A stretch of 64,000 nucleotides of DNA, from assembly GCA_047967505.1 (NCBI GenBank), contig CM106538.1; one strand, written 5' to 3'. Origin of the DNA: Dipteris shenzhenensis (lineage: Eukaryota). The position numbers and the translations under genes were made by a program. The notes under the pieces were generated by a model that worked only from the letters and a program-made list of their open reading frames with translations, was not told where the DNA came from and ran no database searches. Of this stretch, positions 1-64,000 are shown in pieces. Positions within the stretch are counted from its first letter, which is position 1, and each line of letters starts with the position of its first letter.

Positions 1-879
1 GTTTGAGTGATCAGTAGTTTTCCATGTCTTGAGGGGTTTTCTGGTAAGGTTCGCAAGAGAGAGAGTTTATTCATCTTTTAGGATCTTTCCTCGTTGAGAG
101 AGAAAGAGAGATCTTTGAGAAACCTTTTACCGACCTTCAACAGCAACTTCGACTCAAAGACAACCACAGCCGGCCAAAGACACAGAAGACCTGGGCCATT
201 TGACGCTTCAACACAGGTGACTCAACAAGCTACCTGCAGAAGAGAGATCCATGCTGGTGAGAAGTTTTGAAGCTTTGAAGAATCTACTTGGATTTAGTGA
301 TCACCACCTTCTTTGATCAGCAGATCATTCCTCAGAATGAGACATTTATGCATTAGTGTGATCCCGCCCTAGTGCACTGGACATTATTAGGTTCAACATA
401 ACGCAACCTAGGGAGACTCAGTATTACAGCATGCACTTATGGCTATAGTATACAGTCCTTACTTGATGCAGATTAGTGGTTGGATCGAGGACTTCAGATC
501 AGTCCTTGCATCATCATTTGGCACCGCATATGCCTCAAGGATATCTTATGGCTTTTCAATTATGTTTCAGGCTTCTAGGCCTTTATACTATCAGCTCCAC
601 CTTGAGCCTATGACAGATGCTACATCCCATGTCGATGGATGTTTAGCCATGCACATATCAGATCACCTTCAGCTCATGATAGTTGAGTATACAGGTTTGA
701 CAAGTAGCTACACCTTGTCAGTTTTATGGGCCTCTTCTATAGTAGAGCAGACTTGCAGATTTTCAGCTCCTAAATCACTCTGTCCACACTGACCATTTGG
801 CGTTGGCTCGAATGCATAAAAATTAGTGATGTGTGTCTGTGCTTGGTCTAGCTCGATGTCCTAAGGCATCAATTATAAC

Positions 880-2085
880 TGAATCTCTGGCTTGCAGCAT
901 AAGGGAATCTATGTGTCTTCACACCTCGATCAAGTAGAGCCCAACGCAAATCTGTTCGGGGAAATGTATCAGCCGTATGAGTGGTCCGAAGCTGAGCCCC
1001 TCCTAAAAGAGAATTTGGTATCGTCCTCAAATCTCATAGTAGGCCGAACAAACACATAGAAAATGCTCCTCTGTCTTGACCTCCCCCATCATGCATAGTC
1101 TACGGACCTGCTACTTTCTAGGTATGCCGACTACTCTCCCAATCTCAATCCGTAGCTAATAGGACAAGACTTGTATCTGTCTGCCACCGATAGCAATCTA
1201 CAAGGCATGTGAGACTCTCCTATCCTCGAGGTACTGGGGCCTAATGATGAGACCATGCTCCAATATCCTCAGGAAATGGTCATGATAGAGCTGGGTCTTG
1301 GTGGGGAACTCCTGATCCCCCCCCCCACGCTTGAGATGTTGAAGCTAGAGAAGGTCTAACCATATGATACGATTAATCTCATCATGTGGAAGGAGCTTTG
1401 GTGGTGCATCCATGCTATACTGAAAGGGGGAGAGCCTATCCACCTAGATACCATGGCTATCAAACTATGTGGACACTCACGCATACCATGGTGTATCAAA
1501 GCCTCTCTCTACTAGGCATTGGGATGACTCCAATGCCAGGTAATCTCCACTGAGGTAGGGCCCAAAACTCTAGAAGAGGGCATCCACTTAGAGTGGTGTC
1601 ATGGTGAACTCTGCCTGTATGATCTGATGGGGAATCGAAGGCTTATTCCAAACCATCCTGGATCCCATGATCACCTGTAGCCTCTCAAATCCCTTCCAGT
1701 TCATTAGAGCTGAAAGGTCACTCCCCTAAAAGGTGCTACATACATGGCAATCAGTCTCACGAGAGTGTCAAAAAGCCATCCCTTCGTGTGTGGATCTTGG
1801 AAATGCACCTGGAAGCGCTATCTCTCTAATTGGGTGAGGGCACCCTTCCCTCGTATGAGTCGCGCTCTAGAGGCATGGGTCATCGTGAAGCTTGGTCTCA
1901 TGAATACGGCCCCTTGGTATGTGTAGGACTGCACTCCAGTGGTTCCCCACAATAAGTGAAACCATGTTTATGTCGATGTTGATGAAGCACTGCTTGGGAT
2001 GTGTTGAAGATCATAACATTGGTTTTCCCAAGGTTGACTGTCAGGTCCCTCTCTCTGTAGAACATCTCTAAGGCCTCCAAGAGTT
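880..2085 (-). mobile_element. RTE-like LINE fragment (3' part of ORF2), degenerate
   Basis: ORF 1898..2080 (LTVNLGKTNVMIFN, YCGEPLE) is the post-RT segment of a LINE ORF2. The DNA is co-linear with 7560-8640, for example tcctcaaatctcatagtaggc at ~1024 and ~7637. Left boundary approximate. Confidence 0.75.
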
Positions 2086-2088
2086 TCT

Positions 2089-2091
2089 ACA

Positions 2092-2148
<57 letters not shown>
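2089..2148 (+). repeat. (CA)n microsatellite at the truncation point of the LINE fragment
   Basis: Directly visible CA dinucleotide run. Confidence 0.95.
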
Positions 2149-2150
<2 letters not shown>

Positions 2151-2826
2151 AGAAAGAGAGAGATGTATTACATCTTTGGGAGCCTATGAGACAAAGTACA
2201 ATATTCAAGTGGCACATGCTCATATAAGCCACAATAGGCTAGGGTAAAGGATTCACTAAGTCCCTTTGCAAAGAAATAAACTAAGCTAAACTTAAATTCC
2301 AGATCTAGGAACAAATGGCTAAAATTGTACTGTCAAAAGACATAGCCAAGTGCCATAGTAGCTCTCCTATGAGTAACAAAGATATCTCGTATTTGAGTCT
2401 ATCTAGTCATCTCACACTATGGTCGCGGGGGGGAGGGGGGGGGGGGGGTCTCTGTGATCTCTGTATCCTATGGTTCATGTCGATAGTGATGCCTCTAGTT
2501 GAGCGGTCTCTACCAAGTAGGGCTATGATGGGCTGAACCTCCATCTTGCATGCTTTGGTCCCGCCGCTACGTCGTGTGTGGACCCTATGCCCGTGGCTAC
2601 ATATCACCTAGTCGTTGTCTCATCTCACTGACCCATACTATCCTCACATTGTCGATCTCCTCCTTCTCTTCCCCAACATGCCCAAGGGCACAAACTCGAA
2701 TGTGTAGAAATATGTAACATGTTTCAAGGCTCAGTCCACCCTTGTCTCCTATGGCCTTTCCCTATCTTACTCTATGATTTCACACACTAGGATCTCTCTA
2801 TGTCTCCTCACCTCCATCAAATAAAG

Positions 2827-3164
2827 TGTTATGTCAGCCATAATCAAGGAATCCTAAGGCTTGATTATGGTGAGGTAGGAAACCACAGGGTTCGACAGCA
2901 CTTGCAAAGCAGGGCCTAGAGGGTTTGGGTCTAGGGTCACACCTAGGCCTAGGAAATAAATGAGAAGGTGCAAAAGAAGCCCAAGAGAGGGCTCATATGC
3001 TAAGGTCCCCTGTGGGACACATGGCAAGTGATGGGCTTAGGCGAGGATTCTAGAGGAAGAGCTCAAATTAGAAGGAGATCGACAAAGGGATCTCATGTGA
3101 TGAAGAGCAGGAATTCGTGGCTGGGGGGACAAGAAAGGGAGCCCTCGATAGTGAGATTGTGATA
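2827..3164 (+). repeat. 5' LTR of gypsy element
   Basis: Starts TGTT and aligns end to end with 7209-7546 with scattered substitutions; followed by the PBS. Confidence 0.93.
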
Positions 3165-3165
3165 T

Positions 3166-3177
3166 TGGTATCACAGC
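3166..3177 (+). promoter_or_regulatory. Primer binding site (tRNA-iMet type, one mismatch)
   Basis: tggtatcacagc versus the canonical TGGTATCAGAGC, 1 nt after the LTR end. Confidence 0.85.
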
Positions 3178-4199
3178 CAACAAAATTATGCCCATGAAGC
3201 TACAAAGCCAGTTTGAGACACGGTCTAGTTATGTGCACATAGCTATCAACCTACGTGGACTAATAGAGGTTTCCAACCAGGGCTAGTAAGTGGCCAAAAT
3301 GTGGATGGAAGTTGAGCAGCCATGCTTTTGATTTTTGCTCGGTGATTAAAACATGAAAGATCTGATGGAAGACTGCATAATTCTCCACCCCACAAGTTTG
3401 TCATTGAAGAGTTTCTGTTTTTGCTTTTTATCAACATCGTCCTCAGATGCGTATCTCTGGAATTGAGACCAGAACAAAGAAGGTGTTTGAAGTTTTGAAT
3501 GCCTCATACACCTGTGGCTGTAGAAGAACAAGCTAAAGATATGATACCTTCCGAGCAGAAAGTTCGCAATTTGACACTTTATGAAAGAGGAGGCACAATG
3601 TCCTCACCACTTCTATGGTCAAAGTAAAAATATCAATAGGCGATGCACACGAGTGTGTTGTATGAAAGAACAATGAATTTGCTTCTAAAGTAGCAATTGG
3701 TTTCAACTCTCTGAGTCACGAATGAAAGCAATGATCTCTTAAGAGGAAATTTAGCCCATGGTCAATGAACTTCAAATTTGGTATCAGCCCATGGTGGCCG
3801 ATGAAGTATACGGAGGAAGACGAAAAGATGCTACCACGTCATTCAAAGGTTTAACCTTTGAAAAAAGCCACATCAACATTTCCCTTTTAGCCCCTCTTTC
3901 TATTTCCAAATCTCAAACTCTCTCCTCTTTTTCCTAAGGTTCCAAAATTCTTTCTATCCCTTGTTCTTTCCAATCTTCTTAACCTCGCCAAGTTCAAAGA
4001 TCGAAGTGAGGAATTCAAGATTTTGAAGCAAGGATTTCGAGATAGAAGAAAGTGGAAGAAGCGTGAATGAAAGGATTGTGAATCAAAGAAAGCGAGAAGA
4101 CAAATCCAACGCCTCGAACAAGTACCACAGAAGTGGGCATTGCATGTTTCTCTCTGTTATAGAGCTTTTGCTTTATATCTTTTGGAAAAATTTTGCACT

Positions 4200-7100
4200 T
4201 GAAATGGCAAATCTAGAAAGGGATGAAATGATTAGGGAGAGTGCTAGAAAGGGAAAAGCTATAGCTGAAGTGGAAATACATGAGGAAGCATGTACCAAAA
4301 TTCATGAAGATAGCATGGAAATGGAGGATATAGATTAGAGTGATTATCAAATTCTTTATTCGGAATTCATTAAACTTAAAACTCGAACGCAAAACATAGA
4401 AACACAGGAGGGATTATTAATAATACATTGAAGTGCCTACCTGAAGCCACCAAACTATTCGATTCTCAATCGGTAACTCCTATGGTATAGTCACACCGAC
4501 TTCTCCTAGTCAAGTTCAGAGGTCCACCCTTCGACTTAGAGAAACCTCTAACATTCTTAAGGACTTGAAACCACTAATTTTTAATGGGGAAGAAAAGGAA
4601 CATAATAATGATGCGATCAATACATTCTTGCAAAAGTGGCAAGACTTCCTTCATCTCGGGAATACCCCTCCTAAAAATCAAGTTGTGGAAGCAAGTCTTT
4701 CCCTTGGAAATAAGACCTATAAATGGTTTAGAGAAGAGAATGTCCCTAAGACATCATTTCGTACTAGGTATGGGCATTATCAGTTTAAAGTAATGCCATT
4801 TGGGTTAACAATGCTCCAACAACTTTCATGACACTTATGAATAGTGTCTTAAGTCCATATTTAGGAAAATTTTATGCAGTAGTTTTAGACGATATCCTTA
4901 TTTATACTAAAACCAAAAAAAGCCTTTGGAACATTTGCAAAAAGTGTTCTAGCTGCTTAGAGATCATTCATTTTTTGATAAAGAATCCAAATGTGAATTC
5001 TTTGTTATAGAAGTAAAGTCCTTGGGACATATAATATCCCAAGAAGGAGTTTGTATGGATCCTGAAAAAGTAAGGGCCATATTGGAATGGCCACATCCTA
5101 CAAATCTAGAAGAATTACAAATATACTTAGGTTTGCCTGGATTTTAGAGGAGATTCATCCAAGATTATGCAAAGATTATTGTTTCAATGATGGACCAGCT
5201 TAAGGGGAAGGAAAGCACCTTCATATGGGATGAACCTCAAAAGAGAAGTTTTGAAAAATTAAAAGTAGCTATAGCAGTAGCTCCTATCTTAAAGGTAGTG
5301 GATCCCAATGAACCATTCATGGTTGAGACAAATAGCAGTGATTTTGTTGTTGGGGCAGTACTTTTACAAAAAGGTTGACCAGTGGCTTTTGAAAGCAAAA
5401 AGTTAGATCGTGCCCAACGAAATTACTTAGCATATGAGAAGGAACTATATGCTAGTCTATGCCTTAAAGAACTGGAGACACTATTTGTATGGTGCCAAAT
5501 TTGAGATCAAGAAAGCACTAAGTGGATTTAAAATCAACCATAGCTTAAAGGTAGAAAAGCTAGATGGGTTGAATTAATGCAAGAGTTTGATATACAATGG
5601 ACATATCGAAAGGGGAAGTTCAATGTGGTAACAGACTCCCTTAGCCGAATGCTAATTGTTAATGAATTGAGTTTTACTCAATTTTATAATGATTTCCTAG
5701 AGTCATTAAAAGGGAAATGTGAGTTTTATCCTCACTTCTTTGAAATATGGAAAGCAATTAGAAATAAAGATCCAATTAATCGAGAGGCTTTCACTGAGGA
5801 GTTGCATGGAAATGGTGATACATCATAGACTGGCGATGATAAAGGACTCAAGTGGAATAAATATACTATTGAGGATGGCTACCTGCTCTACAAGGGTAGA
5901 GTATGTGTCCCGGATAATAATGACATTAGGTGCCAAATTCTTTTTGTGTCATGATAGTCCAAGTGCTGGACACCCAGGAATTTAGAAGACATATGCGCTT
6001 CTGAAAAGGCAATTCTTTTGGCCTAGAATAGGTAAGGATGTCCGAGACTACGTATTGAAGTGCCAAAAATGCGAAGTCAATAAGGTTGAACGCCTTAAGG
6101 TAGGAGGTCTTCTACACCCATTGGAGATTCCATCGGGCAAATGGGAAAGCATCTCCATGGATTCTATTGTGGGATTACCTAGGACTCAAAGGGGGCACAA
6201 CTCTGTGTGGGTAATTGTTGATCGATTGACCAAGATGGCTCATTTTATTACTGTGAGAGTGAAGAGGTTAAAACTCGAAATTAGGAAGACTATTTGTGGA
6301 GTATATTTATAAATTGTATGGGCTACCAAACCAGTATTGTTAGTAACCGGCCATTTTTGGAGGATGGTCTTTATGAGGTTAGGAACTTCATTCAATATGA
6401 GCACCACGGATCATCGAGAGAGTGATGGTCAAACTAAGGGTCAATCAGATTATTGAAGATATGCTTTGAGCATATGTAAGTAAACAGCAAACTACTTCGG
6501 GACATTATTTGCCCATATTAAAATTTGCATATAACAATGCCAAACATTATGCTACATGTTTTAGTCCATTCATGATGATGTATGGATTTCAACCAAGAGC
6601 CCCAATGGCAGTGGGACTTGAAAAAGAGAAGGTTCAAGTGACCAAAGACTTTCTTGAATATATGAAGCAAATGCTTAAATTAGCTAATGATAGCATAAGA
6701 AGAGCTCAAGATAGAGCACGAAGTTATGCAATCCCCCACTGTAGAAGGTTGGAGTTTGAAGTAAATGAGAAAGTCTACCTGAAGGTACCTGAATCTTCAA
6801 AATCCCTAAAGACAAGTAAATGTCTGATGTTATCTCCTAGGTATTGTGGACCATTCACAATACTTAAGAGAATTGGGGAACTTGCTTACAAATTAGCCTT
6901 ACTGGAGGGATGTAAAGTACATCCTGTTTTTCATGTTAGTAGGCTAAAAAGGAAGTTAGGAGATGATGATAGTCTCATTGGAAATGAAGTCCTAGTTGAA
7001 CTCATTGAACCTGCGTCTTTACCACATGAACCAGAAAGAATTTTAAATAACAAGAAAAAAGAACATGACATAAAATATGGCAAGAATGTCTTGTTAAGTG

Positions 7101-7200
7101 GAAAGATAGATCTAAAGAGAGTTCAACATGGGAGAGGATAAGCAATCTCCAAACGAGGTTTCCCAATTTTTTTTTCGAGGACATAAACCATTCTTAAGGG
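4200..7200 (+). pseudogene. pol: Gypsy gag-pol pseudogene (gag stub fused to mid-RT, RNase H, integrase, chromodomain remnant)
   Basis: ORFs 4565..4831, 4828..5010, 5187..5378, 5577..5828, 6055..6312 and 6509..7141 carry consecutive gypsy pol motifs separated by stops and frameshifts. Confidence 0.9.
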
Positions 7201-7208
7201 AAAGGGAA

Positions 7209-7546
7209 TGTTACATCAGCCATAATCACAGAAGCCTAAGGCTTGATTATGGTGAAGCGAGAAATTAGAGGGCTTGACAACACTTGCAAAGTAGGGCCTA
7301 GAGGGCTTGGGTCTAGGGTCACACCTAGGCCTAGGAAATAAATAAGAAGATGCAAAAGAAGCCCAAGAGAGAGCTCATATGCTAAGGTCCCCTATGGGAC
7401 ACATGGCAAGTGATGGGCTTGGGGGAGGATTCTAGAGGAAGAGCTCAAAGTGGAAGGAGGTCGACAAAGGGATCTCATGTGATGAAGAGCAGGAATCCAT
7501 GGTTGGGTGTACAAGAAAGGGAGCCCTTAATAGTGAGTTTGTGATA
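7209..7546 (+). repeat. 3' LTR of gypsy element
   Basis: Preceded by purine tract aagggaaagggaa and followed by TSD TAAAG. Confidence 0.93.
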
Positions 7547-10500
7547 TAAAGGCCAATGCAGACCTCATCTTGAAATATGAACGAGTTAAAAGAGAGGCTT
7601 GAATCCATGTCCCTCCTAGAAGAGGCACTGATAGCATCCTCAAATCTCATAGTAGGCGATGCTCCTCCATCTCTATCCCCCAAGGTGCACAATCTACAAA
7701 TCTCTTGCCCTGGGCACACCTATGGCTCTCCCAGTCTCAACCTCAGCTGATGGAATGAGACCCACATCTATCCAATGGCAATCTTGAGGGCATGTGAAAT
7801 GCATCTTTCCTCTAGGTATTGGGGTCTGATGATCACTCCATCCTTCGATACTCTCAAGAAATGGGTGCAATAGAACCGGGTCTCCTGGTCTCCTCCCTAA
7901 GTCCGTGACGTATAGAGGTGGACTATGTCCAAGTTCCAATTGTAAAATACAATTGATCTCATCCCATGCGACCAGCTGATCAAGAACATCTAAGCTCTAC
8001 TGAAAGGGGGGGAGACGATCCATCTGAATGCCTTGTCTATCAAACCATCTGGGAATGTGTGCATACCAAGCCCCACTCTCAGCAAGCCATATAGATGACT
8101 GCAGTGCCACTCTCAGTAGTCTCCCTTTGCATAAAGCCCACACCCTATGAAGATAGGTGACCATCTAGAAATAGGCTTCAATCTCGAGTGGCATCATAGC
8201 AAACTCTACTTGTATGGTTTTGTGGGGGACCTAAGGCTTGCTCATAATCATCCTGGATCCCATAGTAACCTGAAACCTCTCCAAGTGTTGCCACTTAGTT
8301 ACAGTCAATCACACCCCTAGAAAGGTGTTGTGCACATAGTTTTTGGCCTCACCAATGTGTCAAATAACCATCCTTTTTTCGAGGGTTCCTAAGAATATGC
8401 CTAAAGGAATAGCCACTCCAGTAGAGCTAAATCTCCCTTCCCTCATGTAAGATGATGCCCCAGTTGCATGGGTCATCATGAAGACTTGCCCTAGATAGGT
8501 GTTGGATTATACAATCTCCATAGGCTCTCCTCAATAGGTGAAGCCATGTTGATGAAGTGCCAGTCATGAGGTGTTAAACGCCATAACCTCAGTCTTACCA
8601 AGGTTAATTGTTAGGTCTCTCTCTTTGCAAAACACCTCTAGGGCATTTAGGTGTCTCTATAGGCTTGCAAAGTAGAAGAGGAGAATAGGACTATGTCATC
8701 TACATATAATAATTTATGTATCATCTCATCACCCAGTTGGGATCCTTCACCCCCTAGGTAGTCAATGAATGTCATAATCTTAACAATATATAGCCCAAAT
8801 AGTGTTGGTGAGAGAGGGCATCCCTGCTTCACCCCTATCGTGCTCTTGACCCAACCTGACATGCCTTTCGGAGCACGTACTCTCCCTCTAACCTAACACA
8901 TATACACTCACCACCCCCCAAATCATGACATCTAAAATCGACAACTCCTGTAGTCATCTGATCATGTGCGCTCGTGGGACTGTGTCAAAGGTGGCCTTCC
9001 AAAAGTCTAAAAGCAGGCGTATGTCATTATAGGATCTCAATCTCACCTCCTCAATGACAACACTCAAAGTAAAGATATGATCCATAGTGGAATGATGTCT
9101 CCTTAAACCAACCTATCCCAAAGCTCGATGCTCGTGTGTCTTTGTGTAGGAGTTGATCTTTCTCTCTAGTACCAATCCATAGATCTTGGTGGTCAGTGTA
9201 TGACCAATCATGAGAGCACGATAATTCCCAATATCCATAGGATCTCCTGCTTTGTATATCGGCACAATGGTGGTGGTACTCCAAGAAGGAGGGAAGCCAT
9301 GACAAAAAGCATGATTGAACATCCTCGCTAGGATCAAGGCCAAGACCTCCTATCCATGTGTGAAGTGCTCGGTTCGTGACCCCTTGTGGTTCTAGGCTCT
9401 TCGATTGTGGAGTCGGCATGATGCAACTCTCAAATTTTGTGGGGTAAATAGAATGCAGGTGGTGGGCCTAGGGAGAGCGGACATATCGGGTAGTACTTGA
9501 GGTGGGATGTCATAGAGGGATGTCTCATAGGTCTGACAAACATTTGATACATGCTAGGTAAAAGTGTCTTCCCTTTGAACAAGAGGCCCCATGCCAAGGT
9601 GGAGTCGCCTCCCTGTCGAAAAGATTGCATCACCTCATCCATTCTGTGTTAGAGGAACGCTGACCTCTTATACCACGTCAGGCGTTGTGAAATGCGCTAT
9701 GCCTCAGATCTCATCAAGTGTCCCAAAGCCTGCCCCCATATGAGGTAGAGTCTCATCTCCAGACACTAATCATCAAACCACGAGTTTTGGGGCATCTTCC
9801 CAACTAAGGGACAACCCGTGCATCTGGTTTAGGGAATGATCCAGTGGCGGCATCATGAATTACTGACACCAGTGTGTCTGATACAAGGGCGAGGTCTGCA
9901 TCATCTCTCATTGGGGTCACTAGCCCATGGGATAAGTTACTACATCAAGGCCATGAACTCGAACTTGGGTGGGGATAGGTAGATCACATAATATGTCTGG
10001 TAGTGTAATCAAGACACTAAATGACAAGTATGAGTGGTCAGTGCCAAGAGGGGGTGAGAGGAACTTAAAATCTTGAACCTGCATCACAAAGGTCGCTGAA
10101 CCCATCAGGTAGTCTACCATACTACTGCCCCCTCCATGTGGGAAACATGGAAGCCCTAAACAATGTCCATCATGCTGAAGACCATTTATATTATCAGGTT
10201 GTGTACCACTCCCATCTCCAATAGGTGCCTCCCATGTCATCACATGTGGTGTGTCCTCTAAGTGTCTCACTATCCCGAGCTCTACTAGGTCCACCTTGGG
10301 CACCTGGAGGAGATCTGACCCAAAGTCAAGCAACTCCACCTATCTATTTCTCATATGCGCATTGAAGTCACTAAGGAGGAGCATCTCCTCCTACATAATC
10401 TCTTTGCTAGTATAAGCCTCTGAGAAGTCCCCTGGTTTTGATCATAGAATGCCATTGCAATTCCATGTTGTTATCTTCAATCCATGTTGTCCCCTCACCC

Positions 10501-11160
10501 CATGATCTGGGCACCGTCATGTGCTGTCCTCTCCTCTTTTCTTCCTTTCCTGAATTGTGACTTTCCCAGCTCTATAAATAGCCCATTTTCTTTTTCTGTG
10601 GCTACCATGACATGTATCATACCCTCTCTTTGGTGTTCCTGTTGCAAGAGTGTGAGATCATCATCTAGGTATGTTCTGGTCCCCTTTAATGTGGCTCTCA
10701 TACTCATGAGAGTGGATCTATCCTTTGATTATCAATGGTCTTGTAGGTGCCTCATCCTTTCCCACTCACCATGCAGCCTCAAAGGTGCAGGTTGACCCCC
10801 ATTTTGGGTATGATTTCCTTTGCATCTTCCACTATGTCACCCATTGCTAGGCCTCTCATCAACACATTAATGGCTTCGCTACTCCACCTTTTCTCCTCCT
10901 CTAAAGCATCGGAGATAAAGGCTTTCTTCAGGACTGACACATCTTTCTTAAGCACTTCATTCCATTCCAGGATCTTCTCTTTCCCCTCTATTATTTGCTA
11001 AGTAAACTCAGCATGTTTACCCTACATGTTAGCTTGAATAGTAGCCATTTCCTTTCTGAAAGTCTCATTTATTGTTTTGAGCTCATTTACTATTTTGAGC
11101 TCCTCCAATGCTTTTGTTTATTTTATCTCTCTCCTATTTAACCTTCTCTTTGATGATATT
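7547..11160 (-). mobile_element. Near full-length RTE-like LINE (ORF1 + APE-RT ORF2), degenerate; 3' tail continues left of the gypsy insertion (about 2500-2826)
   Basis: RT motifs GVKQGCPLSPTLFGLYI and LLYVDDIVL (8647..8862), IVPIYKAGDPMDIGNYR (9113..9343), APE motifs LLSDFNAH (~10360-10385) and SMVDY/GTDH, ORF1-like LKGTRTYLDDDLT (10495..10707). The frame QDEVCIGLY|LMEVRRHRE reads through the gypsy TSD. Confidence 0.88.
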
Positions 11161-11161
11161 C

Positions 11162-11347
11162 TATGGGGGTTAAAGGTCACTGTGCCTTTACCCCAGTTAT
11201 GTACAATACTCAAACACATATATAAATGAATGAAAAAGAAGTTTAGGGTGTTTTGCACCCACCAAAAACTTGTGTGGCTCTCTGTTTCTCTCTCTCTCCC
11301 TCTTTTGTTCTACTTCCGTTGAGAGCACTCTCAATTGGTATCAGAGC
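11162..11347 (+). mobile_element. Short LTR (~170 bp) plus PBS of an LTR element interrupted immediately downstream
   Basis: Ends ...ctctca followed by at and a perfect TGGTATCAGAGC (11336-11347). Its 5' part resembles the reverse complement of 35458-35617. Confidence 0.65.
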
Positions 11348-12205
11348 CCAAGTGATCTAGCTGAGCATGCGTGAATGCCTGGAAGCTCAACAGCTCTGTG
11401 GGAGGAAGGAGAAGCTCTGTGGGAAGCTTTGTGGGTGACTTTACTTGCATCCGAGTGTGTATATGCCACCTTAGTTAGTTGAGTTTGGTTTTGAGACCCA
11501 CATATAGGGTTCTTCTATTTCTTTGTACTAGAGTTCTTTTGGCTTTCACAACCAAGAAGAGGAAAACTGTTTTCAGCCTCCACCTTTGTGTGTATTCCCC
11601 CATTGTGCATGTGAGAAAGCCGCAAGTGAGACTCCTTCCCTCTCTCCCACAATCTTCACATGGTATCAGAGCCTGGTTCGTGGTAAGGAGCTCAAGAAAG
11701 CAAGCCAAGTTCGTGGTGTCCTGGTAAGAGGACCAGTGTTGCTTTCCTATTTCGAGTTTGGGAGCAAATCTCTACAGGTAGCACAGCCAGAAGTGCAAAA
11801 GTGCACTGTTTCAGATTGAGACGCCCTTCGCGGTGTGGCGAGAGGTGCAGTATATGCTGCGGGAGTGGGCAAAGCCCTTAGTGACTTTATTTTTCTGATT
11901 TGAGGCCGTTTCGGGGCCTGTTTTGGAGGCGGAAGTTCTTCGCAGGCACTCAGAAAAAGGCCCTGTTTTTGGCTGTGCGACCACTGCGCAACTAGTCGTG
12001 GAAAGGTGCCGCAGAAATTGCATCGTATGCCTGTGTGCAAAGATATTAGGAGTTACAGATTCATGCCTGTTGCCTGTTGATGCAAAATCGTCACTAGGAA
12101 GTGACTGTGTGGTGAAATACCACTTTCGTCAGTTTTGCAGATCTGCCCGTGTGAGGCAAAAAGCTGTGTTTTTTGCAGTGACAGAATATTTTGCAGTGTT
12201 CTGTA

Positions 12206-13817
12206 ATGGCATCTGATTCTCTTTCACAGATTGTCACTGAAAAGCTTGACAAGAACAACTTCCAGGCATGGAAGTTTAGAATGACGAATTTCTTGATGGG
12301 AAAAGGCTATTGGGAATTCATTACAGGAAATGAAGAAGAACCTGTTCTTCCTAATGTTCCTAGTCAACAGGAAATGCAGGCATTCAAAGGATGGCATGAG
12401 AGAGCCAGGAAAGTTCTGTACTGGCTGTCTATCAGTATTTCGGACTCCATGATTGTGCATATTCAGGATGCAAATACGCCAAAGGAGGCATGGGATACTT
12501 TGGCAAAAATGTATAGCACAAATACGCAAGCCAGGAAAATGCAACTCAAACAGGAGTTGCACAATGTGCAGAGAGAAAATTTGAGCATAAATGACTACCA
12601 CATGAAAGTGAAGAAAATTGTAGATGCACTTGCTTCCATTGGGTCGCCAGTGGATGATGACGATTTGGTTTCTGTGACCTTGAATGGTCTAGGAAAGGAT
12701 TATGCACAGTTCCGGACATCCATTGCCGTCCGTGAAAACTTTCCTAATTTTGAGGAGTTGATTGCTCTTCTAATTTCTGAAGAGCAGAGAAATGGGGGTG
12801 CATCTTCTTCAGCAGGAACTTCAAAAGAAACTGTCTTCTACTCAAATGCTGGCAGAGGTAGAGGCAGAGGTAGAGGAGGCCGATCTGCAGGCCGTGGTAG
12901 AAATCAGAATATGCAGCAAACGCAAGAAAACCAGTCCTATGCAGGAGGACGTGGGAACTCTAGAGGCAGGGGGAGCCAAAGAGGCCGTGGTGGATGGCAG
13001 AGAAGCCAAAATGCAAATAGCAATGTTGAATGCTACTATTGTGGCAAAATGGGTCATATGGCTAAGGACTGCTACAAAAAGCAGAATGACATTATGAATG
13101 GAAAATTGCAGCAAGGCAATTATGCATCTTCTAGCAGGCAGGGTGATGATAGAAATGAGCATCTATTTATGGTGCAGCATATGACCAATTCTGTGACAAG
13201 TGCAGAAGAACAAAATGATGTGTGGTATGTTGACTCAGGTGCATCAAACCACATGACAGGTCATGCAGAATGGATGCAAGATGCAAGGAAGATGGAAAAG
13301 CCAGGATTTGTGGAGACTGGTGATGATACTGCACATCCTATTGTGCAGATTGGCAAAATTCCTTTGTCTATGCAGGATGGGAAAAAGAAATACTTGTCTG
13401 ATGTATTTCATGTCCCGAACATCACCAAGAACCTGGTTTCTGTTGGTCAGATGGTTGAGCAGGGCTTGCAGGTCAGATTTAATCCTCATGGATGCTTTGT
13501 TGAGGATATGAAAAATAATGGTCGCTTGATAGCAAAAGGAAAGAAGAAGGGCAGGATGTTTACGTTGGATGCAGACATGCCTGAATTGAGTGCAGCAATG
13601 TTTGCACATGGGACCGGTGTAGTTGCAGATATTGATATCTGGCACAAACGCATTGGTCATGTTAATATACAGCGACTTAAATCAATGCAAGCCCAAAATA
13701 TTGTTGCAGGATTGCCAAAATTCAAGGTTGCAGAAATGCACAAGATTTGTGAAGCCTGTCAATTTGGGAAACAGGCAAGGAAACCTTTTCCTAGGCATGT
13801 TCAAGAGAGTAAAAAAA
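12206..13817 (+). CDS. gag-pol: Copia gag (CCHC knuckle), aspartic protease and GAG-pre-integrase
   Basis: ATG at 12206; CYYCGKMGHMAKDC, WYVDSGASNHMTG, WHKRIGH...CEACQFGKQ. Frame is lost at the A7 run 13811-13817. Confidence 0.92.
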
Positions 13818-14718
13818 CCATTGGAATTAATCCACTTTGATGTGTGGACTACAAAAGCTGCATCTATTGGAGGCTGTCACTATTTTGTCACATTTATTGA
13901 TGACTTCAGCAGAAAACTGTGGGTGTATTTTATGAAAAAGAAAAGTGAAGTGTTTGGGCACTTCAAAGCTTTCAAAGCTATGGTTGAAAAAGAAACGGGC
14001 CTGCAAATAAAATGCCTAAGGTCAGATGGAGGGGGAGAGTACCTCTCAAATGAGTTTGCAAGGTTCTTGCAGGAGCATGGTATAAAGCAGCAATATTCAT
14101 GCAGTCATACCCCACAGCAAAATGGAATTGCAGAAAGAAAAAACAGGCATATTGGAGAGGTGTCTCGGGCTATGCTAAATGAAAAAGATCTACCAGATTA
14201 TTATTGGGCTGAAGCAGTTGCTACAGCAGTCTATATAATAAAGAGTCCTCCCACTGCAGCAATACATGGCATGACGCCAGAGGAGATGTATACTGGTAGG
14301 AAACCAGATATTTCTCATTTGAAGATTTTTGGTTGCATTGCTTATGTCCATGTGCCAGATGAGTTGAGGTCCAAGTTGGATCCAAAAGCTGAGAAGTGCG
14401 TCTTTATTGGTTATTCTCTGCAGCAGAAAGGGTATAGATGCTATAACCCTTCTACACGTAAGTTCACAGTGAGCAGAGATGTTGTTTTTGATGAGATGAG
14501 CAGCTGGTATAAACCAGTAAATGTGATGATTGATGTAGATGCACAAAATGGTAATGCTGCACAGAATGCACAGCAACAATCACAAAATATCAGTGGACCT
14601 GGAGTGTCCTCTACCAGTGGTTCACATACTTCGCCATGGACAGGCAGATTGAGATCAGGAGAATCCCCTCAAAGCAATGTAGATAGTGGTACGCAGGTAT
14701 CACGAAAAGGAAAAGGGG
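13811..14718 (+). CDS. pol: Copia integrase core (rve) and C-terminal SH3-like region, continuing in a shifted frame
   Basis: KPLELIHFDVW, FIDDFSR, RSDGGGEY, TPQQNGIAERKNR, KLDPKAEKCVFIGY, SRDVVFDE within ORF 13623..14867. Confidence 0.92.
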
Positions 14719-17029
14719 GCATGTTAACAACATTGGTTAATAGAGCCATGCTATTTGTAATGACAACACTAGGATACAACTTAGGGGATAGGTTCTTATG
14801 GGGCTTTGGTAGACAAGTTCTCCAAAGGAATGGGATGGTTATATATTCAACATCCTGTCTATATTAAACAACATCTAGAATGTACTCTACAATATTCGAG
14901 GGGATCAAGATGGTGACGATATGTATTTATGAATATCCCATGGCCTTCTTGATTGTTAACTTGGGGTAGTAGGAGTTCCCTAGGACTAGCTAAAAGCCAC
15001 AAGCTATGCCGACATGGCCTAAAAAGTCTAGTGCATAGAGAGTGGTATATGGAATAGGGCTAGCTATCCCTTCAAAAGGTAGAAAGGACAAGTTGCTGAC
15101 TTTGGTATTCATTGTCTTTTGCGGGCTTGGAATACAAGCATCCTTCCTTCATTTTGGTGTCTTGTTTTCTTATTTCTTGCTTGCCATCTTTGTGGTTGCC
15201 ACACCTATGTTGCCCCTTGCCCCTCTTATCCTCTCCTCTCCTCTCCTCCTTCCCTCTCCCTCTTTGGTTGAGCCACACGATCATGATAATCTTAGAGTCT
15301 AGAGGGTTTAGGGGGTCTCTAATGTTGTGCTAAAATTATGTAGACTCGTTCAAGGGAACACTAACTTAATTTTTATTTGTTTGCTTAAAACTAAAAAGGT
15401 TTGAGAAGAGGGACTCCACATTATGGAACTACTGCATGGTGGTACTAAAAATTTGATCTTTAGTGATATCGGTAGCTTGATTCAACCTAGAGTGGATGAA
15501 TTGGAAATAATCATTTCAAAGCTCTTCGAATAAATCTAACACAATTTAGAAATTTTCATTACTTCTTTTTCCATGAGCTTCCTTGCAATAAGGCCCATAA
15601 GCATGTCAAAGGTCACTATATTTCATACTCTACAAAATCTAACACCTTAGTGTGCCATTTGGCCTTCAAAATTAAAAAAAATAAATTGCCTCATCCCACT
15701 TACTTTGGGGCTACAATAGCGAGTTCCACTTGGATATAACATTTGGTGACATGTATCATAAAGGTGCCAAAGTTTTGCATTTCTCACGAGGCTTTCCAAA
15801 TTTCATGCCTTTCGCTTTGATAAATCTCATATGCATTCAAAACCATATTGCTTATTTTGAAAATCCTCGTGTAATTCAAAGTGGCTCTTTGCCACCCTAC
15901 AACCTATGCAATGTTGGCTTGCAAGAGAACCAAAACAAGCTATGGGATAGGATAATTGGAAATCTTGGTAAAGATAGAAGGAGCAGGCTGTGGGGAGAAG
16001 AAAAAATGGAACAATATCTAGCCGATATTTGTTCTCACTTTTGGTTCATTTATAGTCACCATTTGGCAATATGTAGCTTGTCATGCCTTGCAAGAGAACC
16101 AGAAACATGCTATGAGGTAGGAAAGTTGAAAATCTTGGTGAAGGTAGAAGGAGCAGGTTGTGGGAAGAGGAAAAAATGGTACAATCTATGCTTCAATGGA
16201 ACACATATTTCCAACCTTGGTGTAAGGAGAAACAATGCTAAGAAAAAATACTCCTCGCAGAGTAGCAACAAGCTTGAGTAGTAGTGGACACACATTCAAA
16301 CATTTCTATCAGATGTAAGAACATGACTTGTGGTCTCATAACTCATGGGAGCATCCTATATTTCAAGTGGGTTCAAGGACTACTTTTAAAATCCCTTATA
16401 TGTAAAATTTTCATTGATAAAATGAACCCTTTCTATAGGAACCTGTAAATTTTTAAAATTTTATTTTAGATACTCCCTTATGTTAATTAATCTAGTAAAT
16501 TTTAGAAATCCTTATATTGAACTCATGTGATAGGGTTACGTATGACAAGTGGACCCCCTCAAGTTGGTACATCAGGTCATTTGGGTAGCTACCAACTGTG
16601 TCTCGTTAGAAGCTTTAACCTGCACCCAAAATTTCATAGAGTGACAACTCTACCAATGTGTTGGGAGACACATGACCAAGAGACTATACTCTCTAACTTG
16701 CTTCTAATTTATGTCTTGCACAAATTGAAAGGGGTGTATAGTTTAAATCAACTAGCTACAAAGAGGAAAACATTAGCTATGTTGTTATTCTATGAAACAA
16801 ATGAGAGATGGGTTTGGTAGATGACATGGAACATGTTGTTGTTGATCAGATGGACCAACGTGCTCCACCAACAAGCTAGCTAGATAACACAAGGATGTTT
16901 TTAGAAAGAATTTGAGATGAAGAAATTTGACGAGCATATCATGCACATGATTAACACACGTAGGTCAATTCTAATGCTCTTATTCAAGACAACCATTTGG
17001 CTGATTAAAAGCAACTCAGTGCTTACAGT

Positions 17030-17530
17030 AATATTGTGGTTCATTTGATTTTCCTTGACAAGTACAATAGTGGAAGCAACAATATATTTTTTGTGTGCTA
17101 TGTTTTATTATAGTTTATTATTGCTCTTAGTATTTAACCATCGAGCCGTCTTGGAGTTCATATAATTTTCCTATACTAATCCAAAGATTGGAACAACAAT
17201 ATATTTGGCATGTATTATGTGTTGTAATAGTTCTAGTTAATTTTCTTAAGAGGCTCAAAACTTGATTTCATGATATAGTTCAATTAATGTTCTTAAAGTC
17301 TCCAAATTTTTATTTCTTGATTTCCCACCATGTTGGTTCAATTCGACTGGCTTGGAGTTCATGTGATTGTCCTAAACTAACTTGGTGTTTAAAAAATCAA
17401 TGTATTTTGCATGTATTATATTTTATTACAATGTTAATTAGTGCAATTGGACAAGGCTATCTTAGGTATGTGATTGTCCTAAACCATCTTGGTGGTTGGA
17501 ATAAACACTATATTAGTAATTTTGGAAAAA
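17030..17530 (-). repeat. Degenerate tandem repeat, inverted relative of the 62460-64000 array
   Basis: Three units with caat(a/g)tattt..catgtatta. 17396-17485 matches the reverse complement of ~63843-63955 (ttgtcctaaac / gtttaggacaa). Confidence 0.7.
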
Positions 17531-17629
17531 TCCCAATTCCCACTTTCTCCCAAAATCCAAAAATTGAAGGCATTACATTTCATTTAGAAGGGAATGAATT
17601 GATGAATTCATACATTCAAGCATTTTTTT

Positions 17630-18115
17630 GAGTATTAATTTGGCTTAATATTATATCATTCTATTGAGAAATCAAGATGATTGCATGTGAATTACGAATT
17701 ATCATGCATTGTGAATCGAAAAAAGATAAATTTTTTTTCCAAGAGAAAGGTGGTGTTATAAGAAACACCCTTGATATTCGAGTTACTAATCTTAAATTAT
17801 AAATTCAAATGGTTTTGAGAGTATGCATATATATTGTTTAAGTTCTCTCCAATTCAAATATATATTTGAGTTTTAACTTAGCTTAATATAATATCGTTCT
17901 ATTAAGATAATATTGAAAATGTTACATGAGAATTACCAATTATCAATGACATGCATTGTGAATCCAAACATGTTCATATATTATAAGTCTGTTGTTGCAA
18001 ATTATATGTTCGAGACTTCAAAGACTAGATCAAAATTTTCTTAAGAGAGAAAGGTGGTTGCTAAGAAACACCTTTGATATTTAAATTACCAATCTCAAAA
18101 ATTCAAATATATTTG
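17630..18115 (+). repeat. Two diverged direct copies of a ~200-240 bp AT-rich unit
   Basis: gcttaata, catgcattgtgaatc, agagaaaggtggt and aagaaacacc each occur twice in the same order. Confidence 0.75.
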
Positions 18116-18153
18116 GGAATAGGCCAACAACAACATGACAATGACGTTACATG

Positions 18154-18705
18154 TTAAAACTCATACTAATAAAACAACTCCTCTCTTGCATGGATATCCA
18201 TAAGGGATTGTACAACAACATTTCCAAACATATCAATATCCAACACATCTTGTTTATATTAAACCCAAGGTGGTAAATCAAGGTCATATACATATATAAC
18301 ATTCGTTCTATCTACTAATAGAGCTATTGATGCATCCAACTACATTCCCATACAACGCATCTCCCAAAATGTATTACATATACTCTTTTGGTGTAAATTT
18401 TGTATCTTCAAGGAGGCCATGGGTCCTAAACCTTGAAAAGTAAGAGCAAAGAGTAATCCAAGTATCGTAACCATACTTTAGGCCATCGTACACCAAAAAG
18501 TCTTTTTTTTCTTCTATATCTTCATGTATAAACATGCCATAACTTGCTCCTAAATATGATGATCTCTTCACTGCAAATCAAACACCTTTAAACTCAAATA
18601 TAGAATCAATTGGTATTGGGAGATTGTGCTCCCACAAGCCATTCACCTTAAGGTCAAATTGTAGAATTACTTCATTCTTCACTTCTTTTGGCAAGTTATC
18701 AAACC
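18154..18705 (-). pseudogene. SET-domain-like pseudogene exon
   Basis: Manual translation gives VKRSSYLGASYGMFIHEDI...LVYDG, then in the same frame YILGDALYGNVVGCINSS, then VVQSLMDIHAREELFY*YEF. These are the three SET signature blocks in order, with stops. Confidence 0.72.
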
Positions 18706-19149
18706 CTATACATAAAAGAAAACGGATAAAGAGTTATAACAGAAATGAGGACTAAAGAAAACTACCAAAATGATGCGTCACAAATAAGTACCTATGCCAA
18801 GTTACCATTATCAAAGATTTATTGCATGCTTAATCCAAGAGATACTTGAAGGCTTGGTATGCATGCTTTTGCATACGTTGGCAAACATAACCCAATTTCA
18901 GGGCATACAAAAAGCTTGCACATCTCTCAAATAATTTGGCCTCTTTATTCTCTCCAAGAGCTCCAAGTATTTCGGCTTGTTTCTAGCACTTGTTCTTGAA
19001 ATTTTGTTTATTGTTCCTTGTCTAGCTCACAATCATCTCCACGTCTTTCATTTTGATGTCGGGTGACCCCAAAACAACTTGAGCTAGTCGAACTAAATAC
19101 TTTTTTGGAGTAGATTCCTTTGAGAACTCTTTTATATACTTAGTAGTAG

Positions 19150-19620
19150 ACTCCTCCCACTCCAAAATCACTTCTTTGAAATGCATATATTGAGATGATG
19201 ATTGACATGTATTGTATCACTGCCATAACTATCAAGCTTGATACTATTCCCTATATCTGACACATTTCTCAACTGAAGGAGGTAAGGGAGAAGTTTAGTA
19301 TGTCATCATCCCATGTATCTCAAAGGAATATGGATGTATACAATTTGCTCTAGGATTTACACACCCCTTATACAGACAATCATCAATAAGCAATATGTTA
19401 GCATGATTGAATTCTTTATCATTTGTTTGAATGGTGATTTCTAGATGCATTGGATTTCCATTTGTAACATGGCACACAAAAGTTCCATCAAGTTGTGAAG
19501 TTAAGATTCAATAAATGTAGGCTAGGCTTAAATTTACAAATGTTATCTTATGTACTCTATCTCATTTAAGTTTTTTTGTGTAATAAACAATATCAATTTT
19601 GAAACTGATATTGTCTCCAA
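19150..19620 (-). pseudogene. FCP1/NIF-type HAD phosphatase C-terminal half, pseudogenised
   Basis: EFNHANILLIDDCLYKGCVNPRANCIHPYSF resembles the plant NIF-family block NTLLIDDSPYKAxxNP. It is followed after a frameshift by LLPYLLQLRNVSDI...SYGSDTI...HFKEVI, similar to that family's C-terminus. The N-terminal DxD motif was not found. Confidence 0.65.
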
Positions 19621-19774
19621 ACTTCCCAGGTGCTTAATAGTCACAAAAAATTGACTTAATTTACAATTTGCAATATGAAAAGAAGAAGATTATAACTCAA
19701 ATGCAGATTGTATGTTACATGTCCAAACACAACATCAAAATGCATGTCTACGCTGTAGCATGCACTTCATTCTC

Positions 19775-21050
19775 GATGGAGCATGAAGCATCAAGATTAG
19801 TTTTAAAATTGAGCATGATCCTTCATGATCGGAGGAGCATGAAGGGCCAAGCTCGGTTTTAAAACTAAGAGATTAGCCCTTCATGCTACAATATTTCATG
19901 CTCCATGGAACATGAAGGGCCAAGCTCGATTTAAAATCAAGCTTGGTTCTTCATGCTCCATTAAGCATGAAGGGCATGCTCTAGAACCAAGCTCAAATTT
20001 GAAACCAAGCTTGGCCCTTCATGCTTGATGGAGCATGCCCTTCATGCTAGATGGAGCATAAAGGACCAATCTCGGTTTTAAAATCAAGCTTGGTCCTTCA
20101 TACTCCATCCTTTCATGCTCCTTAGAGAATGAAGGGCCAAGATTGGCTTTAAAATCAAGCTTGGCTTGAGCATGAAGCACTAAGCTTGGTTTTAAGACCC
20201 AGCTTGGTTATTCTATGCCACATTGAGCATGAAAGTCTAAGCCCATTTTTGAAATAAATTTGTACCCTTCATGCTCCACACCTTTCATGTTCATTGGAGC
20301 ATGAAGGACCAAGCTCCATTTTAACATCGAACTTGGCCCTTCATGCTTTATGGAGCATATCCCATCATGGTCGATGGAGCATAAAGGGCTAAGCTAGATT
20401 TTTAAACCAAGCTTGTCCCTTAGTGCTCTATGGAGCATGAAATATTGGAGAATGAAGAGCCAAGATCAATATTAAAACCGAGCTTGGCCCTTCATGATTT
20501 ATGGAGTATGGAAGGTTGGAGCATGAAGGGCCAAGCTTGGTTTTAAAGCTGAGCTTGGCCCTTCATGCTCTATGGAGCATGGAAGGTTGGAGCGTGAAGG
20601 GAAAAGCTCGATTTTAAAACCGAGCTTGGTCCTTCAAATGCTTAATGAAGCATGCCCTTCATGATCCATGGACCATGAATGGCATGCTCCATGGAGCATA
20701 AAGGACCAAGGTTGGTTTTAAAACCAAGCTTAGCCCTTTCATGCACGGTGCATGCCCTTCATGGTCCAAACTTTCATGATCCTTAGAGCATGAAGGATCA
20801 AGCTTGGTTTTAAAACCGAGATTAACCATTTCATGTTGTACTGAGCATGAAAGGCCAAGCCCAATTTTAAAACTGAGCTTGGTTGTTCATGCTTGATGGA
20901 GCATGCCCTCCATGCTCGCGATGGAGGAGCATAAAGGGTGTGCTCCAACCTTTCATGTTCCAAGGAGCACGAAAGGTTGGAGCAATGAAGGCCAAGCTCG
21001 ATTCAAAAAACAAGCTTGGTCTTCCATTATCTATCAAGCATGGAAGGCCA
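19775..21050. repeat. Array of two alternating palindromes (~28-bp monomer in alternating orientation)
   Basis: Consensus AAGCTCGGTTTTAAAACCGAGCTT alternates with GGCCCTTCATGCTCCATGGAGCATGAAGGGCC; roughly 17 TTTTAAAA-type centres counted by eye. Confidence 0.92.
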
Positions 21051-21402
21051 GGATCGGTGAGCTTAGTAAAAATCTTCAAATTTCAACTTCAACAAGGGTG
21101 CATGTATGCATGAAAGCACTTGCTCTAACTTGTGGGTTTTACGGGGTCTTTAGACGTTGTCAATTATTTAGTAAGAAATAATAAAAAAGAAACGCTTTGA
21201 AGACTCACAAGATCCATTAGGCTTTGCCAAGGTTCTAGCATGCTCTCACACTGACTGCAAAGCCACTGCCTTAAAAAAAACAAAACTATAATTTAAAATT
21301 GAAAGGTGAATCGGTGTGCAAAGCTTTGATGTCAACTTTTTAGGGTTTTTTTTTGCTTTATTTTTATAAACAGATCCAGTAGATGACAATCTCTTCACTA
21401 GT

Positions 21403-21480
21403 AGGCATAAATTCTGTTAGGTTGGCATAAAGCCCATTAGGCAGGCATAAAGCCCGTTTTACAAGCATAAAGCCCATTTC
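21403..21480 (+). repeat. Four ~20-bp tandem repeats (ggcataaagccc core)
   Basis: gcataaa recurs at 20-bp spacing. Confidence 0.8.
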
Positions 21481-22320
21481 AATAGGAAAACATAATTGTT
21501 TTCACAGGCAAACCTGCTTTTCTGGCAAATGGCTTTTTGGATAGCAAAATTTTTTTCTGGGCAACTTCAGTAGTTAACAAGTGAATTGGCTCTAGCACCT
21601 TGCTCTCACAAACTTTGGCATTTGAAAGGGCCCATGGATGCCTAAAGTTGTAGACCGCGATTTGACACTTCTCCCGAAATTAATTATCCAATCCATGCTT
21701 AAGTTTAGAATTTTGTAGTGCAGTCACACCAGTAATAATACATCAGAATCCGGATGTCCAAGATGTAAACTCGGTTGTTTGCATCCTCTTGTAGCTCATG
21801 GGATTCTTTGGGGGCTTTACTCGGCCTTTTCTTGTGTCTCCTCAGTCCCTACAAAGCTTCAACAGTAGTTAACAAGTGAATCGGCTCTAAAGCCTTGCTC
21901 ACAAACAAACACAGGAGACCTGGATGAGTGACTGGAAAGCTAGAAGTGACTTGAAGACTTGTAGCTGGAGAAAGTCAGACAATCATTCTAGGGAGAGCTC
22001 AAGCATGGACGGAGAGTGGAGCCCTTGAATTGATTTACAGCCATGTCGGAGGGGGGTAAAAAGCACACACAAGCTAAAAGCTAAAAATCCAACATCCATC
22101 TAAAAGTAGGTTTATAAATTCCTTAAAAACTAAGAATAATCACAAAACTCCCACTCAACTCGATCCTAAAGCAGTGCCTCTAAGACAGCCATTGCTAATA
22201 AAGTGGCAAATTTGAAATTCAAATTTTAAAATTGCCACTCCATGCAAATTCAAATTGTAAACTTTTAAAATGTTTTAATTATCATATTTAGCTCTGTGTG
22301 AGAGAGAGAGAGAGAGAGAT

Positions 22321-23680
22321 CACACACACACAGATACACTGGCTACATACACTTAAATACACAAACACATGCACATATTTACTCACACACATGCTCACAC
22401 ACATATGCACGCACACACACATGCACACGCTCACACACACATGCACACATGTGTGCACACACACACACATGTGTGCACACACACACACATGCTTATTATT
22501 TGGTCACATAACCACACATACATACACTATTACCCCTAATACAATATTCATTTTATTAACTTTTTGTGTCGATATGATGCAGCTTACCTAGTGGATTTGG
22601 TACCAGTATTTCTTTGTATTGAGAAGGTTACCATATTTAAACATCAAAGTAACAAGCAACTTCTTTTGGTTGGATCCCTTTTGTATCTGCCTTTGTACTT
22701 TACAATTCTAGACATGATAATTGCTCCAAAGACTCAATGCCAACTTACAATTTTAATAGTTGAAGGTGTGCGTATAGATCAATATGGCTATTTTGAAAAG
22801 CTTCTTAGTGCAAATGTGGTTGGACCTTTAATTACCCTATTTATTTGGCTCTTTAAACATACCGTATGCTTTCATATTGATCTAACCCCTTCATTTTAAG
22901 TATGGGATAAGGTTGACGGAACTACTATGCGGTGCCATTACTTGTTCACGAGCTAACTATCTAAACCCCCTACTTGCCTCTATCCTCCCTTGTCACGACT
23001 TCTATTATGACCTCTAGATACCTTTAGTCCCTATCTTCCTAAGATTGGACTATAATGGATCCCCTTTACATGCAACCAACATCATAGCCTCCCTTTATGC
23101 AATGGCATCGACTCAGGTACTTTGGCCTTGCACTCTTGATTCTTGCTTGCCATCAATATCTAATTTTCTTGTTCTTACACATTAAATGTCTCTTCGGTTA
23201 TTATTTGCAAGCTTTTTTGCATTCTTTCAAATGGTTGACAATAAGCTCTAGGGATTGTATCTACCGTGTGACTACCTTCGGTTTCTTTGCTTTTGGTTCT
23301 TTGATTGCTTTGGCATCATTCGGTTGCTTGTTGCGATACATTTGCATACTAGCATGACTCTGATCACGATGAAAATCCAACCTTGGTTGGTCCCTCTGGT
23401 ACTTGGTTATGCTGTTAGTGGTGTCATAGTCATTGTAACGTAGTCCTTTGATTTGGCTTACCATCGCATGTTACGTGCCTAACCATCAATCACGTGATGG
23501 TGATTTGCTTTTGCTGAGCGCTTTGGCAATAGTATTTACAGTTGGTCATGGCTTGCTTTCACGGGTTTTGAGTGACGTTGATGATTGTTGATTGCTACTA
23601 CTGTGTGGTTCCCAACTCCATATATTGCATGCCTCTCTTGCATTGGAACTTGGACCTTTACTTACCTATGTAATCTTTGT
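22321..23680 (+). repeat. Left long direct repeat (pseudo-LTR)
   Basis: Co-linear with 26274-27670; both end in ttacctatgtaatctttgt. Lacks a ~60-bp segment present in the right copy. Confidence 0.9.
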
Positions 23681-23689
23681 AGCTCGCTA

Positions 23690-26180
23690 CTAGTTATGCA
23701 TGCTTTGCTTTGGGAGTAATGTGGTAGATGGACATTGGACATAGACCCTTTGAAATGCTCTAGTTTGGCACTCATTGCTAGAACAAAGAGACGTGTCAAT
23801 CAAGATAAAATCCGAGAACCCAAAAATTTTCTCAAGAACCGTTGGAACACTTTTAGACCTTTCCTCAAGTGTCAATCCAAAAAAATCTAACCCAAATTCC
23901 TCCTGCTCGGCTTCTATCATTTGGTTTGATCATCTTCTGTGGTACGTTTTTCAGAACCTTCCCCACTTTTTTCCGTTTTCTTTCGGACCAGCTCTTGTTT
24001 ATGCTTTTATTGGTTGGGTTGCCTCTTTCCCTTCTAAAATTCGAACATCTATCTTGGTTTACTTTTGGTTCCATGAGTATATGTTAGAAGTAGCTTGCAA
24101 CTTAGCTCTATATACCCTCAACTTCCCCCTGCTTCCTTAGTTGCCCAACACCCTTATCTCCAATACAATCAAGTCAATTCTCAAACCAACCAAGGGCAAG
24201 GATTATAAAAGACTCTCCATTACTTCTAGCTCTATGGCATCCACATCAAAGAAGCCACCAATGTTTTGTGGGTTTGAAAAGTTCAGTGATATGACTAAAG
24301 CACTTGACTTCAATATCGAATATGATCAGGTAAGAATTCTTACTAAAAACTCTAATGGCTTACTTATGCTCAATGAAAAGAAAACTAGAACTAAAAGATT
24401 TATTCATCTTCTTTTTGTTAATAAAATTTTTGACTTCATTTCACTTGAAAAAGTGTTTTTAGAAGTCTTGGAGAGATTTAACATTAATAAAACTTTTTTT
24501 GCATTTAATATTGGCTTTAGTATTTGAAGGATATGGTACCCACATTTTATCAATTGACCCTACCTTATGTAGACATCCTTGCCTACATTATTTTATGAGA
24601 AAAGGTCTGAACCACATTCCTCAAGTTCCCATTAACCCATATCTTGCCACTAAGGAATTAAAAACTGCTTGGTCAAAACTATGCAACTAGATGTGCATAA
24701 ATGAAATTATTGACCACCATAGTTTTATTAGAAACATTGTCTTAAGGGACTTCAGTAACCTTTTTCCCAATCATAGGTTTAATCAAGAACCATGGTTCCA
24801 AGACCCCAATATTATGGATGAAATCAGATATCTCCATGACTACCTTTTCATTTGTGGCTTGGACAAATTAGCCCAAACCCCTACTTTCATCTGTAAGTCT
24901 CTCATTAGAAGCTTAGCCCTTCAATGACTTAATTCCCCTGGATTTTTGCTTTCCACCCACTAATGAAGAAGAAATTGCTAATCTTGTTACAATGTTTTCT
25001 CAACCCTTTGATATTAACATCCCTACTTGCTCTTCTATCCCATACATTATCATGGGTACTTATAAAATTCACAAAAATTCCTTTAGATGGCTAATAATGC
25101 TCATAATTGCATATTCTCAAACATTACTGCTCGTATTACTAAACTAATTAAAGCCTTAGATATTGGTATACAAGAATATATGAAAAGGCTACACAAAGAT
25201 TTATTTACCTTTTCACGGGTTAGTACTAATGCATAATGGATTATCCAAAACCAATATGATTTCCTTGTAAACTTGCCTAAACACATGTACTCTATTTTTA
25301 CATTTGATATTACCTCATGTAATGAAGCTATCCCACATCAAGGACCCAATGGTCTTATCGAATCACTCCATAATTTCATTATAATTACATAAACCCTTGG
25401 CTATTGTGATTTCAAAAAACATAGAGAATATTTTCTGTTAACCAAAAAAATCAAAGAATGTAGTCTTACTTTCAATAATCTCATTTCGTTAAATACCTTT
25501 GTTTTAGATAATTGCTTCTCTAAACATGGGGATAGGATGTATATACAAACTAAGGGTATCCTCATGGGATATTCTTGTTCACCCTTTTGGTGTAATGTTT
25601 ACATGGCATGGTTTGAATTATAGTTTATTCAAAAACTCTCTAAACTAAAACAAAGGGATATGCTTAAATCTTTCCGTTTATCATTTTGGTATATGGATGA
25701 TCTTGCATTTGTTAATAATGATTTTATCATAAAATTCCTTTCTCATAATAACCCTATTGATCCTAATGACCCATATTGTATATACCCTTTGGATATTATT
25801 AATATAAAACCCATTTATGACACTTGTGCTACCACTTTTCTCAATACTTCCATTACACTTATCAGACCATTTATTGGTGCCTTTGAAACATGCACATGTT
25901 GGAAGAAGGATAACTTACCTTGCCCAAATATTTCTTCATTCATGCAAATAGTAATAGGCCTAAAAATTGTGCCAATAAAGTTTGTATTTCACAAGTCTTA
26001 CCACTTTTATATAATGCATGCCATTTCACTTGTGCCTATATTGATCTTCTCAGATTCATTCATCTTTTTGGAAAAAATGGATTTAAAACATTTATTACTA
26101 CAAAAAATATTAGGCTTTTTAAAAAAATAATAAGTTTCAAGGGTTGAAGTTTGACATCAATCAACTTATTAAACTTTTAA
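23690..26180 (+). pseudogene. Penelope-like reverse transcriptase pseudogene
   Basis: HILSIDP...KGLNHIP, CGLDKLAQTPTFICK, GTYKIHKNSFRWL, TFDITSCNEAIPH (motif A), YIQTKGILMGYSCSPFWCNVYMAWFE (motif B'), WYMDDL (motif C), TFLNTSI (motif E), with many stops and frameshifts. Confidence 0.85.
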
Positions 26181-26271
26181 GTGGGGGACAAGTTCCACTT
26201 AGTGGGCTTACTCCCCACTACGTGGACCTTCCCCTAGGGATGTGGGTGGGTGCGTGCGCACATGCACGCAT

Positions 26272-26273
<2 letters not shown>

Positions 26274-26337
<64 letters not shown>

Positions 26338-27670
26338 TGGCTACATACACTTACATACACAAACACATGCACATATTTACTCACACACATGCTCACACGC
26401 ACGTACACACACACACACACACACATGCTTATTATTTGGTCGCATGACCACACATACACACTGTTACCCCTAATACAATATGCATTTTATTAAATTTTTG
26501 TGTTGGTATGATGCAACTTACCTAGTGGATTTGGTAGTAGCATTTCTTTGTACGGAGAAGATTGCTGTTTTCAAACATCAAAGTAACAGGCAACTTCTTT
26601 TGGTTGGATCCCTTTTGTATCTGCCTTTAATTAATCAACCCCAATTTTTAACGTTTGGCACCTTGTCAATTTTTGAAACTGCATAATCTTTTGTACTTTA
26701 CAATTCTAGACATGATAATTGCTCCAAAGACTCAATGCCAACTTACAATTTTAATAGTTGAAGGTGTGTGTATAGATCAATATGGCTATTTTGAAAAGCT
26801 TCTTAGTGCAAATGTGGTTCGACCTTTAATTACCCTATTTATTTGGCTCTTTAAACATACTGTACGCTTTCATATTGATCTACCCCCTCATTTTAAGTAT
26901 GGGATAGGGTTGATGGAACTACTTTGTGGTGCCATTACTTGTTGACAAGCTAACTATCTAAATACCCCCCACTTGCCTCTATCCTCCCCTGTCGTCTCAC
27001 AACTTCTCTTGCTACCTCTAGCTACCTTTAGTCCCTATCTCGCTAAGCTTGGACTATAATCCATTCCCTTTGAATGCAACCAACATTGTAGCCTCCCTTT
27101 ACGCAATGGCATCGACTCATATACTTTGGCCTTGCACTCTCAATTCTTGCTCACCCTCGATATCTACTTTTCTTGTTCTTACACATTAAACGTCTCTTAT
27201 TATTTGCAAGCTTTTTTGCATTCTTTCAAATGGTTGATAGTAAGCTCTAGGGATTGTATCTACCGTGTGACTACCTTCGGTTTCTTTGCTTTTGGTCTTT
27301 TGATCGCTTTGGCATTATTCGGTTGCTTGTTGTGATACATTTGTGTACTAGCATGACTATGATCACGATGAAAATCCAGCCTTGGCCGGTCCCTTTGGTG
27401 CTTAGCTGTGCTATTAGTGGTCGCATAGTCGTTGTAATGTAGCCCTTTGAGTCCGCTTACTGTCGCATGTTACGTACCTAACCATCAGTCACGTGATGGT
27501 GATTCGCTTCTTGTTGAGCGCTTTGGAAATAGTATTTACAGTTGGTCGTGGCTTGCTTTCACGGGTTTTGAGTGACATTGATGATTGTTGATTGCTACTG
27601 CCGTGTGGTTCCCAACTCCATATACTCCATGCCTCTCTTGTGTTGGAACGTTTACCTATGTAATCTTTGT
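26274..27670 (+). repeat. Right long direct repeat (pseudo-LTR), starting in a (CA)n tract
   Basis: (CA)n at 26274-26332 followed by sequence co-linear with 22335-23680. Confidence 0.9.
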
Positions 27671-28577
27671 TTTTGCTTGCCCCTAATAGGTTCTAACCCT
27701 TTCTTTTAACTTGCTCCTATTATATGACATTTACTAGCCTTGGTTCTTGTATGTTTGATGAGTATTATTCGTGACATCAATGACAAGTAGGGGAAGAATG
27801 CTTGGATACCTGGCACCCATTCAATAACCAGTAAAAGTTATAAATTTCATTATTGTCTAGTTGGTTGGCAAGTATAGTTCTTCCATCCTCGAATAATTGT
27901 TATCAAGTGCATGACTACCTTGGCTACCCCTTGAAGATACATTGTTATCTCTTTTGGATTTCATAAAAAATCAATATTTTTTTTTTCTGCACATCAGCAA
28001 TGATCAATATAATGTTTGGAGTACATGTATCTTTTCTAATTTAAATTCCTATTTCAATTATTGGTCCTATTTCTAATATACCCAATTATAATCCCTCTAA
28101 TTTTCCCCTGACCACCAATGCCCTTTACACCATTAAACTATACCTAATATTGTTTTTTGGTAATAAGTTACGTATTGCATCTCATTTTTTCTCGGACCCG
28201 CTTTTATAATCCCCTTTCATAATTATTTACATATACTTATAATGATTCCCTAGGCCCCCTTTCATAATTACTTAAAGTATGCATAACAATAAATGTTACT
28301 TATTACTCATTGTCAATGTACTATCTTATATTAATCCCATACACTAAATATCTCCTTAACACTCTCTTATTATAATACCCTCGTTAATTTTCTTTCTCTC
28401 ACTTTCTCAATTGTTTCTAACCCCCTAATTATGGTCCCCTTAACCCACTCTCTTTAAAACTACTTTTACCCTAACCAACTTCTAATTTAAAACCCAAAAA
28501 CCCCCCTCAGCATAATCTCCCACAAACATTTTTAAAACCTTAACCACTAACTAAGTTCCACTTAACCCATACAAAAT

Positions 28578-31500
28578 TGTAAGAAAACAATACAACGTCT
28601 GTGCTCAACAGATAACAGGATCTCGTATGCAAGAGAGAAAAGCCAATAGTATGGAGAATCAAAAACTTGATTACTGTAAAAGTGATACAATATATGGTGC
28701 TGCATCCCAGCCATGCGCTCTTGTGAGAGAAGCTTCGATGGTGTGCTGGAAACAATAGAGGACGGATGTTGGATGCTAAAGAATCAGGGTTGCTATAGCC
28801 AATGATAATAATGGGCTTCATAGTCTTGCTCTTATATAGCCACCAATCGTAGTCAGTTAGACCCAATTAGGAGACCGACCCAGTCCACCCAAACTAGCCG
28901 ACTGGAGGTTGGTCCCGAAATAGGCCACCAACCACATGATAGAACCGTGGTGCAGAATAGAGCAACTAACCTACGGTCTCTGTTCGGCCCATAGCCATCC
29001 ATGATCATCTGGGGCTCCAAATGAGCCTCACAGTGGGCTACCCTAGGAAATGCCCCATCTACCCTCAGTGCAGTCAAACATGGGATGCCTTCCTGCACTT
29101 GCATGTAGCCTAGTTGGCAGTGTGCCAACTCTATCTGAAGCCGTCTAGCCATCAAGCCACACATGGCCCCCATTTGGTGTCCAAACCAAGACCTACCAGA
29201 TAATTGAGGTACTCAAATACCTTCTCCTCATATGGGGGGCTTACAAGTAGAGTTAGCTGGTTCCCATGTAGTTACACGAGAGTGGAGCATTGATATCTAA
29301 CACCCCCCCTCAATGTCCACCCGCAAGTGAACTTACTTTTTCGGCCCAATGCCAAGTCTATGAAGATGCTTCTCCATCAAGTCTCTTCTTAGAGCCTTTG
29401 TGAAGATGTCTACAGCATTCTCTATAGTCGGACAGTACACCAAGTCGACCTCTCCATCCATGATGAGCTCGCGTACAAAGTGATATTGAATCTCAATGTG
29501 TTTTTTGCGAGCGTGGAACATAGGGTTCCTTGCAATCTCCATGCAACTCTAATTGTCACATGATAACTGCGTAGGCTTGTTCTGCACTGTACCCATGTCC
29601 ACTAAAATCCTCCTCAACCACACTACCTCACAAGAAGCAAAACATGTTGATTTGTACTCAGCCTCGGTAGAAGAAAGAGCGACTGTAGGTTGCTTCTTGC
29701 TGACCCACGACACAGCTCCAGATCCAAGTGAGAAATAGTAACCTGTCACTGATCTCCTGCTATCCATGTCTCCTGCCCAATCCGAGTCATAGAATTCGGT
29801 CAAGATGTTGCCCTTGGTATAGGTGATGCCATAATCAAGTCTACCTTTGATGTATTTTAGCACCTGCATCTTTGCCCTCCAATGGTTCTCCCAGGGCTTA
29901 TTGGAAAACATGCTTAGTATACCAATCGCAAAGCTAATGTCCGGCCGCATGTTGCACAAGTAAATCAAGCTGCCCACAAGCCTTCTATACTTCACTTCGT
30001 CCACCAGTGGTGATGAATCTTCGTTTGAGAGCTTCATGTCAACCTCCATAGGGGTACCAACTGTCTTGCACTCAGCCATGCCAAATGCCTTCAGTATCTC
30101 TCCAGCATACTTCAGCTGTGAGATGACCTGTTTGGCTCTTGCCAAACTTCAATCCCCAAACAGAAATGCATGAGTCCACGGTCTGTCATTTCAAACTCTC
30201 TCTTCCTAGCAAATTCTTTGTCTACGAGATCTTCTCTTCATGGTTCCTTGTTATGACAAGGTCGTCCACGTAAAGGACCATGATCATACACCTACCTCCT
30301 TCTCTATAGTTATACAAATTTGCATCAGATGGGATCCTCCTGAACCTATTTTGCAGAAAGTAGGCAATCCACTGTTACCATGCTCGTGGGGCCTGTTTCA
30401 GCTCGTAAAGTGCCTTCTTCAGTTTACAGACTTTACCTTCTGAATTGGGGATCACAAAACCTGGTAATTGTTCCATGTATACCTCCTCCTTGAGATCTCT
30501 ATTCAAAAAGGCGGATTTTACATCCATCTAAAACACGGGCCAACTTTCTTGTGCTGCTATAGCCAAAACACTGTGAATTGTGGTTAGTCGAGCTGTGGGA
30601 GAAAAAGTATCCTGATAATCAAAACCATGTACCTGTGCGAATCCTTTTACCACGATCCTTATCCAGCGTGCCATTGGACTTGTACTTGGTCTTGTACACC
30701 CACTTGGTTCCGATTACCTTGCGTTTTGGTGGTCGATCCACAAGGTCCCAAGTGTTGTTCTTCATTATGGAGCCATACTCTGACTACATAGCCTCCATCC
30801 ACCTATCATCACCCTGTGCCTCTTCAAGACACTTGGGTTCTTCAGCACGAATCACCTCTGTCATCAAAGCGTCATTGACCAAGTGTTCCTGCACCCTTCT
30901 TTGCTCCTCTAATCTCTTGGACCGGCGGTGTTCAGATGGTTCCTCCTCAATGGCTAGAGGTTGTCTATCATCCAAAAGCTACTTTACCCACTTTGGAAAT
31001 GGCCATTGCCATTGTGGTTCCACAGGCTCTTCTTCCTCTTCTTTATCTTGAATCCTCCCAAGCACCGTTGGGGGAGTTCAGTCTGTTGTTGGTGATTGTA
31101 TTGGATGGATATCCTGGTCCTAGTTGTCTGGGAAGGAAGCATCCTCCTCCAATTGATGCGGCTGTTCTGAGAAGACCACATCACAACTTACTAGTACCTT
31201 CTTAGTAACAGGGTTATAGAGATGATAACCCTTTGCCTCTTCACTGTAGCCCAAGAAAATATAGTTCCGACTCTTCGGTTCCCATTTAGTCCTATTAGCA
31301 TCAGGGACATGCACAAAACAGTCACATCCAAAAACTCTGAAATGTGCAGCTGAAGGTTTCTTACCAAAAAAGGCCTGCAATGGAGTCATCCTATTCACAG
31401 CCTTCGTGTAGCTACGAGTCACAATGTAAACTGCCGTGTTACATGCTTCAGCCCAGAAAGTCTTTAGCAAATCTTTCCCTTTCATCATACTCCTACCCAT

Positions 31501-32699
31501 TTCGTAGATGACGTGCATCTTGCATTCTGCTACTCCATTTTGTTGTGATGTATGTGGTGGGAGTTTCTGCCTCTTGATCCTGTGACTTTTGCAGTAACTT
31601 TCAAATTCACTTGATGTGAACTCACCACCTCTATTTGATCTCAACTTCTTCACCTTCCTCCCCATTTCTGTCTCGACCATTACATGCCATTCTTTGAACT
31701 TACTAAAAACCTCATCTTTAATCTTCAAGAAGTATATCCATATCCTTCTACTGTAGTCTTCGATCAGCATCATGAAGTAGTAGGAACCACCCAAAGCTTT
31801 CGTCTCCATCTGCCGATGCTGCTTGCCCATCATGCAAGCTTCACATACATCGGGCAGATCTATAATTTCTAGTAGGTCTACAATCATTCCACTTTTATGC
31901 ATCTCCTTTAAAGGACTAAGGTTTAGATGACCAAACCTCTCATGCCACAGCTTAGTGTTCTTCACATCGGCTCGAGCACTGAAAGCTGAGAGTTCATAGA
32001 TGTTGTTGCATCGTGTACCTTTACCAACGACCTTCCCTTGAAGATCCAAAATCTGTGCACCATTCTTATCGAATTGAACTTTGAGGTCGTGATCCGTGAT
32101 CACAGAAATGGACAACAAGTTCCTCTTGATATCAGGCACATAAAGAACATCGGAGAACTGTTTTACAACTCCATCTGACTTAAGAGCAATCGTAGCTTTT
32201 CCTTTTGCTGGATATTTTGCATCATTGCCAATTGCTACCAGGATGTCATTCCCTACCAGATGTAGAGAGGTATACCAATCCTTCCGACTAGTCATGTGGC
32301 GCAATGTGCCACTATCAATAATCCAAGGTTCATCTGCAGGTACATGAACTGCCTTCATGCAAATCTCCTCGATTGCTATGAACAGCTTTACTAGTACTGC
32401 TTGCGCACTATTGCAAGACTCTTTCTTTACTCTGTTCTTCCCGAGACATGCTCCATCCACCCTCAGTGCGGTCAGTCATGGGATGCCTTCCCACACTTGC
32501 ATGTAGCCTACTTGGCAATGTGCCAACTCTATCTAAAGCCATCCAGCCATCAGGCCACACATGGCCCCCATCTGGTGTCTAAACTAGGACCTACTGGATA
32601 ACCGAGCTACTCAAATGCCTTCTCCTCATATGGGGGGCTTAAAGTAGAGTTAGCTGGTTCCCGCATAGTTACACGAGAGTGGAGCATTGATACCTAATA
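28578..32699 (-). mobile_element. Ty1/copia element, deleted derivative (full 3' LTR, partial 5' LTR, no PBS and most of gag missing)
   Basis: 3' LTR 28578-29302, PPT complement ccccccctca at 29303, 5' LTR remnant ~32447-32699, imperfect TSD aaaat/gaaat. PR-IN in ORF 31120..32460; RT/RNase H in 29549..30145 and 29333..29542 (KHIEIQYHFVRE, VDIFTKAL). Same family as 57626-62372. Confidence 0.92.
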
Positions 32700-34186
32700 G
32701 AAATTCCCCCCAACACTTTTCCCAACCTAACCAACCACACATACCTAACCCCCCTTACCTTACCTAACATTCTTCCTTGCTCCACCACCCATATGTAATT
32801 ATTATAGTTTTCTTGCCTTGTAACCCCTCCACCATTTTCGTTACTGAAGAAGCCACCGCCCTTGCCTACCCTTGATTGCACCTTTTGCTTCTCTTTATGA
32901 CTCATGCGATTCTTCTTCTCATTGTTCCGCCACCTTGGTTGCTCATATTCTACCTTGACGACCAATGTCTCACTTGTTGAGTCCTCTTCTTAAGTGGCTC
33001 TTAGCTACTGGTTCGCTTGTAGTCTTGCCAATGCTTCCACCTCCTTGTTATCATTTGCTCAACACTCTCTCCTTTAGCTGCTACTGCTACCTAGCTACCC
33101 GGTTGGTCTCTACTTCATCTCTTACTTCTCCGCCAACTGCAGCACCTACTTATGGAGCTCTCTTAATTTTTGGGCTGGTTGCAAACCCCCGTCGCTTCAC
33201 ATGCTTAGGTGCGCTTCATTCCGAAGGCTTTTGTTCAACTTGTGACTTACCTCTCACAGGATCCGCCTTGTGCCCTCCACCACTTGTTTGAACTATGTTA
33301 TGGCCATTGTGATTGACTAGCTTTTTGGCTCATAGGTTCTTCATAGTCGCTCTTACTTATATTGCATGTAGAATTTTAAAGACATCTCTTTCATGATGGT
33401 ACTCGTGGCTTTCCCTTGTTTTTGCACTCAGAAGCATTGTTTGCTCTCTTAGTGGTCGTGTCTCCTACTGCAGGATTGTTGCGCCATGCCCAATTCCTTA
33501 TTTATGTTCCAACTTCCCCCTTTTTTTCACACAATTAATTCTCCTTTTAATTTATCTTTAATGCTAACTTTATTTATTAAATTTTATTTCTTACTTTATT
33601 CATTTAAGTACTTTATTTTTTCTTAATTTTACTATTAATTTTTCTATAGTTGTTCCCTTCATTTATTTGTGGTTAATCTTTCAAGGATGGGGATTAACCT
33701 CCTTGTAAATTGTGGATTATTTAATTTGCTCGAGTCTCATTCCTAAATTTAAGGGTGTGGACTACCCCCCTCATTAATATCTTTTTGTGGTGTTTCCCAT
33801 GGCTGGTTTCAACTTTTCTCTTTTATCTCTAGTAAAATTTCCTTTGGTTGTAGGAAGTTATTCATTTATGAGAATTTGAAAGGTCTATCAATTATGGTTA
33901 TGGAATACCCCTCATGAGACACGTGATGCTACTTTTGCATTATGCTCTTATGGTATTTTCAAAAACTTACTAGTGAATCTAGAGAGTTGTCTATGTTCCT
34001 TGGAAGAGTAATAACAAGCCAGGGGATACAGGCATTACCTGTCTACCCATATGAAATGATGATATTCTGATACCTAATTTTTCTTAGATGGTGGCAGGTA
34101 AGTGGACCTTGACCTCGAAGCCTAGACTACCTAATGGATTCGACATTTTTGTACTAATTCAAGTCAGCAAACTCAATATAAAGAAT

Positions 34187-34636
34187 ATTCTTTTGTCAAC
34201 TCGCCTATTTTCTTTTTTATAAAAGCTATGGATTGCAATATTGTCAAAAGGTACTTCAATTTAGTTTTATTTATTTATATTTTCCAACCAGTGCTTTTTT
34301 ATCCAAATGATTGAATTAATTGTATGATTCATTTATTGATGGGATTTTTAAATCTTAACACACACACTGATCTCCCAACTAGCCTTTGGTTGGGCTAGTA
34401 CCCTATAATTAATTCATTATCATTGTATAAGTTTAAGCATGTTAAATCTTTGTCTTTACAAAAATTCTTTTACCAATCCTCCTATTTTCTTTTTAAAATA
34501 AAAGTTTTGGATTGCAATATTGTTAAAGGGTACTTCAATTTAGTTTTATTTATTTATTTATATTTTTTCAAACCAGTCCTTTTTTATCCAATTGGTGGAA
34601 TTAATTGTATGGCTCATTTATTGATGGGACTTTTAA

Positions 34637-34668
<32 letters not shown>
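34187..34668 (+). repeat. Two ~180-bp direct repeats each ending in (CA)n
   Basis: ggattgcaatattgt...tacttcaatttagttttattt...ttattgatggga..ttaaatct followed by CA repeats, at ~34187-34367 and ~34465-34668. Confidence 0.88.
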
Positions 34669-34673
<5 letters not shown>

Positions 34674-35049
34674 AGCTATCTCCTTTCTTTTTAGTTATTA
34701 CTTTTAGGATGCCATCTTGAAGATCTTCTTAATGTTTTTGTGTGGGAGAGAAGGGGTTGTGATCTATCCTTACACAAACGCAAGCTCAAGCAAATAAAGG
34801 GATTGTAGTTTTTTTTTAATAGATGCTTGAAGGGGGATCCGGGCTTGGAGGGATTCCAAGAACTTCCTTCAAACTATACCAGATGCACAAAAGTGACGGT
34901 TGCGTTGGTTGCTTTATGCTCGTCTAACCTTAGCAAAACACAATTGTGATATATTATAAAATCGTCCGAGTGTTGAAACTCTCATATTATTGATAAACTC
35001 AATAGTAGAGAAATGGCAACGTGGAAAATTTAAAAGTAGATAGAGATCA

Positions 35050-35100
35050 GGCCCCCTCCTTAAAAATTATAAATCCCTTGCCAACCTCCCCCCCTCCCCC

Positions 35101-35150
<50 letters not shown>

Positions 35151-35400
35151 TTCCTAAAAGCAGCCCCCCCCCCTCCCCCTAAAATTTAAAGTCCCCCCAC
35201 CCCCCTAAAATTTAAAAGCCCCTTCTCCCTCCCCTCCATTTAAAATCCCCCCCCTTGCAAAAATTAAACCCCCCCCCTTGCAAAAATTTAAAATCCCCCC
35301 CCCCCCTAAATTTTAAAAAAAAAGCCCCCCCCTGCCTCCCTCCTCCCCTCCTCCTCTCCAATATTAAACCCCCCTCCCCCTCCTCCTCTAATATATAAAT
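35050..35400 (+). repeat. Low-complexity array of aaaatttaaa + poly-C units with an embedded (CA)n
   Basis: Repeated aaaatttaaa(a)..cccccc motifs; (CA)n at ~35107-35146. Confidence 0.85.
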
Positions 35401-35457
35401 TGAGCTTCACGAATATTTAAATTCAAGCTCGATTTTAAAACTGAGCTTCACGGAGGA

Positions 35458-35617
35458 TGAGAAGATAAGATTGTGGGAGAGGAGAGCACACACAAAGGGA
35501 TAGGAGACACCAAAAGTGGTGGAGCAAAAGCTACTCCAGCTCATTCCTCTTTCATATATATATGAGTATACATGGGCACTATACAAGTGGGTGGGCACAC
35601 TGCCCTTTACCCCAATA
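35458..35617 (-). mobile_element. Short LTR-like remnant
   Basis: Reverse complement starts tattggggtaaagggcagtgtgcc (compare 11162) and ends ctctcccacaatcttatcttctca (compare the LTR end at 11642-11660). No TSD found. Confidence 0.5.
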
Positions 35618-35619
35618 GT

Positions 35620-36930
35620 CCCATCCTTAGGACTCTTTGATAGTATAAGGGGATTACTTATTTAAAGGTATTTGAAAAGTTTCATGACTATGGTATATAC
35701 ATAGGTATGGTATAGGCATAGTGATGCACAATTTTTTTGCAGTAATGCACCATCCATGTTTGAAATGAGAAAACATGCATGTCCCATTATTTGAATGATT
35801 TTTGAACATTATGAAACCTTACAAAGTATATAGGATTTATTCACTCAAAGGTCTTTGAAAAATTTCATGACCATCAAACATAGATACCTATGGTTTAAGG
35901 GTATTAATGCATAATTTTTTGGCAATTATGCTCGAGCCATGGTGGACAATGAGAAAATGTCCACCATACAAATGATTTTGGACCTTATGAAAAATAAATT
36001 ATAAAGGCCTTAATCATTTAAAATCCCTAAAAAGTTTTGTGACCATTGGACACATACATCTATGGTGGAGCATCCCGGTGCACAATTTATGTATGGTGCA
36101 TGCTCCAAAATGAGAAGAGGTGCATATACCACTGTGCAAACTACTTATGGAACTTTTTGAGTATAAGGGAATTAATCATTGAAAGTTCTTTGCAAAGTCT
36201 GATGATCATGCCATACATACATGTATGATATACGCATACAAATTCATAATTTCTTGACAATTATGCACAATGTGTTGTCGAAAATGGAAAAATGTGCATT
36301 TTCCACCATATAAATGATGTCCCATCCTTATGAAACTTTGCAAATATAAGGAAATTACTCATTTAAAAGTATTTACAAAGTTTGATGACCGTCGGCGGAC
36401 AATACAGCTATAACAGCTTTAGTGTAAGCATACCGACGCACAATATTTTGGGTAGTAATACACCATTCACAGTCAAAATATGAGAAAATGTGCATGTCCC
36501 ATCATACAAATGATTTTTTAGCCTTATGAAAACTTGCAAGTACATAGTAATTATTCATCAAAAAATCTTTGCAATTTTTCATGGCCATTAGCTACTATGG
36601 TAAGAATACTGACACATAAATGTTCTAGACTTAAAGCACTATCAGTGGACGAAAAAGAGTAAATGTGCATGTCCCACCATATAAATGATTTTCAAACCTT
36701 ATGAAACTTTAAAATTATAAATTATTTAGTTGTTTAAATGTCTCTACAAAGTTTTATGACCATCAAACACATACACTTTTGGTATAAGCATTCCTATGCA
36801 CAATTCTTTGGCATTTATGCACCGTGTCTGCTTGAAAATGAGAAAAGGTGCATGTGACACCATATAAATGATGTTAGACCCCTATATAACTTTGAAATTA
36901 TAAGGGCATTACTTATTTAAATGACTTAGA
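35620..36930 (+). repeat. Diverged satellite-like tandem array, ~160-195 bp unit, about 7 copies
   Basis: atgagaaaa..tgcatgtcccaccata.aaatgattt..ccttatgaaac recurs near 35766, 35950, 36110, 36284, 36480, 36655 and 36838. Confidence 0.88.
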
Positions 36931-37699
36931 CTTTCCTTCTTCTTCTTTGTATTCTTGATCTTTTTCTCTCTTGTTGTACTTCTCTTGCTCTACTCTCTCT
37001 TTCCCTTGTTATTTTGCTCTACATTAGACTCTACATTAGAGCCCCCACACATGTGCGAAATAAGTGAAACAACTTGATGAGGGCACATTATACATGATTA
37101 AGATCATGTGTACATACTACGCATGTCTAGTAGTGCATGCCCATAGGATGTGACTAGGGCTTGTCTATCTAGGAAGACTTGGGACCTGCCAAACCTCATC
37201 TAGGTCAACATCTGGCAAAGTCCAAAAGCAATACCTAACGTGTTCCTATCCTTGCATTAAAGTACCCAACCAAAGAACTTCCATATGACTCAAGAAATCC
37301 ATGATTTCTGAAAAGAGTCTATGTATCACAAATTCTCACCCTCCTCACATAGGTCGCAACTGACCTGTGAGGTCTCGAGAGGGAAATACATCCTATAATA
37401 AAGAGGTCCTCTTGGAAAAGGAATCAAATTTGAATCTATAGAAACTTAGTGTGTATATCTTTGACTCTTAATGGAAATCATACCAATAAGAGATGATATG
37501 TAATGTACTGCCACTCGTTCGACTTCTCGTCTCTCAAGTCTCATCCTAGTATGCTACCTCCCACGTGCATCCACCACTGACTAGAATGTCTCATGACATG
37601 AGCTAACGAGACAGCCATGTAGCACCTGTATGAATATTTGTTTCATCCCGTAAAGGACAAGAACAATTATTCATATGTCAAGTGTTCATACATCAAGTT

Positions 37700-38250
37700 T
37701 TCATATGTTAAGGGCTGGCCTATGAGAGACTATTAACTATGAGATGTTGCCAACATGATGATTCATTTTGCGCAAATATGTATTGGCATTCCCTATGCTC
37801 TAGGGCTCAGCAAATGCAATATGCTCATTCTTAGATGGCCTAACAAAAGAAATGGCTCATTGTAGGATGCATTCGTTATGTTAACAACCCCTCCTAAAGG
37901 ATGCTCATTCGTATGTAAGGCAAAACAATGAACATAATCCAAGTTCATACACAATTGCACAATGCACAATTTGCTAGATGGCTTAGATAGCACACGAAGA
38001 AAATGGATGGTTCTATTAATTGGTTAATCTCTACACAAGGCAATACAAATGTCATTGCCACAATCAACCTGGTCATTCCTTTGTCCTCACTCCACAATAC
38101 TAACAACTATATATTTTCATAAGAACTCATCGATAATCCACACTATCACAACTAACTACTTATCCCTTAAGTACTTTTCCTCCTTGACATTTGGTAGATT
38201 CCCACACCATTCCTTAAATACATTGATGAAGTGGGACTGTTGCTAAAGAC
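37700..38250 (-). pseudogene. Possible CACTA/EnSpm transposase C-terminal remnant
   Basis: RTKE*.QVDCG, IVQLC..LDY and SYNEPFLL follow the order of the TnpD C-terminal blocks; very degraded. Confidence 0.35.
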
Positions 38251-38594
38251 CCTCTTGAGACTTCAATGGGAGTTCTCATAGAGACTATGGTGGAATTCCT
38301 CTATGATCTTCAGCCACCTTCCCACTTGGTGCAATGACTCCATTGCTCTCCTAGACTTCAACCTATGGCTCAATTTTCCCTTCATGCACTTTGCCTGCTT
38401 CGCCTTTGCCTCATTGTTTGACCCCTTGGTTTGGGGGTTCAACATGGCCTGATGAGGGTGTGTAGAGCAAAGTAGCAGAGCATGTGGAGCAAAGTAGTAG
38501 AGTAGGGGCTGATGAGAGCAATGTAGTAAAATGCCAAATGCCACGAATCTTATATATTATAAACTTTGAGCCATCGTGGTGGCTAGAGGTAGGT

Positions 38595-39570
38595 GCTATG
38601 ATCTGATTACAAGCTATATGCCAGTCTTGAAAGACTAGTGACACAAACCTTGAGCTACACAACCGACTCTCAAGCTGCTCAAGGTCGTAGGGTCCATAGT
38701 CATCTTTTTCTTTGTAAGACAGCAACAAGCCCCGTAGGGATGCACTGTCATTAGTCTGTTCAAGTGTTGAGAGTCTAGTTGAAATACAAATAGTTTTCAT
38801 TTACTTCACAGATGATATGAGAAGTATATGTATATCATAACTTTACTATATGTGAAGAGTGTATCTCATTTTAGTGAGCCCACTAACTCTAATAGAGTTG
38901 TGAATGAGGTTGTAGAGATTTTTAAAAGCATTTGTCAATAGAGGGATGAGAGGAAAAATGAGTGAAAGAGTTATTACAACTAATGATGAAACCACTTGAG
39001 CCCACCAAACTTGAGGCCCTATGAAAAAGTGAATATGGTGCCTAGAGGATCGAGGAATGAAAATGTAGCAAAAGGAACCTTGACACCAAGAATAGGCCCA
39101 ATGTCTTTCCTGCTCAGTAGAGCAAGTTGATGAAGTGTGAATAGAGCAACAATTAGTGGCAAAGGAAAAAACACAAAAGGTGACCTATGTAGTTGGCCTC
39201 AAAAGATGAACCTTCTACTAATGACAGAGTTCACGACCCTTACCAGATCTCAGTGCTCTGATACCAAATGTTAGAGTTTAGTGGGCTCACTATAATGAGA
39301 TGCACTCTTCACATATAGCAAATTTATGATATATGCATACTTCTCATATCACATGTGAAGAAAATGAAAACTATTTGTATTTCAACTAGACTCTCAAGAC
39401 TTGAACAGACTGACAAAAGCACATCCCTATGGGGTTTGTTGTTGTCTTACAAAGAAAAAGATGACTGTGGACCCTACAACCTTGGTTAGCTGCTCTATGA
39501 CTCGATTACAAGCTATATGCCAGCAGTCTTGGAAGACCAATGACACAAGCCTTGATCTACACAACTGACT
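38595..39570. mobile_element. Pair of related LTR fragments in mixed orientation, with a minus-strand PBS
   Basis: 38680-38894 is the inverted copy of 39269-39484, while 38605-38668 is a direct copy of 39504-39570. gctctgatacca (PBS complement) lies at 39255-39266. Confidence 0.85.
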
Positions 39571-40279
39571 TTCATCAAGAGAGCTTGGACAAGAAGAAGG
39601 ATTACATCGTAACTCTATAGATTTATAGTAGCCATGCACATGGTTGAAGCCGCCTCAGAAAGATACTGCCTCTTGATGATGTGCCACATGAAGACCATGC
39701 AAATGATGACTCTCTTGGACAAATCACCAATTCCCCATGTGCCTATTTGCTAGATCATCCAATCAAATTTGCCATGCAACGTATCACGAGTCTCAAACCT
39801 TTGACACCATGCTATGAGGGTGTAACACACATGATATACCCAACCAAAACTCACCTCCTTGAGTGTGAATTTAGAGATTCGCACTTACCTGATGTCGGGT
39901 TGACTTATCCCTCCAATACTTCCACTCATGTCTTTAGCTTGCCATTCTCCTTTCTTCTTGTATCCATGTATTCTAATGTTGCTTCGACATGGTGCTTACT
40001 CCTTCTATTAATATGTCTAGATTTGGCCAGCTCAAGTAGCAAATCATTTTCTTGATTCATTTCTTGAAAAAATATGAAGAATGAGTAAAGAAGAATGGAG
40101 ATTGGAGTACCCACACACCTAGAGAGCACATGATAAATGGTCAACCATACACTAGATTAGTTGTAAAGAATCAATATATACAAACCTTTTGGGGTTAAGG
40201 TTTTCAAACCCATTTCCTTTTTAGCACTCTGATATTTTACCACCTATTTACAATATAAAACATGATGTTGAGATGGATC

Positions 40280-41139
40280 CTCCACACTTCCCCTCAAGAT
40301 CAACATCATGAAGTAAGCCTTTCCTCAAGATGATGATTTTAGCAGAATGAAGAAGTAGTAATCATTACATTCTATCTCACCCCTTAAAGGGAATGGCCTT
40401 CCTCTAAGTCACAAACTAATAGCTTATTGGTTTTTCCTAAAAATCTCATGGCCTTGTATCTCTTAAAGCCACCCTTTATATTGTACTTTGCTTTCTAAAC
40501 CCATTTGTTTGCAATTACCTTATTTGCTAGTGGCAATTAAATCACATGTTATTCTTGAACATGGCATCCATTTGTTCATTCATAGCAGTCTCCAATTCTC
40601 GCTTATCAATTACATTCTCAAATTACATAGGAATGTTTGTAGCCATAATGATAGTCACAAGGGCATAATTGATGCTCTTTTGGATATTTTTTCCTTTTTC
40701 AGCATATGTCAATGTCGATGGTGGTCTTTGTTCTCTTATAGACCATCTGAGCTATTGCTCTTTTGGGGCATCTATCAGCGTTGTTGTCTGCTCTTCATCA
40801 ACCTTCTCTAGATGTGACTGAGTTGCTGGTGTGATTAATTGTTTATTTGATGATTTTGATTTTGATTCTTCATAAGATGCTACATCTCTAGATATCCCTC
40901 TTCACAATAACCATCCATGATGTATTTTTGTGACTTTACATCCACCACTTTTGTGATGTATTTTTGTCGATCAAATTGAGATAGTATATTGAACCATTTA
41001 TGCTGTGAGTTTGTGCATAACACTAAACATTTAAATGGATCAAATCAAGATTCCTTCTTGCCTTAGAGGTGCTTCTTCCACAGCTAGCTCTCAAATCTTT
41101 GCCAAAGTGTCATGTTCTATAAACTCTTTCAATACATGT
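40280..41139 (-). mobile_element. Old degraded copia element, left part (integrase start, RT start, PPT)
   Basis: Minus-strand SKARRNLDLIH...SINGSIYYLNLID and INYALVTIIM...AMNEQMDAMFKNN...KVIANKWV*KAKY; PPT-like cttgagggaagtgtgg near 40282-40298. Confidence 0.7.
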
Positions 41140-44100
41140 TGTAGACATATACAAAGATATGACCTTGTAGGCTAGTCCAGTACTTGGTTTACTTTTATGT
41201 TCTACTTGGTCACTATATATGCCAAGTATTTTGTATTCTTATCTATTGAACATCTGTTGGAGCTTTCGTGTGTGAGCACATCCATTCACTGGTGTTCACT
41301 TTTTGTCTCCATTTGTGTTCCTTCAAGTGGTATCAGAGCGTCAGTCACTTGAACCGAGATTCAAGCCTTGCCTTCCGTCTTGTGGCAAGTTCTCTCGTGT
41401 CCTCGTGTTGCTCTCAATCCTACATTCAGCCCACTTCAGTTTCCAGCTCGTTTTTCAGTCAGTTGTCGTGAAGAACTTGAGTTTTTTTGCTGCCCCGGGA
41501 AGTCTTCTTCAGGTCGCCTCTCTCCAGGACTTGGTCGACAACCAATGTTGCTGATTTTCAGACTTCAGCCCGAACAGCTTCAGATCAGGTCGCCTTCACT
41601 TCGCCCTCTTTTTGAGGTCGCCCTTGAGCCCGGGGGCTTCTACTTCAGGTCGCCCTGATTTCCAGCACTTTCCGGCATCTCCTCTTGCTGTTTTTTACTG
41701 CCTACAGCAGTCTCCTATAGTTGCATTGATGCTCTTCTCAGTAGCAGCAGCCATCTTCTTCAATACGAGTTCATCTACTGCTACATTGGTGCTCTTCTCA
41801 GCAATTTCCAGCCCCGAATCAAACTGACATCCACCTCGGAAGCTCCTACTTCAAATCGATTTGCTTCAGCGCTCTTTTCCTGCTTCTTGGACACCCAAAT
41901 CTTCTTGTCAGTTATTTGTCAGGAATAATGTCTCTTTCTGAAAGCTTTGGCACTATCACTGAAGGGGATAAATTGGAAGGATCAAACTATGCCTTGTGGT
42001 CATTTATGCTCCGCAATATTTTGGTTGGCAAGGGCTTGTGGGACATTGTGAGTGGTGATGAAACTAGGCCAGCTGCTGCTACAACTAGTTCATCTTCATC
42101 CATCACATCTACATCCACAGCTCCTACTCCTGCTCTATTGGAGGAGCAAAGGAGGTTTGATAGAAGAAATGCCCAGGCTTTATCTTTGATATCCCTCTCA
42201 GTGAAGAGGCACATTATGTCTACTATCAAGTCCTGCAGGTATGCTAAAGATGCTTGGGCTAAACTGGCATGTATGTATCAGGTCAAAAATGAAGCTAGAG
42301 TGCTAGCTTTGACAAATCAACTCAAGGAGTTGAAGATGGAAGAAGGGCAAACAATTGCAGAGCATATTGCTAAGATTACTGATCTTAGAGATCAATTAGC
42401 AGGCGTTGATGAGGAGATAGAAGACAGAAAGTTGGTCACTCTCACTCTCAATAGCCTGGCTCCGTCATTTGGCACTTTTGTTACCTCTTTGTCTATCATG
42501 CTTCTGTCTCATTTGATGAGTTGGTAGGGCTGCTCCTGCAAGAAGAGGAAAGAACCTCTAATTTTGCTCATTCATCTCGCCAAGGTGAGCAAGCTCTTGC
42601 TATGCAGGGAAAGGGCAAATTTCAGTCAAAAGGAGGATACTTTCACAAAAAAAACAGCAATGGATTTCAGCCCAAAAGTGAGGCAAATGCAAGTTCTCAG
42701 GCAAGTCCCGCCTCTAAGAAAAAGGGTAAATGTAACTATTGCAAAAAGCCTGGTCATTACATTGCCGAGTGTCAAAAGAGGATTGCTAATGAGAAGAAGA
42801 GGGGGACTACAAACAGTAATTTTGTGGCACCTGCTGAAAATTCAAATGCCTCTTCTCATGCACATTATGCCCAGGATGACAAGGACTTTGCCTTTGGTGT
42901 TGTGGATCATGAGATCATTGACACAGGGGGGGAGCCCAGTATGTCACATGCTACACATGCTCATGCTCTTATTGAGCCAGTGTCAGAGGGTATTGATGCA
43001 TCTTTGGCCACCACTGATCCTTGGTACTTGGATAGTGGTGCTTCTAAGCATATGACTCATCACAGAGATTGGTTTGAGGACATTATACCGGTCCATGGCA
43101 GACATGTTGTTTGTGCTAATGATGCCACTCAAGATATCACGGGAGTGGGACATGTTCCTATTCTCTTGGATGGTTCAGGAAAGAAACAATACATCCGTGA
43201 TGTTTGGTATGTTCCAGATTTGAAGAAGAATCTGATTTCAGTTTCCTCCATTGCTCATGATCAACATATGTTGGTAGAGTTTCAAGGCAGCCAATGCAGG
43301 ATTAAGGATCCTAAAAAGGGTTATGCTATTGTGGCTACAGGCACTTATGAAAAAGGGCTGTACAAGCTTGATGCTCAGCCTTATAATCAGCATGCTATGG
43401 CTGTATCATGTGTATCTCAGGGTGATTTATGGCATGCCAGGTTTGGCCATATCCATCACAGGGCTTGACCTATTTGTTTAACAACAACATGGTTATTGGA
43501 ATGCCAAAATTACAGCAGCCAGTTAATGAAGTATGTGAAGGGTGTGCCCTTGGCAAATTGCACCGCTTACCTTTCAAAAAGGATGGGAAAGGTGATGTGA
43601 AAGCAATAAGAGCATTGCAAATAGTGCACAGTGATGTTTGTGGCCCCATGAATGTTACTACTCATAGAGGGGCAAGGTACTTTGTTACCTTCATTGATGA
43701 CTACTCCAGATTTACATGGCTCTTCCTCATGAAGAACAAATCCGAAGTGTTTTATTGGTTCAAGATATTCAAGGCTATGGCTGAGAATCAGACCAATTCC
43801 AAGATACAAACACTCAACACAGATAGAGGGGGAGAGTATACTTCAGAGGTATTTGCAAGCTATTTGCAAGAACATGGCATCAAACATCATTTAACTGTGC
43901 CATACACACCCCAGCACAATCCTATTGCTGAAAGGAAGAATAGGACTCTTGTAGAAATGACCAGATGCATGCTGAAATTCAAGAAAATCTCAAAAGGATT
44001 TTGGGGAGAAGCCATTACTACAGCCACATACATCTTGAACAGATGCCCAACAAAAGCTTTGGTTAACAGGACACCATTTGAGGCATACTATGGGTACAAG

Positions 44101-46633
44101 CCCAAGGTAAATCACTTCAGAATTTTTGGGTCGGTTGCTTATGCTCTAATTCCTGCTCAACATAGAACTAAACTTGATGACAAGAGTGTCAAATGCATAT
44201 TTGTGGGGTATAGTATTGAGAGTAAAGGTTTTTTGTGGGAGCACAAATTTCTTTTGTAAATCACAAAGCATTGCTATCCAATAGCGACACTCCTTAACAA
44301 TGTTAGTTTGTATGATCCTGTTACTCCTTGGATTATTATCAGTAGAGATGTTGTCTTTGCTAAAAATGAAACCATGCAACCGGTCAATGTTGATTTGCCA
44401 CCATATGATGATGTGCCTCTTGATATTGTTCAGTTTGATAGTAATGAGATGGAGTCTTTATCCTCCTCACCCAGTTCAGATTTGGTGCCATATGTTGAGG
44501 GGGGATTTCCCTCAAATGTTCCAGAAGGGCAGCCAGCTAGTGGGGTAGGACAGCCACATGTTTGGAATCCTTTACCTCGCCATACCAACAGTGGTCCAGC
44601 CAGTGGTGGTGCTGCAAATTCAGTCCCAAAATGGGCACGGTTGACCCTCAGAGAGGCTAATGTTCAGCCAACTTTAGGGAGGACCAGGACAGCCACAAGG
44701 AATGCATCATCACAGGTGAATTATGCTTTGATGGCTTCAGTTATGGCAGCTGAAACTGAACCTCAAAGATTTGAGGATGCCATGAAACATCCTGCATGGC
44801 AGGAAGCCATGAAATCTGAAATTAGTTCCATTGAAAGGAATGCCACATGGGATTTGGTTGATAAGCCCATTGGGAAGAATGTGGTTGGTACCAAATGGAT
44901 CTATAAAGTTAAGTACCATGCAGATGGCACTATTGAAAAACACAAGGCCCGGCTAGTTGCCAAGGGGTATGCCCAAGAGGAGGGAGTGGATTATGAGGAA
45001 ACATTTGCTCCGGTAGCCAAGATGACTACCATTCGGTCTGTCATCTCTCTTGCTGCAAGTTATGGCTGGCCCGTCTTTCAGATGGATGTCAAGACTGCCT
45101 TCTTGAACGGTGATTTACAAGAGGAAGTTTATGTGCAGCAACCCCAAGGATTTGAAGTTACAGGACAAGAACACAAGGTTTGCAGGCTACGCAAGGCATT
45201 GTATGGGCTAAAACAAGCACCCCGTGCTTGGTATCACAAGATACATCAGTATTTGCTGTCCCAGGGCTTTGTGAACACACATACAGAGTCCAACCTCTAT
45301 GTTCTGCAAGAAAAATCAGATTTGCTGATTTTAGTTCTTTATGTGGATGATATACTACTCACAGGCAGTAGTAATCAGCAAATTGCAGCCATCAAAACAG
45401 CATTGTGTCAGACATTTGATATGACAGATTTGGGTCTCTTGCACTATTGTCTTGGTATTGAGTTTTGGCAAACCCAGGAAGGGATATGTATGTCCCAAAC
45501 AAAGTATGCAAAGAGTCTCTTGCAGAAATTTAAGATGGAAAATTGCAAACCTGTGGCCACTCCATTGACCAAAGGACTCAAGCTTTCAAAGCATGACACA
45601 GCAGAGAAGTTTGATGGCACACTTTACAGACAATTGGTGTGTAGTCTTATCTATCTGTGTTCTACCAGGGCTGATATTGCACATGCCACTGGGTTGCTAA
45701 GTCAGTTTATGCATTGTCCTACAGTCACACACTGGCAAGAAGCCAAGCGGGTTCTCAGATATATGCAGGGCACTCTTACTCATGGATTGCACTATGCTGC
45801 AAATTGTGACATTTCTCTGAGTGGTTTCACAGACTCAGATTGGTCAGGGGATATGGATGATAGAAAATCCACCACTGGTTATTGTTTTTCATTGGGTTCA
45901 GCTTGCATTTCTTGGCTCAGTAAAAAGCAAGACCGTGTTTCTCTTTCCTCTAGTGAAGCAGAGTATAGAGCAGCAAACGCAGCCACTACAGAAGCAATGT
46001 GGTTAAGGAAGCTTATGTTTGATTTGCATCATGCACAACATGGTGAGGCCACTTCCATTTTGTGTGACAGTGTGAGTTGCATTGCCATTGGGAAAAATCC
46101 TGTCTTTCATGCCCGCATGAAACATATTGAGAATCATTATCATTATGTTCGGGATTGTATACAGGATGGCTTCATTGATCTTATCTATTGTCCTACTGAG
46201 GATAATGTGGCGGATATCTTCACTAAAAGCCTGTCAGCTCCACTTTTTACTCGTCACCGACACGGCTTGGGGATACGAGATATAACAACAATGTCAGGGG
46301 GGGTTATAAAATGACATTGTTATTCATGTGTTACCCCATAGGTTGCTATATCCTGATGGATGAATTTGTGCAACCATGGTACTTTAGGTGCCCGAGGTAC
46401 TTCTGACACGTTTCCAGAGTACTTCAGTCATATCTTTGAGGGGGTATTTGTAGACATATACAAAGATATGACCTTGTAGGCTAGTCCAGTACTTGGTTTA
46501 CTTTATGTTCTACTTGGTCACTATATATGCCAAGTATTTTGTATTCTTATCTATTGAACATCTGTTGGAGCTTTCGTGTGTGAGCACATCCATTCACTGG
46601 TGTTCACTTTTTGTCTCCATTTGTGTTCCTTCA
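41140..46633 (+). mobile_element. Young full-length Ty1/copia LTR retrotransposon with a disrupted gag-pol
   Basis: TG..CA LTRs 41140-41325 and 46449-46633, identical except a 1-nt indel. TSD CATGT at 41135-41139 and 46634-46638. PBS 41328-41339 and PPT before 46449. Confidence 0.97.
41928..46314 (+). pseudogene. gag-pol: Copia gag-PR-IN-RT-RNase H polyprotein in four ORF pieces
   Basis: [91 protein letters not shown]. Breaks at ~42510, ~43460 and 44231-44303. Confidence 0.95.
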
Positions 46634-46638
46634 CATGT

Positions 46639-47030
46639 AAGTTTTGGAAGGTTGATTATGATATTATGATTTCTCTGCCACATTAAACTTTTAAAATTGA
46701 CATGTATATATGTATTGTGCCATATCCTAGAAAGTGGCATAGGTTGATACTCACCTAACATGGCATGAAAATTTGCTACTACTAAAGTTAACATTCTGCA
46801 TAAGCATTCTTTTTTTACTACTTTTCCAAATAGCTGATCTCCTTTGGATTTCTCTTGGATTATACACTAGCCTGACTCGATAACTATGCCCTATCATTTT
46901 TCCAGCTAATAGGAGATTCTTGCTGGGTTTAGGAACATAGAGTATATCATTGACCAATCCTTTCCATTTAGAGAAATTATCCAAGGGACTAAACATTCCC
47001 CTTGAATAGAATATGACACAACTGTAACAA
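46639..47030 (-). mobile_element. Old degraded copia element, right part (protease to GAG-pre-integrase); host of the young copia
   Basis: VNDILYVPKPSKNLL and IWHN..IHVNFKSL...INLPKL; continues across the TSD into 41139 and leftwards. Confidence 0.75.
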
Positions 47031-47087
47031 TCATCAAGTGTTAATCCGTATTACCAAAACTAGAGTTAGGGGTGCATGTGAATTAAT

Positions 47088-47550
47088 TCTTATTTCAACT
47101 CATGCAACTCATATGCACTACTTATAAATATGCCAAAATCAATTTATTCATAAGCCCATTGCTTAATTAAGCATTCATAATCATAACATACTTTTTTAGT
47201 GATATGCACGGGTAGTGTTTCATGAAGTACATATGCATACGGCAATGCTTCCATGTACACAATATTTGAAACATAGTCATCATTCCCTCCTTAAGATAAC
47301 AATGTAACAAATGGCTTACCATGTCCACATAGAAAGATTTCAATTAATAACTTATTTCAACCCATGCAACTTATAAATATGCCAAAATCAATTTATTCAT
47401 AAGCCCATTACTTAATTAAGCATTCATAATCATAATCTCACATACTTTCTTAGTGATATGCACGGGTACTGTTTCATGAAGTACATATGCATATGGCAAT
47501 GCTTCCATGTACATAATATTTAAAACATAGTCACCTCCTTAAGATCACAA
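47088..47550 (+). repeat. Tandem duplication, ~260-bp period, 2 copies
   Basis: cttataaatatgccaaaatcaatttattcataagcccatt...gtttcatgaagtacatatgcata...aaacatagtca occurs at ~47120 and ~47370. Confidence 0.9.
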
Positions 47551-48949
47551 TTTAACAAATAGTACACCATGCCCATAAAGAAAGATTTCATGAATAAAAT
47601 TGAATTGCAAAACATAAAGAGAAAATGCATGAAACATATGCAACAAATAGAGACTCATATGCACATACGTGACCAAACAGAGGGGACCACTCCCCAAGGT
47701 GACTTGGTTCACTTGCCAAGGATACATCCCCATAAAGCCCTTGGTCAACTATCAAGAGCCCATTGATCTTTATCATTTCTAACGAGATACCCATGAACTA
47801 TTCATATCTTTCTTAATTGCTCATTCTATCATTCATTTCTTCGCTTTTTGAAATCCAAGGAGAAGAACACCAAGAAGAAGAGATTCCACATCATCTACAT
47901 GCTCATTTAGAACTCAAAATAGTTTCAACATGCAAATAAGAAGAGAATTTCATCAAAATATAAGGAAAACCTTCATCCTTTATTGAATAGTTTAGCTTGG
48001 TCTAAAAAGGGAGAAAAGGATATCAAAACAAAGAAATTACAGGGGAATTCATTCGTTTAACAAGATCTATTTTGCAACATAACTTCCAGTATTCAACATA
48101 CAGTAAAAATGAAAGAAGACACACAAACAACCTTTGTATCTTGAGAAGATGCCATCCAAGCATCATGTTTGCACATATCTCATGCTCAAGGCATGAAAAG
48201 GGTGGAGAAAAGAGGCTAGGAAGAGGGACCCATGGGAATATTATATAAAGAGGCACCTACAAGTACAACAGAGGATTAAAAGAAGAGGTCCCCTTTTTGA
48301 CAATAAGGTGCACTGCATGATAATTTGGTGGCACATGATTTTGATGCCCATGATTTGTGCACATGGCTTTGTAAAACTTGGTTTTTGGATAACTAAACTA
48401 GCTTAGTTATATTCTAGTTAATATTTAGCCTTATCCATTTACATCCCAATAAGTAGTTATTCTTATATAGTTGGATGGCTCGTCAGTTAGCACACCAATA
48501 TGCCTAATTAGTTATTTTATCTTATCTAGTTAGCCCACAAGTTGATAGCCACAATTTGATCATCAAGGCTACTACCTCCCATAGTTTTGAAAGGAAAAAT
48601 TCATAAAGTGTGCTAATGATTTAATAAGCCATGGTTTAGGTACATAGATTCAGCAACATATGGTTTTCCATGTAATCAGATGAAGCTAAATGAACTTAGG
48701 TTATGTAATTAAACTAGATGTACTTAGTTTCCATCCAACCAAACTAGGTGGATGTAATTTTCATCCAATCAAGCTACGTAAAGTTACTTCTAATGATTTC
48801 CAATAGAAATTTTATTAATGTTTTCACGTTTGCATTAGTGTGTCATTCGTCAATGTCGTATTCAGTTCCAAGTAGCTTTAGAATAATGCCGCAAAGAAGA
48901 AAAAAGTCATCCTATTGTAATTCGGGAAAAAAAAAGTAAACTGAATAAT

Positions 48950-49335
48950 ATTACTATTGGTAGTGGACCTATAATAGCGTCTAATAGGCCTAATACCATC
49001 TGTAATAGGCCTAATTTCAACGATAATATGCCTTGTATGCTCGCAGTAGGTCTACTACTTGTAGTATTAGGCCTATCATGTTGGTAGCCAAAAATAAACA
49101 TTTGGTAAATCGGATAATATTACCACCAATAGTGGACATATTAATGCCAATAATAGGCCCAATACTATTGGTGATAGTCTTGGTATCACTGGTAATATGC
49201 CTTTTATTGATGGTAGTAGGCCTACTACCGGTAATATGCCTTTTAATGATGGTAATATGCCTTTAAAAGATGGTAGTAGGTAGTATTATGCTAGTATTAG
49301 GCCTACTACCATGGTTAAACACATATTACCTTCAG
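48950..49335. repeat. Degenerate minisatellite of taggccta and ggtaatatgcc motifs
   Basis: Repeated taggcct palindromic cores and ggtaatatgcctt units. Confidence 0.7.
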
Positions 49336-50109
49336 TAATATGGGTGTTATAGATGATAACATCTACTGAGTTTCTCACCCAATTTTGTCCTTATATAAAT
49401 CTTTTGATAGCCATGAGTGCTCTTCATTCAGCAAGATTATAGTCCATATATCTTGCACGTAGGTGGGGTAAGGTGGACCGTAGTTTTGTCATGAGAGAAA
49501 GAGGGTGGGGGAGAGAGTGTTCATTGTGGTTGCAAAAGTGGTTGACTGCTTTGATATCTATCATATTGTGGTAAGGGTCAACCACAATTGCAATCCAATG
49601 AATGCAAATGAGATTATGTGAGGTAATGAGATTTCCAAGAGGTTACCTTTTTCGTGTTTCTCATTGAGTTATAAGTATGTTTTACTTGAATCGAAGCCTG
49701 GAGCATGAGCCAAAATGTAACCACTAGGTTATGCCCCTAGAATGTCTCTTTTGAGAAAATAAAAGGCTTAAATCTTGTAAGGTTTTTATTTTCTAAAAAA
49801 GATACATTCAAGGGGTTGCGGAATCTAGTGGTGGCTATCTTTTGGCCCATGCCTTGGTCTTTGTTTCAAGTAAAACATTACTTATAATAGTACAAGTCAC
49901 ATTGTGCTATGATATTATATTGATTGAATGATTGTTTGGTCAAATCATATAACCAAAGAAATATTTAGGGTGCTCAAAATTTTGCAATCTACTACACATA
50001 TTGAGAGAGATGGAGAGGGGGGGAGAGCCATAAGATGCTTGCATAGATAACACATATATAGGTGCACTTGATTTGTGCGTGTGCCTATCTGTCTGTCCAT
50101 CTATTTGAG

Positions 50110-50316
50110 TGTGTATGCACGTAGATATGCAAGCCTTTATATATGTATATGTGGATGTATGTATGTGCATGTCTGTGCACATGATTGTGTGTGCTTGCAT
50201 GTATGTGTGTACACCACTTGTGTGTGTGTAGGCTGTGTATACCTGTGAATGTGCATGTGAATGTGTGTGCTTACATATGTGTGTGTATGGTGTGTATGCA
50301 TGTGCATGTGCATGTG

Positions 50317-50397
<81 letters not shown>
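50110..50397 (+). repeat. Compound (TG)n/(TGCATG)n microsatellite
   Basis: Pure TG run at ~50318-50397 preceded by degenerate TG-rich sequence. Confidence 0.95.
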
Positions 50398-50399
<2 letters not shown>

Positions 50400-50652
50400 T
50401 CCACAAGGATCTAAGAGGGGGAGAGAGTGAGCGTGCATTGTTTTTGAAAAAATGGTCAATTGTTCCAATATCATGGATGTTGGGGAAAGGGTTTACCAAT
50501 ACCAAAAAATGATTACAATTGTGTGTGTGTGTAGTCGACTACAAGGATCTAAGAGGGGGAGAGAGTTTATTTTTGAAAAAGTGGTTAACTGTTCCAGTAT
50601 CATGGATGTTGGGGAAAGGGTTTACCAATACCGAAAAATGATTACAATTGTG
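50398..50652 (+). repeat. Two ~120-bp direct repeats each preceded by (TG)n
   Basis: acaaggatctaagagggggagagagt...tatcatggatgttggggaaagggtttaccaatacc.aaaaatgattacaattgtg occurs twice; a more diverged relative lies near 49495-49590. Confidence 0.9.
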
Positions 50653-50949
50653 AACATGAAGTGATGGGTGAGGTTGCTAAAATTTGTTTTTCTTGGGACC
50701 TCAAAAAGCGGTCTTTTAGTCTTTCTCTCTCTCATTTTAGTATTTCTCTCTCTAGATCTTGATTTTGTAAGTATGATTAGATCTTTTCTAGAGAGGATTT
50801 TGTCTATACTCATCCTTTAAGATTCATCCAGACTCAAGATATTACAAGCGAAGCTTTGCCGCTATCTACATACACAATGATCTCATCGTCATTGTTCTAT
50901 ACTCACTTCTAGCCCTTATTTGCCACACGTTTAATAATCCCCCAGACCA

Positions 50950-52560
50950 ATTTGATTACCGTCATCAGGTTATGGTTGATTTTGTGCTGTGTTAGTTTTT
51001 ACCCAATTAGTGTGGTGAAGATGGCATCGATGATAGATGGATCAAGCTTGTTGTCGACCTTTTCCTTGTAATCCACGAGCACCATAGATTGGTTGGTCAA
51101 TTTTTAAGAAGCCAGTGTCAACCATTTCTTCAAACAAACATACATACCGCACTTGAAGAGATATGGTAATTTGAAACAGGTGACTTGTTGTTTGAGCATC
51201 TATCTATTGATTTGGGTTGAAACTGAGCGTGGGTAAATGGTCATCAATGGTCAAGGACAACTCCAAGATTATTGCTAAACCTTCACTGTATTTGGCACTC
51301 ACCTTGAGTATTTTGTCATAACTACCTCGCATCTATGATGCATGTTTGTCCAAGGTTTTGATGAGTGTTTCTTGGCTTATCCATTTGACCTTGGAGTATA
51401 TATTGATTAGTAGCCAATTGCGAGGAGCGTCTTCCTTATCTAAAGCATGCTGATTGGCATCCCATCGGTAGCAATAGGTACTGCATCAAATGTGGGATGC
51501 ATTCAAAAGGAGATGGAGCTTGTCAATATACTCAAGGAGGTTTTTTTTTATAAGGAGTTTTGGTCTACACCAAGAAGGTTGTGCTTCCAACTTGTCACTT
51601 ATGTTTGGAGTGATTTGTGCTAGGCGAATGTGCATAGAAATCTCAGAGAGATCCCATCCTCCTCTTGACGCATATCTTGGTATTGCTTCCAAAAATCACC
51701 TATGGGATTGCCGGGCATGGGAATCTTGTTTGTATCCTTATCCTTATTCAACTCCTATGTGGTTATTCGATTTGGATTATCTAATTTGTGAAGCTCATTG
51801 ATGGAATCATTGAAGGTGCCTTCCAATGGAATTTCAATTGAGATCTAACGAATATGTGGTCTTGGGGGAGAGGCAGATTTATAGGGGACAAACATGAGGT
51901 GGAAGCAAGTAGTGAATTAGAGAAGGGGGAAGTAGGAATGTTGGTGGAAATTTTAGGTAAAGTAGGGAAAATGGATTTAGCGACTTGATAGTCCTAAGGG
52001 AAAGGGTTTTCAAATGCTAGGAAAAAGTTAGGTCTTACTAGATGGTAGGAGCTAGATTCTTGGATTAGGATGTAGTGTTGAGAGGCATGGCAAGGAACAT
52101 GGGTTAGCATGGATTTCTGGAAAGGTATGGAGGATGTTACTAGAGTTAGGGAGGGATGCGAGAAGATTAGAAAAGAGCGTGGCAAGATAGGGGAGATTAA
52201 ATTAATGGTAGACCACATATTCCTCGGGCAGGTCTTTGTCACTTTTGGTAGGCATTGACAGCTTCAATGTAGGATTTGTCTTGGAATTATATCCCAGGGA
52301 AGTTGATGGTGGTTGTTGCAGTAAGGATAGGAGTCCATCTACTATCCAAAGAGGAGGAATTCCCATCAAGCACTCATATAGAAGTATCACATCAGACTTC
52401 ATCTGTATGAGATTTGCATGCACGGAGAGATAGAATGCATTTCTCTCATCTTGATCCATCTTCTGGCATAGATCCTGAAGAGTCTTTGTGCTCACTGGCC
52501 TAGTCCAATCAAGACTAGATACTGCATGTATCATCTTGAGTTGCAAGTTTTTTTAGTGAA
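50950..52560 (-). pseudogene. Possible L1-type ORF1 remnant
   Basis: Fragmentary minus-strand coding-like sequence ending in a degenerate Cys/His cluster near 51100-51150; no diagnostic motif is intact. Confidence 0.3.
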
Positions 52561-53410
52561 TGTGTACTCTTCCTTCAACGTCATCCTCTTACTTGAGGAT
52601 TGCAATAAGATCTTGGTATAATGTAGTGATGCCCTATAGCAATAGATCTTGTGCTAACTCCTCCGCATCATCATGGGCTTGACTTAAGAGTTGAAGTTCC
52701 AATTTGGAAATTATTGCATTTTGATTTTGCAGCTCTATGCACTTTTGTTTATACTAACCCAGTGTTGAGGTGTAGGCAAGCTTTAGACTATTGAATTGTT
52801 GATATGCTTTTGGCTATCTTGGCAATTGACCATTAAGCACAGGAAGTTGGAGTATCTCTCTTTCTTTCTTTCTTTTTGGGCAAAGAAATATTTGATTATA
52901 TTATAATCATATGATTTGTACAATGAAGTCCACAGTGGACAAAATGTTCTCCTCTAAAGAGGAAGATCTAGTATGCATACAAAAATTCCACTGCTGAGAG
53001 GAGAAAAACAAACGATCTAGTAGCCACAGAGGAGAGGAGCAAAAGCTCAGATTCACTGGTCTAATCAGTAGTGCTTTGATATCATGCACTGCTCCATTTC
53101 TTGACATTTTAGGTTGCTTGCATCTCTTATTCTGAGACCAGTATTTCTCCTTGTCAAAGTAGAAAAAACAAAAATTGTTTGCTGTTCACCTAGTAACAGA
53201 GGAACAATGTGACAAAGGAACATTGTGCTAGAGGGGTCTCTTTAAACTAAGGTTAATAGGGAACAGAGATGGTAGGAGCTATTCTTGCAGGTCAACCACG
53301 GAATTGGTACACCTCCCTGCATCCCTAATGTGGTCTTCAAGTTCTGCATGCAGTTGTAAAACCTGATCATTATGGTTATGGAACTCTTGGTCCAACAAGA
53401 GGACACTCCA

Positions 53411-53630
53411 TGTCCTTTAGCTTCGGTGATGGGTGAACAAGGAGGCTCGGTGTCCTTTAGCTTCGGTGATGGGTGAACAAGGAGGCTTGGTGTCCTCTAG
53501 CTTTGGTGGAGAGAATAAGGAGGTTTGGTGTCCTCTAGCTTCAGTGGTGGATGAAGGAGGAGGTTCGGTATCCTCTAGGCTTAGTGGTGGATGCAAGAGG
53601 TAAATTCACATCCTTTAGCTTCGGTGGTGA
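53411..53630 (+). repeat. ~40-bp tandem repeat, about 5.5 copies
   Basis: tgtcctttagcttcggtgatgggtgaacaaggaggctcgg, with divergence increasing rightwards. Confidence 0.92.
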
Positions 53631-53929
53631 GAAGTGCCTCCTTCGACTCTCTCTACCCATCACCTCTCTCTTACAAGCACTCTCTCTCTCTCTCCACCCC
53701 ATCACCTCTCTTTTTCCCCACCCCATTAGCTCTCTCTAATATCATCCCTCTCTCTCCACTCTTCCCCCCTCCACCTTCTCGTGACTCCCCATAGCCACCT
53801 TGGCATTGGCTATTTTTAGTAGCCCCTTGCCTTTTGGCTGCCTTTCTACCTATCGCCCTATTTTTCCCCTTTTCATTGCAAATTTATCCCTGTCACTGCC
53901 TAAGGACTCTCCTCTTCATCGCCTATAGC

Positions 53930-54640
53930 TACAGCCCCCTCTTTCCTCTCCTCTAGCTCCCCCTCACCTCCTACTCTCACCACCTATTGCCCTCTCCCCT
54001 CCCATCGTCTACAGCCCTCCCCCTCGCCATCTTCTCTCTGCTCACATAGCCCCCCCTCTTGCGCCATCACTCCCTCTCCCTCCATCACTCCCTCTTCCTA
54101 TAACCCCCCACTTGCACCATCACTCCCTCCTCTGTGCCATCACTCCCTCTCCCTCCATCACTCCCTCTTCCTACAGCCCCCCCTTGCACCATCACTCCCT
54201 CTCCCTCCAACGCTTGCCATCACTCCCTCTCCCTACAACCCCCCCCTTGCGCCATCACTCCCTCTCCCCTACAGCCCCCCCCCCCCCCTTGCGCCATCAC
54301 TCCCTCTCCCTCTATCATTCCCCCCTATGCTCCTAAAGCCTCCTCCCTCCTGCGCCATCTCTTGCTGCACCATCTCCCCCTACGCCATCTCCCTCCTACA
54401 CCTCCACCTCCTACCCCCTTCTCCTCTCCTACTCCATCTCCTTCGGCACCATCTCCCCCTGCGCCATCTCCCTCTTGCCCCTACACCATCTCTCCCTACG
54501 CCATCTCCCCCTACACAATCTCCTCCTGTGCCATCTCCTCCTGCCCCATCTCCTCCTGCCCTATCTCCTTCTATGCCATCTCCTCCTCACCATCTTCTCC
54601 TCCTTCCTTCTACTCCCTTCATTGCTCCCTCCCCCCTCCT
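53930..54640 (+). repeat. C-rich minisatellites (gccatcactccctctcc units, then 15-bp gccatctcctcctgc units)
   Basis: Directly visible; these generate the Pro/Ser/His-rich pseudo-ORFs. Confidence 0.9.
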
Positions 54641-55379
54641 CTTGGGTGCCTTGTCTGGTGATCAATCACCCCCCTACCATCTCCAACAATTGCTTTCCCC
54701 AACATCTTTTGTGGTTATAACCTCCCCTTGTACTCATGTTGACTTCTCTCCTCTTTGACATCTCCTTTATCCTCTTCTCCTCTATACCAAGAGAGGCGCA
54801 CCAAGTACAAACATCGCCTGCCAAAAGACAAACTCTTCACTCCCTTTTATGCGAAGATGACTCCTTAGGGGTCACCTTCACATCCCTCTCTAGTGCCACA
54901 AAGCACCTAGGCAAGCAGCTCCATGAATCCCCCTACATCTCGATCGCTCCACCATGACTTTCTTCTCCGATAGCACTAGGTGCATTTGTTGCCCCATGGT
55001 AATGATTTTCCTCCAGTGGGGACATTCTCTTATGCACATCATTCATCTAGAGTTATGACATGTCCTCTGACACCTTCGAGTTTATGAGTTCTCGCCACAT
55101 TTTGACCCCAACTTTGTTGTCTACTTATTTGCATCTTCCCACTCTTGCTATTCATCCTACCTATGGTGAGTCTCCAATCCTAACATCCTTTCTCACAGTC
55201 TGTAAGTGGCACACTGTTAACATCCAGGGAGTACAGTCACCGAATGTAGGGTAATCAGTGATTAGAGGTGATTAGGCTTCATGATTTACTTCAACGGTTG
55301 CAACCATGGAAGAAATACAGTACAAGCTCAGGGAGTTTGAGCCCCAAATACCCCAAGGACAAAGATTGCAAGCAACAGG

Positions 55380-55452
55380 CACAAGTTGCAGGTTCTAACT
55401 CACAAATTGCAGGTTCTAGCTCACAGGTTGTAGGTTCCAACTGCAAGTTGTG
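55380..55452 (+). repeat. 21-bp tandem repeat, ~3.5 copies, within an LTR-like segment
   Basis: cacaagttgcaggttctaact / cacaaattgcaggttctagct / cacaggttgtaggttccaact. Confidence 0.8.
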
Positions 55453-57118
55453 GTTAAGTGTCTCGCGGAAGTTAAGCCTCACCACTCTAGGTTTTGAGTC
55501 TCGTATAGGGGGTTTGAATCCCAAATAGCTTAGGAATTGGAGGCACGAGGCTAACACAAGTGCTATTTGGAAGCCAGTTAGGAAGACCTCCTAATGCTAG
55601 GCATGTCTTAAGTGCTCTTATATGGTTAACACAAGCACTATTTCTGCTACTAGGGAGAGAGATGGAAAGAATAGCAATATGCCTTGGCACTATATGGGCC
55701 CAGGAGCCTTTTAATGTAAAGAGAGGGAGAGTGCTAAAAGGAAAAGGGTTGGCAAACTCCCTTCAAAAGGTAACATGTAGAAAAGGCTAAAGTGTTGACT
55801 TTGGTCTTCATTGTTGTTTGCACAAGTTTGAATACAAGCTCTCTCTTCTCTTCCAAGAGTGTTTTGGGTGTTCCCTTGTTTCCATTGTAGTGCCCTTGTG
55901 TTTGCCACTCTATCCCCCTTCACTCTCCTCTTCCTTTCTCCTTCTTTCTCCCTTCTCCCCTCTCTTCTCCCCTCTCCCCCTTCCCTCTTCTCTCATGGAA
56001 ACACATTGCAACAATCCAGAGGTCGCTTGAATGACACATGCAGAAGGCTCGTGCCTTGCATTGCTGTCACAAGGAGTAGCTTGGAGTGGAGGCTCCATTG
56101 GCATCTTTTCAACATCTCCACGACATGTGATTCACCGTCAAGACCACACATACAGACGGGGAGAAGATTGTCGACAAGCTATGGAAGGGCATGAGAAGAG
56201 AGGAGGTACTGGCCAAGTATTTCTTTGCATGTTTGTATTCAACGCCTGGCCATTTCTTTATCTTACAAAGTATTCGCCATGCACACCCTCCTCACCGCGA
56301 CTCCTTTTGACTTCACCTCTCTATTTCATTCCACCTTTTGTGCCACTGTGTGAAAACATCACGGAAAGGCACATACATGCACGTGGGCCACATCTTACCT
56401 GCCTTCTCCATCAATGGGCAGGCTGCCCCTCCTCCTATTATAGCTGCTGCGAGGCTTCCATCTACCCACCTGGCCCTTTTATTTATTGGGTCACATCTTC
56501 TTCCTCACCTTCTTCCCCCTCCCCTGCCAGCGCCATAATTTCCTCTCTAGCATCTCAACCTTTCTCCCTCAATGCTACATCCACCACCCCACCACCTCTC
56601 CAACATGTCTCATCTCATGAGGATCCAACTACTTCATGCACTTCAGAAGCCCAGTTGGTGGTCAGTTCTGCACAAGTTTGAGATGCTTCCTCCATGGCTT
56701 TGGCATCTTCTTCAGGTATCCCATCCCTTCATCTCACAATGATATCCTCAGTGGCTAGCACTATCATGGATTCCATTATTGCTACTGTTCAGGAGGGAGA
56801 TGATACTCTGGAGCCACTTGATTTGCCACTCCATGACCACCCAGTTGGTACAACTTCACTCCGTGTTTCATAGGTCTTTACATCATGCACACCGTAGGTC
56901 TATGCGACATCTCAGGAGCTATTCGATCTCAATCTTACATTGGGCATGAGCGGTGACGGGACTAATCATGGGCATCGGGCACTCTTGGTTCCCTCTTTGC
57001 AACTACAAGCCCCCCACTTATCGCTCCTACCACCCTCCATTCCCATGCCTCCTCGTCGACCACGTACTAGCTACGCAACACCCAACACTTCTGACATCAC
57101 ATGTACCGGTGCTGCTAC

Positions 57119-57620
57119 TTAGGTTGTCACATGTACTAGTGTTTTAAGAAATGCTTTTGTCCATCTTAAGTGCTCTTCATGCACTTGTTGTCGAAGAAAT
57201 CGATCCTCCATAGAAGATTGCTCTCCCTTTTTTCTATTCTTTACCTGACAGATATTAGTCGCATCAAAACTCACCTGAGACCTACTTGCTAGCATATCTA
57301 CATCACCTTCATGTATGGATACACTCCTCGCATTTATTGGTGCTTCTCCTTCAACCATCTCATCAATCTCAGTGCTCACATCTTATTAGGGTCGGATTGA
57401 CCACTTTCTTCACTTTCTCTAAATACGATTTGCATAACGGAAGAACATCAGATGGAGTGCATGTGCAAGCTCCAATGCCACTACCTATTCTGAGAAAATG
57501 TTGCTTGATGTGAGTAGAACCACCTGTGAACTTGTGTCCACAATATTTACACTGCAAGAAAGAAACCAAGGCATGTACTTTTTGTATCTCCATCACGTAT
57601 GACCAAATCTTGCTGTGCAC
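57119..57620 (-). pseudogene. hAT transposase N-terminus (BED zinc finger) remnant
   Basis: IWSYV...CKYCGHKFTGGSTHIKQHFLRIGSGIGAC matches the plant hAT BED pattern W..Cx2C..GG..R.K.HL..C; followed by QSSMEDRF. Confidence 0.8.
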
Positions 57621-57625
57621 GAAGA

Positions 57626-60600
57626 AGATTTGGTAGTGTGTTTCTGCTTGTGAGCAGATTGTGAGAGATGGCCCAACCTACAAGACTGCAAATCCCACCA
57701 TTCAGCGAAAGTGGAAAGTTGGATGGCTCTAAGTATCCACTCTAGAAGTTCAAGATGAAGACCATCCTAAGCACATACGAGCTTTGGGACACTACTACTG
57801 GGGTGGACATGAGGCCGATTGTGAGACCCGATCCAGCCAATGCAGGACAATAGATAGTACCAATTGCAAATGAGATTCTCACATGGACAAGAAGACATGC
57901 AGATGCACTGTGTTCTATTGTCTGTAGTTAAGTGATTCTGTCATGGTGTTAATTCAACATGTCACCATAGTGGAGGAGGCATGGATGGTCTTGAAAAATT
58001 AGTACGAGACCACGAATTAGATGCGGATTCAGAATTTGGAGACTCAACTCACGAACGAGAAATTGTCTGAGTCTGAAGCGGTAGAGAAGTTCATCACCAG
58101 GGTGAAGAATCTGCGCGATCAGATGACTGCAATTGGCATCACCATCACTAGCAAGAATCTAGCACGGAGGTGCATACGGATTCTCCCACCAACGTACGAC
58201 GGCGGTCTTGTTACGGTGCTGAATATGCAGAACAAAAATCCACCACTCAACTTTGAGGATTTCAGCACAATGCTTTTGGAGGAGGAGATGCGTTAAAAGA
58301 CGAGGACTGGAGAAGATTCGGCTTTCTACGCTAGATCAAAGAAAGGTAAGGGTAAGGACTCTGGTAACCCATCTTCTTCTGATGATAAAAAGAGAAAGAA
58401 GAAGATCAAGTGCTTCTATTGCAACAAGGCAGGGCACAAGCAAAATGAGTGCCGAAAGAAGATTGCAGATGAGAAGAATGGAGTAAAGAAAGAGTCTAGC
58501 AACAGCGCGTAGGCAGTACGAGTAGAACTATTCATAGCAATTGAGGAGATTTGCACAGGTGCACTTCATGTACCTGCGGATGAACCTTGGATCATTGACA
58601 GTGGTGCATCACGCCACGTGACCAGTCGAAAGGATTGGTATAGCTCTCTACATCTGGTAGGGAATGACATCTTGGTAGCAGTCGGCAATGATGCAAAATG
58701 TCCAGCAAAAGGAAAAGGTACGATTGCTCTCAAGTCAGATGGAGTTGTAAAACAATTGTCTGATGTTCTTTATGTGCCAGATATCAAAAGGAACTTGTTG
58801 CCCATTTCTACGATCATGGATCGGGACCTCAAAGTTTAATTCCATAAGAATAGTGCACAAATTCTGGATCTTCAAGGGGAGGTCATTGGTAAAGGTACAC
58901 GGTGCAACAACATTTATGAACTCTCAGCTTTCAATGCTCGAGTGGATGTGAAGAACACTAAGCTATGGCATGAGAGGTTCGGTCATCTAAACCTTAGTTA
59001 TTTGAAAGAGATGCATAAAATTGGAATGATTACAGACCTACCAAAAATTTCAGATCTGCCCGATGTATGTGAAGCTTGCATGATGGGCAAGCAGCATCGA
59101 CATTCCTTTCCTAAAGAGGCCAGCAAGGCAAAGGCTCCTCTAGAGCTCGTTCACACGGACCTCTGTAGAAAGATGGAGATGGAAGCTTTGGGTGGTTCCT
59201 ACTACTTCATGACACTGATCGACGACGATAGTAGAAGGATATGGATATACTTCCTAAAGACTAAAGACGAGGATTTTAGTAGGTTCAAGGAATGGCATGT
59301 AATGGTCGAGAAAGAATCGGGGAGGAAGGTGAAGAAGTTAAGATCAAACAAAGATGGAGAGTTCACATCGATTGAATTCAAAAGTTACTGCAAAAGTCAC
59401 GGGATCAAGAGGCAGAAACCCCTACCACATTCATCACAGCAAAATGGATTAGAAGAATGCAAGATGCACGTCATCTGCGAAATGGGCCGGAGTATGATGA
59501 AAGGGAAAAATTTGCCAAAGACTTTCTGGGCTGAGGCATGTAACACTACAGTTTACATCCTCAATCGTAGCTACAGGAAGGCTGTGAACGGGATGACTCC
59601 ACTGTAGGCCTTTTCTAGTAAGAAACCTTCAGCTGCACATTTCAGAGTTTTTGGATTTGACTTTTTTGTGCATGTCCCTAATGCTACCAGGACCAAATGG
59701 GAACCGAAGAGCCGAAAGTGTATTTTCTTGGGCTACAGTGAAGAGGTGAAGGGTTACCATCTCTATAACCATGTTACCACGAAGATAATTGTAAGTCGTG
59801 ATGTGGTCTTCTCAGAACAGCTGCATCAATTGGAGGAGGATGCTTCCTTCCCAGACAATTAGGACCAGGATATCCAGTCAGTACTGCCACCAACAGCAGA
59901 TCAAACTCCCCCAATGGTGCTTGGGAGGATTCAAGACAAAGAAGATGAAGAAGAACCTGCAGAACCACAATGGCAACGGCCATTCCTGAAGTGGGTAAAG
60001 CAGCTTTTGGATGGCAGAGAACCTCTAGCCATTGAGGAGGAACCTTCCAAACACCGCCGGTCCAAGAGATTAGAGGAGCACAGAAGGGCACAAGAACACT
60101 TGGTCAACTACACTTTGATGACGGAGGTGATACGTGCTAAAGAACCCAAGTGTCTTGAAGAGGCACAGGGTGATGATAGGTGGATGGAGGCCGCTGCAGT
60201 CAGAGTATGGCTCCATAATGAAGAATAACACTTGGGACCTTGTGGATCGGCCACCAAAACGCAAGGTAATCGGCACCAAGTGGGTGTACAAGACCAAGTA
60301 CAAGTCCGATGGCACATTGGATAAGTACAAGGCTCGGCTCATAGGAAAAGGATTCGCACAGGTACATGGTTTTGATTATCAAGATACTTTTGCTCCCACA
60401 GCTCGACTAACCACAATTCGCAGTGTTTTGGCTTTCACTTCCCAAGGAAGGTTGCTCGTGTTTCAGATGGATGTAAAATACGCCTTTCTGAATGGAGATC
60501 TCAAGGAGGTATATGTGGAACAACCACTAGGTTTTGAGATCCCCGGTTCAGAAGGTAAAGTCTGCAAATTGAAGAAGGCACTTTACAAGCTGAAACAGGC

Positions 60601-62372
60601 CCCACGAGCGTGGTACCAGTGAATTGATGCCTACTTTCTACAAAACGGGTTCAAGAGGAGCCCATCTGATGCAAATTTGTATATCTTTAGAGAAGGAGGC
60701 AGGTGTATGATCGTGGTCCTTTATGTGGATGACCTTGTCATAACAGGGAACCATGAAGAGAAGATCTCACAGACGAAGCATTTGCTAGGAAGAGAGTTTG
60801 AAATGACAGACCTCGGACTGATGCATTTCTATTTGGGGATTGAAGTTTGGTAGGAGCTGAAACAGATCTTCATTTCACAGCTGAAGTATGCTGGAGAGAT
60901 ACTAAAGGCATTTGACATGCCTGAGTGCAAGATAGTTGGTACCCCTATGGAGGTTGATGTGAAGCTCTCAAACAAGGATTCATCACCAGTGGTGGACGAA
61001 GCAAAGTACAAAAGACTTGTAGGCAGCTTGATTTACTTATGCAACATGAGGCCGGACATCAGCTTTGCAACTAGTGTAGTAAGCAGGTTTTCCAATAAGC
61101 CCCGGGAGAACCATTGGAGGGTAGGAATGCGGGTGTTGAAATACATCAAAGGCACACTTGATTATGGCATCACCTATACCAAGGGCAACATCATCTTGAT
61201 CAGATTCTGTGACTCGGATTGGGCAAGAGACGTGGACAGCAGGAGGTCAGTGACAGGTTACTATTTCTCACTTGGATCTGGAGCTGTGCCATGGGTCAGC
61301 AAGAAGCAACCCACAGTTGCTCTTTCTTCTACCGAGGCCGAGTACAAATCAGCATGCTTTGCTTCTTGCGAGGCAGTGTGGTTGAGGAGGACTTTAGGGG
61401 ACATGGGTACAGTAGTGCAGAACAAGCCTACATAGTTATCATGTGACAATCAGACTTGCATGGCAATTGCAAAGAACCCTGTGTTCCATGCTTGCACAAA
61501 ACACACTGAGATTCAATATCACTTTGGATGGAGAGGTCAACTTGGTGTACTGTCTGACTACAGAGAATGCTACGGACATCTTCACGAAGGCTCTTGGAAG
61601 AGACTTGCTAGAGAGGCATCTTCATCGACTTGGCATTGGACCGAAAAAGTAAGTTCACTTGTGGGTGGACATTGAGGGGGGGTGTTAGATATCAATGCCG
61701 CACTCTCGTGTAACTATGCGAGAACCACCTAACTCTACTTGTAAGCCCCCCATATGAGGAGAAGGCATTTGAGTAGCTCGGTTATCTAGTAGGTCCTGGT
61801 TTACACCAAATGGGGGCCATGTGTGGCCTGATGGCTAGACAGCTTCAGATAGAGTTGGCACACCGCCAACTAGGCTACATGCAAGTGCAGGAAGGCATCC
61901 CTTGACTGACCACACTGAGGGTAGATGGAGCATTTCCTAGGGCAACCCACTCTCGGGTTGCGGGGCCTATTTGGGGTCCCAGATGGTCCCAGTTGCTCTA
62001 TTTTGTGCACCGGTTCTATCGTGTGGTCGGTGGCCTATTTCGAGACCGACCCCCAGTCGACCGTTTTGGGCAGACTGGGTCGGTCAATTGGGTCCAATCG
62101 ACTATGACTGGTGGCAATATAAGAGCAAGCCCGTGAAGCCCATTTTATCACTGGCTACAGCAACCCTAATTCCTTAGCATCTAGCCTCCATCTTCTACTG
62201 TTTCCAGCTTGCCATTGAAGCTTCTTTCACAGGAGCGCACGGTTGGGAGGCAGCGCCATCTATTGTATCAGTTCTATAGTAATCAAATTTTTGATTCTCC
62301 ATACTATTTGGTTTTCTCTCTTGTGTACGAGATCCTGTTATCTGTTGAGCATAGACGTATTATTTTCTTACA
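57626..62372 (+). mobile_element. Ty1/copia element lacking its 5' LTR, degenerate gag-pol; same family as 28578-32699
   Basis: gag (CFYCNKAGHKQNEC), PR (WIIDSGAS), IN (LELVHTDLC), RT (QMDVKYAFLNG, YVDDL), RNase H; PPT 61673-61682; 3' LTR TG..CA 61683-62372. Confidence 0.93.
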
Positions 62373-62459
62373 GAAGAGACCCTGAACTACCCAATAGAGA
62401 TCCTCAACCTTCCCCCACTCCCCCTTTCTTCCCTAGAATGAGTCTATGTGTGAGAAGTA

Positions 62460-64000
62460 TATTGTTGTTTTAACTATCGAGCTACGTTAGGACAGTCACA
62501 ATAACTCTAAGCTAGTTGATTGAAAGTAGCCCAGTGGGAAATTAGGAAATAAAATTATAAGAATTATAAGAACATTGTTTAAACTATATTAGGAAATCAA
62601 CTTTTGGGCATACTAAGGCCATTAATTGAACTATAACAACACACAATACTTGTAAAACATATTGATGTTCCACCCACCAAGCTAGTTTGATACAGTCACA
62701 TGAACTTCAAAAAGCCAGTCGAGTGGTTTACTAAAATTACAAAAGTAAACTTTTGGGAACACTAAGAATATTAATTAAACTATAAAAATCAAACTATATG
62801 CAAAATATATTATTGCTTTAACCACTGGGATTAGTTAGGATATTGACAACCTTAAGCTAGCTCAACCTAGCGGTTGACTTGAACCATCCTACAATAGCAC
62901 TATAATAAAATGCCATACATGTACAATATATTATTATTCTAACCACCTAATTGGTTTGTCCTTACAAGCCTAAACCAACTTGGATTGGTCGTTGACTTGA
63001 ACTAGCTTGCAATAACATTAATTAACACTGTAGTAAAACTTAGTACATACAAATATATTGATATTCCGACTATCGAGATGGTTTATGACAATTACAAGTC
63101 TAAACCAACCCATAGATTGGTGGTTGACTGTAATTAAAAAAGCCTATGAGATAGTTTAGGACCATCACAAGATGAAACCAATCCATCTTCTTGGTTGAAA
63201 TAAACCAACTTTTGCTTCAATAGGCAAAAGGTACGATCAACTCATTGAAGGACATTAAGGATCGCAGCTTGGTAAAGAGATGGATCGAGAACGTCATGCA
63301 AAATGGTCAATCAATCCAAGGAGAGAGCTACCAAAATTATAAAGGATTTGAGAGCGGAAAGTTTACTAGAAAAAAAAATCAGTATGGCTTTATTCACAAA
63401 GTTCGATGCAATAATGGGTTCCCTTTAGTCTCAGTTCGACGCAATAATGGGTTCCCTTCAATCTTAATACTTGATCTTCTCAAGCTTCCCCTTACAACTA
63501 GATGCACTCTCAGCTATTCAAAATGTCTTGACTATTTGATTTATCTCATGTGGATTTGTCTCAAATGGTCGATTGTGTGGAATTGGTTAAAATTTTAAAG
63601 TTTGATGATGTGTATTGGATGCATCTCTCCCACTAATCCAAGGTAGTTCTATGAATGTAATCCCATGGACCTGTTGCTTGTAGTCAGTCGTGGTTGAATT
63701 TTGAGGTATTATAGTGAATATAAGACTTGTGAATGTAAAATCATAAACATTTTGTAAACATTTTGAATATAAAATTATATAGTTGAAGAGTTTAAAATAG
63801 TACATGCAAAATCTATTGCTCTTCCAACTCCACCGGGGGCTTGTTTAGGACAATCACAAGCCTAAACCAACCCAACTCGATGTTGACTTGAACTAGCCTA
63901 TAATAACACTAATTAACACTATAATAAAGCATAGTACATGCAAAATATATTGATGTTCTAACGACTAGGCTAGTTTAGGATCCTGGATAATCACAAGCCT
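62460..64000 (+). repeat. Diverged tandem array (~125-200 bp units), possibly DNA-transposon subterminal repeats
   Basis: Recurrent ttaggacaatcacaagcctaaaccaac, gttgacttgaactagc and catgcaaaatatattgat blocks; interrupted by unique sequence at ~63200-63750; runs off the window. Confidence 0.8.

Follow-up and report, generated by a model that had tools for sequence, protein, structure and literature searches.

A decayed NIF/FCP1-like and SET locus in a fern genome: the probable relic of a transposon-borne, chromatin-type gene unit

Transposon-borne chromatin enzymes are rare, and they are candidate routes by which mobile elements may escape or steer host silencing. In Arabidopsis, the VANDAL (Mutator) transposons encode VANC, a group of anti-silencing proteins. 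A system closer to the one analysed here is PAG2, which the available text of a recent preprint describes as an accessory gene of red-algal Plavaka elements (EnSpm/CACTA superfamily) that combines an N6-adenine methylase (PF01555) with SET, and for which tandem arrays of inverted repeats are described beside the neighbouring gene PAG3 (bioRxiv 10.1101/2025.02.11.637652); SET accessory genes of HarbingerS elements and SET genes captured by Helitrons are cited in the same source. This preprint was the only pertinent report found in our literature search, which returned neither a unit of NIF-like and SET parts nor any plant CACTA element carrying a SET gene.

Here we analyse a remnant on the minus strand (19417-18154) of a 64-kb stretch of DNA from Dipteris shenzhenensis (64,000 nucleotides; hereafter the window), in which a sequence-only reading had recognised an FCP1/NIF-like phosphatase domain joined to a SET domain as possible transposon cargo. 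Our results make it probable that this remnant represents what decay has left of the 3' end of a gene unit which has several exons and exists in multiple copies, the named relatives of which are all ferns. With a probability of roughly 0.6, we take it to be a dead copy of a chromatin-type module that was probably borne by a transposon.

Content and state of the remnant

All peptides quoted in the sequence-only reading were located on the minus strand: NILLIDDCLYKGCVNP lies inside a 70-aa ORF (19295-19507), GASYGMFIHEDI inside a 67-aa ORF (18374-18577), GNVVGCINSS is read in the frame of GASYGMFIHEDI past one stop, and DIHAREELFY*YEF* is found in another frame (ORF 18166-18258). Direct comparison with Pfam returned neither NIF (PF03031) nor SET (PF00856), both for the seven ORF scraps and the three read-through frames of 18100-19750 at E ≤ 10 and for six frames of 15001-27000 at E ≤ 1, but the two families could be recognised through profiles built from relatives. 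A phmmer search of the read-through frame gave 21 matches among 1.84 billion representatives, of which 18 fall on the SET side (best E 6.7e-19) and the remaining three on the NIF side (best E 2.1e-6), with the Pfam cut-off being exceeded for SET in 10 of the 18 SET-side relatives and for NIF in two of the three NIF-side relatives. Pfam NIF scores in relatives are 55.8 bits for P0017, 52.5 for P0019 and 58.1 for an exon on metagenome contig L002 (cut-off 21.8). When the family profiles were compared with six frames of the whole window, this locus alone was matched. As judged from these alignments, the homology of both parts, via their relatives, is far beyond chance, and both domain assignments hold. 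A pattern search of viral contigs gave 18 matches with no relative among them, which speaks neither for nor against a viral origin.

On the SET side, the terminal exon begins with a first part at 18302..18705 (minus strand; profile positions 3-131 at 18688-18302, interrupted by in-frame stops; family HMM E 5.2e-36) and continues after a frameshift with a second part at 18154..18312 (minus strand; profile positions 130-178, two internal stops; family HMM E 3.4e-8). Together these cover positions 3-178 of the 179 positions of the family profile over 18688-18157, and a natural stop (TAA, 18154-18156) directly follows the C-terminal YEF of the family: the SET reading frame is of full length, yet it is broken by a frameshift near 18312 and by five in-frame stops. 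The SET consensus exhibits an NHS-type motif and a C-terminal ELxF/YDY tyrosine; the motifs of the fern family are GxG-LF, N-S-S and GEEL..Y.F, and the window has GNVVGCINSS and REELFY*YEF. With the SET pieces of the window included, the profile picks up EZH2, MLL1 and further SET chains (E 4e-5). Furthermore, the model of the relative P0062 (pLDDT 75-94 for residues 295-452) retrieved the MLL1 SET domain (TM 0.65 on target), SETD8 and SET7/9 in Foldseek (E 3e-7 to 1e-6): a SET fold is present in this relative as modelled. The window SET part shows at most about 41% identity to any relative and sits on a long branch of the SET tree. This tree used 17 rows, with partial or near-duplicate rows excluded (P0003, P0004, P0007, P0008, P0010, P0012, P0015, P0020, P0062-P0067, P0069 and L004-L007); the window's SET part falls with the L002/Adiantum and P0006 groups (support 89/89), and no starred clade includes it.

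The NIF/FCP1-like (HAD) fragment occupies 19016..19417 on the minus strand and matches positions 150-284 of 361 in a family HMM built from 26 sequences (E 1.4e-16); tblastn with P0017 as query recovered 19408-19115 (E 9.6e-10), and the family HMM gave no second NIF match in six frames across the 64-kb window. The LLIDD motif is kept, with NILLIDDCLYKGCVNP aligning to ntlLiDDspfKGciNP. The N-terminal 149 positions, catalytic motif I among them, are missing, and the window copy holds nothing upstream of profile position 150. The piece at 19192..19299 (minus strand; TKLLPYLLQLRNVSDIGNSIKLDSYGSDTIHVNHHL, HMM positions 191-226, E 9e-7) reads in a shifted, second frame, which implies two frameshifts within the fragment. 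What appears to be the decayed tail of the exon extends over 18830..19015 (minus strand), where the HMM envelope reaches 18830 and a three-sequence search gave weak, colinear matches (profile 33-52, then 52-60 over a frameshift; E 0.15-0.21). This tail ends at a TAA (18830-18832) that, by alignment, probably sits at the family's own protein end. Of the 17 family members that cover motif I, 15 have ILDLNG there, one has ILNLNG and one ILSLCG; this departure from DxDx(T/V) suggests that catalysis by the domain is weakened or lost. The damage to the window copy amounts to at least three frameshifts and at least six premature stops: it is dead and unable to encode a working protein, and its value is that of a pointer to a gene family.

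The intact unit and the NIF-SET junction

On one strand of contig L002, an intact NIF exon (3569-4609, ending with TGA 4607-4609) precedes a SET exon that is likewise intact (4998-5576; Pfam SET 37.2 bits); the full order on that strand is a methyltransferase-like ORF, acidic exons, the long NIF exon, exhibiting DLNG rather than DxDxT as motif I, and the small terminal SET exon. Neither a transposase nor element ends were found in the 5.9 kb of this contig. A counterpart is seen in the Adiantum nelumboides gene model P0067, in which positions 14-52 of the NIF profile (E 3e-11), a trace corresponding to the first 39 NIF residues, lie between an acidic exon and SET. Four loci offer at least 1.5 kb upstream of SET, and NIF is present there in two of them (the window and L002; not L001 and L003). 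The surroundings of the remnant are full of repeats and retrotransposons and its NIF part is only a fragment, as would be expected if unrelated pieces had been joined in this genome alone, by chance or by local capture (e.g. Helitron/Pack-type or nested insertions); such an origin is nevertheless extremely unlikely, given that the same order, strand and close spacing recur intact in L002 and leave a trace in Adiantum.

Residues 220-435 of the L002 upstream-ORF model (mean pLDDT 50.5) match M.MboIIA (Z 12.5), CcrM (Z 12.2) and the rotifer N4CMT (Z 10.6), with MTA1 and METTL3 also matched; the top 20 rows are all amino-methyltransferases (Z 12.5-7.4) and the next row falls to Z 6.3. As modelled, the upstream ORF folds like N6/N4 amino-methyltransferases, with the catalytic DPPY motif replaced by D[L/A]HG. 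The Atlas places it in a PF01555 cluster at 0.87; searches with the ORF gave no Pfam family, PF01555 included, and no PDB sequence match, and no homology to it was detected in the window. Homologues of the upstream ORF and NIF-family proteins occur on contigs of equal size (13415, 7080, 8663, 29897 and 15150 bases), from which equality alone we infer that the two are linked there. Within the N-terminus of the Adiantum models, a GQHS motif is visible by eye and one of 16 members matches ParBc_2 at E 0.013, with the model of this part reaching a pLDDT of ~25; Pfam and PDB searches with this N-terminus gave no match, and a ParB-like identity would be no more than a lead.

The two domains of the window had been proposed to form one gene across an 86-nt intron, and the GT-AG pair bounding these 86 nt is indeed present on the minus strand (18706..18791; GT 18791-18790, AG 18707-18706), with a polypyrimidine tract before the acceptor, making this a candidate intron. 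In both L002 and the window, ~6 codons separate the acceptor from position 3 of the SET profile; the junction (D/N)|TKELSD, common to seven gene models, maps to about 18703-18706, and 18706 corresponds to the start point of the SET exon in two other lineages: in these alignments the acceptor is positionally conserved. The candidate donor at 18791 is situated 39 nt past the NIF stop. From the NIF stop to the start of the SET profile there are 142 nt in the window and 428 nt in L002, and the spacer DNA of the two is too diverged for an informative alignment.

Were one mRNA to splice 18791-18706 and encode a NIF-SET protein, the stop at 18830-18832 would have to be a decay mutation. Such a true fusion would agree with the shared strand and order, the short spacer, the GT-AG pair with its good polypyrimidine tract and conserved acceptor, and the joining of 39 NIF residues to SET in P0067, but we hold it to be very unlikely: the intact L002 copy has its own TGA ending the NIF exon, full-length NIF-family proteins stop at or just past the same alignment position, and the window stop is located upstream of the proposed donor. 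Moreover, both complete domains were found in none of 79 related proteins, with separate counts of 0/44, 0/17 and, for the new long SET models, 0/8, and none of the 21 phmmer matches contains two matched stretches. A single fused polypeptide is unsupported because the NIF exon has its own stop and no complete NIF and SET protein was found; what stands of the one-gene claim is a single conserved unit, as seen in the order of L002 and the trace in P0067. NIF and SET are thus probably linked neighbours within one unit rather than one polypeptide, as far as sequence comparison can tell. Based on the gene models and splice signals, the likeliest reading would be that the whole is transcribed as one unit and ends in alternative 3' exons, such that the upstream exons may either join the NIF exon or skip it and join the SET exon, like the Adiantum models.

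Copy number, transposon links and origin of the unit

The SET exon is present in at least ten dispersed gene models of Adiantum nelumboides on at least eight contigs of unequal length, with 94-100% identity amongst eight of the models and 86-87% for two truncated ones. In a second source, five models display the SET module with 91-99.5% identity behind unrelated N-termini, while in a sixth model this module is preceded by a gypsy integrase and in a seventh it is followed by RVT_1. CACTA-type transposase domains above the Pfam cut-off stand beside SET relatives at three other independent loci: Transposase_21 adjoins SET in L004 (E 1.6e-72) and in L005-8 (E 1e-51), and DUF4216 adjoins SET in L001 (E 5e-13). 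The CACTA-linked SET loci L001, L003 and L008 belong to another tree branch than the window's SET part, whose own branch is therefore tied to transposons only indirectly.

Within the window, tblastn with TNP2, DUF4216 and Transpos_assoc queries (E ≤ 1) gave no transposase remnant, and neither a terminal inverted repeat nor a target-site duplication was found around the remnant. The sequence CACTACAA occurs once (21713-21720, minus strand), which is a chance-level frequency, and no inverted mate of it was found. The window copy shows neither the paired ends nor the TNP2 expected of a part of a CACTA/EnSpm transposon. The proposal of transposon cargo is plausible and partly supported, given the multi-copy SET part and the CACTA neighbours at three loci, but is without a transposase, terminal inverted repeat or target-site duplication in the window itself. 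A palindromic array of about 71-nt units, detected by Tandem Repeats Finder and as repeat families, spans 19731..21080 and abuts the truncated 5' side of the remnant; it recurs neither elsewhere in the window nor in any of the loci L001-L008, with L008 having no comparable array.

These observations can also be read in terms of an ordinary fern nuclear gene family, expanded by tandem or segmental duplication or by polyploidy, of which the window copy would be a plain pseudogene left by duplication and followed by insertions of other transposons. No NIF-containing copy is adjoined by a transposase or terminal repeats, the structure is multi-exon with introns, and the protein collection holds small clusters (1-18 member sequences), a size that suits a gene family of modest extent no less than a transposon; in Ceratopteris there is one named upstream-ORF homologue within the size range searched, and the Adiantum pairs _004471/_004472 and _066100/_066101, each on equal-sized contigs, suggest tandem copies. 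This host-gene explanation is a real possibility but an unlikely one, since it has to accommodate ten Adiantum models spread over at least eight contigs with eight near-identical SET exons, a SET module that gene predictors fuse to unrelated N-termini, gypsy integrase and RVT_1 among them, the location of SET relatives within CACTA-transposase neighbourhoods, and a published parallel in which, as the available text has it, a methylase with SET forms an accessory gene on EnSpm-type elements. The explanation that we prefer is that the gene unit probably belongs to a DNA transposon as an accessory module directed at chromatin, comparable to the N6-adenine methylase and SET combination of PAG2 from red-algal EnSpm/Plavaka elements.

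Comparison with known systems

A wider and more tentative joint reading, which we consider doubtful as a whole, would regard the unit as a land-plant branch of a mobile epigenetic cassette described so far in red algae. All three enzyme-like parts would have been remodelled: the methyltransferase-like part would have DxHG for DPPY, the FCP1/NIF-like part would be an insertion with DLNG for DxDxT, and SET would be minimal. From one pre-mRNA, the choice of terminal exon might yield a product that is either phosphatase-like or equipped with SET; the targets of such products could be the chromatin of the element itself or RNA polymerase II, with the adjacent palindromic array perhaps serving as the element's protein-binding repeats. 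If the fern unit is indeed mobile and related to PAG2, the cassette would extend into land plants with very large and so far poorly explained genomes, and a CTD-phosphatase-like partner, undescribed for the PAG2-type cassette, would have been added to it.

Comparison with individual enzymes places the fern SET family with MLL1, SETD8, SET7/9 and EZH2, which it matches by profile and through the P0062 model, but it differs from them in being very small (about 180 aa) and in lacking pre-SET, post-SET and reader domains. In place of the consensus NHS it has NSS, and it ends with Y-x-F, and any methyltransferase activity would be putative. The resemblance to FCP1/SCP1-type CTD phosphatases is seen in relatives that pass the Pfam NIF cut-off and in the LLIDD motif kept by the window; in contrast to these enzymes, the fern family exhibits ILDLNG and not DxDx(T/V) as motif I and has its own tail of roughly 170 residues, and the window fragment is without the entire N-terminal half. 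Although there is no sequence or domain similarity between VANC and the fern unit, VANC offers a functional analogy, in concept only, for a transposon factor that may act on its own chromatin state. As described, the SET genes of HarbingerS and Helitrons resemble the fern unit in that a small SET gene travels with a DNA transposon, but they belong to other transposon superfamilies, and the available text of the preprint mentions no NIF-like or methyltransferase-like companion.

PAG2, compared by its description in the available text, differs from the fern unit in several respects: the fern methyltransferase-like part is not recognised by PF01555 and reads D[L/A]HG for DPPY, a NIF/FCP1-like exon is placed between this part and SET, the fern parts are separate exons or ORFs rather than one annotated protein, and no transposase was found beside a NIF-containing copy. 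As for resemblances, the window's palindromic array adjoins the remnant in a manner reminiscent of the arrays described beside PAG3, members of the SET family lie beside TNP2/CACTA transposase genes as in PAG2-type elements, and the fern unit, through the methyltransferase-like fold of its modelled upstream ORF, would share with PAG2 the combination of a DNA-methylase-type domain and SET in a repeated, probably mobile unit.

Homology and decay of the two domains

The sequence-only reading had placed a decayed gene, joining an FCP1/NIF-like phosphatase domain to a SET domain, on the minus strand at 18154-19620, and we found there all the peptides that it had quoted, together with both signals of its proposed 86-nt intron (GT 18791-18790, AG 18707-18706). 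Direct scans with Pfam NIF and SET were empty: the seven ORF scraps of the locus (E ≤ 10) and its three read-through frames gave no match, nor did a six-frame translation of 15001-27000 (E ≤ 1); family profiles built from relatives, however, matched both parts, and through these the two domain identities proved to be real. One read-through frame, its stops replaced by X, was compared by phmmer with 1.84 billion representative proteins; this gave 21 matches, 18 spanning query residues ~348-512 (best P0001, E 6.7e-19) and three spanning ~114-216 (best P0017, E 2.1e-6). Pfam SET exceeded its cut-off in 10 of the 18 SET-side relatives and fell under it in two more, the remaining six being truncated or chimeric; Pfam NIF exceeded its cut-off in two of the three NIF-side relatives, and P0017 as query led to 25 family members of 190-426 aa each. 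Of the two family profiles, each run on all six frames of the 64-kb window, that for NIF (built from 26 sequences, 361 positions long) matched the minus strand at 19417-19016 (profile positions 150-284, E 1.4e-16), a frame-shifted piece lying within this stretch at 19299-19192 and no second piece elsewhere. That for SET (built from 10 short sequences, 179 positions long) matched an exon in two minus-strand pieces and nothing beyond: 18688-18302 at positions 3-131 (E 5.2e-36) and 18312-18157 at positions 130-178 (E 3.4e-8). A profile including the window pieces matched SET chains in the PDB, EZH2 and MLL1 among them, at E ~4e-5. The SET fold is confirmed on the predicted model of the relative P0062, which has pLDDT 75-94 across the domain and retrieves MLL1, SETD8 and SET7/9 in Foldseek (E ~1e-6).

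Since the two profile pieces cover positions 3-131 and 130-178, the SET frame is preserved from close to its beginning through to the natural stop of the family (18154-18156), interrupted by one frameshift and five in-frame stops. Profile positions 1-149, the catalytic motif among them, are missing from the NIF part. What remains in the window is a dead and truncated remnant that has no transposase in its vicinity.

Linkage without fusion

The proposal that NIF and SET formed one fused gene is not borne out: none of the relatives is a complete double-domain protein. None of the 21 phmmer matches holds both matched stretches, neither profile gives a cross-family match among 44 proteins, and both complete domains occur together in none of 17 homologues of an ORF lying upstream of NIF and in none of eight new long SET-bearing models. 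Full-length NIF-family proteins all stop at or just past one position, …LQNAYL(D/N)S; in the window a stop at 18830-18832 comes after …AFKYLLD, weak colinear family matches run up to it, and we infer from the sequence that it is the NIF-family end. This stop lies upstream of the proposed donor, and splicing of 18791-18706 would therefore not join the frames. The proposed acceptor is conserved in position: in L002, a metagenome contig with intact NIF and SET exons, the SET exon begins ~6 codons before profile position 3, and in seven gene models of a different source unrelated N-termini meet the SET module at (D/N)|TKELSD, corresponding to window ~18703-18706.

The pairing is nevertheless not due to chance, and the two domains as one unit hold up to the extent that they co-occur in L002 and partly in P0067, but without fusion. 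Searching metagenome contigs with the SET alignment yielded eight loci. Of the four loci whose upstream sequence reaches 1.5 kb or more, two (the window and L002) have NIF upstream of SET and two (L001 and L003) lack it there; loci other than these four have <270 nt upstream of SET and were left out of the count. In P0067, an Adiantum nelumboides gene model, an acidic exon is followed by the initial 39 residues of NIF (E 3e-11) and then by SET. NIF and SET are real domains in one conserved multi-copy unit, where they stand next to each other as exons or ORFs and do not form a fusion protein.

The L002 unit and its apparently altered motifs

In L002 (5915 bases) the intact NIF exon (3569-4609; profile 7-359, E 3.8e-187; Pfam NIF 58.1 bits), which follows a splice acceptor and terminates in TGA, shares its strand with the intact SET exon (4998-5576; profile 3-178, E 3.5e-68; Pfam SET 37.2 bits), which also has a splice acceptor in front. 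Further upstream lie an ORF of 519 codons (321-1877) and acidic exons (2649-3503), for neither of which Pfam returned a family. The ORF and the acidic stretch that follows share one frame across 321-2318, parted by a single stop at 1878-1880. Because this stop closes the ORF where the homologue P0046 reads on with Q, the otherwise intact L002 copy may be impaired too. Five of the ORF's 17 homologues sit on contigs sized exactly as those of NIF-family proteins (13415, 7080, 8663, 29897 and 15150 bases), and these matching sizes alone suggest the same ORF-NIF linkage on other contigs. Two homologues are named: a hypothetical protein of Ceratopteris richardii and P0061 of A. nelumboides, a model that runs from part of the ORF through acidic exons to SET, skipping NIF.

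Overall, the ORF is poorly modelled by AlphaFold (mean pLDDT 50.5). Residues 220-435 of the model nevertheless align to N6/N4 DNA methyltransferases, among them M.MboIIA (Z 12.5, 190 residues), CcrM (12.2), EcoP15I Mod, rotifer N4CMT (10.6), MTA1 and METTL3; amino-methyltransferases fill all top 20 structural rows, the next row having Z 6.3, and Atlas features lead to methyltransferase clusters (scores 0.94 and 0.87). By our own placement of the motif, the ORF consensus has D[L/A]HG at the DPPY position; NIF-family motif I is ILDLNG in 15 of 17 members as against DxDxT, and the SET family has NSS where the SET consensus motif is NHS. Because these three enzyme-like motifs look changed, the methyltransferase-like, NIF-like and SET parts may all be altered or non-catalytic. 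In the Adiantum models P0061-P0066, a conserved N-terminal region with …YWIISGQHSIVAAK… precedes the methyltransferase-like part by ~150 residues and, on visual inspection, resembles ParB/DGQHR. ParBc_2 is matched by one homologue of the ORF (E 0.013); a ParB-like identity of the P0061-P0066 N-terminus found support neither in Pfam nor in the structure model (pLDDT ~25).

Mobility, surroundings and known transposon modules

The suggestion of transposon cargo gains from the multi-copy SET and from the CACTA neighbours of SET relatives, but no transposase or terminal repeats were found in the NIF-containing copies (window and L002). In a region search this SET exon turned up in 10 A. nelumboides gene models, whose contigs have at least eight differing sizes, at 94-100% identity in eight and 86-87% in two truncated ones; one Adiantum SET cluster represents 11 member sequences. 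Five full models of one source share the SET module at 91-99.5% identity behind unrelated N-termini, in a sixth a gypsy integrase precedes it and in a seventh RVT_1 follows it. CACTA-type transposase domains adjoin SET, over Pfam cut-off, in three of five independent metagenome locus groups: L004 (Transposase_21, E 1.6e-72), L005-L008, which are one element at 99.5-100% identity (Transposase_21, E 1e-51), and L001 (DUF4216, E 5e-13; Transpos_assoc, 26.7 bits). L003 has a Transpos_assoc match below threshold only and L002 no CACTA-type domain match. SET lies downstream of DUF4216 and directly past the Transpos_assoc-like stretch in L001 (402-2065), and ~1 kb upstream of the TNP2 transposase in L004 and L005-L008; this varied position points to capture or rearrangement on more than one occasion. 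The window SET, in a tree of 17 rows, falls outside the CACTA-linked loci and groups, on a long branch, with L002/Adiantum and P0006 (support 89/89). The NIF-SET unit is probably transposon cargo with a predicted chromatin-type function, and its interest rests with the family, not with the window locus.

The window is transposon-rich, with several Ty1/copia gag-integrase-RT reading frames. Four such sets, variously decayed, lie at 12182-14867 (+), 29549-32475 (-), 41745-46314 (+) and 58840-61435 (+), and open frames are longest, reaching 684 aa, in the set at 41.7-46.3 kb. Beside the remnant, a ~1.3-kb direct-repeat pair (22321-23657 / 26319-27657; 85-97% identical in blocks, spacing ~4000) flanks a 4-kb element and encloses, at ~25500-25800 (+), a stretch resembling RT (…GILMGYSCSPFWCNVYM…FWYMDDLAFV…) with an under-cut-off RVT_1 match (E 0.044, 13.9 bits); an LTR-type element, small and of unusual kind, may thus occupy 22321-27657. 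Long simple repeats of (CA)n/(CACACATG)n-like type occur at 49940-50540, 22360-22490 and 26360-26490, the last two at the starts of the two long direct repeats. At 19731-21080 stands an array whose units, of ~71 nt, are near-perfect hairpins (…GCATGAAGGGCCAAGCT…TTTTAAAA…AGCTTGGCCCTTCATGC…), many copies being mutually inverted; it occurs once in the window and was not found in related loci.

The literature searched yielded no account of NIF and SET together in one unit, nor of plant CACTA elements carrying a SET gene. A preprint on the red alga Bostrychia moritziana describes, in the portion consulted, Plavaka elements of the EnSpm/CACTA superfamily whose accessory gene PAG3 has a ParB-like N-terminus and adjoins tandem arrays of inverted repeats, and also mentions a SET accessory gene in HarbingerS transposons and SET genes captured by Helitrons (10.1101/2025.02.11.637652). 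Because such arrays stand beside a Plavaka accessory gene in that account, the hairpin array at 19731-21080 could, by analogy, be part of the same element as the remnant. As far as the preprint's description of the accessory gene PAG2 goes, the fern unit resembles it in combining SET and a methylase-type fold within a repeated unit, but differs in its interposed NIF-like exon, its degenerate motifs and its split exons or ORFs. As probable transposon cargo, the fern NIF-SET unit would be a variant of transposon accessory modules with SET, a kind already known.
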